Notes: a model not told the origin generated them from the sequence alone. 64,000 bases of DNA from an uncultured Gammaproteobacteria bacterium (GCA_964473715.1 CAYYQC010000001.1:60674-124673); one strand, 5' to 3'. Positions 1-64,000 are shown, numbered from the stretch's first letter. Numbers and translations: made by a program.

Positions 1-74
1 CAGCAGAACCATGTATACGTGAACAAGGCAATGATCAATCGGGCTGTGACACACTAACAGCCGCACTGTGGGCT

Positions 75-1082
75 TTGGCAGCTGCTGAAATTAAAAATAA
101 TCATAAAAATCCCGCGCTCAATGACCATGCTAAAAAAGTGGTTGAATATATCCATGATAGTGCAGTAAGTACCGTAGCCAAAAAATTACACAGCCTAGAT
201 CAGTCACTATTTGAATCAAGTCTGCCCATATTTTGTAAACTTATTCAAACACCAGTGGCCAAAGAAATAACTTTATTCAGTTATGATCTTGGCTCTTCTT
301 TGTCTGATTCCATTTCCCAAGAAATATATATCCAATTAGGGGCAGCTAATTTATTTGGCTGGCTAGCATTTCAATGGTATGACCAGTGCTATGACGAAAA
401 AATTATTTCACCAGGATTACCATTAGCAAATATTTGTTTACGTGAAGCTACCAATACATATACCAATGTAGCACAGACTCTTTTGGTTGATCCTACATTA
501 GTAAACCAAACCTTAGATAGCGTTGACAAAGCTCATGCCACTGAATTAGCAACTAATCAAGATATAAATACGCATTTAAAATCTGGTAAAAAACTTCCGC
601 ACCTGCCAACGGCTATACCTGCCGAACGATCATTTGGTCACTGCCTTGGACCATTAATAATTGCCAGATCACTTAAAATTTCCGAGGCTCATTATCAACA
701 ACTTCGTCGTTTATTTACACATTATTTAAACACACGACAATTATGTGATGACTTACATGATTGGCATGAAGATTTCACAGCCAAACGACTAACTACTGTA
801 ACACGTTATTTATTTATGACAATACATTTATTCCCACATGCAGCTAAAAATCAAACACAAAAAATATTTTGGCGTGAAGGTCTTACTCAAGCATTAGGGA
901 ATGCAACTCATGAATTACATCAAACCACAAGTCTACTGCGTCAAATTGATTGGCCAATTGATGAACCAAAACAATTGCGCAAAACCTTGGATCGACTTGG
1001 CAGGTCCATTATCCAAGCCAGTACAGAACGTAAAACCAGCCAAGCATTATTAACCTATTATGAATCATATGAATCGGTTTAA
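75..1082 (+). CDS. hypothetical protein, possibly 5'-partial (frame is open to the window start). Translationally coupled to the downstream polyprenyl synthase. Carries an Asp-rich DDLHDWHED segment.
   Basis: 335-aa ORF starting on TTG with no in-frame stop upstream. Overlaps the next gene by 23 nt. No confident family match by eye. Confidence 0.4.
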   Translation: MAAAEIKNNHKNPALNDHAKKVVEYIHDSAVSTVAKKLHSLDQSLFESSLPIFCKLIQTPVAKEITLFSYDLGSSLSDSISQEIYIQLGAANLFGWLAFQWYDQCYDEKIISPGLPLANICLREATNTYTNVAQTLLVDPTLVNQTLDSVDKAHATELATNQDINTHLKSGKKLPHLPTAIPAERSFGHCLGPLIIARSLKISEAHYQQLRRLFTHYLNTRQLCDDLHDWHEDFTAKRLTTVTRYLFMTIHLFPHAAKNQTQKIFWREGLTQALGNATHELHQTTSLLRQIDWPIDEPKQLRKTLDRLGRSIIQASTERKTSQALLTYYESYESV

Positions 1083-2136
1083 CGAATATTTGGAACAAAT
1101 ATCTCCGCATATTCAACGTGATACCAGAAATTTAGGTCGTGAGTGGAAAAGCCATTTACTATCTGAAATTACTGTACCTGAATATTTACATCCGGTTCTA
1201 ACGTGGTTTGAACACTGTGGCAAAGGCACACGCGGTTCACTAGTTCATTTGGCTGCAGAAAGCTTTAATAATCCTTTTTCTTCAGGAATTAATTCTAATA
1301 TAAAAAAATATGCAGCGTTAGTAGAGCTTCTTCAAAACGCACTTCTGGTTCATGATGATGTTATGGACCATTCTAACTGGCGACGAAATGGACTAAGTGT
1401 CCCAGCTGAATGTGCCAGTCGCTTACATGCACATAATTATGCAAATGCTGAAGAAAAAGGCACAGGCATTAGTATTGCGCTCGGCGACCATCTAATAAGT
1501 TGGTTGCAACAAAAACTTGTTGACCTAACTCCGCATGAAAAAATTACTAAACTACATTCGCTCTATACCAAATACCAAACATCTACCATGGCTGGACAAA
1601 TTCAAGATGTAGCTAATTTAGATTTAGAAATTGACAAAGAAAGTATTACAGATCTGTATGCCAGCAAAACCGGTGCATATACTTTTACTCTGCCATTGGT
1701 TTTGGGATATGTTGCCACAGTCCACACCATTGATTTCAGTATCACTCTACTTTTAGAATGTATTGGGCAATCTTTGGGTATTATTATGCAAGGCCTAGAT
1801 GATGAAGCTGGATTTAAAAATAAAGCTAATAGCTACCATGAATTAGCCACTGACCTTGAAAACCACCAACCCAGTTTATGGCTAGCACTCATGCTTCCAC
1901 TTCTGTCCCATCAGGAAAAAGTACTCTTAGAAAAAATTTGGTGGGGCGGCATGGTCACAAGAGATGAAACGAATTATGTGAAGCAGCTATATGAAAAATA
2001 TCAAATTCACCAAAAAGCTCAGGATATATACCGCACTGAAGCAAGATTAGCCCACGAGCTAATTAATGAGCTAGATTTGGAACCAAAATATGTCAAAATC
2101 TGGCATGGCCTAGTCCAAAACACTCTAAACCCTTAA
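1060..2136 (+). CDS. polyprenyl (trans-isoprenyl) diphosphate synthase family protein
   Basis: FARM-like motif LLVHDDVMDHSNWRRNG (DDxxD). Second Asp-rich motif GIIMQGLDDEAGF in the expected SARM position, somewhat divergent. Confidence 0.6.
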   Translation: MNHMNRFNEYLEQISPHIQRDTRNLGREWKSHLLSEITVPEYLHPVLTWFEHCGKGTRGSLVHLAAESFNNPFSSGINSNIKKYAALVELLQNALLVHDDVMDHSNWRRNGLSVPAECASRLHAHNYANAEEKGTGISIALGDHLISWLQQKLVDLTPHEKITKLHSLYTKYQTSTMAGQIQDVANLDLEIDKESITDLYASKTGAYTFTLPLVLGYVATVHTIDFSITLLLECIGQSLGIIMQGLDDEAGFKNKANSYHELATDLENHQPSLWLALMLPLLSHQEKVLLEKIWWGGMVTRDETNYVKQLYEKYQIHQKAQDIYRTEARLAHELINELDLEPKYVKIWHGLVQNTLNP

Positions 2137-2242
2137 CCCCTTCCTAAGGGGTAGACCTAAGCGGCCAAACTAGGCCGGAGGGCTAGTTTTCTGGCCGTTT
2201 AGGCCTGTTTTCCTAGGAGAAAAGCCGTCCCCTTTAGGCTAT

Positions 2243-2270
2243 TGACAAAAAGACAGAAAAGTGCTATACT
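2243..2270 (+). promoter_or_regulatory. sigma70-like promoter, TTGACA-16/17-TATACT, upstream of the GT4 gene
   Basis: Near-consensus -35 and -10 hexamers about 30 nt upstream of the ATG at 2300. Confidence 0.5.
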
Positions 2271-2299
2271 TTGCTGTTTTATTCAAATAGCCCCCTGCT

Positions 2300-3457
2300 A
2301 TGCGTATTGCCATGATTGGACAAAAAGGTATGCCTGCCAGCTTCGGTGGCGTGGAACGTCATGTTCACGACCTAGCCGCTTCTTTGGCTAGCCAAAACCA
2401 CCAGGTATTTGCCTATGGCCGCTCCTGGTATACGGGTAAAAAAGGCCAAATTCAGGTTGATGGCGTAAAGGTGATTCACACCCCTACCATTCATACCAAG
2501 CATTTGGATGCTATTTCCCACACCTTTTTTAGTACTATTCACGCCCTTTTTCAGGGCTATGATGTTATTCATTACCACGGCGTTGGCCCAGCTTTATTGT
2601 CTTGGATTCCTCGCTTATTTAGTCGCCAGACTATGGTAGTGACTACTTTTCACTCTATTGACCGCACCCACCAAAAATGGGGTGGCTTTGCCAAATGGGT
2701 TTTGCGTTTGGGTGAAAAAGCAGCCGTAAAATTTGCCCATTACACTATTACTGTTTCTCGCAGTTTGGAATGGTATTGTCAAAAAGAATTTAATTTGTCT
2801 ACTGTTTATATTCCAAACGGCGTAACTCCATTGGTACAAACTAATAGCCAAGCTGTCTTACAAAAATTCGGCCTCATCCCAAACCAATACTTAGTAATGG
2901 TATCTCGTTTGGTTCCACACAAAGGCGCACATATTTTGATCAAGGCCTTTGCTGAATTCAAGCAAAAAAATCCTCAGTTCGCCCACCTTAAATTAGCTAT
3001 CGTGGGTGGCTCAGTTCATACTGACGCTTATGTAAGTGAACTGCAAACCATGTGTAATTCAGATGTAGTCATGGCTGGTTTTCAAACTGGTACAGATATT
3101 CAGGCTTTATACCAAAACGCAATTGCCTTGGTTCATCCTTCATTGTCTGAAGGTTTACCAATCACAGTCTTAGAAGCCATGAACAATGGTAAACCAGTTT
3201 TATTGTCAGATATTCCAGAGCACTTGGAAATTGGTACTGATTCACGCTTGGTTTTCAAACGTGGTAGTACAGATACAATTGTGACTGCACTCACTAAATT
3301 CTTTGCTCTTAGTCAAGCCGAACAAGATCAAATTGGTGAAGCCAATGCTTTCATTATTGAAACGCATTATCGTTGGTCTCATCTAGTGCCACAAATCCTG
3401 GCTGTATATGCTGGTGAAACTGACATCATTCCAGAAACAATTCTCGCCACTGTCTAA
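2300..3457 (+). CDS. family 4 glycosyltransferase (GT4)
   Basis: N-terminal GGVERHVHDLA motif and C-terminal EGLPITVLEAMNNGKPVL (E-x7-E) motif typical of GT4/GT-B. Confidence 0.8.
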   Translation: MRIAMIGQKGMPASFGGVERHVHDLAASLASQNHQVFAYGRSWYTGKKGQIQVDGVKVIHTPTIHTKHLDAISHTFFSTIHALFQGYDVIHYHGVGPALLSWIPRLFSRQTMVVTTFHSIDRTHQKWGGFAKWVLRLGEKAAVKFAHYTITVSRSLEWYCQKEFNLSTVYIPNGVTPLVQTNSQAVLQKFGLIPNQYLVMVSRLVPHKGAHILIKAFAEFKQKNPQFAHLKLAIVGGSVHTDAYVSELQTMCNSDVVMAGFQTGTDIQALYQNAIALVHPSLSEGLPITVLEAMNNGKPVLLSDIPEHLEIGTDSRLVFKRGSTDTIVTALTKFFALSQAEQDQIGEANAFIIETHYRWSHLVPQILAVYAGETDIIPETILATV

Positions 3458-3469
3458 AAGATACAAATT

Positions 3470-3506
3470 TAAAAAACGCCCTGTGTAAAGCAGGGCGTTT
3501 TTTTAT
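3470..3506. terminator. bidirectional rho-independent terminator between convergent genes
   Basis: acgccctg-tgtaaag-cagggcgt hairpin flanked by an A-run and a T-run. Confidence 0.7.
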
Positions 3507-3517
3507 CGCATGTTTTC

Positions 3518-5512
3518 TTATAATGTTCCGTCAGTTAATAACACCAGATCATCTTTGCCATTAAAATCCACGTCAGAAGCTTGAATTCCCGCAGAACGGA
3601 ATGATTTACTTTTAAACGTAATGCTTGGTGCAAATTGTCCGCCCGCTAAATTATACATTTTTAAAATAGGGTAAGTACCACTACCAAAACCAGTCGCAAT
3701 TTCTGCCACACCATTACCATCAAAATCACCAGCCGCTACTGTTACTCCGCCAGTATATTTTTTATCGTACACAATCACTTCTACCATTTTATTTAACCCC
3801 GGATTATAAATCCCAACGGTTCCAACCCGCCCCTTACCAGAACCAATAATCACGCGTCCACTTGGACCTTTACCTGCAATGGCGATGGAATATCCCCCAT
3901 TATATTTTTTACCAAATGGATACCAACCAGGAAATACTTCTTCACCAATCAAGTTATAAATTTTAATTGGCAAAGCACCTTGAGCTGGTGCCACATATAA
4001 TTCAGAATTACTGTCATTATCCAAATTACCTACGGCCAACCTAATTGCGCCTTTATAATCAGCAGTAAAAGGATAAATCTTAAAAAAAGGCTGGCCATCA
4101 TCTTTGGTAGCTGTAATTTTATTTCCAGATGCCACAATTTGATCACGAACCCCATCACCATCCACATCTAAATATAATACTTGGTCACCACCTTTAAAAG
4201 CTTCATCAAACAAAAAATATCCATTGCGCAAACGCGCGCCATCAATACCATAAAACCGCGCAAATTGTCCATTGGTAAATAAGACATCATCTAAACGACT
4301 AACCGTTTTGCGTAAAATAATTCCATCAGTACCTTCAATATCTACTTCAGAAACAATGGCCCCATCATTCACACTACTAGCCTGCTTACCATTAATTTTT
4401 TCATATTCTCCACCCAGGTCAACGGTCTTAGCTTGATTCGTACTATTTACCAACACCAAACCATGCTCAAAATCACGACGCCAAATATCTGGTTGATATG
4501 AACCTTGTGTATTTGCGGCCAATGAAGGACTAAGGGGCTCACCAAGTGCCACATCATATTCATCATACCACCAAGTTTGTCCATGATTTTGGTCACCATG
4601 GTCATAGGAAAAATAACCATCTTCCAAAAGCGCAGAGCCTAATCCAAAACGCACTTGTTGCAAATTTTCTTTACCGGTATTTGAAGTATTAGAATTAATA
4701 ATATTCACGCGCGGCGCAGCTGTACCACGACTATTTGCTTGATAGGTATTCATGGTATTGGTCCAGGCATTAGCTGCAAAATTTTCGAGCATCTTGCCAT
4801 TTAATTCTTGCTGATATTGCCGCGTTGTACCATTACCAATAATAATCGCACTTGGATTTATTTCTTTAGTTTTGCGATATAAATTTTTCATTCCATTTTG
4901 CCACTCTGTATTAGCATTGGTATCACTGCGTCCATCACCATTTACATCCACGTCATTGCCCACAAAATACGTAATGCTGTCCCACGCATTATCATAAAAT
5001 ACTCCATCCCAAAGACCGGTGGATAATAATTTAGTACTAACAAAACGCACCATATAATCAGTGAGATTTTCTCCACCAACTCGTGGCGCACCTGGCGTAA
5101 CATTTAACACATAGGTTCCCGGCCACCAACTGGTTCTGGCGCCGCCACTATTATGCAAATACCATTGTTCAGAAATACCGGCGGCCAATTCTCTACGGAG
5201 CACACCACCGCCACTTCCTGCATCTTGGCGAATTTCTTGCGGTGTTATGTACACTAATAATTTAATTTCTGGATTCCATTGTCTAATAGCCCGAAGCAAA
5301 GATGGATGACGTTGCTGTACTTCCATATCCATAATCACTACATCATATTTGGCCAAATTCCGCGCTTGGGTTTCATTCAAGTCCCAGTTCAAAAAATAAT
5401 TAGCCACTGGTGGCGTACCTTTACTATTGACCGCATAAACAAAAGAAGGGGTCAAAGTACCCCACACCAAACTTATAATTAGACTCAAAATAGCCAGACT
5501 TTTATACTGCAT
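3518..5512 (-). CDS. secreted protein: N-terminal TIM-barrel glycoside-hydrolase-like region (GH114-like, tentative) fused to C-terminal FG-GAP/VCBS-type repeats
   Basis: Signal peptide MQYKSLAILSLIISLVWGTLTPSFVYA. Repeated DxDGDG/DFDGNG Ca-binding FG-GAP-like motifs in the C-terminal half. Confidence 0.55.
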   Translation of the reverse strand: MQYKSLAILSLIISLVWGTLTPSFVYAVNSKGTPPVANYFLNWDLNETQARNLAKYDVVIMDMEVQQRHPSLLRAIRQWNPEIKLLVYITPQEIRQDAGSGGGVLRRELAAGISEQWYLHNSGGARTSWWPGTYVLNVTPGAPRVGGENLTDYMVRFVSTKLLSTGLWDGVFYDNAWDSITYFVGNDVDVNGDGRSDTNANTEWQNGMKNLYRKTKEINPSAIIIGNGTTRQYQQELNGKMLENFAANAWTNTMNTYQANSRGTAAPRVNIINSNTSNTGKENLQQVRFGLGSALLEDGYFSYDHGDQNHGQTWWYDEYDVALGEPLSPSLAANTQGSYQPDIWRRDFEHGLVLVNSTNQAKTVDLGGEYEKINGKQASSVNDGAIVSEVDIEGTDGIILRKTVSRLDDVLFTNGQFARFYGIDGARLRNGYFLFDEAFKGGDQVLYLDVDGDGVRDQIVASGNKITATKDDGQPFFKIYPFTADYKGAIRLAVGNLDNDSNSELYVAPAQGALPIKIYNLIGEEVFPGWYPFGKKYNGGYSIAIAGKGPSGRVIIGSGKGRVGTVGIYNPGLNKMVEVIVYDKKYTGGVTVAAGDFDGNGVAEIATGFGSGTYPILKMYNLAGGQFAPSITFKSKSFRSAGIQASDVDFNGKDDLVLLTDGTL

Positions 5513-5540
5513 ATCTAACAGTAGATTAGCAGAAAAAACC

Positions 5541-6749
5541 TTATTGGTAAACCTGCAAAATCTGTTCTAAATGTGCTTCTAGACCATAACGCAATCGCGC
5601 TAAATCTTGTAAGGTTTTACCAGCCTCTGCACGCTCACTTGCCGCAGCCAAGTGCCACGCTAAAATTTTATCAGCTAATTCTGTACTATTGCCTGGAGCA
5701 AATAAAAATTCTTTAGGAAGCATCTCAGGAATTCCACCAATTCTACTACCAAGCACAATTCTACCCTGTGCCATGGGTTCCAAAACACTTAGTGGCGCAT
5801 TTTCATACCATACAGAAGGTGCCACCAAGATGCTGGCCTGGTCTAAAAATTCTTGCATGGCTGCGCCAGTTTTAAATCCCACCAATTCTACATTAGTTAA
5901 TTTTTGTTCAGCACAAACTGCCCGCAAGCGATTTTCATCTGGACCAGAGCCAGCAATTTTAAATGCAATATGAGGAAGTTCTTTGGCGGCCGCAAGTAAT
6001 ACATCAACACCTTTTTCTTCTGACAATCGACCGGCAAAACCTACATATTTTCCATGCCCATTACTGGTTTTTTTCACCACAGCCACAGGATTTGGAATTA
6101 CTACCACCTTATTTTTATCATATCCATGTTTGATTAATTTCCGAGCCATGAATTCACTCGGTGCAACAAAAGTATCCACGTATTGCTCGTAATATTTTTT
6201 AATTTTATGATGCCAAATCATTTCTGTTACTTTGACTGCACTATACACGCGATTATCTTTGACACATTTATTTTTTACACATGAAAAATAATACCCCTCA
6301 GCATCTTCTTCATGAATGGCGTTGTGATGAAACAAAGAATAATTTGGGCTAATTAAGTGATAATCATGCACAGTCATAACCACGCGCGCGCCAGCTTTTT
6401 TTAAAACCGGCAAAATAGCGGGGGAAATATGATGGTAGATATTATGAATATGCGCCACATCAATTTTTTCTGTGGACAATAAACGCTTGAGATTTTGTAC
6501 GGCCTCGCGGCAATAAAACATGCGGGCCGTGGCCTGTACCTTGGTAAGCAGAGATAATTGGCCTGGTTTGCCCAAGTCTAAATTTGAAACAAAATATTTG
6601 GCGTATGGCGAAGCCAATGATTGCGGCTCATGCATGGCAAAGGGGATCACTTCATGCCCATCATTTCGCAACCATTCAGATAATTGCAAAGCATAATTTG
6701 AAGCACCATCGCGGTACCAATAATATTTATGCGCTTGTAATACTTTCAT
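5541..6749 (-). CDS. family 4 glycosyltransferase (GT4)
   Basis: GT-B N-terminus MKVLQAHKYYWYRDGASNYALQL. C-terminal ENAPLSVLEPMAQGRIVL E-x7-E motif. Confidence 0.75.
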   Translation of the reverse strand: MKVLQAHKYYWYRDGASNYALQLSEWLRNDGHEVIPFAMHEPQSLASPYAKYFVSNLDLGKPGQLSLLTKVQATARMFYCREAVQNLKRLLSTEKIDVAHIHNIYHHISPAILPVLKKAGARVVMTVHDYHLISPNYSLFHHNAIHEEDAEGYYFSCVKNKCVKDNRVYSAVKVTEMIWHHKIKKYYEQYVDTFVAPSEFMARKLIKHGYDKNKVVVIPNPVAVVKKTSNGHGKYVGFAGRLSEEKGVDVLLAAAKELPHIAFKIAGSGPDENRLRAVCAEQKLTNVELVGFKTGAAMQEFLDQASILVAPSVWYENAPLSVLEPMAQGRIVLGSRIGGIPEMLPKEFLFAPGNSTELADKILAWHLAAASERAEAGKTLQDLARLRYGLEAHLEQILQVYQ

Positions 6750-6787
6750 ATGCTTCTAATTGTAACTAATTTAAGCCAAAAAAACAA

Positions 6788-8284
6788 TTGACTTGGCAGT
6801 GTAGTAGTCTTATACTTAGAGCATTAATTGTTTACATGTTCCGCCACCTGTCATTCCCCCGCTCTCTTCTTTTTATCCTGCTTACAGCTGGAATTTTTGT
6901 GATTGCAAATCCCGCCCCTGCAATTGATTTGGCAATTATTGGAGCGGCTATTTTTGCCGCAGGTTATGTGGTGCTGAAAGAAAAAATTCTTTTACTGTTT
7001 TTAGCCGCGCGTCCTGCACTTGATGTATGGCGCGATACTGTTATTGTTGGTGGCCAAAATGTGAATGCCGTGCTTGCGATTTTGTTTTTTGGTTGGGCCA
7101 TTGTCATGCTCTTTAAACACCGAGAAAAAATTGAAAAAGTGCCACTCTTAGGACTTTTTACTCTCACAGGCGGATGGTTTTTATATAGTGCCACATACAG
7201 TTTAGATCCAATCTTAAGCATAATTGAAACAGTTAAATTTTTAAATATCGGTCTTATTTTCTTCTTGTCCTATATTTTCATTAAACAGGAAATTCTTAAA
7301 CCTATTGAGATTGTCACAGCCATTGCCGCAGGCGCAGCCATTCCACTCCTCATGGGCCTCATACAAATTGTTTTCCAAACCGGTATTACTACTTTTGAAA
7401 TTCAAGACCGCATCTTTGGCACATTTGCACACCCAAATGTCTTTGCTTTTTTTGTCATGTTCTTATTATTTTTACATCATCATTACAGCACCATGTCTCC
7501 TACGGCTTTTTGGGAAAAACATCATGGATGGCGCGTGGGTATTTTTGGTATTTTAATTCTTTTGCTATTACTCACCTATACACGCGCGGCGTGGGTAGGA
7601 TTGGCCATTTACGCAGCCATGATGGCACTACTAAGTTATCGCAGACCATCACTCAAAATTTTATATGTGCTGGCTGGAATTTATGTAATTTTATTTCCAG
7701 CAAGTGACTGGCTCACTCGCAATACAGATTTTAGACCAAACGATTACCCTATTATTGCGCGTTTAACTACACGTTCAGAAGAAGCAGATTCAGTAGATTG
7801 GCGTTTAAATTTAGTACGTTCAAACTTACGCTTAATTGTAAAAGGCCCACGCACTACTCAAGGATTTGGTTATGGCACTTTCCCCATTGTTTGGGAACAT
7901 GATCGCCCAGAATCTAATGAAACAGATGATAGCGCAGAATCACATAATGATTATTTGCGTTTAGCTGTAGAAGTTGGAGTGGTTGGTTTAATCCTGTATT
8001 GCTTATTGCTGGCGCGCTTAGCCTGGATTGCAGGTCGGCTTGTACTTGCACCACCATCATCATATAAATTATTACAACACAATAAAACCACCTGGCTTCG
8101 CCGTTTCCGTGAACGTGATTTACATTTATTTTTATTTGGTTCAATTGTAGTGTTTGGCATTGTCAGTTTATCCGACAACATGTTGCATCACACACCAGTA
8201 CTTTGGATGATCTGGAGTATTTGGGGAACAATTTTGGCCGAAGCACCGTGGCGTACCAGTGGGCCGAATTTCTTAGATAATTAA
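6788..8284 (+). CDS. O-antigen ligase/polymerase-like (Wzy_C/WaaL family) polytopic membrane protein. The true start may lie downstream of 6788.
   Basis: Many TM helices. Periplasmic loop ESHNDYLRLAVEVGVVGLILY resembles the Wzy_C signature. Confidence 0.6.
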   Translation: MTWQCSSLILRALIVYMFRHLSFPRSLLFILLTAGIFVIANPAPAIDLAIIGAAIFAAGYVVLKEKILLLFLAARPALDVWRDTVIVGGQNVNAVLAILFFGWAIVMLFKHREKIEKVPLLGLFTLTGGWFLYSATYSLDPILSIIETVKFLNIGLIFFLSYIFIKQEILKPIEIVTAIAAGAAIPLLMGLIQIVFQTGITTFEIQDRIFGTFAHPNVFAFFVMFLLFLHHHYSTMSPTAFWEKHHGWRVGIFGILILLLLLTYTRAAWVGLAIYAAMMALLSYRRPSLKILYVLAGIYVILFPASDWLTRNTDFRPNDYPIIARLTTRSEEADSVDWRLNLVRSNLRLIVKGPRTTQGFGYGTFPIVWEHDRPESNETDDSAESHNDYLRLAVEVGVVGLILYCLLLARLAWIAGRLVLAPPSSYKLLQHNKTTWLRRFRERDLHLFLFGSIVVFGIVSLSDNMLHHTPVLWMIWSIWGTILAEAPWRTSGPNFLDN

Positions 8285-8307
8285 ACCCACCTATTAAAAT
8301 TAGCAAA

Positions 8308-8338
8308 TAAAAAATCCACTTATTCAGTGGATTTTTTA
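8308..8338 (+). terminator. rho-independent terminator after the ligase gene
   Basis: atccact-tattc-agtggat hairpin followed by TTTTT. Confidence 0.7.
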
Positions 8339-8492
8339 CATTCTTATTCTCACCAGCAAATGATGAAGATAAGAGTTGTGGGGGCGGCGAAATTAATCAC
8401 CGCCCCTTTGCTCCCTTCCCCTCCAAGGGAACCATTCCCGGGCGCGCGTGCCGGGCAGGTCAGAGATTTCTGACCACTTAGTTGTGATGCGC

Positions 8493-9845
8493 CTAGTTGG
8501 CCGGCGGGCTCGGCATGAGCCAGTCGTCCCATCCGCCGGGCGAGCAGATGTAGACCCCGTTGAGGTCGGCCGGCTTGGAGCCGTCGAACACCTCGTTGAG
8601 GGTCCATTTCGGGTTGATGCCCTGCGGGATGAGGGTGATGTTCGGCACCGCGCCGGAGCACAGGTTTCCCTGGCCATCGACGTTACCGCTACCGACCCAA
8701 TCCTGGGCCTCACCCTCGTGGTTCGTCACCACGTTGAAACCGAATACCTGGCCCTCGCACCAGGTCACCTCGCGTCCGAGGTTCTGCCACTCGCCGACCG
8801 GCCAGCCGTTGTTCGCATCAGCGTAGCTGACGAGACCAAAGAACTGGAACCCCTGCTTCACGCGGAGCGTGTAGCAGTTGACGGTCGGGAGAACGATGGG
8901 AGTACCGTTGCAGACGCCGGAAGCGCCGCACTGGTCGCCCGTCGTGGCGGAGTCGCCGTCGTCGCAGGTCGCGCCGACATTGATGGTTCCGCCGGCGCAG
9001 AGGCCGTTGACGAAGGTCGTTCCCTGCGTGCAGGGGTTGAAGTCGTCGCAGGTCTGCGCGGAGGGGGTCGTCGTTCCGACGCAGACGCAGGAAGCGTTGA
9101 GCCGGTCGTTGGTGGTGTTGATGTTGCCGTCGTCGCAGGATGCGCCGACGTTACAGGGCGGAGTAGGTGCCGAGTGGCAGCCCGTGCCGTCCGTGCAACC
9201 GTAGTCACACGACTTGAAAAAGTAGTCCTCCGGGACGCAAGTGCCGCTGACGCAGCTGGCCTTGGTCTGATAGAGGTTGTTGTTTTCGCACCACTGCGAC
9301 CCGGCGCCGCAGTCGGCGTTGGTGATACACTCGGGAACCGGGATCGGATCGACGTCGTCGTTGTTGATGATGACGATGGTCGTCGTGCCGTCGGCACCAT
9401 CCTTCATCGTGAAGGAGGTCCCGTCGGTGCACTTGACGATCTTGGTCCCGTCGCTGTTTGGGAATGCGGAGCAGGACGAGCCGTCGAGCCCGTCAAGTCC
9501 GTTCTTCCCGTCCGTCCCGTTCTTCACGGTGGCGGTGGTACCGTCGCTGCAGGAGATGCTGGCGCCCGTGCTGGTCTCGCTGACCATGCACGAAACGCCC
9601 TCCTTCCCGGGCACGCCCTGCGGACCGCGGCAGAGGCCGCTGTCCACGATGCAGACACCACCTTCGCCACAATCGGCGTTGGAGGTGCACTTCAGCGTCT
9701 CGGACTCGCTCTGAGGCTGAGTCGGATCGGCGCCGCAACCCGCGGCGAGGGTCATGATGAACACCACGACGAGGAAACCAACCGACTCGGTCAGCGAGGC
9801 GAACAACGCCACCTTGAAATTGCGCACGGTATCTCCATGAAGCAA
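8493..9845 (-). CDS. high-GC lipoprotein with collagen-like GxY triplets and Myxococcus-type cysteine-rich repeats (CDDGN..C)
   Basis: Lipobox signal ...FIMTLAAGC. GPQGVPGKEG and GTDGKNGLDGLDG triplets. Repeats SCDDGNINTTNDRLNASC and TCDDGDSATTGDQCGASGVC. GC-rich codons. Confidence 0.6.
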   Translation of the reverse strand: MLHGDTVRNFKVALFASLTESVGFLVVVFIMTLAAGCGADPTQPQSESETLKCTSNADCGEGGVCIVDSGLCRGPQGVPGKEGVSCMVSETSTGASISCSDGTTATVKNGTDGKNGLDGLDGSSCSAFPNSDGTKIVKCTDGTSFTMKDGADGTTTIVIINNDDVDPIPVPECITNADCGAGSQWCENNNLYQTKASCVSGTCVPEDYFFKSCDYGCTDGTGCHSAPTPPCNVGASCDDGNINTTNDRLNASCVCVGTTTPSAQTCDDFNPCTQGTTFVNGLCAGGTINVGATCDDGDSATTGDQCGASGVCNGTPIVLPTVNCYTLRVKQGFQFFGLVSYADANNGWPVGEWQNLGREVTWCEGQVFGFNVVTNHEGEAQDWVGSGNVDGQGNLCSGAVPNITLIPQGINPKWTLNEVFDGSKPADLNGVYICSPGGWDDWLMPSPPAN

Positions 9846-10373
9846 AAGTGCCGCTCTTTCACATCGTTCGCGTGTGAATAGAGGGCAAAGGTCACCTGAA
9901 CCGTAGTGTTAGGGATAATAGACACCGAATGGTGTCCAGCAGAGCCCCATCACTACGTAGATGGGGAAGAAAATATCTTAATAAAATATCTTCTTCCCCA
10001 TGGTGACCTCTTCTAGAGAGGTGCGTTATAACCTAAGCTGTAAAGAGAGGTATGTATCTCACCTTTCGGGGAGACAGTGGTACCCTGTTCTGGGCCAGAT
10101 TGTCTGGTTCAGGACAGGAGACCGCTTTAAATTTTAACTGAAAAGTATACCATTATTAGACGAATTTGTCAAGGGGGTTATCCACTCCCCTTAGAAGAAG
10201 CTCAATCACCTGGGAACCAACTATATTGATTACCAAAGGATTGAGTGGGAGCGGCTTTTCGAGCTACTCCCAGCCGTGTCGCTACCCCGTGGGCAGACCG
10301 ACTCGACTGAGCAGCAAAAAGCCACTCCCTCCCCCCTTGTGTCCCGCGCGAGCTAGCGCTGCGGGACGATGTC

Positions 10374-11342
10374 CTAGAACTTGTATTCGACCTGAAGGCC
10401 GAATTCGAACAAGCTCAGCACCGAGGCGTCCTTGAAGGACATCCCTGGCGCGATGTTTGGGTTGACTCCACCCTCACCGTAGAGGGTGAAGAGGCCAGCG
10501 TAGGCCGAGGTGGAACGCGAAAGCGCCAGCGGGCGGAACTCCGCTCGTGCGTCGATCGCGATTCCCCGAATGTCCCAGCTCCAAGCCGCATCTGGACCCG
10601 ACTGGGTCCAGCGTGCGACCAGGTAAATCCCGAAAGCTTCCCGGGCATAGCCCAGGAGCCACGAGACCTCCCCGCCGATCTTACGGCTCGTTTCCGACCC
10701 ATCGCCGGCGAGACCCATCAGGGCCCCGACGGTGACTGCCGTCCGGAAGTCGTAGACTCCCAGCTGGATACCGGCGTAGACGTTCTGGATGGAGGTGTTG
10801 CCCCCCACCAGACGGTAGCCGGTGCCGACGAGCGGCGAGATGTGAACGATGGACTGGGGCGGGGCGTCGCGGCCATTGCGAACGACCGCTCGTGTGCCAT
10901 CCTGACACTCGATGGTTGCCCCGCGCATGGTCTGGTGGACCGTACAGGACTTGCCGTCCTGACCGTTGCTTCCATCGACGCCGTCGATCCCGTCGCACCA
11001 TTCGGCCGCGGTGCCATCTCGGCACTCGAGCCGGTGGCACTTGCCATCGGTGTCCGTCACGTCGGAGATACTGCAGGAGCTCTTCGTGAGCTCCTCGAAC
11101 TCCTTGCGCTTCTTCTCGCGCGCGCGGAGGTTCCACTCCGCCCACTCCTCGCAGGAGATGGGATCGCCGTCCTGGTTCCGACCCCAGAAACCGGGGCCAT
11201 CCGCAGAACAGCAGAAGGTGGAGGTGAAGGCGCGGGACTCGCAACGGCCGACGCAGTCGGCCCCGTCGTTGCAGGTCTCCTCGGCCTGCGCGCTGAAGGT
11301 GAGGACGAGGAAAGCGAAGAAGAACATTACGAAACGAACCAT
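10374..11342 (-). CDS. high-GC secreted Cys-rich protein with a C-terminal OMP-like beta-barrel signature
   Basis: Signal peptide MVRFVMFFFAFLVLTFSAQA. Cys-rich N-terminal region with GIDGVDGSNGQDG. C-terminal alternating-hydrophobic strands ending ...LQVEYKF (terminal Phe). Confidence 0.55.
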   Translation of the reverse strand: MVRFVMFFFAFLVLTFSAQAEETCNDGADCVGRCESRAFTSTFCCSADGPGFWGRNQDGDPISCEEWAEWNLRAREKKRKEFEELTKSSCSISDVTDTDGKCHRLECRDGTAAEWCDGIDGVDGSNGQDGKSCTVHQTMRGATIECQDGTRAVVRNGRDAPPQSIVHISPLVGTGYRLVGGNTSIQNVYAGIQLGVYDFRTAVTVGALMGLAGDGSETSRKIGGEVSWLLGYAREAFGIYLVARWTQSGPDAAWSWDIRGIAIDARAEFRPLALSRSTSAYAGLFTLYGEGGVNPNIAPGMSFKDASVLSLFEFGLQVEYKF

Positions 11343-11656
11343 GGTGTTTCTCCGTGCCCAGCAGCGCTGGGCAAGTTTGGGTGTAACCTGAGTTGTACGG
11401 TACGCTTGCCCAGGGGAACCCCTAGGCTTTTGTTGTTGGTCACCGAAGTGGCCATCTCAATTCCCTTCTATACTAGATAGAAAGGTACTAAAATGGCGAT
11501 TTTGGCTAAGATTAGCGACGATTTGCCTATTTAAAAACAACAAACGAGTATAGCATTTTTTAGTGATTTTGTCAAGCCTGTTATGGATATATACCCTAAA
11601 CTAAAAACCCTCTCTTTACAAGAAGGTTTTTATAATTACCTGTTTCTAGACCATGG

Positions 11657-14600
11657 CTAATCAATCCATTTTTTTCCCCCAAACTTACCACCCACCACCC
11701 CGCCCAAAAGTCCAATGATACCTCCTACATATTTCTTCCATTTCATAGGAGTTTCACCTAGGCGTTTCATTTCTGAGTTAACTTTATCTTGTGTACCAGT
11801 ACGTTCTTTAATAAGTGAGTCTAAGATAAATTTACGCTTACCTTTTTCATCTTCTTTAAAATATTCTATTTTGCGCAGCTTGTATAACAAATTTTCCACT
11901 TCTAATTTTAGACCAGCCTTACCATTGAATTGACCAGTGAATAAAGCTACATCCAAAGTATTAATATATTCTTGAAGATCTGTATTCTTTAATTTTTCTT
12001 TTTTCTCTTCATCATCAAGCTTATCAATTGCAGCCATGTCATTAATAATTTCTTTAACCCCTTTAACCGTTTTCTTAGTTTCTTTTTTCAAAAAATCTTT
12101 AACTGTTTCTGCATCTAAGTGCGCACCAATTTCACCACCAGCAAGCATACCACTTACACCAAGAATAATACGTCTAGATAGAATAGAGGAGGTAGTAAGC
12201 GCAATACCAAGACCAATACCCATGGCACCAGATACCATATCGCCTTTACGACGCAATTCTTTGGACTTAGAACGCGCCCACATGTATTTACCTTTTATTT
12301 TATCAATCGCAATACCCAGATTACCTTTAGGGTCTGCTCTACCAGAAAACTTACCATCACGAGAACTATGCGCCTTATCTGCATCAGAATAATTTTTATC
12401 AATATCTTTTTTCATAGCAGATGCAGCGTCGCGCGAATGATTGAGTTTATGTAAATACTTATCGAGTAAAGCCAGACGTTCACCAGCAATATCACCCTGT
12501 TCATGATATTGCTCACCAATAGTATGTGCAGCTTCAATACGAAGCAAGTACAAACCAGCAGAATCACGTGGATCTAATCCCCCTTTTCTTTCTTTGGCCG
12601 AACGCTGCAAAGTGGCCTGCCGAATACCTTCAGAAAGCCAAGCAGCCATGCTTCGCATTTTATATTCATTTTTAGCTTTAATTTCTTCAAGAACTTGATT
12701 ACCAATTTTTTTCTTCTTATCAGAATCACCTTTTTTAATATCTTCTTCTCCAACATTATCAATAAATTTAACAGTGCGGTCCCGCCAACTTGTGAGCCAA
12801 CGATTGGAAAGTTGTGCGGCTGATGTAGCCATAACCACTGAAGTATCGTCATTCATTTTAAATTCATCTTCTAAATATTCTCCAGCCACCTGACCAGCTG
12901 CACCACCTGCCACAAAAATACCTAGACGCAAGCTACGTTTCTTAGCCAAACCCCAAGTTTTTCTCCAATTCATTGAGTTAAAAAAACCATCAGTCGCCTC
13001 TTCGATAGTTGTTTTTCGGTCATCATTCGCAGCTTGTTGAAAAATTGGAAATACTTCTTTCCATAAACCACGTTTCTGTTCTCCTCCTACCCACATTTCT
13101 TTAAATTGATCTACAGTAAGATTATTTTCTTTTAATGCTTGAGAAAACTTACCCATAGTAGATTTTTCATCAGCAGACTCCACTACATCTTTAAATAATT
13201 CAATGAAGGCAAGCTCAGCATCGGTCTTATTTTTAAAAATCATTTCCGATACTCCAGCTAATTTTTTACTCAAATCACCAGCTGGATTTGTGTCAGCTTC
13301 ATTAATAAGCATTTCCAAAAATACTCCAGAATCAATATTAACAATTGGTTTAGGCTCACCACCTTCAACATCTTTCCACTCAGGCTTTGGCAAAGCACGC
13401 GCGTCAGGCGCTTTTTCTTCATGATGACCATGCGCGTGTCCGTCTGCGTGTCCATGCGATTGTCCATGTGCATGACCACCACCATGACCCGCATCATGTT
13501 TGGGTGCGGCATGAGACGCAACTGTTTTGGCTGCAGGCGCAGCATGTTTTTCTTGGTGTTTTTCGGCTGGTTTTGCATGACCCTTATCGGCAGGTTTATG
13601 TGCATCAGGTTTTGCATGACTGACTGCGTGATCTGATTTATGTCCATGATCTTCACCATGACCGTGTGCAACACGCGGATAAATATTTCTATAATCCACA
13701 TGAGACATGAGTGTGTCCCAAGTATCTTGAAAATTACGAACAGTTTTAATGGCACGATTAAAAGAAGATTCAATTAAATCTTTTTCTATGTCATCGGCAT
13801 GAGCATCTTCAATTTTGTAAAGCGCAATGTATTTGGCAAAACCGCTAGCATCACCTTTTATTTCCGCCTGTACAATCTCATGACGATCATTAGGTTTTTC
13901 AGAAACAAAAGTAATGATTAAATCATGATTGGGAGCCACGGAAATAGTATCAATTTTAAAACTTGGAATAATTACTTCCACGGTTTTGCCTAAATACTCA
14001 AAAGTACCTTTTTCTTTATTTAAAACATTTAGTTTAACCGAAGACTCCAGTTCTGGTTCTTCATGATGTTCTTCATTAATTTCCTCAGCTGGAACAATGG
14101 CCACATCAGAGGTTTTTTTGGCTTTTTGCCACACTTCCATTTCTGCTCGCAAGCCTGAAAGTAACGAAGGAATTTCAGTAAGCGGCTGACCAGTTTTTGA
14201 GACCTGAGATAAACGATCAGAGAGAGCGCCATCAATTTTATAGAGAAGTTCAACCTGTGTAACTTTTTTTCCTGCAAAATGAATTATCATTGAAACATCA
14301 ATGTTGGTATTTTCATCCTTCTGCGAATAATCAAATGAAATAAAATTTTTACCTGTTTTAAGAGGAGTCTCTAATTCAAATCCATCTGGAATATCACCAA
14401 AATTTATAGTATGATCAGGATCACTTTCTAAAGTAAGACGATTGAATACCTCATCATAATCTTTAATTCCTTCCAATGATTGCAGAATTTCTTTTGATGT
14501 TTTTGGTTCGTTTTCTACACGTGGCTGTGGTGATTTTACTTCAGGTGCGATTGGAGCAGCCGCAGGTTGTGGCAAATTATCAGTAGTAGGATTGATTAAA

Positions 14601-15970
14601 TCTTTTTTAAATTGTTCAAAAAAAGCTGGCAAATTATCTACCACTGGTTTGGCGCAAATTTTGCGATAACTAACACTAGTATCATAATCCTCATCATCAT
14701 TACGTGGAGAGGAAGTAGCCGAAATAAGTTCTCCCTGCTTATTAAAATAAATTTCAAAAACCGCAGCATATTTATATGCGTTTTTTTCTGGTACTTGATT
14801 ATAAGAAAAACGAAGGTGACCATCTTCAGTACCTGCAGTCAGGGCCTGACTATTGTAAACATAATTACCAGGTACATCTTTAAAATTAATTTCCCCACCA
14901 TCTAGTTTAAGAACAGCATTTTCACTATTATATTCTTTGACACCCTTAAGTTTTTTAACAAACTCACTATCACCGCCCATGACGTCTGCAACTATTCCAT
15001 TTAAATAAACCTTAACATCTAATCTCAGATTATCTAAAGTGGTTGGTTTTGAATAGGTACTTCCCGCCCTACCGTATCTGGTAATTTGAATGTAACCAAG
15101 ATCATCTAAAGCACTGATTTCTATTCTGTTTTCTTGACCGTTAGTTATTTTTCCCAAATTTGGAGAAGGAAAATCAATCACTAAAACCGACTTATTATCC
15201 TTTTTAGTAAAGGATGTCACATAAGACATTTTTTCACCGATCAATCCTTCTGTCCATTCATTAGCCCCAGCTAATAAATCTTCTCCATTGCACTCGATAC
15301 CTTGCTCTGAAACAGAGATACCTGTGGAATTTTCAAACTCATCTTTAAGCGTAGGCGCTTCAGCTTGAATACCTTTCAATTCTTGAATTCTTTTCCAAAA
15401 AATTTCAACATTATTATCAGCGATTTTATCCAATTTTAGATTACTATAAATACCAGTTCTACTTTGCAAATACTCAAATTGCAAGGGAGTAAACTTAAAA
15501 GAATATTTTTTCAATAATGTTTTAAACTTAGACTTATTATTCTCTTGAAACAATTCAGAATCTGGTTTGATGTCTAACAATCTAATGGCAGCATCTACAA
15601 AAGCAGTTTCATCACTTTGAGTTTTTTCTGCTTCACGTTGTTTTAATAATTCTTTTCTAATTTCAAGTAAATTATTCAAACTATCATGAATAGCTTTAAA
15701 CGGCTTGCCTCCTGCTCTGGCAAGCACTTTGGCATTCTGCAGCGTTTCAACTTCATCCTTAATCAGATCAATTTCCTGAATAGTAATACTTTTTTCTGCT
15801 TCAATTTTTTGCAGCAACTCTTCAATTTCTTCATCAGAAATAGAATCAGTTTTTTTTCGGAGTTCTAAAAGCTGTGCAGCAGCGTCATTGCCTAAACGAT
15901 TTTCTAATTTTTTTTCTGAAGCCGCAACTTCTTTTTTATTCGGACCAAGCCATTTTTCAAATAATCCCAT
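11657..15970 (-). CDS. giant (1437 aa) cytoplasmic or membrane-associated protein. N-terminal coiled coil, internal His-rich low-complexity segment, C-terminal glycine-zipper amphipathic/TM segments. Function unknown.
   Basis: Uninterrupted ORF with no signal peptide. HGHGEDHGHKSDH...GHAHGHHEEK stretch. GxxxGxxxG-type segments GIGLGIALTT and GGIIGLLGGVVGGKFGG. Confidence 0.75.
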   Translation of the reverse strand: MGLFEKWLGPNKKEVAASEKKLENRLGNDAAAQLLELRKKTDSISDEEIEELLQKIEAEKSITIQEIDLIKDEVETLQNAKVLARAGGKPFKAIHDSLNNLLEIRKELLKQREAEKTQSDETAFVDAAIRLLDIKPDSELFQENNKSKFKTLLKKYSFKFTPLQFEYLQSRTGIYSNLKLDKIADNNVEIFWKRIQELKGIQAEAPTLKDEFENSTGISVSEQGIECNGEDLLAGANEWTEGLIGEKMSYVTSFTKKDNKSVLVIDFPSPNLGKITNGQENRIEISALDDLGYIQITRYGRAGSTYSKPTTLDNLRLDVKVYLNGIVADVMGGDSEFVKKLKGVKEYNSENAVLKLDGGEINFKDVPGNYVYNSQALTAGTEDGHLRFSYNQVPEKNAYKYAAVFEIYFNKQGELISATSSPRNDDEDYDTSVSYRKICAKPVVDNLPAFFEQFKKDLINPTTDNLPQPAAAPIAPEVKSPQPRVENEPKTSKEILQSLEGIKDYDEVFNRLTLESDPDHTINFGDIPDGFELETPLKTGKNFISFDYSQKDENTNIDVSMIIHFAGKKVTQVELLYKIDGALSDRLSQVSKTGQPLTEIPSLLSGLRAEMEVWQKAKKTSDVAIVPAEEINEEHHEEPELESSVKLNVLNKEKGTFEYLGKTVEVIIPSFKIDTISVAPNHDLIITFVSEKPNDRHEIVQAEIKGDASGFAKYIALYKIEDAHADDIEKDLIESSFNRAIKTVRNFQDTWDTLMSHVDYRNIYPRVAHGHGEDHGHKSDHAVSHAKPDAHKPADKGHAKPAEKHQEKHAAPAAKTVASHAAPKHDAGHGGGHAHGQSHGHADGHAHGHHEEKAPDARALPKPEWKDVEGGEPKPIVNIDSGVFLEMLINEADTNPAGDLSKKLAGVSEMIFKNKTDAELAFIELFKDVVESADEKSTMGKFSQALKENNLTVDQFKEMWVGGEQKRGLWKEVFPIFQQAANDDRKTTIEEATDGFFNSMNWRKTWGLAKKRSLRLGIFVAGGAAGQVAGEYLEDEFKMNDDTSVVMATSAAQLSNRWLTSWRDRTVKFIDNVGEEDIKKGDSDKKKKIGNQVLEEIKAKNEYKMRSMAAWLSEGIRQATLQRSAKERKGGLDPRDSAGLYLLRIEAAHTIGEQYHEQGDIAGERLALLDKYLHKLNHSRDAASAMKKDIDKNYSDADKAHSSRDGKFSGRADPKGNLGIAIDKIKGKYMWARSKSKELRRKGDMVSGAMGIGLGIALTTSSILSRRIILGVSGMLAGGEIGAHLDAETVKDFLKKETKKTVKGVKEIINDMAAIDKLDDEEKKEKLKNTDLQEYINTLDVALFTGQFNGKAGLKLEVENLLYKLRKIEYFKEDEKGKRKFILDSLIKERTGTQDKVNSEMKRLGETPMKWKKYVGGIIGLLGGVVGGKFGGKKWID

Positions 15971-15975
15971 ACCGC

Positions 15976-16170
15976 TTATTTAAACTGAGAAATCTTTTGC
16001 AAAATATTGTGCAATTCTTCTTTGTCAGAAAAATTTTGTTCTTCTACTCGAAGACGTTTCATTTCAGTGCGAATAATTTGCATTTCTTGTTCAGCTCTCA
16101 AAAGAAGGTCAATAGTATGCCTCATTTCTTGGCGTTTGGCAGCCTTATCTTGAGATTGAACAGAAATCAT
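15976..16170 (-). CDS. small coiled-coil protein (64 aa)
   Basis: Heptad-like charged sequence. A 5-nt gap separates its stop from the start of the giant gene (same strand). Confidence 0.45.
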   Translation of the reverse strand: MISVQSQDKAAKRQEMRHTIDLLLRAEQEMQIIRTEMKRLRVEEQNFSDKEELHNILQKISQFK

Positions 16171-16172
16171 AA

Positions 16173-16502
16173 TTATTTGGTGAATATTTCCCGAGATTCT
16201 TGCTTGAATTCTTCAAGTGCTTGGGCAGCTTTGACCTCATAATCTGGTACATGTTTTTTCCAAAAATCCGCCCATTCTTGTGGAGTTGGGTCACTATCGG
16301 TAAGTTCTTGAAATTCTTGAGAGGCATTAGTAGGTACAAATGGCAAAAGCGCAGCTCCCAATCGAATTTCTAAGTTATGTACAATTCCAGGCAAATATTC
16401 TGAACGCTCAGTATCATTTAAGTTATCAATTCCAAGATCAGTAAGAACTTTTTCTGCAAATTCTTCTAAAAAATATTTTGGTTCGTTGGCCATATTAGGC
16501 AC
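16173..16502 (-). CDS. hypothetical acidic protein (109 aa)
   Basis: Tight spacing or overlap with the flanking operon genes. Confidence 0.5.
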   Translation of the reverse strand: MPNMANEPKYFLEEFAEKVLTDLGIDNLNDTERSEYLPGIVHNLEIRLGAALLPFVPTNASQEFQELTDSDPTPQEWADFWKKHVPDYEVKAAQALEEFKQESREIFTK

Positions 16503-17085
16503 GAGGTTTAGAAACTATAAAGGCAGCAAGTAAGACACCAGCAATAAATCCGATCCCTGCATTCGTAATTGGATTTGGTTGTACTGGAAAGGCGGTGGCA
16601 ATTGGAGGATTAACTACTTTAAGTATAACATCACCACCCACATATTCCCAGCCTTTATCCACCAAAGTTTGTGAAAGCGCGGCCGCTAATTGACGCGCAG
16701 CGGCTGGATCTGGACGATAAGCACTAACAGAAATAATTCCAGTGTTATATACCATTGAACCTTCAACCATCTTGCTCCAAGCACGACGTTGCTGGCGCGG
16801 GGTAAGCTTGTCATAACCGCTCCAATCAAGAGTGTTTCCAGCCGTCACACGCACTTTGCGGAAAAAATCATCAGTCATCATGATTTCCACTAAATTTTCT
16901 CCCATACGTTCCGTGGATTTAATCATGGTGTACGGATCTACCCCATAACGAGTTTTTGGCATAACCAAAATCTGCGCATCTGCACGATAATTCAGTGGCC
17001 AGATAAACGTGGCGCCTGCGGAAAATACCGCGGCAATTAGTCCCATGAGAACGAGAAATTTCCAACGGTGCCAAAGTGGTGACAT
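16495..17085 (-). CDS. two-TM Wzz/CpsC-like (polysaccharide co-polymerase-like) protein
   Basis: N-terminal TM followed by a P.Y.A.A.ILV-type motif, then a C-terminal TM GIGFIAGVLLAAFIV. Confidence 0.45.
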   Translation of the reverse strand: MSPLWHRWKFLVLMGLIAAVFSAGATFIWPLNYRADAQILVMPKTRYGVDPYTMIKSTERMGENLVEIMMTDDFFRKVRVTAGNTLDWSGYDKLTPRQQRRAWSKMVEGSMVYNTGIISVSAYRPDPAAARQLAAALSQTLVDKGWEYVGGDVILKVVNPPIATAFPVQPNPITNAGIGFIAGVLLAAFIVSKPRA

Positions 17086-17101
17086 AGACAGGGGGTTAAA
17101 A

Positions 17102-18151
17102 TTATTTAGTAATAATTATTTCAATGGTTTCTTCTTGACGAAGCACGGTAGCGGTAAAACTCTCTGGCGCAAGCGTGAGCAATTCCACAAAATTTTCACG
17201 TGTCACATTTTGATTATTAATTTTTATAATTTGATCACCTACTTTAATTGGATGATTAGCCGATGCGCGGGTAATTTCAGTGATTAAAAATCCAGCTGAT
17301 TGCACAAAACCTTGTTCACTGGCGGTAAGTTCTACAAAAGTACCGCGCCAATCAAAACTCCACACTGGAATAGTTTTAGTGTTAGCGGCTAATTGTGAAA
17401 TAATTTGATTAATCATCCACACGGGAATAATTTTTTGCTCTGGCGCAGAAAAACCCACAAATTCGCCGCGGTCAGTAATTAATACTTGTTGTGATTTACT
17501 AAGTTCACGCAAAGTGTAAACAGTTTTATCCACTGACACTGTAGAAATTAAACCACTCGGCATCACAGGTTCATCAATAGTGGCCAAATGCCAATCTGAA
17601 CTTCCGCTCCAAACTAAACGGCCAGGCGTAAGCGCATTTAAACCAGCAAATACAGTGGTAGAACGAAAATTCGCGCCACTAAATTTAATATATACTAATT
17701 GTCTTTCAGGATCAGGAATAAATCGTTCCACCGCTAATCGTTGACCCTGGTAATCAGTACCTACTAATGAGGCTTTATTAAAAGCAGTTGACCATGGTGC
17801 TACACTCCAACCTCCTGCATTTACAATTACTGCAGTCGTAAGACGCGCGGTTTCAGGAAAATATTTTTTATTCACGGCTTTATTTTCATCGTAAACCGCA
17901 ATTAAACGCGGACGCCAATCTCGCACAACATTTGAATCTAGTACTGGACGTGTAGATGCGCGTGGAGCAGCATATTCTGCGCTAGAAGTAAGACCAGTAG
18001 GATACCAAGCATTAATCATAAGCAAGGCACCTACTGTGCCAGCTGCTAAACCACTAATAACTGCAATAATAAGCAATAATAAACGCTGCATATAATTATG
18101 ATGCGGCACTGAACAGGCGGGTGGCGGCAGATGTGGCGGAAATTGTTTCAT
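17102..18151 (-). CDS. membrane-anchored PDZ-domain protein (HtrA-like architecture but no GNSGGP catalytic motif seen)
   Basis: N-terminal TM. C-terminal PDZ-like IKVGDQIIKINNQNV... Confidence 0.55.
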   Translation of the reverse strand: MKQFPPHLPPPACSVPHHNYMQRLLLLIIAVISGLAAGTVGALLMINAWYPTGLTSSAEYAAPRASTRPVLDSNVVRDWRPRLIAVYDENKAVNKKYFPETARLTTAVIVNAGGWSVAPWSTAFNKASLVGTDYQGQRLAVERFIPDPERQLVYIKFSGANFRSTTVFAGLNALTPGRLVWSGSSDWHLATIDEPVMPSGLISTVSVDKTVYTLRELSKSQQVLITDRGEFVGFSAPEQKIIPVWMINQIISQLAANTKTIPVWSFDWRGTFVELTASEQGFVQSAGFLITEITRASANHPIKVGDQIIKINNQNVTRENFVELLTLAPESFTATVLRQEETIEIIITK

Positions 18152-18915
18152 AAAAACCTAAGAATAGAGAGGAAAAAACCAAACAAAACAGCGTTGATTA
18201 CTAAAAATTTACGCTGTTTAAACCAAATGATATCACGATTACCAAAATGAAATCTCATGAGCAATTGTAAAACATACCAGAGCCACGTAATAATAAGTGC
18301 GCCAGCCAAATATCCAATTGAACTTAAACCAATAATTAAACTAGCCTGACCAATTAACACTCCCATTACAGAGAGTGGCACAAAATAATCTTTTAATCGA
18401 GCTTGAAAATATAATGACCATAATAAAAAGCTGGCAAGAGTGGCAAATCCAGCTTGAATAAATGGACTAATAATTGTGGTAAATGTGCTGGGGAAAAAAA
18501 CCACGCGCGCTTCTATGAATGCGCAGAATCCAAATAATGCGAGTGCAAGTGCCGCAGACACAGCGCGACGAAGTGGTTTTTCACGCACAAACACAATGGG
18601 TGCGGCCACACGTCTACTCCATAACATTATTACCGTTGCACCAAGTACACCCAAAGTAGTAATTAAAACTAAAGCCGAAGGCCACTCCACCACCACAAAG
18701 AGTGAGAGCAAACCAAGTTCACTAAATCCATATAACCACCAAAAAAAATGTCTAACACCAGCATGACTAACTATAAAATATAAAATCGCACCAAGAATAA
18801 TAAAGGTTGGCACTAATGCCCACCACTGAAATTGAAATAAAACAACGGCACCAAAAAAAGCGGCCGTGATTGTGGCTACCAAAAATAAAGCAAATTTTTC
18901 ACCAAATTTTATCAT
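18148..18915 (-). CDS. polytopic integral membrane protein, function unknown
   Basis: About 8 hydrophobic helices. 4-nt overlaps with both neighbours. Confidence 0.6.
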   Translation of the reverse strand: MIKFGEKFALFLVATITAAFFGAVVLFQFQWWALVPTFIILGAILYFIVSHAGVRHFFWWLYGFSELGLLSLFVVVEWPSALVLITTLGVLGATVIMLWSRRVAAPIVFVREKPLRRAVSAALALALFGFCAFIEARVVFFPSTFTTIISPFIQAGFATLASFLLWSLYFQARLKDYFVPLSVMGVLIGQASLIIGLSSIGYLAGALIITWLWYVLQLLMRFHFGNRDIIWFKQRKFLVINAVLFGFFLSILRFL

Positions 18916-19394
18916 ACAGCCGCCACTGCGGTTTGGAGTTTTTTAATGATTTCTTTCCAGGCAGTTATTTTTTCCTCGTCAGATTTTTTAGGGTCAGTAT
19001 TGGTAAACTCAAGCGCGGCTTTGAGATGCGCGTCGCGAGCATTTTCTGGAACGCGAACCAAAAAGAAAAAATCATTTAATATTTTTGACGCTTTGGCAGC
19101 AGTAATGTTTGACTCCATATTTGATTCCATATCAGCAGCCACCACCGCCAACTCACTTTGATATGAAGAAATAATTTCGGCCGGGGTACGTTCAGGGGGC
19201 AGAGTTTCCACTGGCTGATTGCTTAATGAGTCAGGTAATACTTGGCGAAAGCGTGGCCAAGCTATAATGGCCACAATAACAAAAGTAAAAATCACACCAG
19301 CCATAAGGAAGTGTGGAACTTTTGAATGAGTAGATAAATCCATAGAGATAAAATAATTGTCCGTAGTATACCGTATAGAGGGGGTAAGTTGCAA
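18912..19394 (-). CDS. single-TM membrane-anchored protein (160 aa), first gene of the operon
   Basis: TM segment MAGVIFTFVIVAIIAW. Charged C-terminal domain. Confidence 0.5.
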   Translation of the reverse strand: MQLTPSIRYTTDNYFISMDLSTHSKVPHFLMAGVIFTFVIVAIIAWPRFRQVLPDSLSNQPVETLPPERTPAEIISSYQSELAVVAADMESNMESNITAAKASKILNDFFFLVRVPENARDAHLKAALEFTNTDPKKSDEEKITAWKEIIKKLQTAVAAV

Positions 19395-19430
19395 AAAATC
19401 GCTAACTCACCTATTATTACTCTAGTTTTT

Positions 19431-19874
19431 ATGCCCACCTTAGCCCGAAACCGACGTGCCAGTTTTGATTATGAAATCCTTGAAAAATTTGAGGCTGGCT
19501 TAAAATTGAGTGGTTCTGAAGTAAAATCAATCCGTGGTGGACATATTTCCTTGGCCGGTGCTTTTGTAACTTTCCGCGGTGATGTACCATTTTTGACCAA
19601 TGCGCATATTCCAGCCTATCCTTTTGCCCAATATCCAGCTGGTTATGAACCCACCCAATCTAGAGAGCTTTTATTAAAAAAGAAAGAAATCGCTTATTTA
19701 CGCGAAAAATTGCAAGAAAAGGGATTGACAGCGCTCCCTTTGTCCGTGTATACTAAACAGCGCTATCTTAAGCTAGAAATTGGTATTGGCCGAGGCAAAA
19801 AAGCCTTTGACAAAAGAGCCAGTATCAAAAAACGTGAAAACGAGCGAGAGATACGCAGAGAACTTAACAGTTAA
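19431..19874 (+). CDS. smpB: SsrA-binding protein SmpB. The start is probably the internal Met (MPTLARNRRASFDYEIL), not the ORF-track start at 19389.
   Basis: Conserved FDYEILEKFEAGLKLSGSEVKSIR... and the basic C-terminal tail. Confidence 0.9.
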   Translation: MPTLARNRRASFDYEILEKFEAGLKLSGSEVKSIRGGHISLAGAFVTFRGDVPFLTNAHIPAYPFAQYPAGYEPTQSRELLLKKKEIAYLREKLQEKGLTALPLSVYTKQRYLKLEIGIGRGKKAFDKRASIKKRENEREIRRELNS

Positions 19875-19880
19875 CATTAC

Positions 19881-20272
19881 GGGGATGACAGGCTTCGCTA
19901 GGTGGAGCTTGTTACTGTAATTAGGCATGTCGGCCGCACCGCCGTTAGAGGTGCACAAGTAATAAGTGCCAACTTATTCAACCAGGTGAAGACAGCTGTT
20001 GCTCGCGCATTCAGCCCTTCATTTGCTCCTGCTCTCGCTTAATCGCCTGTAGCCATCACTCTTCTGAATCCTAATAAGAAATCAGTGGTGCCAACCCATT
20101 GGGATATACCAGCTTCTCCAATCAGAAGTGAGCTGGAAGAACTTGGCTCTGATTTAGGATGCTGATATTTTGTCGCTTTTTCACCAGTGTCCGAAACAAC
20201 AAAGCTGGCTACACATGTAGATTAATTCTGTAACCCATCTATACCCGAGTTCAATTCTCGGCATCTCCACCA
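19881..20272 (+). ncRNA. ssrA: tmRNA (ssrA)
   Basis: Begins GGGGATG and ends CATCTCCACCA, giving a 7-bp acceptor stem with a G.U pair at the third position. T-arm CCGAG-TTCAATT-CTCGG. Internal tag reading frame ...ANLFNQVKTAVARAFSPSFAPALA-TAA. Lies immediately after smpB. Confidence 0.85.
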
Positions 20273-20289
20273 TTAGTTTTATATTTTGT

Positions 20290-20838
20290 ATGCGCATATC
20301 CCGCAAAAAACGCCCAGAAAAACCGCTTATAGCGGCAGTTAAGAAAAATCTTGAACTCGATTACCCAGAAACTTTGGTAATTGGTGAGGACAATAAAAGT
20401 CTCGGTATCATGACAGTACGTGCAGCTGTAGCCCTAGCGGAAGAACGTGGTTTGGACTTAGTTGAAATTAATCCTAAAAGTACTCCACCTGCTACCAAAT
20501 TGGTAAATTACTCTGAATTTAAATATCAGAAAGAAAAAGAAGCACGTAAGCAAAAAGCACATTCTCATACCAGTGACATCAAAGGTATTCGATTGTCAGT
20601 GCGTATTGGTGAACATGATTTGAATAACAAACGCGAACAGGCTAAAAAATTCTTGGATCGTGGCGATAAAGTTAAACTGGAATTAATTGTACGTGGCCGT
20701 GAACACGGTAAAATGGATTTAGCCAATGAAATTATTCGTGATTTCATCGCGGCAATAGATGCTATTATGCCAATTCGCCAAGAGCAAGAAGTACAGAAAC
20801 AGGAACACAAACTTACATCTATTATTGCCAAGAAATAG
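20290..20838 (+). CDS. infC: translation initiation factor IF-3
   Basis: LDLVEINPKSTPPATKLVNYSEFKYQKEKEARKQK and LELIVRGREHGKMDLA match the IF3 N- and C-domains. Confidence 0.9.
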   Translation: MRISRKKRPEKPLIAAVKKNLELDYPETLVIGEDNKSLGIMTVRAAVALAEERGLDLVEINPKSTPPATKLVNYSEFKYQKEKEARKQKAHSHTSDIKGIRLSVRIGEHDLNNKREQAKKFLDRGDKVKLELIVRGREHGKMDLANEIIRDFIAAIDAIMPIRQEQEVQKQEHKLTSIIAKK

Positions 20839-20866
20839 CCCCTCAAGCTATACACAATTTAAACCC

Positions 20867-20895
20867 TTGACGAAAGTCAAATTACCCTATATACT
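20867..20895 (+). promoter_or_regulatory. sigma70-like promoter, TTGACG-17-TATACT, upstream of rpmI-rplT
   Basis: Hexamers with a 17-nt spacer, about 20 nt upstream of the rpmI start. Confidence 0.5.
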
Positions 20896-20913
20896 AGCGC
20901 AACAAATCTTGAT

Positions 20914-21117
20914 ATGACGATGAAAACCAACAAAACCATTGCCAGCCGCTTTACTATCAAAAAGTCAAAAAAGCATGGCAAAAAATTGCTGAAACGGGCT
21001 AATGGCCAAGACCATTTTAATGCTCGCCAAAGCAGTGACACTCGCCGCCGCAAACGCCGCGATGTGACCATGACTAAAACGCTGGAAAAGACTATTTTCC
21101 GCGCCATGCCTTACTAA
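20914..21117 (+). CDS. rpmI: 50S ribosomal protein L35
   Basis: KTNKTIASRFTIKKSKKHGKKLLKRANGQ...RRRKRRDV...PY matches the bL35 pattern. Confidence 0.8.
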   Translation: MTMKTNKTIASRFTIKKSKKHGKKLLKRANGQDHFNARQSSDTRRRKRRDVTMTKTLEKTIFRAMPY

Positions 21118-21127
21118 TGTCTAAAAT

Positions 21128-21469
21128 ATGCCACGCGTAAAACGAGGAATACATCATTCTAAACGCCGCCGCGGAATTTTACGAAAAGTAAAAGGTTTTG
21201 AAGGTGGACGAAAAAGCCTTCTTAAATTGGCTAAAACTGCTGCTACCAAAGCTGGTGGTTATGCTTACGCTGATCGCAAAGTCAAAAAGCGCACCACTCG
21301 CACTCTTTGGCAGGTTAAAATCAATGCTGCTCTTGACCCTATGGGCATGAGTTACAGTAAATTCATGGGCGCTCTCAAAGCAAACAATGTAGTTTTGAAC
21401 CGCAAAATGCTTGGTGAAATTGCTGCCAAGTACCCAGAAGTCTTCCGTATCATTGCTCAAACTAAATAA
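21128..21469 (+). CDS. rplT: 50S ribosomal protein L20
   Basis: MPRVKRGIHHSKRRRGILRKVKGFEGGRKSLLKLAKTAATKAGGYAYADRKVKKR... is canonical bL20. Confidence 0.9.
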   Translation: MPRVKRGIHHSKRRRGILRKVKGFEGGRKSLLKLAKTAATKAGGYAYADRKVKKRTTRTLWQVKINAALDPMGMSYSKFMGALKANNVVLNRKMLGEIAAKYPEVFRIIAQTK

Positions 21470-21476
21470 TCATTCA

Positions 21477-21560
21477 AAAAGCCCTGACAGTGTTCGGCGC
21501 TTGACTTGGACTGTCCCCTCCTTCAGTCCCTGTCGTGCCGGACGCTGTCAGGGCTTTTCT
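21477..21560 (+). terminator. long GC-rich stem-loop (outer stem agccctgacag/ctgtcagggct plus inner hairpins) with T-run: terminator or structured 3' RNA after rplT
   Basis: Nested inverted repeats; ggactg-tcccctcctt-cagtcc inner hairpin; ends in GGGCTTTTCTTT. Confidence 0.55.
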
Positions 21561-21581
21561 TTGTCTAATAAACTAATTGTC

Positions 21582-21611
21582 TTGACAATTAGACTAAAAA
21601 CCAGGTATAAT
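21582..21611 (+). promoter_or_regulatory. sigma70-like promoter, TTGACA-18-TATAAT
   Basis: Consensus hexamers upstream of the small basic ORF at 21639. Confidence 0.5.
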
Positions 21612-21638
21612 CGTTTCACAATTTTATAATCAAATCAT

Positions 21639-21857
21639 ATGGGAATGCGTAAAAAAGTGCGCAACTTGGCTAAGGCGAGTTGGAAAGTAGAAAAAGCCAA
21701 GCGTGACAAAAACCGCTTGAAGCGTGAAGCCAAAATGGCTGCCAAAGGTATTGCCCCAGCTCGTGTTAAACACGGACTCCGCAATAAAAAAATTACTCAG
21801 GCTGTACGCGTTGGAGTTCGCCCAGGTAAGAAGGTGACAGTTACCAAAGCTAAATAA
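21639..21857 (+). CDS. small, highly basic protein (72 aa; probable start MRKKVRNL), possibly a ribosome- or RNA-associated protein
   Basis: Lys/Arg-rich with no TM segment. Own promoter. Lies between rplT and tRNA-Asp. Family not recognised. Confidence 0.45.
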   Translation: MGMRKKVRNLAKASWKVEKAKRDKNRLKREAKMAAKGIAPARVKHGLRNKKITQAVRVGVRPGKKVTVTKAK

Positions 21858-21894
21858 AATTTACCTTCGCCTAACATTTGGTTGGGCGATTCCT

Positions 21895-21968
21895 GGATCG
21901 GTAGTTCAACTGGTTAGAGCACTGCCCTGTCACGGCAGAAGTTGCGGGTTCGAGTCCCGTCCGATCCG
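21895..21968 (+). tRNA. tRNA-Asp (anticodon GTC)
   Basis: Cloverleaf: acceptor GGATCGG/CCGATCC, D-stem GTTC/GAGC, anticodon stem CTGCC/GGCAG with loop CTGTCAC, T-arm GCGGG-TTCGAGT-CCCGT, discriminator G. Near-identical in layout to bacterial tRNA-Asp. CCA not encoded. Confidence 0.85.
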
Positions 21969-21980
21969 CAGAACAGAACG

Positions 21981-22010
21981 AACAGCGTCAGCATACGCTG
22001 TTTTTTCTTT
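21981..22010 (+). terminator. rho-independent terminator after tRNA-Asp
   Basis: cagcgt-cagcat-acgctg hairpin followed by TTTTTTCTTTT. Confidence 0.65.
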
Positions 22011-22035
22011 TATTAAGCCAAAATTTACGGTTGTA

Positions 22036-22512
22036 GTGACAGTAACTTCTTCTTTTAGGCTCATAACAAAACACCACATTGCACCACTGATACTTGCCTT
22101 TTCAATAATTGAAGCAAGCGCCAAACTTTCTGCACCTGAAGAACTTGTGGGTTCCAAGAAACGATTTATGTGGTGGGCCAGTGAATTTCTAAAAAACAAA
22201 GATGGTACACCCTACCCTGCCTTAGCTTTATACAGTACACGATGCGGGTTATTTCACGAATACGGAGCAGAATCTGATATATCCAGAAGAGATGAGTGTA
22301 AGGTTATAGTATGGTCACACGGACAAAATGGACCTGCCCATCATAATAAAACTAAAGACCGAGTCTTGATGCTTTCCAGAAAACAATTTTTTGATGACTT
22401 GTACGACGGCGGGATGGAAATGCTAAAAAGGATGGTAACTGACCGCGAAATGGCAGAGCGGTTTGGAGCAAGATTACCTGAACTATTTGGAGTTTTTGAG
22501 ATGAATCCTTAA
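22036..22512 (+). CDS. hypothetical protein (158 aa)
   Basis: ORF only; no recognisable motif. Confidence 0.4.
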   Translation: MTVTSSFRLITKHHIAPLILAFSIIEASAKLSAPEELVGSKKRFMWWASEFLKNKDGTPYPALALYSTRCGLFHEYGAESDISRRDECKVIVWSHGQNGPAHHNKTKDRVLMLSRKQFFDDLYDGGMEMLKRMVTDREMAERFGARLPELFGVFEMNP

Positions 22513-22523
22513 ATTTAAAAAGA

Positions 22524-22892
22524 TTATTCCCACTCAGGAATAAGTTCACTAATTCTCATTTTACCTTTTGGCAGAATTACCCACGCGTCACCAAACTGCC
22601 TAATCATTTCACGACATCGACCACAGGGCGGTAAAATCGTTCCATTCGCCATAACAGCGACGATTGAAGCAATCTTGTGCTCAGCCTTGGTATGCATCTG
22701 TCCAATTGCGGTATATTCCGCACAGGTGGAACACGGACTGCTATGGATGGATTCAAAATTTACACCAGTAAACACTTTGCCGCTGGTAGTTTCTAAAGCG
22801 CATCCAACTGCGGTAATTTCGCTTTGTCGTTTTTGAATTAATTTTTGTGCCTTAGTTATAAGTGCCTTATCAGCTGGAGTTAGTTTTTGCAT
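22524..22892 (-). CDS. CDA-fold zinc deaminase (cytidine / blasticidin-S deaminase-like)
   Basis: Zinc-ligand motifs CSTCAEYTAIGQM and PPCGRCREMI. Small protein (122 aa) typical of tetrameric CDA/BSD. Confidence 0.7.
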   Translation of the reverse strand: MQKLTPADKALITKAQKLIQKRQSEITAVGCALETTSGKVFTGVNFESIHSSPCSTCAEYTAIGQMHTKAEHKIASIVAVMANGTILPPCGRCREMIRQFGDAWVILPKGKMRISELIPEWE

Positions 22893-22915
22893 AATTTTAA
22901 AAATCTCTGACTATT

Positions 22916-23398
22916 TTACAACTCAAATCTAAAGATAACTCGCTCATCTTTTCCTTTGGTTTTACCAACACCTTCGATGTAACCGCTAATCAGGCCACCA
23001 GCACTAAGGCAAGTATTCAATGAAGCGTAGTTATCATTGTGTACATCAGCAAAAACCTTCTCTACTTTTTTCTTTTTAGCATAAACCAAGAATTCTTTTA
23101 GCAAACTCAACCCAACCCCCTGCTTACGGTACTTTTTGGAAACAGTAATCTGCTTCAGATACCACTGATTGAACCTTCCAAGAAAATCATTGCGCCAGTA
23201 AAGCAAAGCAACAATCTCCTGGTCTTGGATAGCACAAAGCACCTGCTTGGTACTAGTGAGTTCTTTAAACATTTTCACATTAATTGTGCGGTAAGATTCA
23301 GCGCCGTCAATGTTGATGGTAACAAGGGTCGCGACATCTTTTGGAGTAGCGAGTCTGAATTTAAGTGGATTCATAGCCATTGGCGTTAATTTTTGCAT
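22916..23398 (-). CDS. GNAT family N-acetyltransferase
   Basis: Acetyl-CoA binding motif A, KKYRKQGVGLSLLKEFLVYAKKKK. Size about 160 aa. Confidence 0.7.
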   Translation of the reverse strand: MQKLTPMAMNPLKFRLATPKDVATLVTINIDGAESYRTINVKMFKELTSTKQVLCAIQDQEIVALLYWRNDFLGRFNQWYLKQITVSKKYRKQGVGLSLLKEFLVYAKKKKVEKVFADVHNDNYASLNTCLSAGGLISGYIEGVGKTKGKDERVIFRFEL

Positions 23399-24141
23399 AA
23401 AACTTTAAGAAGAGAATTACACATTTGTAAGGCTTTTTTACTTTTCGTACCAATATCTTTCACTGACTTAACTTGATACAGACTTTCCAGTTGCTTCAAT
23501 TCCTTTTTTGGTAAATAATTTGAAATGTGAACCAGGCCCATATCGCGGGTCAATGGCGCATATTTAATGCGAAACAGCTCAACCAGTGGACCCAAAATCC
23601 AGCGATTGTAATACACCCAAGACTCAAGAAACTGACCACGCAAAATATATTTCTTAACTCGGGAACTTTGTGCAACCTCAAGTCTAAGATGTTCGACTCT
23701 CGCAGCAATCTCTTTATTAACGGCCTTTTGGTTTAACGAGTAGAGTTTGGTTATTTTGGTTTTATCAAAAATTGGAAATGGTAGCTCGTGAGTCATTTCT
23801 TTGGTGAATTTTGCTTTTCGGCTATGGCTCTGAATACAGATATCCAAGAGTAAAAATTCTGAAGTACCTTTAATATGTAAGTGTTCCTGAATGATTTTAG
23901 GGTCAGAGTGATTATAATGGTAAACCAAATCAAGTGGGGCCAAGGTTTTTAGAACGCGCTCCACTTCTTTCATTATTTTTTGTTCGTGTCCATCTTCAAC
24001 ATCAAACCAAATATCCAGGTCTGAGTATTTATCCACTGACCCCAAAGAATCCGAACCTTCAAGCCAGAAGGCATAAACTTTTGGGTTAGGTTCAAAAGCG
24101 GCCTTAAGGCGGGCAACAATGTCATTTCGGGTTATAGGCAT
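23386..24141 (-). CDS. Pol-beta-superfamily nucleotidyltransferase of the ANT(6)/Lnu (aminoglycoside or lincosamide nucleotidyltransferase) type
   Basis: N-terminal LEGSDSLGSVDKYSDLDIWFDVED (GS...D.D nucleotidyltransferase motif). About 250 aa, as in ANT(6)/LnuB. Overlaps the GNAT gene by 13 nt. Confidence 0.65.
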   Translation of the reverse strand: MPITRNDIVARLKAAFEPNPKVYAFWLEGSDSLGSVDKYSDLDIWFDVEDGHEQKIMKEVERVLKTLAPLDLVYHYNHSDPKIIQEHLHIKGTSEFLLLDICIQSHSRKAKFTKEMTHELPFPIFDKTKITKLYSLNQKAVNKEIAARVEHLRLEVAQSSRVKKYILRGQFLESWVYYNRWILGPLVELFRIKYAPLTRDMGLVHISNYLPKKELKQLESLYQVKSVKDIGTKSKKALQMCNSLLKVLCKN

Positions 24142-24284
24142 ACATATGGTTTAAAAGCTCCCCTATTGTACTTTATCCCCCACTGGATGACAATTCAGCT
24201 GAAATACAAGGTATTTCCCAGAAATTCAGCCCACTAAAAAAGGTTATAATCTCGTCCCGTCGCCTCCGCCTATTATTCTACTTC

Positions 24285-24315
24285 GAAAAAACAGTCTTTA
24301 TAGACTGTTTTTTAT
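24285..24315. terminator. bidirectional terminator hairpin
   Basis: AAAAA-acagtct-ttata-agactgt-TTTTTT. Confidence 0.6.
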
Positions 24316-24339
24316 TTTTAAGAGTATACTATTAACAGT

Positions 24340-24738
24340 ATGTCTACTAGACCCAAAATCCTCATTGACGCTGGTTATGAAATTTATTGTGACACTCTAA
24401 AACTCCGAGAACTTGATGTTCCAGTAGTTGATTTTGCCATTGAAAAATTAATCTGGAATTTTGATTTACCACTGTGGGATAAGGATGGAACTGATGATTG
24501 GAATTTAACCGCATGGGAAGTAATTAATAAAATTCCTGATAGTATTACTCACCAACAAAGAATTGCTGAAGCTGATTTACAATTCCCGATTTTATTAACC
24601 GAGAAAAATGATAAGTGGTTAGTGATTGACGGTGTGCACCGATTAGTAAAAGCTTTTGAAGCAAAACAAAAAACAATTAAAGCAAAAATATTTACCCAAA
24701 CACAGGTGGATAGCCACCCTAACACTAGCAGGCATTAA
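24340..24738 (+). CDS. hypothetical protein with a possible ParB/Srx-like nuclease-domain motif
   Basis: WLVIDGVHRLVKAF resembles the ParB N-terminal-domain DGHHR-type motif. Weak. Confidence 0.4.
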   Translation: MSTRPKILIDAGYEIYCDTLKLRELDVPVVDFAIEKLIWNFDLPLWDKDGTDDWNLTAWEVINKIPDSITHQQRIAEADLQFPILLTEKNDKWLVIDGVHRLVKAFEAKQKTIKAKIFTQTQVDSHPNTSRH

Positions 24739-26459
24739 ATTCTATCAAATAATTCTGGAGCGTAATACACGGTTTCTCCAGTATACCCCTTACGAACACC
24801 ACGTTGCCGGTAAGCACTTAATTCTGGATTTTGAGTAATCATTTTCGCCAATCTGCTTGCTACTGTTTTATTAGATATACTTTTCAATTTTGCTAATTCA
24901 AATGCGTTTAACCAGTTATCTAGAATTTCAGCTGGTTTAGTTAATTCAAAGTATTCTTGTAAGGCTGCAAAAACTTCAGGACCATACTGTGTTCTAATGT
25001 GTTTAGACGCACTAGGCAACTCTTCAGAAAATGGTAAACCATGTTCTTCAAACTCAGTTTTAAATATTTCTAAGACCGCCTTAAGCTTATCCAAATCAAT
25101 ACCTAATTTTTCTGCAAGTGCATTGGTAGTAAGCCAATCAGACTTTCTTTCTTTTGGAGTTAGAGCAATTACGAGATCTCTAACCAATTCTGGAGAGCAA
25201 TAATTGAACTCCCTTTTCTTTGGATCAGAAAATGGTTTTATTTGATACGCTTGTTCATCACCTTGTTTTTCTCGGGCTAACAAAGGGTAGAGCTCATCAA
25301 GCTTGTCTGACGCAGTCGCAAAACTTCGTTCTGTCATTTCTGCAATTTGCATGATACTTTTCCACCCATTTGGCGCCTGCGGCAATGGTTCAAGTTCTGG
25401 TCTTATAGTATTGATAAAATCAACATGTAAGTGCTCTTGCTTATGATGATTAGTATCACGCAATGGCGCAAACCACTGAGGATGACTTTCTTTATACTTT
25501 TTAATGTAAGGCTCAAGAATTTTACCACCTTTTCTTCCTAAGGCAGACAGAGCACTTTTTCTGGTATGCCAATCTGGGCCCGCGTATTCATATTCTTGAG
25601 CAGCAGACTTTTCAGCCTGGATGACCGTTGATTTTGTTGGCTGACGAGATGAATCTTTTACTGGCCACGGCTCAAGTAATTCTGCCTTAGTTTTTTCTTG
25701 CCAAGATTTTTTAGCCTCTACAGAATCTTTATCACCTTTCCAAAAAATATGGGTAATAATCGGCAGACCTTCGTGTTTACCAGCTCCAATTCTTGTTAAA
25801 GAAGATATAAGTGTTTTGATTTCCTTTTCACGAATATTATGAAGGATAATAGTAGCGTGCTTAGGTTCATTCGTTACAAACAATGCTTTTTTAAAATCAG
25901 GTATATAAAACTGATACAAAACATTTGATTCTAAATGGTTTTCAGGAACAATATTTTGATCAGTCACCGTGTGATTAGCACTAGCCAAAGTATATTCAAC
26001 ACCAATTTCTGTTAACAATTCTTTGACATATAATACCAAATTAACCCTTTTTATTTTTTCAGGTGATTCAGGCTCAGTCGTATTTTCAGGTTCAGGTAAA
26101 GTGCCTGGTGGAAACGGATGATAATCGAGAGTATAAGTATAATAGGGCTGATGAACATTAGTTACAGGCAATTGACCAATTCCCTGCTCTTTTTTTTCAT
26201 TATTATATAATTCTTCTGCTCTTAGCCATAAAACATCAGCTAATTTATTTGGATCAAATTGACCATCAACAGAAATATCAGGTCCAGAAATACCCATAAG
26301 TTCAGCAGCGTCCTGCCAGCCATAGGTTTCGTTTTTGCGCAATTGATCCCACTCGCCTACCAATAGATTGTACCACTGGGCATAGGTATCGTTTTCATCA
26401 CGCTCATGCTTTTCCAGATGGGCATAGGTACTTTGGAAATATTCAGATGTTTCAGACAT
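24735..26459 (-). CDS. hypothetical cytoplasmic protein (574 aa)
   Basis: Long uninterrupted ORF. No signal peptide, no TM segment, no recognised motif. Confidence 0.6.
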   Translation of the reverse strand: MSETSEYFQSTYAHLEKHERDENDTYAQWYNLLVGEWDQLRKNETYGWQDAAELMGISGPDISVDGQFDPNKLADVLWLRAEELYNNEKKEQGIGQLPVTNVHQPYYTYTLDYHPFPPGTLPEPENTTEPESPEKIKRVNLVLYVKELLTEIGVEYTLASANHTVTDQNIVPENHLESNVLYQFYIPDFKKALFVTNEPKHATIILHNIREKEIKTLISSLTRIGAGKHEGLPIITHIFWKGDKDSVEAKKSWQEKTKAELLEPWPVKDSSRQPTKSTVIQAEKSAAQEYEYAGPDWHTRKSALSALGRKGGKILEPYIKKYKESHPQWFAPLRDTNHHKQEHLHVDFINTIRPELEPLPQAPNGWKSIMQIAEMTERSFATASDKLDELYPLLAREKQGDEQAYQIKPFSDPKKREFNYCSPELVRDLVIALTPKERKSDWLTTNALAEKLGIDLDKLKAVLEIFKTEFEEHGLPFSEELPSASKHIRTQYGPEVFAALQEYFELTKPAEILDNWLNAFELAKLKSISNKTVASRLAKMITQNPELSAYRQRGVRKGYTGETVYYAPELFDRI

Positions 26460-26571
26460 AGGTATTTTTACTATTAATAGTATAGAGGAATTTAGAACAA
26501 AAACAACCCCAACCCTCCCTTTTGAGCGGCTTTGCTATTTCTTCCAAAAGACCTATAATATCCCTATTCTT

Positions 26572-27387
26572 ATGAACCATTTAACCAAACTAGGAATTCT
26601 CACACTTATTGGTAGTGCCATTGGCGCTGGTTTTTATTTTCACTATTCTGGCAATACAGTGACCGAGCCGGCTTTGGCGCAAACGGAAAAAATTGCGCCG
26701 ATTGCTTCAAAAGAAATAAGAGAAAAAATATATTCTGCTGCGGATTTTCAGGGTCATGGACGCACAAGCAAGTCTGATCGCACCAGTGAAATTTTACATG
26801 TGGAAATTAATCCGCAACTTTCGCCATTTACTTTTTTAATTACCTCATTTACCAGCACCACGCGCGGCGCGATTTACGTATACTATGATTCAAAACCAGA
26901 GCCGGTCCAAACTATTTTACTGTCCGACCCAGACATGTTTCTTGGTGACCGAATTCATGAATTTTTTAATGTCACTGATCTTAATTTTGACGGTTATTTG
27001 GATATTGGTATTTTGGAAGAAGGCGGCGCAAAATGGGGCACCTATCAGTATTGGCTGTTTGATGAAAAAATCAAAACCTTTGTGGAAAATACATTTACCC
27101 AAGATTTTCGAAAATTAAATTTTAATCAAATTACTTTTGATCAAGCCAACAAACAAATTACCATTAATAATTTTTGTGGCACATTAATTTGTGATAAAGA
27201 TATTTATCTAGTAACCGATAATAATTTAAATTTGTTTGAATCGTCTCACCAGGAACAACCCTATAGTTCAGACAATGATGGTACACAACTCAAAACATGC
27301 GTAACCACAGTGGAAAAACACCAAGAAAATAAGATTATTAAAACCGAAAACACTTCTGAAAATTATTGCGACGGTTATTATTGGTAA
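26572..27387 (+). CDS. membrane-anchored hypothetical protein with an FG-GAP-like DLNFDGYLDIG motif
   Basis: N-terminal TM LGILTLIGSAIGAGFYF. Promoter-like TTGCTA-16-TATAAT upstream. Confidence 0.5.
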   Translation: MNHLTKLGILTLIGSAIGAGFYFHYSGNTVTEPALAQTEKIAPIASKEIREKIYSAADFQGHGRTSKSDRTSEILHVEINPQLSPFTFLITSFTSTTRGAIYVYYDSKPEPVQTILLSDPDMFLGDRIHEFFNVTDLNFDGYLDIGILEEGGAKWGTYQYWLFDEKIKTFVENTFTQDFRKLNFNQITFDQANKQITINNFCGTLICDKDIYLVTDNNLNLFESSHQEQPYSSDNDGTQLKTCVTTVEKHQENKIIKTENTSENYCDGYYW

Positions 27388-27391
27388 CGAA

Positions 27392-27676
27392 CTATTTACC
27401 AATTATCAAAAAATACAAAGTGATTATTATCACTACCCCAAGAATTTCCGCGGCTGGATAGTGCCAGGAAATTTTTTGTTTACAGTAGCGACATTGCGCT
27501 TTTAACAATAACCAACTCAAAATCGGTACCAAATCAATTGGCACCAAAACGTGTTTGCAGTGCGGACAATGTGACCGACCATGAGCAATTGACTCCCCTT
27601 GTTTAGCTCGATAAAGCCAGGCATTAAAAAAGCTACCCAGGGTTAGACCAATTACAATTAACAGAAAAATGGTCAT
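27392..27676 (-). CDS. stand-alone prepilin-peptidase N-terminal zinc-binding domain (PilD N-terminal / DiS-P-DiS-like) with no A24 peptidase domain
   Basis: GSFFNAWLYR...HCPHCKHVL...IPILSWLLLKAQCRYCKQKISWHYPAAEIL closely matches the PilD N-terminus. The ORF ends after 94 aa. Confidence 0.6.
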   Translation of the reverse strand: MTIFLLIVIGLTLGSFFNAWLYRAKQGESIAHGRSHCPHCKHVLVPIDLVPILSWLLLKAQCRYCKQKISWHYPAAEILGVVIIITLYFLIIGK

Positions 27677-27687
27677 TGAAATCCAAA

Positions 27688-30291
27688 TTATTTCCCCTCA
27701 ATAATATTCGCCAATTCCAACCGAGCCGCTTCCCACACACTTGGATCATCAGACCACGACACAGGACCATTGAGGTAAGTTGGGTCAGCTGGATTTTCTA
27801 CACCTACTTCCCACATGGCTTTTGGTACTAAGCGATTAACAATTTCTTGAGTTTTAGCTGGGTTAACTTTGGCAGCCAAAGTAAGATAATCTACATCCTG
27901 AATACCACGGCGCCAGAATTTAAGACGCAAACTAGCAATTGGGCCAGACACATTATATGACTCAGTTGGGAAAATTTTATCAGTACCTGGATAAAACAGC
28001 ACACCGTCACCATTGGAATAATTCCAACCAGTAAGACCACGAATTGAATCTGGTGTGCCTGCGCCACCAAAGGTCATGGCTTGTTTAAACACATTAGTTT
28101 GACCTGTACCACCTTGTGTATTGTTGTAATAAGTAGATTCCCAATAAAACCAACGACTTACATTTTTCTTATATTGTCCCCACGCAAGTTCACGAAGCGC
28201 CACACCGTCATCATCGGTCATAAACGAACCCTGACCCGGCCGACCACCATTGTACATCATGAATTTTTTGCCAGGTGTATTTTGGTAATAATTCACAGCA
28301 TTTTGCCATATATCTGTTTCACCAAGTGTCATTCCAGAAACCACATAATCAAGACTTGGTGTTTCTACTTGCGCATGCATTGGCCACATGGTTACCATAG
28401 AAGGCACTTTACTACCTGAACCAGGATTATTATTTATCCAACTGGCCCACTGCTCAATTTGTTGATAATCCTGAACTTGAGGCTCATCAATTAAATGCAA
28501 GAAATATTCTGTGCCTGGCGCATTATTCGCAAACCAATCGGCCCAATTATTAGTGTGATTCCACATCGCAGTTTTACCTTCATTTTTCCAACCCCATGAG
28601 CCATATGGACCAATCGCGTAAACACCATTTCCCACACCAACACCAGGACCATCATACCCATTTGCAGCTGAGAAAAGTGTGCCATTTAAACGTGAAATCC
28701 AATCTGGAAATGGAGCATCTTCATTCCAAACTAATTCACTAGTTGGACTTGCATCAATTAAAGAAATTTTGTGCCTGTGAGCAAGTAAAAAATGTTTATC
28801 TCGCAAATCTTTAATTGCCGCCACTTTACCAGCGGGGTATGCTTCGCCCAAATAACGCTCATTCAAATCTTTATAACCCATGTAAAGCATGGTTTTAGAA
28901 TTTGGTTCATCGGGTAAAGCAAAATTTTTCACAGTTAACTGCACAGGAATGGTGCGAGTAATTACACCGTTTTCTTTAATGTTTACTGTGCCATTATAAA
29001 TTCCGGCTGGCGCATTTTTTGGGATATAAATATCTGCCCAAATACTTTGGTTTTTATTTGCTGCAACAGTGAATGTACTGTGGAGTTCAATTGGCACTGC
29101 GATGTCTGGGAAATTTTTATTTGCTGCCGGACGATTTACCCATTGACGGTCAGTAGCACGAAGACGTGCAGGTAGCTGTTGTTCATCATAATTACCGGCC
29201 ATAAAAGCACTGAGCCCTTTGATTTCCAAATATCGAACATAAAATAATTCAATATTTCTATCAGTCCATTGATACAAATCATTGCCAGTGGCTGGCTTAC
29301 CTTTAATGGTAAAATTATTTGGGCCAGTTAAGGTATCAAAAGAAACGGAAACATTTGCGGCCTGTGTATTTTTAGCTTCTAAAATTACATTAAAATTCAC
29401 CACTTCATTTTTGGCACCAAAAATCGAAATAGTATTTCCATTCCAAACTGAATTAGTTACATTCAAATTATTTGAAGCACGCAAATCTTCTTGTACCACT
29501 TTATCCCCGCCTTCATTGGCCCAAACTGCGGAAATGTTTGACCCAGTTGGAACTGGTGGCAATGGAGTTGGGGTTGGGGTTGGAGTTGGTGTCGGAATCG
29601 GAGTAGGTGGCGGCACAGGCACAACCACTGGTTTAGCAGAAATAAAATTAAGATTTTTAGCTAAGTTTTTATTAGCAAATTGGGCAGTGACTCGCACGTA
29701 CACTTTTTTATTATTTTGCGGTAAATTATTAATTGTCACTGAAGTATTTTTTGTAGAATATGAACCATAATCAGATTTGCCAGAACCACTACCAACAATG
29801 ACCAAATAATTATCAGCACTTTGATTGGTCCAAGTAAGCAGAGTGGTTGCGCCCGCCACTTTTTGACCAGCAATAGGCGAAATAAAAGTAACGGCCTTTG
29901 GTTTTATTACTGGTAAAGGTACTGGAACTGGAGTCGGCGCTGGAGTGATTGGTACAGTGGTAGCATTCAACACAAAATCTTGCGCCGGACCACCGGCAAA
30001 CACCCGAATATTAATTTTCGAAACAGCGGGTAAATTATCAACACGAAAGGTGGTACAAGGCGCGGAATTAAACCATTGGTAATTAGGTGATCCAACCGAA
30101 GAACCAACGGCCACTTCACAAGCGGTTCCAGTGGGTGCAGCCAAATTAATCATCGCTGTGCCATTTGCCAAAGTACTCGAGGATAACAAAGCCACATCAA
30201 CAGCTTGAACTGGAGTTACTATAAAAGGTGAGATTAGCAGGGCAAAAATTCCAATTAAGCTGAACGTAAAACGATTGAAGCGAGAAAGCAT
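27688..30291 (-). CDS. large secreted protein (867 aa) with Pro/Thr-rich linkers; possibly carbohydrate-active
   Basis: Signal peptide ...FIVTPVQA. PTPIPTPTPTPTPTPLPPVPT linker. W/Y/N-rich C-terminal catalytic-like domain. Confidence 0.7.
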   Translation of the reverse strand: MLSRFNRFTFSLIGIFALLISPFIVTPVQAVDVALLSSSTLANGTAMINLAAPTGTACEVAVGSSVGSPNYQWFNSAPCTTFRVDNLPAVSKINIRVFAGGPAQDFVLNATTVPITPAPTPVPVPLPVIKPKAVTFISPIAGQKVAGATTLLTWTNQSADNYLVIVGSGSGKSDYGSYSTKNTSVTINNLPQNNKKVYVRVTAQFANKNLAKNLNFISAKPVVVPVPPPTPIPTPTPTPTPTPLPPVPTGSNISAVWANEGGDKVVQEDLRASNNLNVTNSVWNGNTISIFGAKNEVVNFNVILEAKNTQAANVSVSFDTLTGPNNFTIKGKPATGNDLYQWTDRNIELFYVRYLEIKGLSAFMAGNYDEQQLPARLRATDRQWVNRPAANKNFPDIAVPIELHSTFTVAANKNQSIWADIYIPKNAPAGIYNGTVNIKENGVITRTIPVQLTVKNFALPDEPNSKTMLYMGYKDLNERYLGEAYPAGKVAAIKDLRDKHFLLAHRHKISLIDASPTSELVWNEDAPFPDWISRLNGTLFSAANGYDGPGVGVGNGVYAIGPYGSWGWKNEGKTAMWNHTNNWADWFANNAPGTEYFLHLIDEPQVQDYQQIEQWASWINNNPGSGSKVPSMVTMWPMHAQVETPSLDYVVSGMTLGETDIWQNAVNYYQNTPGKKFMMYNGGRPGQGSFMTDDDGVALRELAWGQYKKNVSRWFYWESTYYNNTQGGTGQTNVFKQAMTFGGAGTPDSIRGLTGWNYSNGDGVLFYPGTDKIFPTESYNVSGPIASLRLKFWRRGIQDVDYLTLAAKVNPAKTQEIVNRLVPKAMWEVGVENPADPTYLNGPVSWSDDPSVWEAARLELANIIEGK

Positions 30292-30380
30292 AAAATATTT
30301 TTAACATTATAAAACATGCAAGTGAAATGTCTCTGAATTGATAGTTAATATATCCTAATTATGATTTTTTAGCAAAACTA

Positions 30381-30409
30381 AAAGACACCACTTTTGGTGA
30401 TGTCTTTTA
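30381..30409. terminator. bidirectional terminator hairpin in native low-GC sequence at the left edge of the second high-GC islet
   Basis: aaagacacca-cttt-tggtgatgtcttt with flanking A-run and T-run. Confidence 0.55.
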
Positions 30410-30525
30410 GTTCGGGAGCAATGGGTATGCTCCGTCCCCCTCTGTAAGATGTTGGTTTAAGTGATAGAACTTTGAGCCCATCGACCGAAGTCGTTCAAAG
30501 TTCTAGAGTTTTTTCGCTCATGGTC

Positions 30526-31173
30526 CTACTCGCTCGGATTGATCTCCTGAACGTGGAGGATCTGAAAGGGTAACCAGTGCCCAACCTGCATTCCAGTGAA
30601 GGAATACTTCTGTAGGGTGAGGACAAACTGGCCCCCATTGTCCGGAATGAGCGAAGTCAGACGCAAGACATTCTCCTCGCCCACCTCCACATATGACTCC
30701 CTGGTGTCGTCGATTGGCCCGCCCATGGATACCTCGATTTGGGCGTGGTCGAAGGCCGGAACCAATAGCTCACCAGCGAAGGTGAACTCAGCGACCCGTT
30801 CAGTGGTGCCGGGATTCAGCCACTTCCACTTGAACCCGTTGGCCAGGTTCATGCGGATCGTACATGAGTCAGGACAGAACACGGTGACATCACCGTGAAT
30901 TGAGAATGGGTCGAACCAGTCGACCTCCTTCTCGACCGCCTCAGTGATGCCGTCGTGGTCGTTGTCGACCCCATCCGCCGGGGTGGCAGGCTCGTGTTCC
31001 TGGGGCGGACATGGCTCGTCGCTGTTGCCAGCGGCGAAGGCCGCGGCGGCGGCCGCGATGAGTTCCGGCGGCAGCGGGACCTTCACTTCCGGCACCGGAA
31101 CCTTAATGTCCGGGGTGCAGGCGGCGACGAAGAGGGTGAAGAGGGCGATGATGAAGTTGATGGAAACGCGCAT
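30526..31173 (-). CDS. high-GC lipoprotein (probable start MRVSINFIIALFTLFVAAC)
   Basis: Lipobox VAAC. PVPEVKVPLPPE linker. GC-rich codon usage unlike its neighbours. Confidence 0.55.
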   Translation of the reverse strand: MRVSINFIIALFTLFVAACTPDIKVPVPEVKVPLPPELIAAAAAAFAAGNSDEPCPPQEHEPATPADGVDNDHDGITEAVEKEVDWFDPFSIHGDVTVFCPDSCTIRMNLANGFKWKWLNPGTTERVAEFTFAGELLVPAFDHAQIEVSMGGPIDDTRESYVEVGEENVLRLTSLIPDNGGQFVLTLQKYSFTGMQVGHWLPFQILHVQEINPSE

Positions 31174-31275
31174 TGTCTTTGCTCCGTCTGAGAAATGATT
31201 CCGGGAAACTCCCCGGCGAGTACTAAACCAACATTGTAAAGAACTGACTTTTTTTAGCAACGAACGAATATAACA

Positions 31276-31318
31276 CAAAAAAGAGCCTTTGTCAAGGCTC
31301 TTTCCTATTTTTTTGGCT
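31276..31318. terminator. bidirectional terminator hairpin at the right edge of the high-GC islet
   Basis: AAAAA-agagcctt-tgtca-aggctct-TT...TTTTTTT. Confidence 0.6.
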
Positions 31319-31350
31319 TAAGTTAGCCAAATTAATGTTAAAATTTAGGA

Positions 31351-31593
31351 TTAGCGAGTACCCGTGCGCATGCCAATGCGACCTTTATTTCCTAATCCGC
31401 CACCCTTACCACGTCCCATGATTGGACCGCGAGATAACTGACCAGGACGACGCAAAGGAAAAGCTGGAGCAACTTTTTTCACCAACTTTTGTAGGTCTTC
31501 ATTTGTCGGGCTATTATTACTATCATCTACTATAGGATTATTTACATTACTGTCGTCGGCGGCGATATTATTATTAGAATTATTGATATCCAT
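31351..31593 (-). CDS. small protein with an Asn/Asp-rich N-terminus and a Gly/Arg/Lys-rich C-terminus (80 aa)
   Basis: ORF only; low complexity. Confidence 0.35.
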   Translation of the reverse strand: MDINNSNNNIAADDSNVNNPIVDDSNNSPTNEDLQKLVKKVAPAFPLRRPGQLSRGPIMGRGKGGGLGNKGRIGMRTGTR

Positions 31594-31612
31594 ACATTTT
31601 AATTAAATGTAA

Positions 31613-31891
31613 TTAAGCGACTTTTTTGATTTTTGGTTTCTTATTTTTTACAACTCTTTTCTTCCTTACAATTGCTTTACTTTTTGTAGCAGTATTTTCT
31701 TGGGTAACCACACTGTCTTTAAAAAATCGCATGATAGATTTTTTATTTCTCGTTCCACCACGTGGTGGCTGACTCCGCGGCACTCCACCCTGACTTCTGG
31801 TGACATTTCCCTTAAGATCTTTCTTAAAGAAATAATTGATTTTCACCTTATTAATTGGATCCATATTATATACTTTGAATTGATTTAACAA
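31613..31891 (-). CDS. small basic protein with a KKPKIKK-type tail (92 aa)
   Basis: ORF only; Lys-rich C-terminus. Confidence 0.4.
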   Translation of the reverse strand: MLNQFKVYNMDPINKVKINYFFKKDLKGNVTRSQGGVPRSQPPRGGTRNKKSIMRFFKDSVVTQENTATKSKAIVRKKRVVKNKKPKIKKVA

Positions 31892-34529
31892 TACCCATGA
31901 TTACCTCTGAATCAGATGTGGTTTGAATTTTTAAAATTTTATTTTTTCCTAATTCGATTTCATATACATACAAAGGAATCAAATCAGTAACCGTTGTTTC
32001 ATCCTCGTCAACTGGAAAAGAAAATAATTTTCCTTGCAAACCACTATTAGTCATAAAATCAGTCGAACTGGTAGTGCCAAATTTATTGAGCGCAGAAAAT
32101 TTCAGTGTTTGTCCGTCAGTTTTATTTGATAACACAAAACTATCAGGTGAAAAAGTAGCTTCATACCGACGCGGATGCTCAACTTTAAAATCTGCAAAAC
32201 CAGAAACAGTAGCCGTAGTTTTTTCATTCAAAGATTTTTCCTTTTCTTCAGCCAGTGCAGTCATAATTTCCGCGCGAATTTGAGCTGGTGTCATTTGCGG
32301 CGCAGTCATAGCCTGATCCTGTCTGCCACAACCCGCACCTACCATAATAATAAAAGCACCCAAACAAGCCACCCCAGCCATACTACTAAGAAATTGCGGA
32401 CTAGTTCCACCAAAACCAACTGAACGTTCTGCTTCCCAAGCTGCGGTGCGGACCACAGATTCTTCTTCTTGAGTAACAACCAATGTTTTAATTCCACTTT
32501 TAACAGCTGACCACACGAGACGTGGTTGCGTAGCTAATAAAGTTCCAGACAAAGCCACTCGTGTGCGTTCTTTTCGTGCAGCTTTGGCAATGGCAGACAA
32601 TGCATGTTCCACGGTTTTTTGATGCGTAGGCGTAATCGTAGTGCTTCGAGTACCGGTGGTGCTTTTAACCAAAGAATCAATATTAAAAACCAATTCATCT
32701 AAATGTTTGGCAAGTGCAGAAGTTAAAATGGCATGACCTGGCAAATCAGTAGCTAAACTAAAACGCCAACCTTTTTCACGGGTCAACCCATGCTTGCCTA
32801 GCACAGCAATCATTTCTTCTAATTCTACCGATGAACGACAATATGGCAACTGAATATCAATTCCTGTAAAACCAAATCGTTCACGGGCTTGGATAAGCGC
32901 GGCACATTCAGCGGCTAAAACTGGTTCATACTGTTTGGCCAAATATCGTTCTGCGCCGCGTGCATTTGATCTGAGGCGCAATGAATTTTCAGCCTGTTTA
33001 CCACCTGGCCAATGTGTGAAAACGCGTGGCAAACTATTGCTAAAAGCCACAGTTAAACGCGCAGGATATTGTTCAGCCACAGCCAAAGCTAAAGCCTGAC
33101 CCAATAATTCTGTATATACTTTTCCATTATTTTTCTTTTTTGAAAAATAATCTAATGGATGACGTGCCTGACTTTGACCAATTAATTCATCAATGGTCAC
33201 TGACGCGCGAGTAGGACGGACTTCTGTTTTAATATTATGTTTAACCTGGATAAGAGGTTTAACTTCATAGGGCAAAGCACCACTATACACTGCACCTTCA
33301 GGCAAAGTAGTGACTGCCATAGTTACCATGGTTCCAGAGCGAAATTTTTTAGTCGCATTTTTTACTCCAGCAATAATTGGTACTAAAATATGTCGCGTTT
33401 TAGCAGAAATGCGCGCCGTATCAGGATCTTCTTCTAAAATAAAACCAGCAGCTTCCATAGCCGCAGCCTGAGAAATAGTGCTTAAATTTTTTGTAACAAT
33501 AATATTACCTGAATGAGAGATTTTAAGCGCTTGACCAGGTCGTTCCACTAACACCGATCCCACAGCAATACCTTGACCAAAAAATTCTCCTGAACCTAAA
33601 ACAGAACTAGTTCCACTAAGCATATATTCGTACAAAGATTCTTTGTCTTTGGCTTGATCAATTTCTAAATGCGTAATGGTTAGCGCGGTTTGAGTGTGAT
33701 TAAAAATTCCTGAGACCTGAATTGAACGTCCAATCTTTTGTTCCAAAGCCATAATTGGCGCGAGCATTGTGCGCAAAACTTCTTCAGAAATAATTGGATT
33801 ATTCCAATGATTAATTATGATTGCTTTTTTAGTTCCAAAAGCTGGTTTAAAAATAGTGTAATCATATGACTCGCCTTTGATCAAAATATTTAATTCTGCA
33901 ATTGACGAATTGTGATATCCAGGGTGAACAGTGCGCACAGTTAACACTGGGTCTGTATTTTTTAATTCTTCTACTTGTGTAGCCACAATGGTTAACGGTA
34001 GATGGTGTTGAGACCAACCTCGTTGCAAACGCTGACGAATAAAGCGTTCACTATAAACAGCGGACAAACCTTGTTTAATTACTTTACTTAAATCATCAGA
34101 ACCATTGGTACGCAATTTTGGAAGCCAATCACTAGAGCCAATTTCTGAATTTCCTAAATACACGGTCACTTCGGCGGCTTTATTTTTTTTCTTCAATTGC
34201 CACGAATCAGGTACATTTTGCCGTGAAATTAAACGTTGAATTGTTTGTGCCGCACTCGTAATTGCACGTGGATGATGCAGACTAAGTGGGGTAATAATTT
34301 TTTTAATCTTTTTATCTAAATTATTATTAGTCCAAAAATCTTGCACCAGTGTAGAAGAGATAACTAAACCTTGAGCACAAAGTGGGCTAACCAAATTACC
34401 AAGCTCTTTAACATTGTACGGAAGAGTTTTTTGAATTGAAGAATCAAGAGTAGAAATTTCTGAAATGGAAAAAATCTTCGTTTTGACCGAATCAGCAGAT
34501 TCTAATTTTTTAGGCGCAAAAAATTTCAT
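31866..34529 (-). CDS. PEP-utilising-enzyme (PEP synthase / pyruvate phosphate dikinase / rifampin-phosphotransferase-like) homolog with an unusual C-terminal extension
   Basis: Central mobile-domain-like segment IIVTKNLSTISQAAAMEAAGFILEE. C-terminal TIM-barrel-like FSLATDLPGHAILTSALAKHLDELVFNIDSL. Adjacent to pyk. Confidence 0.6.
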   Translation of the reverse strand: MKFFAPKKLESADSVKTKIFSISEISTLDSSIQKTLPYNVKELGNLVSPLCAQGLVISSTLVQDFWTNNNLDKKIKKIITPLSLHHPRAITSAAQTIQRLISRQNVPDSWQLKKKNKAAEVTVYLGNSEIGSSDWLPKLRTNGSDDLSKVIKQGLSAVYSERFIRQRLQRGWSQHHLPLTIVATQVEELKNTDPVLTVRTVHPGYHNSSIAELNILIKGESYDYTIFKPAFGTKKAIIINHWNNPIISEEVLRTMLAPIMALEQKIGRSIQVSGIFNHTQTALTITHLEIDQAKDKESLYEYMLSGTSSVLGSGEFFGQGIAVGSVLVERPGQALKISHSGNIIVTKNLSTISQAAAMEAAGFILEEDPDTARISAKTRHILVPIIAGVKNATKKFRSGTMVTMAVTTLPEGAVYSGALPYEVKPLIQVKHNIKTEVRPTRASVTIDELIGQSQARHPLDYFSKKKNNGKVYTELLGQALALAVAEQYPARLTVAFSNSLPRVFTHWPGGKQAENSLRLRSNARGAERYLAKQYEPVLAAECAALIQARERFGFTGIDIQLPYCRSSVELEEMIAVLGKHGLTREKGWRFSLATDLPGHAILTSALAKHLDELVFNIDSLVKSTTGTRSTTITPTHQKTVEHALSAIAKAARKERTRVALSGTLLATQPRLVWSAVKSGIKTLVVTQEEESVVRTAAWEAERSVGFGGTSPQFLSSMAGVACLGAFIIMVGAGCGRQDQAMTAPQMTPAQIRAEIMTALAEEKEKSLNEKTTATVSGFADFKVEHPRRYEATFSPDSFVLSNKTDGQTLKFSALNKFGTTSSTDFMTNSGLQGKLFSFPVDEDETTVTDLIPLYVYEIELGKNKILKIQTTSDSEVIMGIVKSIQSI

Positions 34530-34536
34530 GGATATA

Positions 34537-35931
34537 TTATACTGCTTTTATTTCCACAATGGAAATTTGTTGGTCATGCCCCAAAGCCACCACTGCCTGG
34601 TCCCCTGCTTTGGCCATATTTGTAGACAAAACGTATTCACGGGCCAGGGCCACCACAGTCTCTTCTGAGGCAGTGGAACCAAGCACAGGATATACTCCTG
34701 AAACCAGCGAAAGCTGACGAGCCACACGATCATTCTCTGTCACCACTACAATTGGCACTTGCGGGCGGAAATGACTAATGTGACGAGCTATCTCGCCATC
34801 ATGTGTGGCGGTGATAATAATGATGGCCCCGGTTTCTTCAGCCGCGTGCCCAACTTCCGCCGCCAAACTATCAGTATTTTGGCGAGGATCAGGTGGAGTG
34901 AGGTCATCAAACGGTGAATTTTCTGTGTCAGTGATAATTTCCGCCATCATAGCCACGGTTTCTAAAGGAAATTGACCAGTGGCAGTCTCATTGGAGAGCA
35001 TGACACAATCTGTTTCATCAATAACTGCATTGGCCACATCTGAAACCTCGGCACGTGTGGGCTGTGGACTGTTTTGCATGGAATCCAACATTTGCGTGGC
35101 CACGATCACGGGTTTTTGTGCCAAAAGCGCGGCTGCAATTAATTGCTTTTGTAAAACTGGAACATTAGCTGCAGAAGTTTCAATACCTAAATCTCCACGT
35201 GCCACCATAACTACATCTACCGCTTCAACAATGGCCTGCATGTTTGTAATAGCTTCAGGTCTTTCCATTTTCGCAATAATTTTGGTAGGAAATTCCACCT
35301 TACCCTCATGCGTAGAAATAATTTCACGGAGCTCTTGCACATCTTCTGGTTTACGCACAAATGATAAGGCAATGTAATCTACATTTTGTTTTAAACCAAA
35401 TTCAGCATCAGCACGGTCTTTTGGCGTGAGAGAACTACTTGCTATAGTCGAGTCTGGAACATTAATACCTTTATGTGAAGATAATAAACCACCATGTAAA
35501 ACCTGAGCCGTAATATGTGTGCCATTTATTTCCAAAATTTTTGTACTTACACGTCCATCATTTAATAACAAACGGTCTCCAGTCTTAACTGATTTATGTA
35601 ATTCTTTAAAATCCACAGGGAAAACTCCATCGGCATATTCATCACGGCCAGTATCAAAAATTACTTCCTCGTTATCTTTAATCTCCACACCAACTTCAGG
35701 TAATTTTCCTAAACGAATTTTTGGACCTTGCAAATCTTGAATAATGGCCACATGTTTATTTAGTTTTGTTGCAGCAGCGCGAACCATTTGCATGAGAGCT
35801 GCATGGTCATCATAACTTCCATGGGAAAAATTTAAACGCACTGCATCCATGCCTTTTTGCATGAGCTCACTAATAACCGCTTCAGTATGCGTAGCTGGAC
35901 CAAGAGTCGCAATGATTTTTGTGCGTTTCAT
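34537..35931 (-). CDS. pyk: pyruvate kinase
   Basis: MKRTKIIATLGPATHTEAVISELMQKGMDAVRLNFSHGS... is the canonical PK N-terminus. Confidence 0.9.
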   Translation of the reverse strand: MKRTKIIATLGPATHTEAVISELMQKGMDAVRLNFSHGSYDDHAALMQMVRAAATKLNKHVAIIQDLQGPKIRLGKLPEVGVEIKDNEEVIFDTGRDEYADGVFPVDFKELHKSVKTGDRLLLNDGRVSTKILEINGTHITAQVLHGGLLSSHKGINVPDSTIASSSLTPKDRADAEFGLKQNVDYIALSFVRKPEDVQELREIISTHEGKVEFPTKIIAKMERPEAITNMQAIVEAVDVVMVARGDLGIETSAANVPVLQKQLIAAALLAQKPVIVATQMLDSMQNSPQPTRAEVSDVANAVIDETDCVMLSNETATGQFPLETVAMMAEIITDTENSPFDDLTPPDPRQNTDSLAAEVGHAAEETGAIIIITATHDGEIARHISHFRPQVPIVVVTENDRVARQLSLVSGVYPVLGSTASEETVVALAREYVLSTNMAKAGDQAVVALGHDQQISIVEIKAV

Positions 35932-36236
35932 ACTATATTTGGGACTACTAAATACTCACTTAAATTTATTCTATTATTATTTATCACAACACCTTCGCTC
36001 TGTAATAAGGTAACCTTTTGATTGATTCCACCCACATATTCACCAATATCCCCATTACTTTTTACCACACGGTGGCAAGGCAAAATCACCAATTGCACAT
36101 TTTGACGCATAACACTACCCACAGCCCGAAAGGCTTTTGGTTTACCCGCGGCCCTAGCCAATAACTGATAGGTTGTGACTTTTCCTCTTGGCACGGTCTG
36201 CAATGCCTGCCACACTTTATCACTAAATACTGACAT
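35928..36236 (-). CDS. ogt: methylated-DNA-protein-cysteine methyltransferase (short, C-terminal-domain-only type)
   Basis: Active-site PCHRVV motif and the helix-turn-helix VTTYQLLARAAGKPKAFRAVG. Confidence 0.8.
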   Translation of the reverse strand: MSVFSDKVWQALQTVPRGKVTTYQLLARAAGKPKAFRAVGSVMRQNVQLVILPCHRVVKSNGDIGEYVGGINQKVTLLQSEGVVINNNRINLSEYLVVPNIV

Positions 36237-36248
36237 ATTTCATTTGAC

Positions 36249-36596
36249 CTACGGCAAATATCGGTTTACCTTATTAAGGTTATTTTCCAATTGAATGCGA
36301 GGAGTTTCAATATTATCAACATACCATTGCTTAGCTTGTCGGTAATATGGAGGTAAAAAAAATGCGGCAGCAACAAATGGCGCCAGGAGTAACATTATTT
36401 TAATCAAGCCCCAAATTTGTCCAACAAACAAACGACGACGAATCTTTTTGACATCTTTATAAATAATTTCAGACCACTGCATGTTTTGGCGAATCAAAAT
36501 CTCTAATTCATCTAATCGGTCTTCAACTTTTTTTCCAGTATTTTGGCCAAGTTTTTTGGGAGCTTCCAATGGTTGTTCAGGTGGCAAAACAGTCAT
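36249..36596 (-). CDS. hypothetical single-TM protein. The start is probably the internal Met; the ORF-track start at 36656 overlaps nrdR.
   Basis: TM segment IWGLIKIMLLLAPFVAAAFF. Confidence 0.45.
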   Translation of the reverse strand: MTVLPPEQPLEAPKKLGQNTGKKVEDRLDELEILIRQNMQWSEIIYKDVKKIRRRLFVGQIWGLIKIMLLLAPFVAAAFFLPPYYRQAKQWYVDNIETPRIQLENNLNKVNRYLP

Positions 36597-36600
36597 ATAA

Positions 36601-37080
36601 TTATTTAGTACGACGAGATTTAGAATGCGCATCTTTTTCCAAAGACGATACTTCACTTTGAAAACCTTTTACATCCGTAAACGCTCGATAAATAGAAGCA
36701 AAACGAATGTACGCGACTTTATCAAATTTTCGTAAATGACGCATCACCATTTCACCCAAATCTTTACTGGTCACTTCGCGTTGTTTCTTTTTTTGGATAT
36801 CACTTTCAATGGCATGGATGAGCTGGTCAAACTGGTCTTCAGTTACTGGACGTTTAGTAAGAGCCTGTTGAATTCCTTTTTCTAATTTGTTTCGTGAATA
36901 TGCTTCACGTCTACCATTATTTTTTACCACCACAATATCTAATAATTCCATTTCTTCAATAGTGGAAAATCGATACGCGCATTTAGTACATTCGCGGCGA
37001 CGGCGAATAGACGCACTATCTGAAGTGAGGCGCGAATCGACCACTTTGGTTTCATCATTGCGGCAAATAGGACATTTCAT
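36601..37080 (-). CDS. nrdR: transcriptional repressor NrdR
   Basis: Zn-ribbon MKCPICRNDETKVVDSR...CTKCAYRF followed by an ATP-cone domain. Confidence 0.9.
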   Translation of the reverse strand: MKCPICRNDETKVVDSRLTSDSASIRRRRECTKCAYRFSTIEEMELLDIVVVKNNGRREAYSRNKLEKGIQQALTKRPVTEDQFDQLIHAIESDIQKKKQREVTSKDLGEMVMRHLRKFDKVAYIRFASIYRAFTDVKGFQSEVSSLEKDAHSKSRRTK

Positions 37081-37154
37081 ACGGGTAAATTATACCATTT
37101 GGTCCTTATGAAAACAATAAAACCCTCTAGCGAAGGTTTTATGTAAAAGTCTAA

Positions 37155-38543
37155 TTATTGTCCCATTTTCTTGCGGATAAAGGCTGGAATTTCCAAGTCT
37201 TCGTCAGCTGCGTTTTGAGCATTTTGATTTGGATTATGATTCATTGGTGGCATTGGTGGCGTAGGTGGATTCATGAAACTATTACCTACTGGCTTGGAAG
37301 TAAAATGGGTGGGTTTTGGTGGCATAGTTCGAATTGGCATGGACTCATCCACAGTTTTTTTAATAAACTGAGGCTTGGCCACAAACTCAGCATCTAAGTC
37401 TAAGTCATCATCTATGTCATTTTCATGTTCACGTTCTTGTGCTTGCGTTTGTGTGTGAGGCAAAACTGGAATTTCACTAATTCGTTTTGAAAATAATGGC
37501 ATGCGAAGTGGTGAACGACGGATACTCGTAGGAACTTCATTTGATTCGGGGGTGAAATGTTTTTCCCCACGGTGTTCAAAACCAGTCGCAATTACCGTAA
37601 TACGAATATCCTCACCCATGGTTTCATCAATCACTGCCCCAAAAATAACTCGCGCGTCTTCATGTGCAGAGCTGGTAATAATTTTAGCAGCTTCAGCTAC
37701 TTCTTGCATGGCGAGTGAAGATCCACCCGTAATAGTAAAGAGAATACCACGAGCACCATCAATCGCAATGTCGAGTAACGGACTAGAAATCGCAGACTTG
37801 GCTGCTTCAAGCGCGCGGGTTTCACCAGTACCAAGACCTATACCCATGAGCGCAGAACCAGTATCACTCATAATGGTGCGAACATCGGCAAAGTCTACAT
37901 TGATTAAACCAGGAACAGTAATTAATTCAGAAATTCCTTGCACACCTTGGCGCAAAACATCATCAACAATCTTGAATGCTTCCATGAGTGAAGTTTTCTT
38001 GTCGATAATTTGTAAAATACGATCATTTTGAATAGTGATAATGGTATCAACATTGCGAGACAATTCTTCATGCGCACGCTCAGCAATGGCACGACGTTGC
38101 GGACCTTCAAAAGTAAATGGTTTGGTAACAACCGCAACAGTGAGAATTCCCATGTCACGCGCAATTTCGGCTACTACTGGTGCAGCACCTGAACCAGTTC
38201 CACCACCAAGACCACAAGTAATAAATACCATGTCAGTGTCTTTGAGCATTTCACGAATTTCATTTTGGGTTTCTTCGGCGCTACGCTTACCAACATCAGG
38301 ATTCATACCAGCACCAAGTCCGCGGGTAACTGCTTTACCAATATGTAATTTGTGTGGCGCAGAATTATGGTGCAAAGCTTGAACATCAGTATTCATGACA
38401 ATAAAATCAACACCACGAATTCCGCCTTTGACCATGCGATCAACAGCAGAACCACCAGAGCCACCGACTCCGATTACTTTAATTTTAGCAAATGTTTCTA
38501 TTTCTGGTTTTACTTGGGGCATATGAACAATATTTGTATTCAA
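37155..38543 (-). CDS. ftsZ: cell division GTPase FtsZ
   Basis: IKVIGVGGSGGSAVDRM and GGGTGSGAAPVVAEIA tubulin/FtsZ signature motifs. Confidence 0.95.
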   Translation of the reverse strand: MNTNIVHMPQVKPEIETFAKIKVIGVGGSGGSAVDRMVKGGIRGVDFIVMNTDVQALHHNSAPHKLHIGKAVTRGLGAGMNPDVGKRSAEETQNEIREMLKDTDMVFITCGLGGGTGSGAAPVVAEIARDMGILTVAVVTKPFTFEGPQRRAIAERAHEELSRNVDTIITIQNDRILQIIDKKTSLMEAFKIVDDVLRQGVQGISELITVPGLINVDFADVRTIMSDTGSALMGIGLGTGETRALEAAKSAISSPLLDIAIDGARGILFTITGGSSLAMQEVAEAAKIITSSAHEDARVIFGAVIDETMGEDIRITVIATGFEHRGEKHFTPESNEVPTSIRRSPLRMPLFSKRISEIPVLPHTQTQAQEREHENDIDDDLDLDAEFVAKPQFIKKTVDESMPIRTMPPKPTHFTSKPVGNSFMNPPTPPMPPMNHNPNQNAQNAADEDLEIPAFIRKKMGQ

Positions 38544-38573
38544 TCAATCGATCTTTGAGTAAATTCTGTATAT

Positions 38574-38602
38574 ATTTTAGTTTCTTTTGCCTGACCTGTC
38601 AA
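38574..38602 (-). promoter_or_regulatory. sigma70-like promoter for ftsZ on the minus strand: TTGACA-17-TAAAAT
   Basis: Reverse complement of the ftsA-ftsZ spacer gives consensus hexamers about 30 nt upstream of the ftsZ ATG. Confidence 0.5.
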
Positions 38603-38665
38603 TAATTTTGTAATAAAAAAGAACCCCATTTTATTGAGATTCTATTAAGCCTTATTTTAAGCCAA

Positions 38666-39925
38666 TTATGGCAATAAGTTTTTAAAAAATGATTTCACTC
38701 CGTCTGTTACTTTTCCTGATGCCACCTGCCAAGAAGCACGACCAGCAGGCGCATCTCCAGTGACTGAAGCTCCCCATTTTACAAGGCCGATAGCTGAAGC
38801 AAATGCCACATCTTGAACTTTGTCTGTAATGCTATGAACATTGAGTGGATACCCAAGCGCAGATGGTAATTGTAATTCTGCTTTAGCCAAATCAATTAAT
38901 CCACCAAGTCTTGCTCCCCCACCTACAAAATATGCACCGGCTGGAAGCAAACCACTACGCCCAATTTTAGTAAGTTCAGCATCTACTTTTTCTAAAATTT
39001 CTGAAACGCGAGCTTCAATAATTTGTCCGACGTAATACCGTGACACTGTTTCATGTTCATTGGCACCAAGTGAGGCCAAATCAATCATATCTTTTTTAGA
39101 AAGACCTTGGGCCACGCATTGACCATATTCAATTTTTACGCGTTCAGCAATATCAATGGAAGTCTTGAGCCCAAGTGCCAAGTCATTGGTAATATGTCCG
39201 GCTCCCACTGGTAAAACCGCGGTATGTAAAATATCACCTTCTTCATAGACCACCAAGCTAGTGGTCGCTGAGCCAATATTAATCACTGCCGCCCCTAATT
39301 CTTTTTGACGACTCGTTAAAACTACGTCTCCGGCCGCCAAAACTGATAAAACAAAATCATCGATGCCTACTCCAGCCCGATAAATGGCTTTGGAAATATT
39401 TTTAATATGGGCAGTCACCCCGTATATAATTTTTGTGTCTACTTCAAGACGAATTCCGGTCATTCCTACCGGATCTTTAATACCAGTTTGTCCATCCACA
39501 CTAAAACTACGTGGCAGTACATGCAAAATTTCATAATTGAGTGGCGTGGCTACAGTCTTGGAAGCTTCCAAAGCCCTACCTACATCTTCTTCAGTAATTT
39601 CTCCATCTCCACGGGCTACAGCCACCACACCTTTACTGTCTTGCGCAATAATATGAGTACCAGACAAGCCTACCCACACTTGTTCAATGGGTACGCCAGT
39701 GATTTTTTCCGCAGTTTCTATAGCATGAGCCAATGATGAAACCACTTCTTCAATACTGGTAATCACTCCTTTTTGTACACCTTCAGAAGGCACTTCTACA
39801 GCTCCAATGATTTGCAAAGTGCGGTCAATACCAGAACCACCTACCTGGCCCACTGCCACGCGAATATTTTGCGAGCCAATATCAATACCAGTAATGTATT
39901 CAGTGTTTTGTTTTGTTCTAACCAT
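38666..39925 (-). CDS. ftsA: cell division protein FtsA
   Basis: Actin-fold N-terminus ITGIDIGSQNIRVAVGQ. Gene order ftsA-ftsZ. Confidence 0.9.
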   Translation of the reverse strand: MVRTKQNTEYITGIDIGSQNIRVAVGQVGGSGIDRTLQIIGAVEVPSEGVQKGVITSIEEVVSSLAHAIETAEKITGVPIEQVWVGLSGTHIIAQDSKGVVAVARGDGEITEEDVGRALEASKTVATPLNYEILHVLPRSFSVDGQTGIKDPVGMTGIRLEVDTKIIYGVTAHIKNISKAIYRAGVGIDDFVLSVLAAGDVVLTSRQKELGAAVINIGSATTSLVVYEEGDILHTAVLPVGAGHITNDLALGLKTSIDIAERVKIEYGQCVAQGLSKKDMIDLASLGANEHETVSRYYVGQIIEARVSEILEKVDAELTKIGRSGLLPAGAYFVGGGARLGGLIDLAKAELQLPSALGYPLNVHSITDKVQDVAFASAIGLVKWGASVTGDAPAGRASWQVASGKVTDGVKSFFKNLLP

Positions 39926-39956
39926 AGAATTATCTGCTAATTATACCACAGGTAGA

Positions 39957-40307
39957 TTAGACCTGAAAGAGATGTGGCCAGAAAACCAAAATCCCACTGA
40001 CTAAAGCTACCAAAGAAACAATTAAAACAGCCCCTGCCATAATATCTTTGACCCTGCCAATTTGTTCATCAAAACGAGGCTTAATAATATCAAGAGTTTT
40101 TTCCAAAGCTGTATTTACTAATTCCATGGCCAAAACTAAACCTGTAACCAAAGTAATTACCAACCACTCACCACGACTAAGCCGTACTATCAAACCCAAA
40201 GCCACAGCTAGAAAAGTAGCTAATAACTGCCACCGCACATTTGGTTCGGTTCTTGCTGCCCGCGTAAGACCACGAACCGCGTGTTGTAAACTATTTTTAA
40301 ATGCCAT
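39957..40307 (-). CDS. dgkA: diacylglycerol / undecaprenol kinase, DgkA family
   Basis: Three TM helices. AMELVNTALEK...KDIMAGAVL matches the prokaryotic DAGK signature. Confidence 0.8.
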   Translation of the reverse strand: MAFKNSLQHAVRGLTRAARTEPNVRWQLLATFLAVALGLIVRLSRGEWLVITLVTGLVLAMELVNTALEKTLDIIKPRFDEQIGRVKDIMAGAVLIVSLVALVSGILVFWPHLFQV

Positions 40308-40308
40308 A

Positions 40309-40776
40309 TTATTTTTTTAAAACCGCACCCAGGTATCGCTCTTGTTTACCAAACATTATTTTAGCTTCCCCATCTTCCATGTGATCATATCCTAATATAT
40401 GAAGAACACCGTGAACTAACATACGAGTAAATTCTTCAGAGGCACTGACTTCCCAAACCTTGGCCTGTCTGCGAATTTGAGCCGCGGAAATAAATATATC
40501 ACCAAGGTCTTGTTCTTGTTTTCCAAACCACGAATCTTTTTTTTGCTTTCGTTCTCCCGCTCCAGCAAACTGAGCCGGAAAAGAAAGTACATCAGTGGTT
40601 TTCATTTTACCCCTATGAACACGATTTAAATCAAACATTTTTTTATCACCTATTACATGTACGCTAATTGTTCCATTTTTGTGTTCAGACTTAAGCGTAT
40701 ATTCTACGGCGCGAATAATATGTTGACGAGAAACGGGTAATGGCTTACGAATAGTGGAAAAAATCAAACATTCCAT
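40309..40776 (-). CDS. ybeY: rRNA maturation endoribonuclease YbeY
   Basis: HGVLHILGYDH metal-binding motif. Confidence 0.9.
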   Translation of the reverse strand: MECLIFSTIRKPLPVSRQHIIRAVEYTLKSEHKNGTISVHVIGDKKMFDLNRVHRGKMKTTDVLSFPAQFAGAGERKQKKDSWFGKQEQDLGDIFISAAQIRRQAKVWEVSASEEFTRMLVHGVLHILGYDHMEDGEAKIMFGKQERYLGAVLKK

Positions 40777-40777
40777 A

Positions 40778-41854
40778 TTACAAAGCAGAACTCGTATTTA
40801 CTTGTCCAGGAATTCGCAAACTTTCTATCATCATTTTGAGTGTGGTACGATAATTAATTGGTGCATTTACTAATGGGTGGTATAAAATAACTACCACTTG
40901 TCCGGGCATATCCACGTACAAGACCAAATTATCTTTACGCATGTAATAAGAAGTTTTAAACGCATTAGAAACAGTTTGTAAATCAGTAATTTGTTCATCT
41001 TTAGCCACGCGACCAAACCATCCAGAAAAATCTTCAGTATTATTTTTAGTAAAAATCCTCACTTCTACATAATCGCCATTACCAGCCGTAAAAAGCATGG
41101 TATTAGAACCAGCGTCCACACTACCTGCTTGCCAAGAAATTGGATAATACAAACGGTACACATCACGTGGATGTGTAAATTCTCGGACTAATCCAGACTC
41201 TGCTAAACGCACTGGGCTAATACCTTTTGGGTTATATAAATTGAGCACCTCTTGACCATCACTATATCCATCACTATCACTATCAAAAAGCGAAGAATCA
41301 GTATCAAAAATTTCTTCCTCCAAATCAGTTAAAGTATCAGAATCTGCATCAATGGCGTTTAATTGATTAATTGCCGGAAAATCTGGGGATAACTCAGACA
41401 AAACAAAGGCTGTGCTTGTTGTCGTAAAATTAGAAGTAGAAGTGGTAGTTAACACTTCAGTAGAAGTGACTGTGGATGTCACAGTTTCCACTGGTGTGAT
41501 TTGAACAGGGGCAGGATCATTAGATTGCGGCATTTCTTTTGAAGTGGTTTCTGTGGCCGCAGGACCAACTCCCCCACCTAAATATTTCCAATACCCCCAA
41601 GCTGCGCCAGCTGAGACTATCAAAAAAATAATAATCATGACAAAGGCAATAAGTTTGGTATGACCAGAAGATGAAGAAGATGAACCAGCGCCACCGATAG
41701 AAGTAACACTGTTTGGTTTTACACTTTTACTAGCCGCGGCTCCACGAAGTCCAGCTTCTGGATCACTGCCACCATAAAAAATTTCTGGAATAGTCTGAAC
41801 TGACCCAAGCGCGGGTTTTGGTGCAGCGGTTTTTGCAGCGCGCTTGAAAAACAT
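40778..41854 (-). CDS. single-TM surface protein with a Ser/Thr-rich stalk and thrombospondin-type-3-like Ca-binding repeats (paralog 1 of 3)
   Basis: TM IIIFLIVSAGAAWGYWKY. DTDSSLFDSDSDGYSDGQEVLNLYNPKG motif. Confidence 0.6.
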   Translation of the reverse strand: MFFKRAAKTAAPKPALGSVQTIPEIFYGGSDPEAGLRGAAASKSVKPNSVTSIGGAGSSSSSSGHTKLIAFVMIIIFLIVSAGAAWGYWKYLGGGVGPAATETTSKEMPQSNDPAPVQITPVETVTSTVTSTEVLTTTSTSNFTTTSTAFVLSELSPDFPAINQLNAIDADSDTLTDLEEEIFDTDSSLFDSDSDGYSDGQEVLNLYNPKGISPVRLAESGLVREFTHPRDVYRLYYPISWQAGSVDAGSNTMLFTAGNGDYVEVRIFTKNNTEDFSGWFGRVAKDEQITDLQTVSNAFKTSYYMRKDNLVLYVDMPGQVVVILYHPLVNAPINYRTTLKMMIESLRIPGQVNTSSAL

Positions 41855-41857
41855 AGA

Positions 41858-42751
41858 CTAAGGTTTAGTTTCAGCACTTGGAGTGGTGGTTGGAGTATTG
41901 GAAGCAGTGCTAGTAGTGGTAACAGCAAATAACCTACCATCACCATTTGGATTATAACCATTTTTAATTTCCGCGGCATCCTCATAGGTATCACCGTCAG
42001 TATCTGCCTTGAGCGGGTTAGTTTTCCAGGTAAGGACTTCATCTCCATCGCTTAAAGTATCGCCATCAGAATCCCAAGCAAGCATATTAGTACCTTTTTC
42101 TTTTTCTACACTATCATCCAAACCATCACTGTCAGTATCCAAAACTGGTTCACCAAACAAAATTAAACTATCAGTAGAAGTATTATTATCTAATTCAATA
42201 GTAGTCGTAACTACGCTATCAGTGTTTTGATTATTTGATGGTGTAGTGGTTGGAATCAGAGCGGTGTTATTTGGCAGCACTTGAGTGTCTGGTGGATTAA
42301 TATAAGTAAAATAAGCCCATGCAGAGCCACCACCAATAATAATGATTGAAAGCAAAACAATTACAGTAATTAAAGCTTTATGACCACCGAGTGGGGCAGC
42401 CAAAACACCATCAGAATTAGCATTTACAGGCATTGGCATAGGTTCCACAGACTCACGACGTGGAGGTGTAGCCATGGACACAGGCAAGGGTGCTGGTTCG
42501 GCCAAAGGAGGCATTTCTGGCTCCATCATGGGCTGTGGCATTGGCACAGATTCGATTTTTGGACGCAATACTCCTGCATCAAGCGCAGTAGGCGGCATGT
42601 TGATTGGGTCAGGCTGAGGCAAAGCAGGCTCTACATCAGCACCAGAAAACATGTCTTCTGGTTCACCCATGGGTAAATTATTTGGCACTGCACCGGCTGG
42701 AGGATTGTTCTGATTATCAAACATACGATTAATTACCTTTATAACGTTCAA
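41858..42751 (-). CDS. single-TM surface protein with a Pro-rich N-terminus and TSP3-like Ca-binding repeats (paralog 2 of 3)
   Basis: TM LLSIIIIGGGSAWAYFTY. DTDSDGLDDSVEKEKGTN...DSDGDTLSDGDEVLTWKTNP...DTDGDTYEDAAEIKNGYNPNGDG motif. Confidence 0.6.
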   Translation of the reverse strand: MNVIKVINRMFDNQNNPPAGAVPNNLPMGEPEDMFSGADVEPALPQPDPINMPPTALDAGVLRPKIESVPMPQPMMEPEMPPLAEPAPLPVSMATPPRRESVEPMPMPVNANSDGVLAAPLGGHKALITVIVLLSIIIIGGGSAWAYFTYINPPDTQVLPNNTALIPTTTPSNNQNTDSVVTTTIELDNNTSTDSLILFGEPVLDTDSDGLDDSVEKEKGTNMLAWDSDGDTLSDGDEVLTWKTNPLKADTDGDTYEDAAEIKNGYNPNGDGRLFAVTTTSTASNTPTTTPSAETKP

Positions 42752-43718
42752 GTTTTTTGCCCTGACTAGCGTCTTGCAAAAACTTAAGGGTAGTTGGTGA
42801 TAAATTTGGCAAAGTCATTTTGGCTTTTACAAAAACAAAGCCATTGTTTTTGATAGCAGTAGTGGAGAAATTTCCATCTCCAACTGGATTAAATCCTTTT
42901 AAAATTTCTAAACCATCTCTAAAACCATCACCATCAGTATCAGCATTGGTGGGGTCTGTACCAAAACGCTCAAGCTCAATACTATCAGAGAGACCATCGC
43001 GGTCAGTATCAAAATCACTGGTACTAAGGCCAAGGGTATTTTCATCATTATCTTCAACACCATCTGAATCTCGATCATTTTCTAAAATTGGAGCAACGCC
43101 TTCAGGAAGATTTTGATCACCAGAGGCTTTGATAAAATTAGTTTGCAAAAATTGTTTTGTTTTAGTGTTTTCATTAGATAAATTTCTAAGAACTTCATCT
43201 AGAGCATTTTGCCAAGCTGCATCATCGGACATATTATTCAATTCTTCAATCACATTTTCTGCTTGCACAAAGTACGCACTTGCTTGAATAACCAAGTTAT
43301 TAATAGCTTCGGGATCAGCATCTGACCATTTAGATTCACTTTTATTTACTTCAGCTACAAACTCTTCAGATTTTTGAGCTAATTTTTTAGCCTGATCAAT
43401 AGCCTTTTCATCAGCCGAAGTAGTGGTGAGTAATTGTACAAATTTCAGATTATCTTCTGCAAACTTTAACCGAAGTGTAGCGTCCCTAGTAGCGTTAAAT
43501 GAAAATAATAATTGAAAACGCTGACTTATACCACGGAAAAAAAATCCTACGTTACTTGGAATCTCAGCATTCACTGTGGCAGAGGTGTTAGTTTGCGCAG
43601 TCACAGCAGTTCGACTTGGTGCGGTTTGCGTAGTCACTACCTGAGCCTGGACACTGAGCGCCGGTTGAGAAATAACACCCAAAACCAAAGTGACAACGAT
43701 AATAAGATTTTTTTTCAT
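42729..43718 (-). CDS. secreted protein with TSP3-like Ca-binding repeats (paralog 3 of 3)
   Basis: Signal peptide MKKNLIIVVTLVLGVISQPALSVQA. DRDSDGVEDND...DTDRDGLSDSIELERFGTDPTNADTDGDGFRDGLEILKGFNPVGDG motif. Confidence 0.6.
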   Translation of the reverse strand: MKKNLIIVVTLVLGVISQPALSVQAQVVTTQTAPSRTAVTAQTNTSATVNAEIPSNVGFFFRGISQRFQLLFSFNATRDATLRLKFAEDNLKFVQLLTTTSADEKAIDQAKKLAQKSEEFVAEVNKSESKWSDADPEAINNLVIQASAYFVQAENVIEELNNMSDDAAWQNALDEVLRNLSNENTKTKQFLQTNFIKASGDQNLPEGVAPILENDRDSDGVEDNDENTLGLSTSDFDTDRDGLSDSIELERFGTDPTNADTDGDGFRDGLEILKGFNPVGDGNFSTTAIKNNGFVFVKAKMTLPNLSPTTLKFLQDASQGKKLERYKGN

Positions 43719-43755
43719 AAATATACTAAGAAAAACTTATGTCAATTATACCACA

Positions 43756-46700
43756 TTAGTTAGGGCAAGTCACAGGCACTTTACCTGGCATATAGCTAAA
43801 TAAGCCGGTTGAACATTTATGGAATAAACCATTCTGGTACAATTGACCATTACTAGTACCATTAGCCTCTTTTCCTTCAACTGGTTTAATTGTATATTTT
43901 CCACTTTCTTTTACCATATTAAAGACTTGCCAGTAACTATAAGCAGAGGCTGCTGACCCTGTAGGCAAATTAGCGTCCTTAATTTTAAAGGTATAATCTG
44001 GCTCATACACAGAGTACAGAGAAATATCACTGGCATTTAAACCATTCTTAGGCAGCGGTTTATTAGTATAAACCAATACTTCCAAAGAGCTATTTTTACT
44101 ACTACCAATCGATGTTCCATTCAAACTATTTACAAAGAAAGTAAATGGTTTTCCACTCTGCAAATAATCATTGGTAACCAAGGTAAAGGTTTGGATAAAT
44201 GTTTTTCCAGACACTGAAACTTGGTTTGGACTTGCGATAATACCGTAATTCGATTCACAAGTTTCTCCTTGAGTGGCAGACTGCGAAGGTGTCCAAAATG
44301 TTCCTGCGCGCATCATACTACTACAGAGCGCAGTTTGATTATAATTGTTCCACCAACCTTTCATAGCATAAATTCGATGATCTTGAATGCCTTTGGACCA
44401 AATATTTTCATCAAATTTATTAAAGTCTTCATTATACAAGGCACCATTAAATTCCGCGGTTTTATCTTGGTCAGTCCATTTTAAGACAATCCGGAAAGTA
44501 TCTGGTGGCACAGATGGAGAAGTAATTAATTCTTGTACAACCGGCGCATTTGCCGACTGAGCGTTCACGGTGAATGGGAACAAAGTACCATTTATTTTTG
44601 CTGTTGGAGCAATAGTCATGTAACTATTATTGTTATTTTCCAAAACTTTACTTGGGTTAAACAACATTGAGTAACGATTAACACACATTTTATCTTGTTC
44701 TACTTGCAAGGCCTTGGTTGCATCAACCAAGCTCTTGAAACCAATTTGCGGCACATTAATTGTAGGATTTGCTAAATTATTTCCACCAATCAAAGCATAA
44801 CTATCTGCACCCTGTTTGCGGTAAAAATAAAAATCATTTGTACCCGGCCACTCACTTCCCTTTGGACGCTCATTCCAAATTTTTTGAATTGGATTAAGGA
44901 TATTAATAATTGGTATTACACCTTGAGCACTTGGTCCACAAGCCACACATTGTTGAACCAATAATGTGCAGTTACTCTTACATGAATAACTACCTTGGTC
45001 AGAACATATAGCTGGAACAGTATTATTGTTTTGCTTCATTACTATCTGTCCTGTAGTACTAAAATCACATTGTTCATTTTTATTTGCGTCAATAACACCA
45101 TTACCACAAAATGCATTCTGATCAACAGTTAGAACCTTACAGCCATTACCACAATATGAACAAGAATCTTGGTTTGGCCCTGGTACACAGGCTTTATCAT
45201 TATTTTCACCCGCGTCACATTCTTCACCAAGAATTTTTTCAGTAGTACCATTTCCACAAGATGGATTTGTCCCCGATGAAGAACCTGAATCATTAGGCGC
45301 ATTATTTACGCTACAACTAGCATTTAATGGATTATCTGGACCTGGAGTAGGTACATTAATTCTCAAACATTTAAATTCAGTACCCTTAAGCGGAGCATAG
45401 GAATCATTAATTATCATTGGTGAACTTGGTGCGCCTTCAGCATATACTCTATGATTTGTAGAGCCAACCAGGGTTTGATATGTACTTGCCTTACGACAGT
45501 CAGAGTCAGTGGTGCAGCCAAAAATTTCGGTTTCATTACCCTGAGGTGACGCGTAAATAAATTTTGTGTTATAGGCACAAGCAAAGGCATCATCAGCTAC
45601 TTTCTCAATTTTTTTAAGATCAGTTCTAATTTTAACAGCATATGGTTCAGAATTTTCAGTTACAGGAATACTTGTACATTCAAGTGCATTTTCACAACGT
45701 AAATCATACGTATCAAAACTACAATATTTTTCTAATTTACACACTGAGCTACAGGAATCACCATTTGTTGTATTCCCATCATCACAAGTTTCTCCATTAG
45801 CTGATTGTATAAATCCATCACCACAATATCCTCCATAATTACGGCAATCCCAAGCACATGATTTATTACGATCAACATTATATTTAGCGGTAAAGCCATC
45901 AATACCCGCTTCACAAAATTCCAAGGTTTTTTTGGCAGAGTCAATGAAATCTTTTTGATTATTTCCACAACGCGCTGCAGCTAAGCCAGTACAAATAGCA
46001 TTACAATGACCATACGAGTCATTTAAAGCACCATCATCACACACTTCAGCACCCTCTACTTTTCCATTACCACAACTACCGGTTGAAGCACAGCTGCCGT
46101 ATTGCCAGGTACACTGACTGTTACAAGTACGTTTTACTAATTGTCCTTCAGAGCAAGTTTGTGGAGTAACAGTTGGTACGGAGCATGAACTTAACCCAGC
46201 ATAAAAGTTATTTGACTCAAGCACTTGGTTCGGAGTCTGACAGGTAAATAAATTATTAATATTTTGGTTCAAATCATTGGTTAGTTCAGCATAAGAGCGC
46301 ACAAATCCGCCTGGCCCATAACTTACTTGTCCATCATAATGACGATATGATTCATTTATACTTCGACAATTATTATCAGTACTACAAGGGAATGTTTCGT
46401 ATTCACCTTGTGCGTTTAAAATTGGATCATATTTAAGCACTGGGTTAAATTTATTAAATACGCAGAAATTTGCGCTGCTTGGTAAATGATAAACATTTGC
46501 AGTGTTAAAGCTGGTTGTATCACAAGTTAACTTATTACCGCTATCAGCAAAAAACTGTTTGAGAGGAGCAGCGGTAAGCGCTTGATAATTAGGCTTAACC
46601 GGTAAATATAAATTTTTTCCATTTGTTGGGTGGAATGAAAGCAAGGCGTGTGTAAAATTATAATTACCCGGAGCAGAATTAACCCCCTGTACAAAAGCAT

Positions 46701-49700
46701 CACAATCAGCATTTGTGGAACACGATAAAAGTTTATATTTTGCTGCGACTGGATCGCTATCTTTTACCACTGCCAAAGCAGATCCAGCCACACCCACACA
46801 GGCACCCTTGGCATTTGTATCCAAAGTAAACTTGCCATTAATATACCGGCCAACGCTTCGGCCAATTCTTCCACAATCATCATCACTATTACAGGCTTTA
46901 GCCACTGCCCACTTGGAGCAATGGTCATAGGTTGTTTGTACATCAGTATCAGCAAGTTCCACAGTTCCTGGAGGGTCACACTGTTCTGCCTGATTTAAAA
47001 TACCATCACCACATTTTTCCTGAAATGGATTATATGAACCAGTTGAACATCCTGACCAAGGCGCAGTAGTAAAGCGTTCCACATCCACATAATCCTTAGT
47101 AATTTGGTCAGTAGTTTTGAAGAATTCTAAAGGAGCATGCAATTTATAAGTATTGCCATTTTTAATGTATTCATATTCATACACACTCTTAAATTTAGGA
47201 CAGAAATACGTGGTACTTGAAGCACTCCAACAGGTTTGTGGGTCATCTGCATTACAAGTTGTCCAACGATTAAGTGGGTCACTAAATGAACCTTTGGTCA
47301 TTTCTTGCAAACGCCCCCAAGACTCACCCCATTTTGAAACAGTATAACCTGGCACAAATGAACCGCCCGCAAAAGTACCTTTAAAATCAGGGTTACTACC
47401 TTGGGTAGCAAAGAAAGTATCAATATTATCTTGAGCCACGCGTAAATCATTTAACCGTTTCCAATCGCGAAGGAATTTAGTACGCGCATTTGAACAAGTA
47501 CCGATGGTACCATTCTTAGGTGTACCAGCCGCGTCACGACAATCAAAATCAGTTGTGCATTGTTCAGCATTAATAGCGTTTGGATTTGTACGGATATTAC
47601 CACCCGCAATCAAACAGTGATTGTGATTAGAAAGATTAGTATTAAAATTCAAGCGTTGTAATAATTTGTTAAATACTTCACGGGTTTTACTATCTGCATT
47701 TGGATTAATACTAAACAAGTACACATAACTATTTACCGCGTTACTAGCAGAGGTTGATTCATAATTCAAAGCCTGAATATAATAATTATTTCCATCAGTT
47801 AGAGCTCCGTATTCTCCAATGACTTCGGAACGGAAACTTGCCACTGAACCAAATTTTTGGGTTTGACTAAACCATTCAGTGAGCGGCACATTGACTGGTC
47901 CAAAAATTTGAATACCGATAACATCACTATTTTTATCATTAAAGAATACTAATTTTTTGAGTGAATCAGAACTAAGTGGTCCACTTTCCAAACTCTGTTG
48001 ACGTAAATATGGTAGATCATCAGCATCATTAGTGGCACTACCAGCATCAGCACAATAACCAGTTTCATAATTATAAACCGCATCACGGAATGGATAACCT
48101 GGATTAGCGGGCCATGGGCGTTTACAGAATAAAGCTTCAAGTTCAAAAGTATCATTGAAAACTTGTCCCAATTGATTATTTTCTGCACTCGTATCCGCTG
48201 TAACTTTGGCCATGGCTACGCCAGTAATTTTACCTGGTACATTTTTGGCACGAACATTTAAAACATCGGTTTTAGCAGTATCAGTTTGAGAGAAATCAAA
48301 CACACTGTTTGGATTTGGCGCCCAAGTCCAGGTCCAAGCATAGCCAGGAGTAGAAACAATCTTTTGACCATTAGTGCTGGTGGCAAAAGCCGTGAATGTT
48401 TGTGTACTATTTGGCTCGTTAAACACATGAGCTGGAGGAGTTACTCCAACCTCTTTAATTTTACAGATATTATTACTGGTTTTAAAGAACCAGGCATCAT
48501 TACGAGCTGAACTGCCCATAGCTTTCATAGGTACACCACCCATGTCTACAATTCCACCCACATCACCACGCAAAATCACCCCGTAAATAGTATTTGCATC
48601 CAAGGTCTTACCAATCTCTAAAGATACACGACTAATTGTATCTAAACCTGATGAAACTTCACTTTGCACAGAAACTGACACAGGAACTTCTCCATTACAC
48701 CAAGTTTTGATAGATTTAAATTCCTGAGTACCAGAAACAGTGGTGGCACCAGCTTCTGTGGCCCAAATATTTTTTGTCCAATCAGTCAAACGACCCCAAA
48801 GCTTGGCCCAAAAACCTTTTACTTCTATTGGACTAGCCGCAATAATTTTATTAACAGTATCGGTAAAGTTTTGACCTTGCACAGCACTACAATCAAAGTT
48901 CGCGGCAGTATGGCCAGTTACTAAGAATACATTTTGGTTGATTGATTCCGCGCGCATTTCTCGATCAAAAGATACTTCCACTTTAGTATTTCGACAAACA
49001 TTTTCTGACCCTGCAAAACCAGCGCCATCTACTGGATATTCGGCCAACGGTCGAGGACGTGGCACACAACAAGAATTACCACCTACACCCAAATTATTAT
49101 CTGGATTACTTGGACAATTGTTATATGATTTATCAGTAGTCGCAAAATCGTATTCTTTGTATCCACATTGCAATTTATAATCTGCAACACCAGTAATATT
49201 TTTACTACCGTCTTTAGTAGAGGCAGTAACTTTAGTTTGTTGATATGTGGTACCAGCCACTGGATTGGCCTTACCTACAGCCTGAACAATTTGCGTTGGA
49301 CCGACTAAATCATTAGGATTATTTTTATTAGTCTGATTAAGTTCACAACTTGGATTTTCTCCAGTTCCCACTTGACGATCACCACACACAGAAGGAGATG
49401 AATATGTAGATTTAGAACCAAGCAACGTACATTTATCACTACATCCAGGCGCGTTTTTAACACACGGTGGATTTGTAAGCGCACAAGCATCGATAAACTG
49501 ACATGATTTATTACACATGGCCGAAGTGACGGTATCATTACCAACTTTTACACCTACTTCACAATCTTCATTTGGCTCTACCTTACCATTACCACAAATA
49601 CTAACAGCCGCTTTACATGAAGGGTCGGTGCTAAAACCAATATTTGCCAAACACCATGAAGCAGCCGTTTGTGTACCTTGGTGTAAACACTGCGCAGAAC

Positions 49701-52700
49701 AACCATTTTGTGAATTTGGGTCAGAAATGTCACAGGTTTCTTGACCTGCAGTAACTTCACCATCACCACACACAGCCACACCAGGTACATTGGTGGTTGT
49801 AGGTTTTGAACCGCGAAGTACACAGGTGTTGGTACAATAAGCATTATTATTTTTTACTTTTCCCGCTTCATTACCAGGATCACACTGCTCACCACGATTT
49901 GACTCAACCACGCCGTTACCACAAACTCCAGCTCCAGTTTTTTCTGCACGATAGGCATCATTATTACCTGGACGCAAACAATTCAAAGCACAACTAGTTC
50001 CTGGCACTTCACCTGCACCACCAATATCACAATCTTCACCAGCTTCAGGCAATCCACCATTACCACAAATTGGATTATTTTTAGCCGCTGAATCTGAAGC
50101 AATGGTACTGCCTTTTTTTACACAGGCCAAAGTACAAGCAGGGTTAACATTTGAATATTGCGCAGCTGGTAATTGAGAAATTTTAGCGACATTAACATTT
50201 TCAGTGCTCCAACTATATTGGTATGCCCACTTACTAAGGGCTTGCCCCACTTTACTGCATGCATTTGGCGCGCTATATGGCACCACAGTATATTTATCTT
50301 GTTGGCCGACAGTGGTAGCCGTTAAATCAAGTGGACTTACTTGCAAGAAACCAACACTACATGGTTTTGCATCAGCCCGTGTTTTAAACACCCATTGCGT
50401 TGGTGGCAATGGTTTGCCATATACAGTTGGGTTAACACGCGCAATAGATTTAATAGCCAGACTCGCGCCATTTAAACTAACTTTATAATATTGATTAGGA
50501 TCTAGATTTGGACCAGACGCACTTAGATGTGCACGCAGTGTAAGTTGCGTAGAATTTTCCGTATCAATCGTATAGATAGAAGTTGGTTGTGTGTTAGCAC
50601 AAGTAACACCATCCATACATTTAAATACTTGGAATCCAGAAGCATAGGTACTCGTCACCATTTGACGATTAAAATCCACACGGATACTCGCATTGTTACA
50701 AGATTCAATACAATTTGGTTCATAATATGTCACGGCTGGATCTGCCAAGTCAACAAACAAAGTACTCGTTGGACTCAAAGTAATTTTAGAGTTGGAATTT
50801 AAAAAGCTAGGTATTGATCCTGAAACCTGCATGCCAAAATAAATTGGACCCTTGGCATTAGCTGGATTCTTTTCTGCAGCTAAAATCACCAAAGCATTTC
50901 CTGAATTAGGAATAGCAGTTAAAGGAATTTCAAAAATAGGACGGTTTGGCGGAACCAAATCTACCCAATATAAAGAATTTTTTGCTTTATCCCCCACCAA
51001 TATTACATTGTACTGACCATTGGCATCAGCCGTAACCGTAGTACAAAGATTTACACTTGAACCACTTCCACTATACGGATTCAAACAAACCTGATTATTA
51101 ATAAATTTAATAATATATCCACTTGGTTTACCAGGAACAGAAGTGTCAACTTTTTGCACTAAAGTATTATTTGGGAACGTGCTTTTTTCTGGTTGTGTAA
51201 ATTTGAGTTGTAAAGCAAAAGTATTTTGCAAAGATAACTGATTACTGACAGTTTGAGTCAAATTAGTTGGAGCAGTAGGGGCAAATCCAGCCTGACCCAC
51301 AGTAATATTAGCGGCTTGTAAAATATTAGTACCACCAATGTCAGTAGAATTTAAATTAGGTCCAGATTCAATAACCGCTTCAGCTTTAATAACCGCAAAA
51401 TCTGGAGAGGTATGAGCGCGCGCAGTAACAAGTGCGCGGATATTTTTGTATCCAGCAATTCCCGGCGCAGCGGCCACTGGTGACTTGAGTGCGGTGGCCA
51501 AATCAGACCCACTTTGACCTTCAGACGGTGACCAATTCCAAGCATAGGTATCTACTAACTGTGAAGAAACCACTGAACATTCTTGATTACCTTTACCCCA
51601 AACAAAATAATACAATGGATGCACTGGGATACTTGGTGGAATAAACACTTTACTACTATCAAATGGATATCGTGTGTCTTGGAGCACACCCAAATTACGC
51701 GCAGTGTATGTGCGCGGATTAATCGCAGCCCCAGTCAAAGTACATTCACTGGCATTTGTTTTAAAATTAAAACAATACGCAGTACCTTTTCCACAAGCAC
51801 GACTCGGTAAAAGCGGAGTATTAATAGTTTGATTTACACCAAGTACAGTCGCATGTTCTAAAGAAGTAATTTTTTCTGATAATTCAATTTGGTACCAGGT
51901 ATTTGATTCCAAATTATTTTTTGGCGGAGCCTCACGAATAATTAAAGTATTTGCACCAGTTTGATACGTAATATCCAAAGAATCTACTGCTGTTTTCTTT
52001 TCATCACAATCAATCCGATTACCTGGACCAGCTGCACAAGCAAATAATTTAATATTTTCTTTGGTTAAAGTATTTGGATCCATGCCCATGTTAAATCTAA
52101 GTGCAATAGTGGCATTCACACATGAGGCAGTGTTAGCCGCAGAAGTTTGTTTTACACGTGGAGTTGGCGAAGGGAAGTCAACATCATTACACTGTTCCAC
52201 TACTTGTGGCTGATTAGCCAAAACACCTGTCATAAAACGCCAAGTATAACCAGCCGCGCGTGTTTCTCCGGCACAAGCTAAATTATTCTTTTTCCACTGA
52301 CCTTCTTCTAGACCAGATTCACAACAGCGATACCCAGGTAAAGGAGTTTTATTACCAATACAACTTTCAACAGTATAATTTACAGCATTACTCCAACGAC
52401 CACTTTCATTGTCAAAAACACGAATTGGTCCACTGGACATTGATACGCCATTTTCATCTACCGGTAAACGAGTGGAAAAACCAGTGCCGTTTGGAAATCC
52501 TGACACTACAGGTGCTTTTCCTTCTGGAGTATCGTGACTCAAATTATATAACCAACCATCAATACCAGAATTAGTATTTGGGTTAGGTACAGCTCCTTTT
52601 TTCCAATAAATAACATCAATCACACCAGGACCTGGCACATTCACACCATAAATAGAAATTGGTGCGCCATCTACTGGCAATGGTGCAGGACCTTTACTTG

Positions 52701-55185
52701 GCATAATCCGACACAAACCAACTCCTGGTGGACCAGGTTCAATAACTATTGTTTCTTGACCATTGGTTTTTTGCACTGGAGGACCAGACGTTTTGACCAT
52801 GATATTAAAAATTTTTATCCCGCCATCAACAAAAAGCTTATCTTGAGGTGGAGGCAACTGAGCGATCACTTGTGTGTCTGTCCAAGTTTGACCACATTGA
52901 CTACCAAGGTCAGTGACTTTTAGACTACGGCAGCTAAGGTCAGGAGTACCAGTATCACAAGTTTTAACCGTGTTAGCGCTAGAAGCAATAAAAATTTTGC
53001 CGATAGTGTTACCAAAGCCCTTACCCTGAATGGTAATAAGACTAAGTGGTGTACTAGTGGCTGGAGTAATCGAACTAATTTGGGGCACTGAAAGATTTAC
53101 CACTGAACTAAGCACTTGAAATGGCACACCATTACTAGATTGTCCATTAATACGCGCATGCACTGGTACCAAACCAGCTTTCATATTAGCTGGTACCCGA
53201 GTACGAATTTCGGTATCGGTCCAATAATTATCAACGATTTCCCCCACCACACCACCTATCAAAGTACCATCAGTTTTTTTAGAAGCACCAAAGAGTAAGG
53301 CATTGCCATTTGCACCACCAAGACCATTACCTACGGCTTTCAAATTTACACCTGGTGGCGCAAAAGTATCATCGGCAAATAAATTATATTCTTTACCGTC
53401 TTGATTAACTTTAGTATCAGCAAAAACCGACACATCGCACAAACCTGGTTTTTTAACATTATTCACAGTAAACAAACCAGTTCCACCAGGACGAGTACCA
53501 AAATTATCAATTGAAGTATCTGTTTTACCAGCAGCAGTAGTAATTCGAATCGCGGCTTTAGTAGATACCGGCAAATTTGGTACAGCTACAATCACCCAGC
53601 GATCAGTCCAAGAACCTTTAGTTCCACAAGGCACTATCACGGCCTCAGTCCATGTATAATTTCCACCCGTACCTTCTACACCAAACTCCACTTTACCTTT
53701 GGTATTAGCAAAATTTTTACCCAAAACAGTTATCCAATTCCCAGGCGCACCATTTAATGGATCAATTCCAGTAATAATTGGCATGGCTCGACAAACTTTA
53801 TCAATACATTGAAAACCATTAGCACAATCAGCATTTGAAGAACAACTATCCCCTTCTCCACCACCACAAGAACCACCGCTATCTACTCCAGTTTCATCTG
53901 CATCTTGAATATCATTGTCACAATGACCACCTTTCAGAGTAAATGAAAGACTGGCTGTGACTACATTATTATCAATATCATGACCAGTGAGAGCGACAAT
54001 GTATTTTTGTCCAGCAACGAATTTTGTATCAAGCAAAAGTTTATAGCTGAATTCAAATAACTCAGAAGAACCCTGATTAACTCTAGGCGCAGTATACGCT
54101 GTGTAAATTGGTGAACCACCATTGGCCGCAGAAACCGCAATCTTAATAAGACTATTACCACCGAAGCTATTTTGTCTATCAAACATTTCCCCTCCCACTG
54201 AAAGCGTTTTGCCTTGGGCAAGGCTAATATTTTCTCCAGAAAAACCATTTAAATTAAGATTACTGAACAAAGGTTTAACGGTATCGTTAAAAGCCGTATC
54301 AGCGCGATAATGTGCAGTAATTGGGAAAGTATTTCCACCAAACTTATAATCAACCTCTAAACTTTTACCAGCTGTATCTTTTAAGTTTTTATTTACAGTC
54401 ACAATATATGTGACATTTGGTTTAAATGGAATTGGGCTACCATTTGGCGCGTAATACACTTCTAAAACTTTATTATTCTCAATAATTGAGGTAGATACTG
54501 GCAAAGGACCCGTACCACCAACTTCTTGAACAAAAACTGATTGTGCTAAATTAACATCAGTGGCCAATGCATGACTAAAGAGTACACGAATCGCAATATT
54601 ATTCATGCCGGTGGCAAGTGCTTCGTCTGTAACCAAATTACCCGGAGTAATACTCTTTACATAAAAGACCGTGTCTTCACATACGCTTAATTCCGGATAT
54701 TTCTTACACTGGCTATCACAATCATTTGGCAATTCTGGATTACATTCTGGCCCATCAGATCCATCACCAGAATCATCACTAGAACCAGTACCACCACCGA
54801 CAATTGCATCATTTAATTGCTTAAAGACAAATAAAACAATGGCCCAAGCAGATAAGATAATTACAAGACCAATGGTGGCATTGATAATATATTTTTTTCC
54901 TTCAGCAATTTTTTCTTCACTACCGTTTGACGTCATGTACAAAAAGCCACCGTACAAAATCAATCCAACAGTAATAATCCCAAGTAACCCAAGTGCAATA
55001 TTAATAATCCGTCCAGCAATTTCACGAGGGTCATCAGCCGAAAGTTTTACCGTATTACCAATTTGCGCCACGCCAAAAGTGTCACCAGCATTTGGGTCAA
55101 CCTGCGCTTGCGCCACAGTGGCCATGCCAAACAAAAAAATACTGAGAGCCAGGAAAATACTTATTTTTTTGAAGCGTGGACTCAT
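43756..55185 (-). CDS. giant (3809 aa) surface protein: signal peptide, VirB2/TrbC-like two-helix pilin-like anchor module, IPT/TIG Ig-like domains, numerous Myxococcus-type Cys-rich repeats
   Basis: Single 11.4-kb ORF. N-terminus ...AGRIINIALGLLGIITVGLILYGGFLYMTSNGSEEKIAEGKKYIINATIGLVIILSAWAIVLFVF. IPT-like PIITGIDPLNGAPGNWITVLGKNF. Repeats such as CGNGKVEGAEVCDDGALND and YCGDGFIQSANGETCDDGNTTNGDSC. Confidence 0.85.
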   Translation of the reverse strand: MSPRFKKISIFLALSIFLFGMATVAQAQVDPNAGDTFGVAQIGNTVKLSADDPREIAGRIINIALGLLGIITVGLILYGGFLYMTSNGSEEKIAEGKKYIINATIGLVIILSAWAIVLFVFKQLNDAIVGGGTGSSDDSGDGSDGPECNPELPNDCDSQCKKYPELSVCEDTVFYVKSITPGNLVTDEALATGMNNIAIRVLFSHALATDVNLAQSVFVQEVGGTGPLPVSTSIIENNKVLEVYYAPNGSPIPFKPNVTYIVTVNKNLKDTAGKSLEVDYKFGGNTFPITAHYRADTAFNDTVKPLFSNLNLNGFSGENISLAQGKTLSVGGEMFDRQNSFGGNSLIKIAVSAANGGSPIYTAYTAPRVNQGSSELFEFSYKLLLDTKFVAGQKYIVALTGHDIDNNVVTASLSFTLKGGHCDNDIQDADETGVDSGGSCGGGEGDSCSSNADCANGFQCIDKVCRAMPIITGIDPLNGAPGNWITVLGKNFANTKGKVEFGVEGTGGNYTWTEAVIVPCGTKGSWTDRWVIVAVPNLPVSTKAAIRITTAAGKTDTSIDNFGTRPGGTGLFTVNNVKKPGLCDVSVFADTKVNQDGKEYNLFADDTFAPPGVNLKAVGNGLGGANGNALLFGASKKTDGTLIGGVVGEIVDNYWTDTEIRTRVPANMKAGLVPVHARINGQSSNGVPFQVLSSVVNLSVPQISSITPATSTPLSLITIQGKGFGNTIGKIFIASSANTVKTCDTGTPDLSCRSLKVTDLGSQCGQTWTDTQVIAQLPPPQDKLFVDGGIKIFNIMVKTSGPPVQKTNGQETIVIEPGPPGVGLCRIMPSKGPAPLPVDGAPISIYGVNVPGPGVIDVIYWKKGAVPNPNTNSGIDGWLYNLSHDTPEGKAPVVSGFPNGTGFSTRLPVDENGVSMSSGPIRVFDNESGRWSNAVNYTVESCIGNKTPLPGYRCCESGLEEGQWKKNNLACAGETRAAGYTWRFMTGVLANQPQVVEQCNDVDFPSPTPRVKQTSAANTASCVNATIALRFNMGMDPNTLTKENIKLFACAAGPGNRIDCDEKKTAVDSLDITYQTGANTLIIREAPPKNNLESNTWYQIELSEKITSLEHATVLGVNQTINTPLLPSRACGKGTAYCFNFKTNASECTLTGAAINPRTYTARNLGVLQDTRYPFDSSKVFIPPSIPVHPLYYFVWGKGNQECSVVSSQLVDTYAWNWSPSEGQSGSDLATALKSPVAAAPGIAGYKNIRALVTARAHTSPDFAVIKAEAVIESGPNLNSTDIGGTNILQAANITVGQAGFAPTAPTNLTQTVSNQLSLQNTFALQLKFTQPEKSTFPNNTLVQKVDTSVPGKPSGYIIKFINNQVCLNPYSGSGSSVNLCTTVTADANGQYNVILVGDKAKNSLYWVDLVPPNRPIFEIPLTAIPNSGNALVILAAEKNPANAKGPIYFGMQVSGSIPSFLNSNSKITLSPTSTLFVDLADPAVTYYEPNCIESCNNASIRVDFNRQMVTSTYASGFQVFKCMDGVTCANTQPTSIYTIDTENSTQLTLRAHLSASGPNLDPNQYYKVSLNGASLAIKSIARVNPTVYGKPLPPTQWVFKTRADAKPCSVGFLQVSPLDLTATTVGQQDKYTVVPYSAPNACSKVGQALSKWAYQYSWSTENVNVAKISQLPAAQYSNVNPACTLACVKKGSTIASDSAAKNNPICGNGGLPEAGEDCDIGGAGEVPGTSCALNCLRPGNNDAYRAEKTGAGVCGNGVVESNRGEQCDPGNEAGKVKNNNAYCTNTCVLRGSKPTTTNVPGVAVCGDGEVTAGQETCDISDPNSQNGCSAQCLHQGTQTAASWCLANIGFSTDPSCKAAVSICGNGKVEPNEDCEVGVKVGNDTVTSAMCNKSCQFIDACALTNPPCVKNAPGCSDKCTLLGSKSTYSSPSVCGDRQVGTGENPSCELNQTNKNNPNDLVGPTQIVQAVGKANPVAGTTYQQTKVTASTKDGSKNITGVADYKLQCGYKEYDFATTDKSYNNCPSNPDNNLGVGGNSCCVPRPRPLAEYPVDGAGFAGSENVCRNTKVEVSFDREMRAESINQNVFLVTGHTAANFDCSAVQGQNFTDTVNKIIAASPIEVKGFWAKLWGRLTDWTKNIWATEAGATTVSGTQEFKSIKTWCNGEVPVSVSVQSEVSSGLDTISRVSLEIGKTLDANTIYGVILRGDVGGIVDMGGVPMKAMGSSARNDAWFFKTSNNICKIKEVGVTPPAHVFNEPNSTQTFTAFATSTNGQKIVSTPGYAWTWTWAPNPNSVFDFSQTDTAKTDVLNVRAKNVPGKITGVAMAKVTADTSAENNQLGQVFNDTFELEALFCKRPWPANPGYPFRDAVYNYETGYCADAGSATNDADDLPYLRQQSLESGPLSSDSLKKLVFFNDKNSDVIGIQIFGPVNVPLTEWFSQTQKFGSVASFRSEVIGEYGALTDGNNYYIQALNYESTSASNAVNSYVYLFSINPNADSKTREVFNKLLQRLNFNTNLSNHNHCLIAGGNIRTNPNAINAEQCTTDFDCRDAAGTPKNGTIGTCSNARTKFLRDWKRLNDLRVAQDNIDTFFATQGSNPDFKGTFAGGSFVPGYTVSKWGESWGRLQEMTKGSFSDPLNRWTTCNADDPQTCWSASSTTYFCPKFKSVYEYEYIKNGNTYKLHAPLEFFKTTDQITKDYVDVERFTTAPWSGCSTGSYNPFQEKCGDGILNQAEQCDPPGTVELADTDVQTTYDHCSKWAVAKACNSDDDCGRIGRSVGRYINGKFTLDTNAKGACVGVAGSALAVVKDSDPVAAKYKLLSCSTNADCDAFVQGVNSAPGNYNFTHALLSFHPTNGKNLYLPVKPNYQALTAAPLKQFFADSGNKLTCDTTSFNTANVYHLPSSANFCVFNKFNPVLKYDPILNAQGEYETFPCSTDNNCRSINESYRHYDGQVSYGPGGFVRSYAELTNDLNQNINNLFTCQTPNQVLESNNFYAGLSSCSVPTVTPQTCSEGQLVKRTCNSQCTWQYGSCASTGSCGNGKVEGAEVCDDGALNDSYGHCNAICTGLAAARCGNNQKDFIDSAKKTLEFCEAGIDGFTAKYNVDRNKSCAWDCRNYGGYCGDGFIQSANGETCDDGNTTNGDSCSSVCKLEKYCSFDTYDLRCENALECTSIPVTENSEPYAVKIRTDLKKIEKVADDAFACAYNTKFIYASPQGNETEIFGCTTDSDCRKASTYQTLVGSTNHRVYAEGAPSSPMIINDSYAPLKGTEFKCLRINVPTPGPDNPLNASCSVNNAPNDSGSSSGTNPSCGNGTTEKILGEECDAGENNDKACVPGPNQDSCSYCGNGCKVLTVDQNAFCGNGVIDANKNEQCDFSTTGQIVMKQNNNTVPAICSDQGSYSCKSNCTLLVQQCVACGPSAQGVIPIINILNPIQKIWNERPKGSEWPGTNDFYFYRKQGADSYALIGGNNLANPTINVPQIGFKSLVDATKALQVEQDKMCVNRYSMLFNPSKVLENNNNSYMTIAPTAKINGTLFPFTVNAQSANAPVVQELITSPSVPPDTFRIVLKWTDQDKTAEFNGALYNEDFNKFDENIWSKGIQDHRIYAMKGWWNNYNQTALCSSMMRAGTFWTPSQSATQGETCESNYGIIASPNQVSVSGKTFIQTFTLVTNDYLQSGKPFTFFVNSLNGTSIGSSKNSSLEVLVYTNKPLPKNGLNASDISLYSVYEPDYTFKIKDANLPTGSAASAYSYWQVFNMVKESGKYTIKPVEGKEANGTSNGQLYQNGLFHKCSTGLFSYMPGKVPVTCPN

Positions 55186-55188
55186 ACG

Positions 55189-57444
55189 TTAAGGAAGAGT
55201 GGATGGACTTACAGCTTTCATTTTTTCAATACAAGTGGCCACATCTGGCTGACTTAAATCATTCTCATTAATTCCAAAGACACAGGCTGAATCTTTGAGC
55301 GGATCAAATGAACCACTTAAATTTTTATTATTTGGCGCACAATTCTCATTTTGAGTCGGTACTCCATTTACGTCTTCAGCGTATATGCAGGTCGGTGAAG
55401 TGTTCTTTTGCCCAAGTACATGTACTGGTCCACGACCTGGATATAAACATTGCTGATTATCCCCTCTAGCAGTACTTGATACGTAAGTAAAATAGTAAAG
55501 ATCAAGACCGCCAGTACCAAAAGTACGCGGATGTTTAATTTCTGAAATCGTTGAATCACCGACATCTTTTAAATCCATGTAATATGGAAAATCTTCCAAA
55601 CGCACATTATCAATTCCCATACGATTGGCTGGATATTCTATTACTCCAGCGCCATTCATGACAGAATTGTACAGCATTATTCGACTAAAGTAAATTTGAA
55701 TATCTTCAGTTCCTTTTACCCCTTCGCCCTCAAGCGGAGGCTTTACATTCGTGATATACGGAATGACCATGTCTTTGTCATTTTGCACCTTAAATGACCA
55801 ATAAAAGTTATCAGGATTTTTTTCTTGAACTTCAATTTTTTTAGGGTCATTAGAACCCAATCTAAATGCATGGCGCCATGAGGGTTGAACTCCAGGGGCT
55901 GATTGCGCAATTACGCCATCAGATTTATTACCTGGACCATTATCAAGCGCATTGCCGGCCATGTCAGTCACACCGGTAAATGGCTGAGCCACAAATGAAG
56001 TCCCATTTTGATTTTGCAATTCTGCGGTACGAACCAAACCTTCATAATTAGCTGTACAAGCTTTATCGGCCACCCCACAACCTGGAGCAGGCAAACAATA
56101 CATTGGTTCACCACAACTATTTTGGCCACAAGATTCACTAGAAATGAATTCTACTGAACGGTACCCATTGGAAATACGCCATTCACCTTTCACTTCGGTG
56201 CTACCAAAAATAATATTATTAAAATTACTATTTGGACCAACAGCACCTTGAGTTACACTTGGATCCACAGGTTCATTAAAATCAATCCGAATAACAATAT
56301 TTCGTTTAATAGTACCACCATTTTTTGGAGAGGTGGACAATACATATGGCGGACTTAAATCTACCTTGGTACCTGTTTCAAAACTCCATGAATAAAATTT
56401 ACTGGCAAAATTATTTGGAAAAATATCTGAACCATTTAAACGTTTAATTCCGGCAGTATTTGATGAGCCACCAATTAATTTAGCAGTGTACCAAACATTA
56501 CTTACCTCATTACCAAGCAAAGTTAGGGGTTTAAACGTAAAGATAGTGGCTTTACGTGCTTCATCATAGGTTGTAATACCTACCATTTCTACATTACTTG
56601 TAGAGCTTGCTTTAAAAAATAATTGTACTGAACCGTTTTTAACACGATCACATTCATTACTAAGTGAAACCACCTTATCTCCATCAATATCAGTACAATC
56701 TCCATAATATGGAATAGGTTGTCCACTATTAGCCCCAGATGTATAAACTGCACAGGCACCAGCGGCAATTTTTACAGCTTTGCTTCCCCCATCAACCGGC
56801 CAACAAGTATTATTGGTATTTTCCACAATACTTTCTGGCAAAACTGGTTCAGCAAAAGTTACTGACAACGCAGTATTGCGGAATACATCCACTTGGTTAG
56901 GGCGAGGATAATGATCTTTAATAATCGCACCTAAACCACCAGTACCAGAATATGAGGCAAAAATTGGTTTTTCCGGATTATCATTATTTCCACTTTGATT
57001 TCCACTACTTAAACCAAATGCATCAGATAAAGATTTTAAAACAAATTGAACAATAGCAAACGCAGAAATAATTATTACAAATCCAATAAGTGCGTTTACC
57101 ATCACTCGTTTTCCTTGTGCAACTTTTTCTTCATTACCCGCTGAAGTCATGATTAAAAATCCAGCGTAAAGCACTAATCCAAACGCAATAATCCCAAGCA
57201 AACCAAGAACAACACTAATTAATCGACCAGCAATGATCCGAATATCAGTATCACCTAGCCGAATGTTATTTTGAATTGGTTGCAATCCTAATGTGTCAGC
57301 ATCAGTTTGTGCGTTTACAATTCCAGCGGCAAAAAAAATATTAAAAAAAACAAAGACTACTGCCAATCCGGTTATGCACCAGGCAATAGTCTTGTTTAGA
57401 CGTAAATTCGGTCGAATCCAGGGAAGCATGAGCCAAGGATCCAA
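55189..57444 (-). CDS. large (751 aa) surface protein with the same VirB2/TrbC-like pilin-like N-terminal module; immediately upstream of the giant gene
   Basis: ...IAGRLISVVLGLLGIIAFGLVLYAGFLIMTSAGNEEKVAQGKRVMVNALIGFVIIISAFAIVQFV is clearly homologous to the giant protein's N-terminus. The two genes are separated by 3 nt. Confidence 0.8.
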   Translation of the reverse strand: MDPWLMLPWIRPNLRLNKTIAWCITGLAVVFVFFNIFFAAGIVNAQTDADTLGLQPIQNNIRLGDTDIRIIAGRLISVVLGLLGIIAFGLVLYAGFLIMTSAGNEEKVAQGKRVMVNALIGFVIIISAFAIVQFVLKSLSDAFGLSSGNQSGNNDNPEKPIFASYSGTGGLGAIIKDHYPRPNQVDVFRNTALSVTFAEPVLPESIVENTNNTCWPVDGGSKAVKIAAGACAVYTSGANSGQPIPYYGDCTDIDGDKVVSLSNECDRVKNGSVQLFFKASSTSNVEMVGITTYDEARKATIFTFKPLTLLGNEVSNVWYTAKLIGGSSNTAGIKRLNGSDIFPNNFASKFYSWSFETGTKVDLSPPYVLSTSPKNGGTIKRNIVIRIDFNEPVDPSVTQGAVGPNSNFNNIIFGSTEVKGEWRISNGYRSVEFISSESCGQNSCGEPMYCLPAPGCGVADKACTANYEGLVRTAELQNQNGTSFVAQPFTGVTDMAGNALDNGPGNKSDGVIAQSAPGVQPSWRHAFRLGSNDPKKIEVQEKNPDNFYWSFKVQNDKDMVIPYITNVKPPLEGEGVKGTEDIQIYFSRIMLYNSVMNGAGVIEYPANRMGIDNVRLEDFPYYMDLKDVGDSTISEIKHPRTFGTGGLDLYYFTYVSSTARGDNQQCLYPGRGPVHVLGQKNTSPTCIYAEDVNGVPTQNENCAPNNKNLSGSFDPLKDSACVFGINENDLSQPDVATCIEKMKAVSPSTLP

Positions 57445-57474
57445 AATTTAAACTCTCCGGAGAGAGACCGGTGA

Positions 57475-57921
57475 TTAGCCGGATAAACGAGCTAAGACGC
57501 GTTCACGAACTGTGGCGCCATCAGCCCTACCTTTTACTTTAGCCATGACTGCACCGACAACTTTACCGCTATTGGCACGGGTTTCTTGGTCAACCTCAGA
57601 GAGTACACCAGTAATGACCGCATCAATTTCTACGTCAGTTAGTTGTTGTGGCAGAAAACTTTGTAACAGTTCAATTTCAGTATTGGTTTTTGTTACCAGG
57701 TCAGTTCGTCCAGCAGTAGTAAAATCTGCAAGCGCATCTTTTAGTTGCTTAACGAGCCGCGCAATAAGCGCTTCCACCTGAGCATCTTGTAAGGTAATTC
57801 CGTGGTTGATTTCTTCATTTTTAATTGCTGCTAAAACATTTTGGATAGAATCCAATGTTTCTGCATTATGCTCTTTACGAGCAGTAAGGCGCAAAGCCTG
57901 CAACTGTTCAACCAAAGACAT
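57475..57921 (-). CDS. yqeY: GatB/YqeY-domain protein
   Basis: Whole-length resemblance to YqeY (..LKDALADF..GRTDL...LLQSFLPQQL..). Confidence 0.8.
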   Translation of the reverse strand: MSLVEQLQALRLTARKEHNAETLDSIQNVLAAIKNEEINHGITLQDAQVEALIARLVKQLKDALADFTTAGRTDLVTKTNTEIELLQSFLPQQLTDVEIDAVITGVLSEVDQETRANSGKVVGAVMAKVKGRADGATVRERVLARLSG

Positions 57922-57926
57922 ATTTA

Positions 57927-58199
57927 TTATTTATTTCCAAATTTACCAGCTTTGGCAGCGCGACGAGCCATGAGTTCCAATTCTTTCTTGGAAAGCTTGC
58001 CTCGTTTGCGACGGTATTCAGTTTTAGCACGGGTTTCAATCCGAGTTAAAGCTGATTTACGGCGGCGAGTTTTGTTTGGTTTACCAGTGAAATGAGCACC
58101 TTTACGAGCTTCAAGTTGAATACCAGACATACTGACTTCTGTCTTGTAAGCGCGCATTAGAGCTTCAAATGACTTAGAACCTTTTTTTACTTCGATCAT
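57927..58199 (-). CDS. rpsU: 30S ribosomal protein S21 (start probably the ATG 6 nt after the AGGAGGTG site)
   Basis: MIEVKKGSKSFEALMRAYK...RKRGKLSKKE matches the bS21 pattern. Strong Shine-Dalgarno. Confidence 0.8.
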   Translation of the reverse strand: MIEVKKGSKSFEALMRAYKTEVSMSGIQLEARKGAHFTGKPNKTRRRKSALTRIETRAKTEYRRKRGKLSKKELELMARRAAKAGKFGNK

Positions 58200-58265
58200 A
58201 TTCACCTCCTGAGGGTGATTAAAAATAATACAGTTATACTACCCTAAAAAACCCAAAAGGTCAAA

Positions 58266-59732
58266 TTAACTTTCTAAGATTTTTACTATAGCCTGGCGTA
58301 CCTTTTTCTGGTCTACAATTTCCTGGATACCAGATTCCATGTTCCGAATCAAAACTGTACCGTCTTGAACTTCTTTTTGGCCCAAAATCAGGGTATGAGT
58401 AGCATTGTACTTATTGGCCAATTCTAATTGGACCTTGAGAGAGGACTTGGCCAAATTATGACGCACCACAATTCCACCCTGACGTAATTCTTCAATCAAT
58501 TTAAGAACGCGACGGCGAGCCTGCTCTCCTAGATGCGCAAAGAATACTACTGGCTTACTTGGACCCGGAAGATCAGCGATAGTAGTTCCAGAGGCTAGAG
58601 CTGCGGCTTTGGCTGCGGCAATCCGCTCTACAGCGGCAGCAATCCGTTCCATACCCATGGCAAAACCAGCAGCAGGTGTAGACTGTCCACCAAGCTGCTC
58701 AATGAGGAGATCGTAACGACCACCACCACCAAGCGCACTTTGGGCAGTTTCATTTACACTATCTTCGTATAATTCAAAAACTGTGTGAGTATAATAATCC
58801 AAACCGCGCACTAAATTTGGGGTAAGTACATAAGGAATTCCCAGTTCATCCAAATACTCAAGCACACTCATGAAAAATGCTTTGGACGGTTCTGACAGCC
58901 AATCAACAATTTGAGGAGCTTCAGCCACTACAGTAGCACAACTTTCATTTTTACAATCTAAAACACGAAGTGGATTTTTGAGCAAACGTTTTTTACAATC
59001 CTCACATAAGTAACCACGCTTAGTACGGAAAAAACCAGTAAGTTCTACTAAATAATTTTGACGGTCATCTGGCGTACCCAGCGAATTAATACGAACTGTA
59101 GTTGATAAACCAAGATCACGTAAATAATTATACGCAACCGCAATTAATTCCGCGTCAATTACTGGTGCAGATTCACCAATTGTTTCACAATCAAATTGAT
59201 GAAATTCACGATAGCGCCCAGCCTGTGGACGATCGTAACGGAAGAGTGGTCCAATACTCCACATTTTTACTGGTTGTGATTGAGTGTGCAGGCCGTGCAT
59301 AACATAGGCACGAGCAACAGAGGCAGTCATTTCTGGACGCAAACAAATTTTACCACCATCACGATCTTCAAACGCATACATTTCTTTATCTACCACATCA
59401 GTACCACGACCAATTGAGCGCACAAACAAAGAAGTTTGTTCAACCGTTGGAGTTTCAAAATAATGAAAATCATAGGCAGTGGCAATGTCTGCGGCAGTAC
59501 GCCACATGTGCAACCAACCATCACCTTCTGGAGGCAAAATGTCTTTCATACCACGCACAGTAGCCAATTGATTGGCAACTTTTTTTCCTGCGTCTTCGGA
59601 TACTGGTTTAGCAGCTGGAACAGTTGTTGGTTTTTTAACAAATGGTTTAGGTGCAGTTTTTACTGCCGCGACTTTTGGTTGTGGTTTAGACATAGTCGCT
59701 TTATTATTTTTTACTACTTTTTTAGATGACAT
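58266..59732 (-). CDS. hisS: histidyl-tRNA synthetase with a Lys/Pro/Ala-rich N-terminal extension
   Basis: VRGMKDILPPEG (HisRS motif), class II motif FRYDRPQAGRYREFHQFDCE, and the C-terminal anticodon-binding domain. Confidence 0.9.
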   Translation of the reverse strand: MSSKKVVKNNKATMSKPQPKVAAVKTAPKPFVKKPTTVPAAKPVSEDAGKKVANQLATVRGMKDILPPEGDGWLHMWRTAADIATAYDFHYFETPTVEQTSLFVRSIGRGTDVVDKEMYAFEDRDGGKICLRPEMTASVARAYVMHGLHTQSQPVKMWSIGPLFRYDRPQAGRYREFHQFDCETIGESAPVIDAELIAVAYNYLRDLGLSTTVRINSLGTPDDRQNYLVELTGFFRTKRGYLCEDCKKRLLKNPLRVLDCKNESCATVVAEAPQIVDWLSEPSKAFFMSVLEYLDELGIPYVLTPNLVRGLDYYTHTVFELYEDSVNETAQSALGGGGRYDLLIEQLGGQSTPAAGFAMGMERIAAAVERIAAAKAAALASGTTIADLPGPSKPVVFFAHLGEQARRRVLKLIEELRQGGIVVRHNLAKSSLKVQLELANKYNATHTLILGQKEVQDGTVLIRNMESGIQEIVDQKKVRQAIVKILES

Positions 59733-59753
59733 ACGATTAATTAATAGAGCAAC

Positions 59754-60368
59754 TTAGTAAGTGGGAGAACTAAAGGCTGACACTCTTGAAAATGGCCAAC
59801 CACGCACCCATACTCGACCCACAATATCACTGCCATCAATAGCACCAAAGCGACGTGAATCAAAACTAGCATCACGATTATCTCCCATTACAAAGTATTG
59901 ATCAGTGCCAAGCGTGAGAGTGACTGAACCCGCAGTTTCTTCAATTAAATATTCTTCGGGAAGTACTAATCCTTGAGGATTTTCCTCATTATAAATAATA
60001 ACTTTATTGGATTCTACTTTTACTCGTTCCCCTGGCAAGCCAATAATTCTTTTGAGGAAAAAATCATTGGTTGGATGATATTCAAATACCACCACATCGC
60101 CCCGATGGGGTTCATGAAACCGGTAGCTAAGTTCATCAATAATCAAGTAATCACGCTCTTCAAAATTAGGTTCCATTGATTGGCCTTTAACATAAAATGG
60201 CTTGAATAAGAAATATCGCACCAAGCCAATGGCAATACCAGCTAAAATCGCAATTTTAAGGAGTTCTAGTAGTACTGAACCAACTTTGGCAATTTTACTT
60301 TGAGGATTCACATCTTCAACCTCTTCATTTTCATGGTCATCATGCTCATGAGTCATATCAACCACCAA
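59754..60368 (-). CDS. lepB: signal peptidase I (S26 family)
   Basis: GQSMEPNF (catalytic Ser box), RGDVVVF, GDNRDASFDSRRFG boxes. Confidence 0.85.
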   Translation of the reverse strand: MVVDMTHEHDDHENEEVEDVNPQSKIAKVGSVLLELLKIAILAGIAIGLVRYFLFKPFYVKGQSMEPNFEERDYLIIDELSYRFHEPHRGDVVVFEYHPTNDFFLKRIIGLPGERVKVESNKVIIYNEENPQGLVLPEEYLIEETAGSVTLTLGTDQYFVMGDNRDASFDSRRFGAIDGSDIVGRVWVRGWPFSRVSAFSSPTY

Positions 60369-60465
60369 TTAAAAATAATATTCTAGACCAATAATACCCT
60401 ATTTTTAAGCCAAAAGTCAATGGCCGGTTGCAGAGCTCTTTTAGGGGTGTTATGCTCTCCTAACT

Positions 60466-61080
60466 ATGCCTTCATCCCCTATTTCCCAGATTATTAGTGA
60501 TTTGCAAGCCGGAAAAATGGTAATTATTTTTGATGATAATCCTGGCCGTGAACTTGAAGCAGACCTGGTTATAGCCGCCTCCTTGGTCACGCCCGAAGCC
60601 ATTCGATTTATGGCTCATTTAGGTGGTGGGATTATTTGCGTGACCATGCCAGCCGCTCGGCTAGATGAACTATGTATTCCACCCATGACTGATAAACCCA
60701 CGGACCCTTTGGGAACAGGCTGGGCTCTGTCAGTCGATGCAATCGGGACTGGTACAGGAATATCAGCGCATGACCGTGCCACGACTATTAAAAAATTGAC
60801 TGACCCAAACTCTTTGGCAGGTGATTTTATTCGACCAGGCCATGTATTTCCACTTCGCGCCAAAGCTGGCGGAGTTTTGGAACGTCCCGGTCACACAGAA
60901 TCTTCAGTGGAATTAGTGAGATTAGCCGGATTTTTTCCTGCCGCGGTAATTTGCGAAATTATGTTACCAGACGGACACATGGCGCGTCACGCAGATACTA
61001 TTGAATATGCGCGCAAACATAAAATTAATTTTTGCCAGATCAGCGAAATTATTGATTTTGTAAAAATTGTACATACGTAA
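60466..61080 (+). CDS. ribB: 3,4-dihydroxy-2-butanone 4-phosphate synthase (monofunctional RibB)
   Basis: ELEADLVIAAS, RPGHVFPLRAK, GHTESSVELVRLAG signature motifs. Confidence 0.9.
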   Translation: MPSSPISQIISDLQAGKMVIIFDDNPGRELEADLVIAASLVTPEAIRFMAHLGGGIICVTMPAARLDELCIPPMTDKPTDPLGTGWALSVDAIGTGTGISAHDRATTIKKLTDPNSLAGDFIRPGHVFPLRAKAGGVLERPGHTESSVELVRLAGFFPAAVICEIMLPDGHMARHADTIEYARKHKINFCQISEIIDFVKIVHT

Positions 61081-61121
61081 ACAATCTGTTATGCTTTGAA
61101 AGTTATTTATATATACCCTGT

Positions 61122-61697
61122 ATGAAATTATCCGTAAATTTAACTCTAACTTTAGCCGCGACCATTATTCTTACTGGCGCAGGTTGCGCGCAAAATACTT
61201 CTAAACCAACAAGCACAGCCGTGGTTCCAGAAGGATATGCCACACATGATGTTGCAGGCCAACATTTTACCATTAGTTATCCTTCTAATTGGGAAGATAA
61301 TCGTACAGACATTGAGGGTACCGATTATGAAGCATTATTCTACGCACCATATGAAAATGATGAGGATGTTTTTGCAGATAATTTTTCAGTAAATGAAATT
61401 GTAGCTCCAAAAAATAATCTCACCGTTAAGCAATACTTTGACACTAATATGGCAGCCATTGAATCAGAAGGTGGATACAAACATATTAGCACCACAGATA
61501 TTACAACAGACGGTTATGCGGCCAAACGCTGGGAAGCCACCAAAGTATCAGAAAAATCAGGCGAACTTCATTTTGTGCAGGCTTATGCACTCACACCTGA
61601 CAATGCTTATGTAGTCACCTGCACCATGTCAGAATCAAGCAAAGACTTATATATTGACTCATGTGATAAAATTATTGGCTCACTAAAATTTAGATAA
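61122..61697 (+). CDS. lipoprotein of unknown function
   Basis: Lipobox ILTGAGC. Confidence 0.6.
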   Translation: MKLSVNLTLTLAATIILTGAGCAQNTSKPTSTAVVPEGYATHDVAGQHFTISYPSNWEDNRTDIEGTDYEALFYAPYENDEDVFADNFSVNEIVAPKNNLTVKQYFDTNMAAIESEGGYKHISTTDITTDGYAAKRWEATKVSEKSGELHFVQAYALTPDNAYVVTCTMSESSKDLYIDSCDKIIGSLKFR

Positions 61698-61711
61698 AAA
61701 ATATTGAATTA

Positions 61712-61745
61712 TAAAACCCGCCTCATCAGCGGGTTTTATTTTTAC
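61712..61745. terminator. bidirectional rho-independent terminator between convergent genes
   Basis: AAAA-cccgc-ctcatca-gcggg-TTTTATTTTT. Confidence 0.7.
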
Positions 61746-61754
61746 ACGAGAAGT

Positions 61755-64000
61755 TTAGCGAACTAACATGAGGTCATCAATTTCTTCTCCAAGCAAAGTA
61801 TCACCGTAATCAATAGTCACTCTATGAATTGGTTTATTTGATTTTACACCAAGATAGGTGGTGACTGCAGAAGGGATATTATTCTTTTGGAACACACCAA
61901 TAACTGCATTATATTCACCATACACAGTAATAATTGGACTTACTTGTTGACCATACTTATTGCCACCACCCAAGAAAAAACCAAAAGCTTTGACAGGAGT
62001 ATTAAAGCCTATAATTAAAGGGTCGTTAGCACTAGTGTTTGGTGAGGTTGCATTATTAAATAATGAATATTCACCAGATGATGTATATTCACCACCACGA
62101 TTAGCACTGGAAGTAAAAATCGCTGTACCCTTATTGGACCAAATAGTTACACCATAAGCGCTTGTATATTTGGTAATCACAGGACCAACCGCATCTTCAA
62201 AATTAATTTTAGATGGTTGCATACCAATCAAATTAGCCAAAGAAATTTCTGTGGTACTAGTCGCAACAGTGGCTGGTGGCGGAGTAACTGCGGCTGAAGT
62301 TTTAAATGAGAAGTATCGATATTCTGACCATGTACCATACAAATTATCACCCGTTACTTTATCTATATACACAGCCCGAGTACGTGCGCGAAATTCATTG
62401 TCTCCTGGGAGTGCAAAAGTAGTTACTTTCGCATAACCACTTTCTGGTTGCAAAGCACTAAATTTATATGCAGCACTAGACCATTTACTAGAGCCACAGT
62501 AATCACAGTAAATTTCCACTTCGTAATGACGCGCACCAGTTAACGGCACAATGGAAATTTCAGCAACCCGAGGATAGGCAGTTAGAACTTGATTTGTAGT
62601 TGGAGCAACAAAACTTGGAGTCAATGAAAGATTTGGACCAGTTACTACTGGTGCAGTTGTTTTAGCTGGAACAAAGAACCGTGTAACAATAACATCATCG
62701 ACTTCTACCGGCATACCAGGAATACCTGAAACACCATCGTTATTACGCGCAAACGCATACAATAAAACCCACTTACCACGATAATAATCGGTCACAGTAA
62801 AAGTCTGAGTAGGGCTACTACTAAATGATGTTATCTTTGCCATTTCGCGTGTTCTTGCATCTGTGAAATCCACTTTAACAGAGCCATTTTCCACCCAAAC
62901 AAAACCATAGGTAAGACCTCCACTCACTTTTGGAGTTAACACTAGTTTTAATTTTTCTACATTTTGACTAATACTAGCGTCATCTGGATTCCAAGGATAA
63001 TTAAATCCGGAACCATAACTAACATAATTGGAATACCCAACTTCAGAATTATTTTCTGTTACTGAGAGTTTTAAAAGTAAATCAGTCTGATTCACAGAAG
63101 GATTAACAGCGGTTTTAGCAGGAACATATACACGTGCTACCGCAATATCATCCACTTCTACTGGCATACCTGGAACACCAGAAATACCATCATTATTACG
63201 AACAAACACTTGGATAAATACCCACTTACCACGATAATAATCAGTAAGTTGAATACTATTCTTTGGACTAGAATTGAAATTTACTAACTTGGCTGAATTT
63301 TTGGTCATTGCATCTGTAAAATCTACTTTGGCAGTACCATTGTCTGACCAAATAAATCCATAGGTTAAATTACCAGTCACTTTTGGAGTAACTATTAAAT
63401 GCAAAGTATTCACATTTTGGGCAATGTTCGCTTCTTTTGGAGACCATGGGTATCCAGCACCTGAACCATAACTAACTTCAGTCATTAAACGATCTGTAGA
63501 CAAATCCTCATTAACCCAAAATTTGGAAATTAAATCTGTTTGGCTACTACTTTGAACCGGAGTACCTGAACATGGTTTCCATGAAACATAGTACCGATTA
63601 TTTGAACCACAGCTCATGGTGTATTCACGAAGACCATTGCCCGCGTCACGACATGAACTCGTTAATGTGGTTGGCGCGTCATTAGCAGTGCGCTTAATTT
63701 CAATATTTTTACCAACCTGTTTACATGAATATACATCTACAAAATTTCCACCAGTTTCCAAAGTTTGTGGATTTACTGGAGTAGTTGGCTCAGTTGATGT
63801 AGAAGTTGGAACTGGAACTAAAACGGGATTTTGTCCGCCAATCACCACACCGCCCTGACTTGGGTCAGCCAAAATTTCTGCAGGAGTAATAGTTTGATTA
63901 CTAATCGATGCAGTTTGGAATAAACTTGAACTAATAATATGTACATCTCCGCTTAATGGCGCTGGCAATGTACCAACAATCTTTCTCAAAACACCATTGT
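61755..64000 (-). CDS. large secreted protein, 5'-partial (the N-terminus lies beyond the window end), containing a tandem duplication of an approximately 150-aa domain
   Basis: The ORF runs to the window edge. Repeated blocks YGSG(A/F)(G/N)YPW(S/N)P...(L)TYGF(I/V)W..NG(T/S)(A/V)KVDFTDA...TDYYRGKWV...ARNNDG(I/V)SG(V/I)PGMPVEVDD. Confidence 0.65.
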   Translation of the reverse strand, partial: NGVLRKIVGTLPAPLSGDVHIISSSLFQTASISNQTITPAEILADPSQGGVVIGGQNPVLVPVPTSTSTEPTTPVNPQTLETGGNFVDVYSCKQVGKNIEIKRTANDAPTTLTSSCRDAGNGLREYTMSCGSNNRYYVSWKPCSGTPVQSSSQTDLISKFWVNEDLSTDRLMTEVSYGSGAGYPWSPKEANIAQNVNTLHLIVTPKVTGNLTYGFIWSDNGTAKVDFTDAMTKNSAKLVNFNSSPKNSIQLTDYYRGKWVFIQVFVRNNDGISGVPGMPVEVDDIAVARVYVPAKTAVNPSVNQTDLLLKLSVTENNSEVGYSNYVSYGSGFNYPWNPDDASISQNVEKLKLVLTPKVSGGLTYGFVWVENGSVKVDFTDARTREMAKITSFSSSPTQTFTVTDYYRGKWVLLYAFARNNDGVSGIPGMPVEVDDVIVTRFFVPAKTTAPVVTGPNLSLTPSFVAPTTNQVLTAYPRVAEISIVPLTGARHYEVEIYCDYCGSSKWSSAAYKFSALQPESGYAKVTTFALPGDNEFRARTRAVYIDKVTGDNLYGTWSEYRYFSFKTSAAVTPPPATVATSTTEISLANLIGMQPSKINFEDAVGPVITKYTSAYGVTIWSNKGTAIFTSSANRGGEYTSSGEYSLFNNATSPNTSANDPLIIGFNTPVKAFGFFLGGGNKYGQQVSPIITVYGEYNAVIGVFQKNNIPSAVTTYLGVKSNKPIHRVTIDYGDTLLGEEIDDLMLVR

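Follow-up and report, generated by a model that had tools for sequence, protein, structure and literature searches.

The closest described systems to the locus presented here are the VirB2-like T4SS pilins of Patescibacteria (PF18895), standalone proteins of about 120-140 aa that are often encoded in arrays of 2-11 and that are essential in Southlakia epibionticum (PMC12102498, PMC10633639). The TrbC/VirB2/TraA family (PF04956) comprises the pilins of the F, T and RP4 pili of Gram-negative bacteria, and in the T4SS of Rickettsiales the extended VirB6 proteins join large hydrophilic domains to a membrane core (review: PMC12857230). As for other surface structures of the CPR, the Pam pili are built from Ig-like pilins by donor-strand exchange, and they are reported from Saccharimonadia and Microgenomatia, not from ABY1; the Pam pilin is described as a nine-strand sandwich with a linker strand and a truncated Ig domain for the strand exchange (bioRxiv 10.64898/2026.03.03.709456). 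Finally, adhesins of the PrgB type, which are LPxTG-anchored proteins of Gram-positive conjugation systems, have not been detected in Patescibacteria (PMC12102498).

The locus compared here with these systems lies in a window of 64,000 nucleotides (the whole stretch of DNA that was analysed) from an uncultured member of the Magasanikbacteria (CPR/Patescibacteria), and it consists of two adjoining genes, both on the minus strand, that encode predicted extracellular proteins of 746 and 3809 aa. The gene of the giant protein (43756..55185, minus strand) has an ATG start; the exact protein is present in a public collection, and its orthologues are collinear with 25-50% identity. Regarding the smaller protein, the open reading frame at 55189-57444 (minus strand) gives 751 aa if read from a TTG at 57444; the public database copy has 746 aa, which makes the ATG at 57429, five codons further in, the likely start, and the gene then spans 55189..57429 (minus strand). 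The first-pass annotation had given lengths of 751 and 3809 aa: the latter stands, whereas the former holds for the TTG-start frame only. Its 3-nt spacing between the genes is visible at the junction, which reads ...TAA cgt ATG.... More than 120 orthologues of the 746-aa protein, of 628-892 aa, are among the matches listed; PF13205 is found in all of these, and PF18895 in nearly all.

As for the genomic context, the neighbours of the pair are housekeeping genes of one operon and do not form a T4SS locus: signal peptidase I, HisRS and YqeY are encoded upstream in the window, and YbeY, DAGK, FtsA and FtsZ downstream. The pair and its fixed synteny were present in all 79 related species-level genomes retrieved, with the conserved order signal peptidase I, HisRS, a small ORF, usually YqeY, and then the pair; the hairpin module described below is encoded in both genes at every locus that includes both, and in 3 of the 79 loci (L077-L079) one standalone pilin gene lies between them. 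In this respect, the pair behaves as vertically inherited core genes and not as a variable adhesin. The signal peptidase I gene (S26; 59754..60368, minus strand), recognised by family match and conserved synteny, lies four genes upstream and, where a locus extends far enough, almost always precedes the pair; a functional link between the two may exist. Downstream of the giant, three genes (40778..43718, minus strand) encode membrane or secreted proteins of 329, 297 and 358 aa with acidic repeats of the TSP3 type, two of which score above the TSP3_bac cutoff. Relatives of at least one of these genes follow the giant in five other loci (L007, L029, L042, L072 and L075), and judging from this position their products may be accessory surface proteins.

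Both proteins have exactly three hydrophobic segments, all N-terminal, which correspond to the signal peptide and two helices, as the first-pass annotation had described; the polar turns that it quoted between the helices were found as well, with MTSNGSEEKIAEGKK in the giant and MTSAGNEEKVAQGKR in its 746-aa neighbour. In the 746-aa protein, the signal peptide covers residues 1-40 (57310..57429, minus strand) and ends in VNA|Q, where 36 orthologues all keep A40 and nearly all keep Q41; in the giant, it covers residues 1-27 (55105..55185, minus strand) and ends in AQA|Q, with A27 invariant in 16 orthologues. In both cases the segment is defined by its hydrophobicity, and the AxA motif marks the probable cleavage site. 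The helical hairpin of the 746-aa protein (residues 63-138; 57016..57243, minus strand) is delimited by the helices of the AF2 model (63-94 and 100-138), PF18895, the standalone-pilin profile described below and conservation; that of the giant (residues 53-128; 54802..55029, minus strand) is placed by the same two profiles and by conservation. That the module is shared is evident from the alignment of residues 25-138 with residues 10-128, the sole significant similarity between the two proteins: at 52% identity over 119 aa (E 3e-31), the sequence likeness is far beyond chance. A scan for hydrophobic segments and motifs found neither protein to have a C-terminal anchor or to end in an LPxTG signal, and the lone LPxxG match, at residue 1712, falls within a Cys repeat; the large C-terminal parts of both are predicted to lie outside the cell.

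Regarding the origin of this module, the resemblance to a T4SS-pilin-like family noted in the first-pass annotation proved correct, because PF18895 (gathering cutoff 26.6 bits) was matched at 32.8 bits by the 746-aa protein, at 43.0 bits by the whole giant and at 49.0 bits by its isolated module; it was also matched by all 37 aligned modules of the family. A profile built solely from short Patescibacteria pilins (about 100-190 aa) recognised the giant with E 1.6e-43 and the 746-aa protein with E 1.5e-36, covering positions 4-130 and 9-131, which is about the whole length of a pilin, and it had no other match among the remaining open reading frames of the window. In the reverse direction, all 78 matches to the module were short proteins (83-237 aa), most of them complete standalone pilins, although at least two (P0002 and P0003) look like contig-end fragments of extended proteins; all but two of the 78 carry PF18895, and some PF04956 too. 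Over their first ~130 aa, the two proteins can be aligned from one end to the other with standalone pilins of the same phylum at 40-50% identity, and share with them the signal peptide, a D.GL..LG..D.R tail and a helix-loop-helix with the motif YGGF.WMTA.GNEEK; the linkers of the window proteins begin exactly where the standalone pilins stop. Judged by these alignments, the N-terminal module shares true homology with the VirB2-like pilins of Patescibacteria and is not a generic double-TM anchor; the possibility of such an anchor lacking pilin homology, considered in the first-pass annotation, does not agree with these end-to-end matches.

The relation to the TrbC/VirB2/TraA pilins is more distant. 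The proteins share with them a signal peptide and a two-helix hairpin with a short polar loop, and 22 of the 37 homologous modules match PF04956 (best E 4.9e-8), which is a transitive link only; the window proteins, instead, did not match it at E ≤ 0.01 as whole sequences, nor did the isolated giant module at E ≤ 1, so that of the two profiles proposed in the first-pass annotation, T4SS_pilin and TrbC, only the former applies to the window proteins themselves. Sequence searches with the window modules found no match among solved pilin structures, and the fold of a two-helix hairpin does not by itself identify a pilin. The NCBIfam model NF045849 (Mbov_0395, the pilin-like conjugal transfer protein of the Mycoplasma ICE; an equivalog of 80 positions with a cutoff of 40 bits) was matched at 43.1 and 40.4 bits, just over its cutoff; the match covers the hairpin alone in far longer proteins, and the window proteins are therefore not equivalogs. 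Neither protein ends soon after the second helix, as a small pilin does: at 746 and 3809 aa, they are 6 to 30 times longer than the TrbC/VirB2/TraA pilins. They differ from these also in their host, presumed to have a single membrane, and in having no VirB5-type tip protein or T4SS genes adjacent to them. Standalone Patescibacteria pilins differ in turn from the window proteins, which add a C-terminal ectodomain of 590 or 3640 aa after the hairpin, belong to a housekeeping operon where neither VirB4 nor an array of pilin genes accompanies them, and are kept one-to-one across the class, while the standalone proteins are variable paralogues.

The ectodomain of the 746-aa protein (residues 156-746; 55192..56964, minus strand) is modelled as a string of Ig-like beta-sandwich domains that follows the hairpin and a linker (AF2, pLDDT 81.5), and a structure search with this model matched only Ig-like domains and their arrays, with S-layer SbsC among the targets. 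In the giant, family scans of the proximal ectodomain (residues 173-940; 52366..54669, minus strand) indicate a Big_5 domain at residues 173-281, then a Cys-rich knot and IPT/TIG domains with matches that begin near residues 469 and 701. The IPT/TIG domains anticipated by the first-pass annotation reached the PF01833 cutoff (20.9 bits) only when the giant was scanned in segments, at 25.5 and 31.1 bits in two stretches each, and were unlisted when it was scanned whole. Its estimate of about ten Myxococcus-type Cys-rich repeats agrees with the ten CG[ND]G..E.C[DE] repeats counted by regular expression and with TIGR02232, the Myxococcus-type Cys-rich acidic repeat, at 51.9 bits (cutoff 20.8), while DUF4215 stayed under its cutoff (20-23 against 27 bits). 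The first block of these repeats (residues 1707-1950; 49336..50067, minus strand), located by the regular expression count, keeps its cysteines across orthologues; the second, identified by TIGR02232 and the regular expression, occurs together with lineage-specific insertions (residues 2725-3374; 45064..47013, minus strand). Between the two, a domain of unknown fold (residues 2350-2720; 47026..48138, minus strand), with the motifs FCxxPWP, YCADAG and DDLPYL, is conserved in 13 orthologues and had no match in Pfam or the PDB. The giant as a whole has 136 cysteines.

Conservation peaks in the hairpin of both proteins, with a mean pairwise identity among orthologues of 0.61 in the 746-aa protein and 0.55 in the giant, against 0.27-0.48 for the ectodomains. 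Moreover, the two hairpins encoded in one genome are 52.8% identical, compared with 43.0% across genomes and with 43-46% between orthologues; shuffling the hairpin pairs 2000 times gave 0.431 ± 0.005, with a maximum of 0.45. Identical codons were used by same-genome hairpins at 46.8% versus the 42.8% expected, with a larger excess at some loci; this overall excess is only slight, which argues against recent gene conversion and for co-evolution of the two hairpins at the protein level.

As for the secretion machinery, family searches that covered every open reading frame of at least 400 aa found no T4SS or type IV pilus family in the 64-kb window, in line with the annotated absence of VirB4 and VirD4; such genes were also not found within 10 kb of the pair in locus L001, and none was shown at any of the 79 loci. 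Complete lack of T4SS machinery, which the first-pass annotation had named as counter-evidence, does not hold for most of the related genomes checked: VirB4 is recorded in 6 of the 7 pair-carrying relatives that were checked, and one of the relatives that carry the pair, GCA_000990355.1, is listed with VirB4 x2, TrsD, T4CP x2, VirB1 and VirB2 x3 (Table S1, PMC12102498). VirB4 is present in most Patescibacteria, and its co-occurrence with the pair is therefore weak evidence. In addition, published data place a pilin near virB4 in only 1135 of 1948 assemblies. Arrays of standalone pilins are themselves often distant from VirB4, so the label "T4SS pilin" for the whole family rests on limited evidence.

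The explanation that we consider best, with a probability of about 0.5, is that both genes encode "extended VirB2-like pilins", whose hairpins would carry the ectodomains on a pilin polymer as adhesive or contact elements. Each precursor would begin with an entire pilin of the Patescibacteria T4SS type, from the signal peptide through a short mature tail to the hairpin, and continue through a low-complexity linker into a large disulfide-rich ectodomain. This ectodomain comprises Ig-like domains over about 590 aa in the smaller protein, and in the giant about 3640 aa in which Big_5, IPT/TIG and unknown domains are combined with Cys-rich repeats. Once the precursor has been exported by Sec and cut by signal peptidase I at AxA|Q, the hairpin would stay in the cytoplasmic membrane with both ends outside, and the whole C-terminal part would be displayed on the surface of a cell with a single membrane. 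The predicted fold, together with the AxA motif and the three hydrophobic segments, points to this topology and cleavage, and there is good support for display on the surface by way of a pilin hairpin. The two hairpins would then pack together, or else against standalone pilins and the site of T4SS assembly; their being the most conserved region and co-evolving within a genome suggests that they do more than anchor. Such packing would let the ectodomains ride on the pilin polymer, or on its base or tip, where they may contact a host. Against this model of extended pilins stand the housekeeping context and the lack of T4SS genes near the pair; moreover, a tightly packed hairpin filament could not bear a 3700-aa domain on every subunit, and no VirB2 pilin is known to carry such an extension. 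In type IV pili and type II secretion, minor or tip pilins (GspK, CofB/TcpB) also bear a bulky domain on a pilin-type assembly module, which fits only at the filament tip; the likeness is by analogy only, because the module there is the N-terminal helix of type IV pilins and not a VirB2 hairpin, and the assembly machinery is unrelated too. Extended VirB6 offers a precedent for a small T4SS membrane component with very large hydrophilic extensions, of unknown function, but VirB6 is polytopic, is not a pilin, has no sequence relation with the window proteins and belongs to Gram-negative organisms. Pam pili are likewise CPR-specific extracellular structures with Ig-like domains exported via signal peptides, and are set apart from the pair by description only, as their pilins are described without a VirB2-like hairpin.

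Part of the same evidence could be read in another way, with the hairpin re-used as an N-out/C-out membrane anchor and the pair forming a constitutive coat or an S-layer-like scaffold for envelope integrity, with no link to a T4SS, a pilus or specific host contact. The housekeeping operon, the single-copy and vertically inherited synteny in 79 species, the absence of T4SS genes nearby and the SbsC-like features of the Ig-like string are all compatible with such a coat; PF18895 modules also front proteins of 350-450 aa and form tandem "poly-pilins" of up to 17 hairpins, which suggests a versatile membrane module. A passive anchor is expected to evolve faster than its ectodomain, whereas here the hairpin, polar loop included, is the most conserved part and the two anchors co-evolve; furthermore, family scans detected no S-layer anchoring or lattice family (SLH and others) in either protein, and we regard a coat as somewhat unlikely, though a serious competitor. 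The co-evolution would also suit a self-contained stalk, in which the two hairpins, one from each protein, associate without a T4SS, the resulting membrane bundle holds a two-component fibre and the TSP3-repeat proteins act as calcium-dependent accessories. The two genes are always adjacent, 3 nt apart in the window, the TSP3 genes are syntenic with them, and the same-genome hairpins are more similar than orthologues with codon identity barely raised; an older gene conversion followed by synonymous drift could also produce this pattern, given the loci with a larger codon excess, and co-evolution with a shared third partner would leave the same signal. The hairpin-hairpin interaction is putative, and a stalk of this kind appears improbable. 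Lastly, mis-assembly, a read-through gene call or a chance hydrophobic match came into consideration for the unusual length of the giant and the TTG start of the 751-aa frame; nothing was found in favour of such an artefact, which is already refuted by the collinear orthologues in 79 independent assemblies, and exact copies of both proteins on a 125,876-bp NCBI contig and profile E-values of 1e-36 to 1e-43 leave it practically no credibility.

In conclusion, extended VirB2-like pilins could take the place of the PrgB-type proteins as surface adhesins for a single-membrane T4SS; this candidate role is the likeness between the two, as the window proteins have neither a C-terminal LPxTG nor, in family scans, PrgB-type domains, and are anchored by an N-terminal pilin hairpin instead. 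The pair, conserved in at least 79 related species, could be the missing adhesin of the Patescibacteria secretion or pilus system. A bolder and rather doubtful version is that it represents the missing adhesive organ of the T4SS-associated pilus, with ectodomains of about 65 kDa and 400 kDa, hairpins that nucleate or cap the pilin polymer, and their co-evolution reflecting an assembly seed. If true, it would define the first "extended VirB2" class and a host-contact machine conserved class-wide in ABY1/Magasanikbacteria.

Both genes of the pair lie on the (-) strand: the ORF of the smaller protein spans 55189-57444 (751 aa from a TTG start) and that of the giant spans 43756-55185 (3809 aa, ATG start); the first-pass annotation had placed 3 nt between them, and the junction indeed reads TAA-cgt-ATG. 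As for the start of the smaller gene, the public copy of its product (P0079) has 746 aa and begins with MLPWIR, so it is placed at 57429. The precursor architecture is common to the two proteins: the signal peptide and two hydrophobic helices recognized earlier correspond to exactly three hydrophobic segments in each, all in the first ~135 residues. A C-terminal anchor and a terminal LPxTG signal are absent from both, which rules out sortase anchoring. Compared by BLASTP, the two give a single significant match, the N-terminal module (119 aa, 52% identity, E 3e-31), and outside it they are unrelated. Their C-terminal parts are Ig-like and disulfide-rich: Big_5 Ig-like domains are present in both, and the giant carries the IPT/TIG domains attributed to it, above cutoff when scanned by segments, together with ten copies of the Cys-rich repeat CG[ND]G..E.C[DE], of which about ten had been claimed (TIGR02232, above cutoff). 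An assembly or gene-calling artefact as the source of both ORFs was rejected, given the 79 related loci and the public copies on record.

Regarding expression signals, promoter and terminator scans of the region gave counts not above those in shuffled sequence. The 45-nt gap that separates YqeY from the 746-aa gene contains, at 57453-57466 (-), a short GC-rich hairpin (CTCTC-TCCG-GAGAG) with TTTAAATTTT after it. Weak termination or attenuation may be its role, but terminator-like sites in this region are no commoner than in shuffled sequence.

That the module is homologous to standalone pilins is supported by profile searches. The T4SS_pilin HMM, proposed earlier as a check, recognizes both proteins, with 32.8 bits for the smaller one and 43.0 for the giant against a PF18895 gathering cutoff of 26.6; NF045849, the NCBIfam model of a Mycoplasma ICE pilin-like protein, places both just above its cutoff. 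A query of residues 1-140 of the giant matched 78 proteins, all short (83-237 aa); PF18895 is found in all but two of them, several also have TrbC/VirB2 (PF04956), and most are complete standalone pilins, while at least two (P0002 and P0003) resemble contig-end fragments of extended proteins. A further pilin HMM, built solely from these short matches, aligns with both proteins of the pair over virtually the entire length of the model (E 1.6e-43 and 1.5e-36), and at the reporting threshold of E <= 10 it finds no other ORF in the window. In the multiple alignment, the standalone pilins end a few residues past helix 2, where the Gly/Ser/Asp-rich linkers of the pair start. The module thus scores as a pilin by PF18895 and by the short-pilin HMM, and not as the generic double-TM anchor that the first-pass annotation had named as the alternative.

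In the aligned modules PF18895 is found in 37/37 and PF04956 in 22/37 (best E 4.9e-8); PF04956 gives no match with the two modules of the window, and a search with the module profile for solved pilins by sequence found none. The two proteins of the pair are PF18895 members, and their module belongs, as a genuine member, to the VirB2-like pilin family of Patescibacteria, its relation to classical VirB2/TrbC being transitive only. The PF18895 module family is very large, with 87,117 cluster representatives at E <= 1e-3. The public library also contains "poly-pilins", with 2-17 tandem hairpin modules in a single ORF behind one signal peptide (P0204, 552 aa; P0209, 1775 aa; and many more); their sequences are genuine in-frame repeats with short linkers in between.

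Concerning the structure, the AlphaFold2 model of the 746-aa protein, obtained from a 36-sequence orthologue alignment, is confident (pLDDT 81.5, pTM 0.75): a signal-peptide helix (residues 9-32) is predicted to be followed by a disordered tail (33-62), the hairpin (helices 63-94 and 100-138), a low-confidence linker (139-152) and a beta-rich ectodomain (155-746). The two-helix hairpin is not diagnostic at the fold level. The ectodomain matches solely Ig-like folds, and an enzymatic role for it was rejected on this basis. As for the giant, profile searches of PDB sequences with residues 1950-2350, 2350-2720 and the C-terminal 520 aa gave nothing meaningful, Pfam scans of individual members of its conserved regions added Big_5 alone, and AlphaFold2 on residues 2099-2740 with a two-sequence alignment returned no usable model (pLDDT 31).

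More than 260 relatives of the 746-aa protein are in the databases; the best 120 of these have 628-892 aa, all with Big_5 and nearly all with T4SS_pilin, and their named sources are mostly Candidatus Magasanikbacteria. Scanning a single genome for each GTDB species gave 79 loci, and in essentially every sufficiently long one, including L001, the adjacency of the two genes is conserved within the same order: signal peptidase I, HisRS, a small basic ORF, usually YqeY, the ~700-aa gene and the giant. The small ORF corresponds in the window to a very basic 92-aa product (57927-58205, (-)), conserved between HisRS and YqeY in most loci; it is ribosomal protein S21-like by eye and has no Pfam/NCBIfam match. 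The pilin module is found in both genes at every locus that contains both. At three loci (L077, from a Candidatus Uhrbacteria MAG, L078 and L079) an extra standalone pilin gene of 123-165 aa lies between the ~640-aa gene and the giant, giving a three-gene pilin array of a medium, a short and a giant protein. Downstream of the pair, the same strand of the window carries genes for three TSP3-repeat proteins and for YbeY, diacylglycerol kinase, FtsA and FtsZ; genes related to the TSP3-repeat ones come after the giant in several loci, and YbeY and diacylglycerol kinase are also downstream of it in L072.

The giant orthologues are collinear over their full length at 25-50% identity. Complete copies in the loci span 2485 to 3459 aa, and in the cluster-representative library the proteins that have this N-terminal module reach 4344 aa (P0324). 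By eye, the conserved motifs of the giant are common to P0324 and similar long library proteins, and P0324 has extra segments inserted between these motifs, one of them long and repetitive; in the giant of the window, lineage-specific insertions are located near residues 1220-1470, 2780-3007 and 3150-3290. The giants tolerate lineage-specific domain insertions. A further protein, P0199 (890 aa, from a 2771-bp ENA contig), is a relative of giant residues 2099-2740 in which Laminin_G_3 (PF13385) replaces the usual upstream region. The giant gene is also split at one homologous position in L020, L027, L028, L030 and L031, and probably in L038, L042 and L055; the site is equivalent to residue ~2592-2605 (window ~47370-47410), and the downstream part has 650-1100 aa. 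In L020 and L030 this part begins with its own signal peptide, so the C-terminal third of the giant can be a separate secreted protein. Fixed synteny and collinear orthologues indicate that the pair belongs to the core genes of the ABY1 class and has been inherited vertically, and on the same grounds its reading as a mobile or hypervariable adhesin locus was rejected.

The hairpin is the most conserved region in both protein families: its mean pairwise identity is 0.61 in the ~700-aa family, against 0.38-0.48 for the ectodomain, and 0.55 in the giant family, against 0.27-0.42; its polar loop (MT.GGNEEK) is likewise conserved. The hairpins of the two proteins are on average 52.8% identical within the same genome versus 43.0% between different genomes, and orthologous hairpins are 43-46% identical; permutation of the genome labels gave 0.431 +/- 0.005, and the highest value among 2000 shuffles was 0.45. 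The constraint on the two hairpins is strong and correlated, and it is the mature tail and the helices that carry the same-genome excess, whereas the signal peptide does not. Where the two proteins share a residue, identical codons are slightly over-represented (46.8% vs 42.8% expected), an excess so small that recent gene conversion is not the main cause of this likeness and was rejected as its sole cause; the likeness comes from co-evolution, or from old conversion.

Regarding the T4SS context, family searches that included every ORF of at least 400 aa gave no match to a T4SS or type IV pilus family in the window, in agreement with the lack of a cognate VirB4/VirD4 reported before, and in L001 none lies less than 10 kb from the pair. 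On the genome-wide presence of such genes, a point raised in the first-pass annotation, a published survey of relatives is informative: Quinonero-Coronel et al. 2025 (PMC12102498, Table S1) record VirB4 in 6/7 Magasanikbacteria assemblies with the pair. One assembly, GCA_000990355.1, has in Table S3 of the same work VirB4 x2, TrsD, T4CP x2, VirB1 and three VirB2 hits, 0/3 of the latter being flagged near virB4. VirB2-like pilins are widespread in Patescibacteria, where their genes form arrays of 2-11; such an array is essential in S. epibionticum, the sole species tested genetically, and no PrgB-type adhesin of classical conjugation has been detected in the phylum (PMC12102498; Wang et al. 2023, PMC10633639; 2025 review, PMC12857230). 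In that species the T4SS itself is essential too. The standalone-pilin arrays inspected here also lie away from VirB4 and contain PF18895 proteins of 355-456 aa, and the name "T4SS pilin" is to be taken with this caveat.

Some other features of the window deserve mention. Long ORFs overlap on both strands in ~4 kb at 8000-12000, with a GC of 0.53-0.58 versus about 0.39 elsewhere, and this stretch has no Rfam hit, no significant Pfam/NCBIfam match and no notable tandem repeat; it may be foreign DNA, a chimera or an unusual gene. Three large (-) ORFs have no Pfam/NCBIfam match and may encode additional surface proteins: 11657-15970 (1437 aa), 24735-26459 (574 aa) and 61755-63989 (744 aa, with two ~130-aa internal repeats in translation). 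Finally, the tmRNA gene (19881-20272, (+), tag peptide ANLFNQVKTAVARAFSPSFAPALA) and the tRNA-Asp gene (21895-21969) are ordinary.

As for the mechanism, A27 of the giant and A40 of the 746-aa protein are invariant in orthologues, and a signal peptidase I gene belongs to the conserved synteny; because of this, we infer that both proteins would be exported by Sec and then cleaved at AxA|Q. The hairpin would be inserted N-out/C-out, with the ectodomains displayed on the surface, and this display on a pilin-derived hairpin is the reading we favour, with a probability of about 0.85. Beyond this point, the hairpins might pack together, or with standalone pilins at the T4SS, and the ectodomains, carried on the pilin polymer or else capping or seeding it, might mediate contact; association of the pair with a pilus or T4SS is a tentative proposal, somewhat short of an even chance, and the role in host contact is put forward with similar reserve.

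The main rival explanation assigns to the pair a pure anchor or envelope-coat function; a passive anchor is not expected to have the highest conservation in its hairpin, nor hairpins correlated within the same genome. A second rival, a self-contained two-protein stalk, would work without the T4SS. Compared with a working T4SS pilin as presently understood, the two proteins lack three features, namely small size, T4SS/array context, and a direct PF04956 or structural match. With regard to known systems, the nearest analogues of the pair are extended VirB6 proteins and, in type IV pili, the minor pilins with bulky domains. CPR Pam pili are a different system, set apart by their description (bioRxiv 10.64898/2026.03.03.709456). 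The domains are already seen by annotation pipelines, as "pilin" or "Ig-like domain-containing protein"; no literature on pilin modules fused to large ectodomains was found, including in PMC12102498, PMC10633639 and PMC12857230, and as far as found the extended-pilin architecture, the class-wide syntenic pairing and the hairpin co-evolution are apparently new.

In conclusion, the pair raises the testable idea that a VirB2-type hairpin may be a handle by which large cargo is assembled or anchored. Should the hairpin be no more than an anchor, the "T4SS_pilin" family is perhaps annotated too narrowly, and pilin counts in CPR genomes would have to be re-read. Patescibacteria may account for a considerable part of bacterial diversity, and many of them live attached to other cells; a conserved pair of very large surface proteins built on a pilin module offers concrete candidates for the element that contacts the host.
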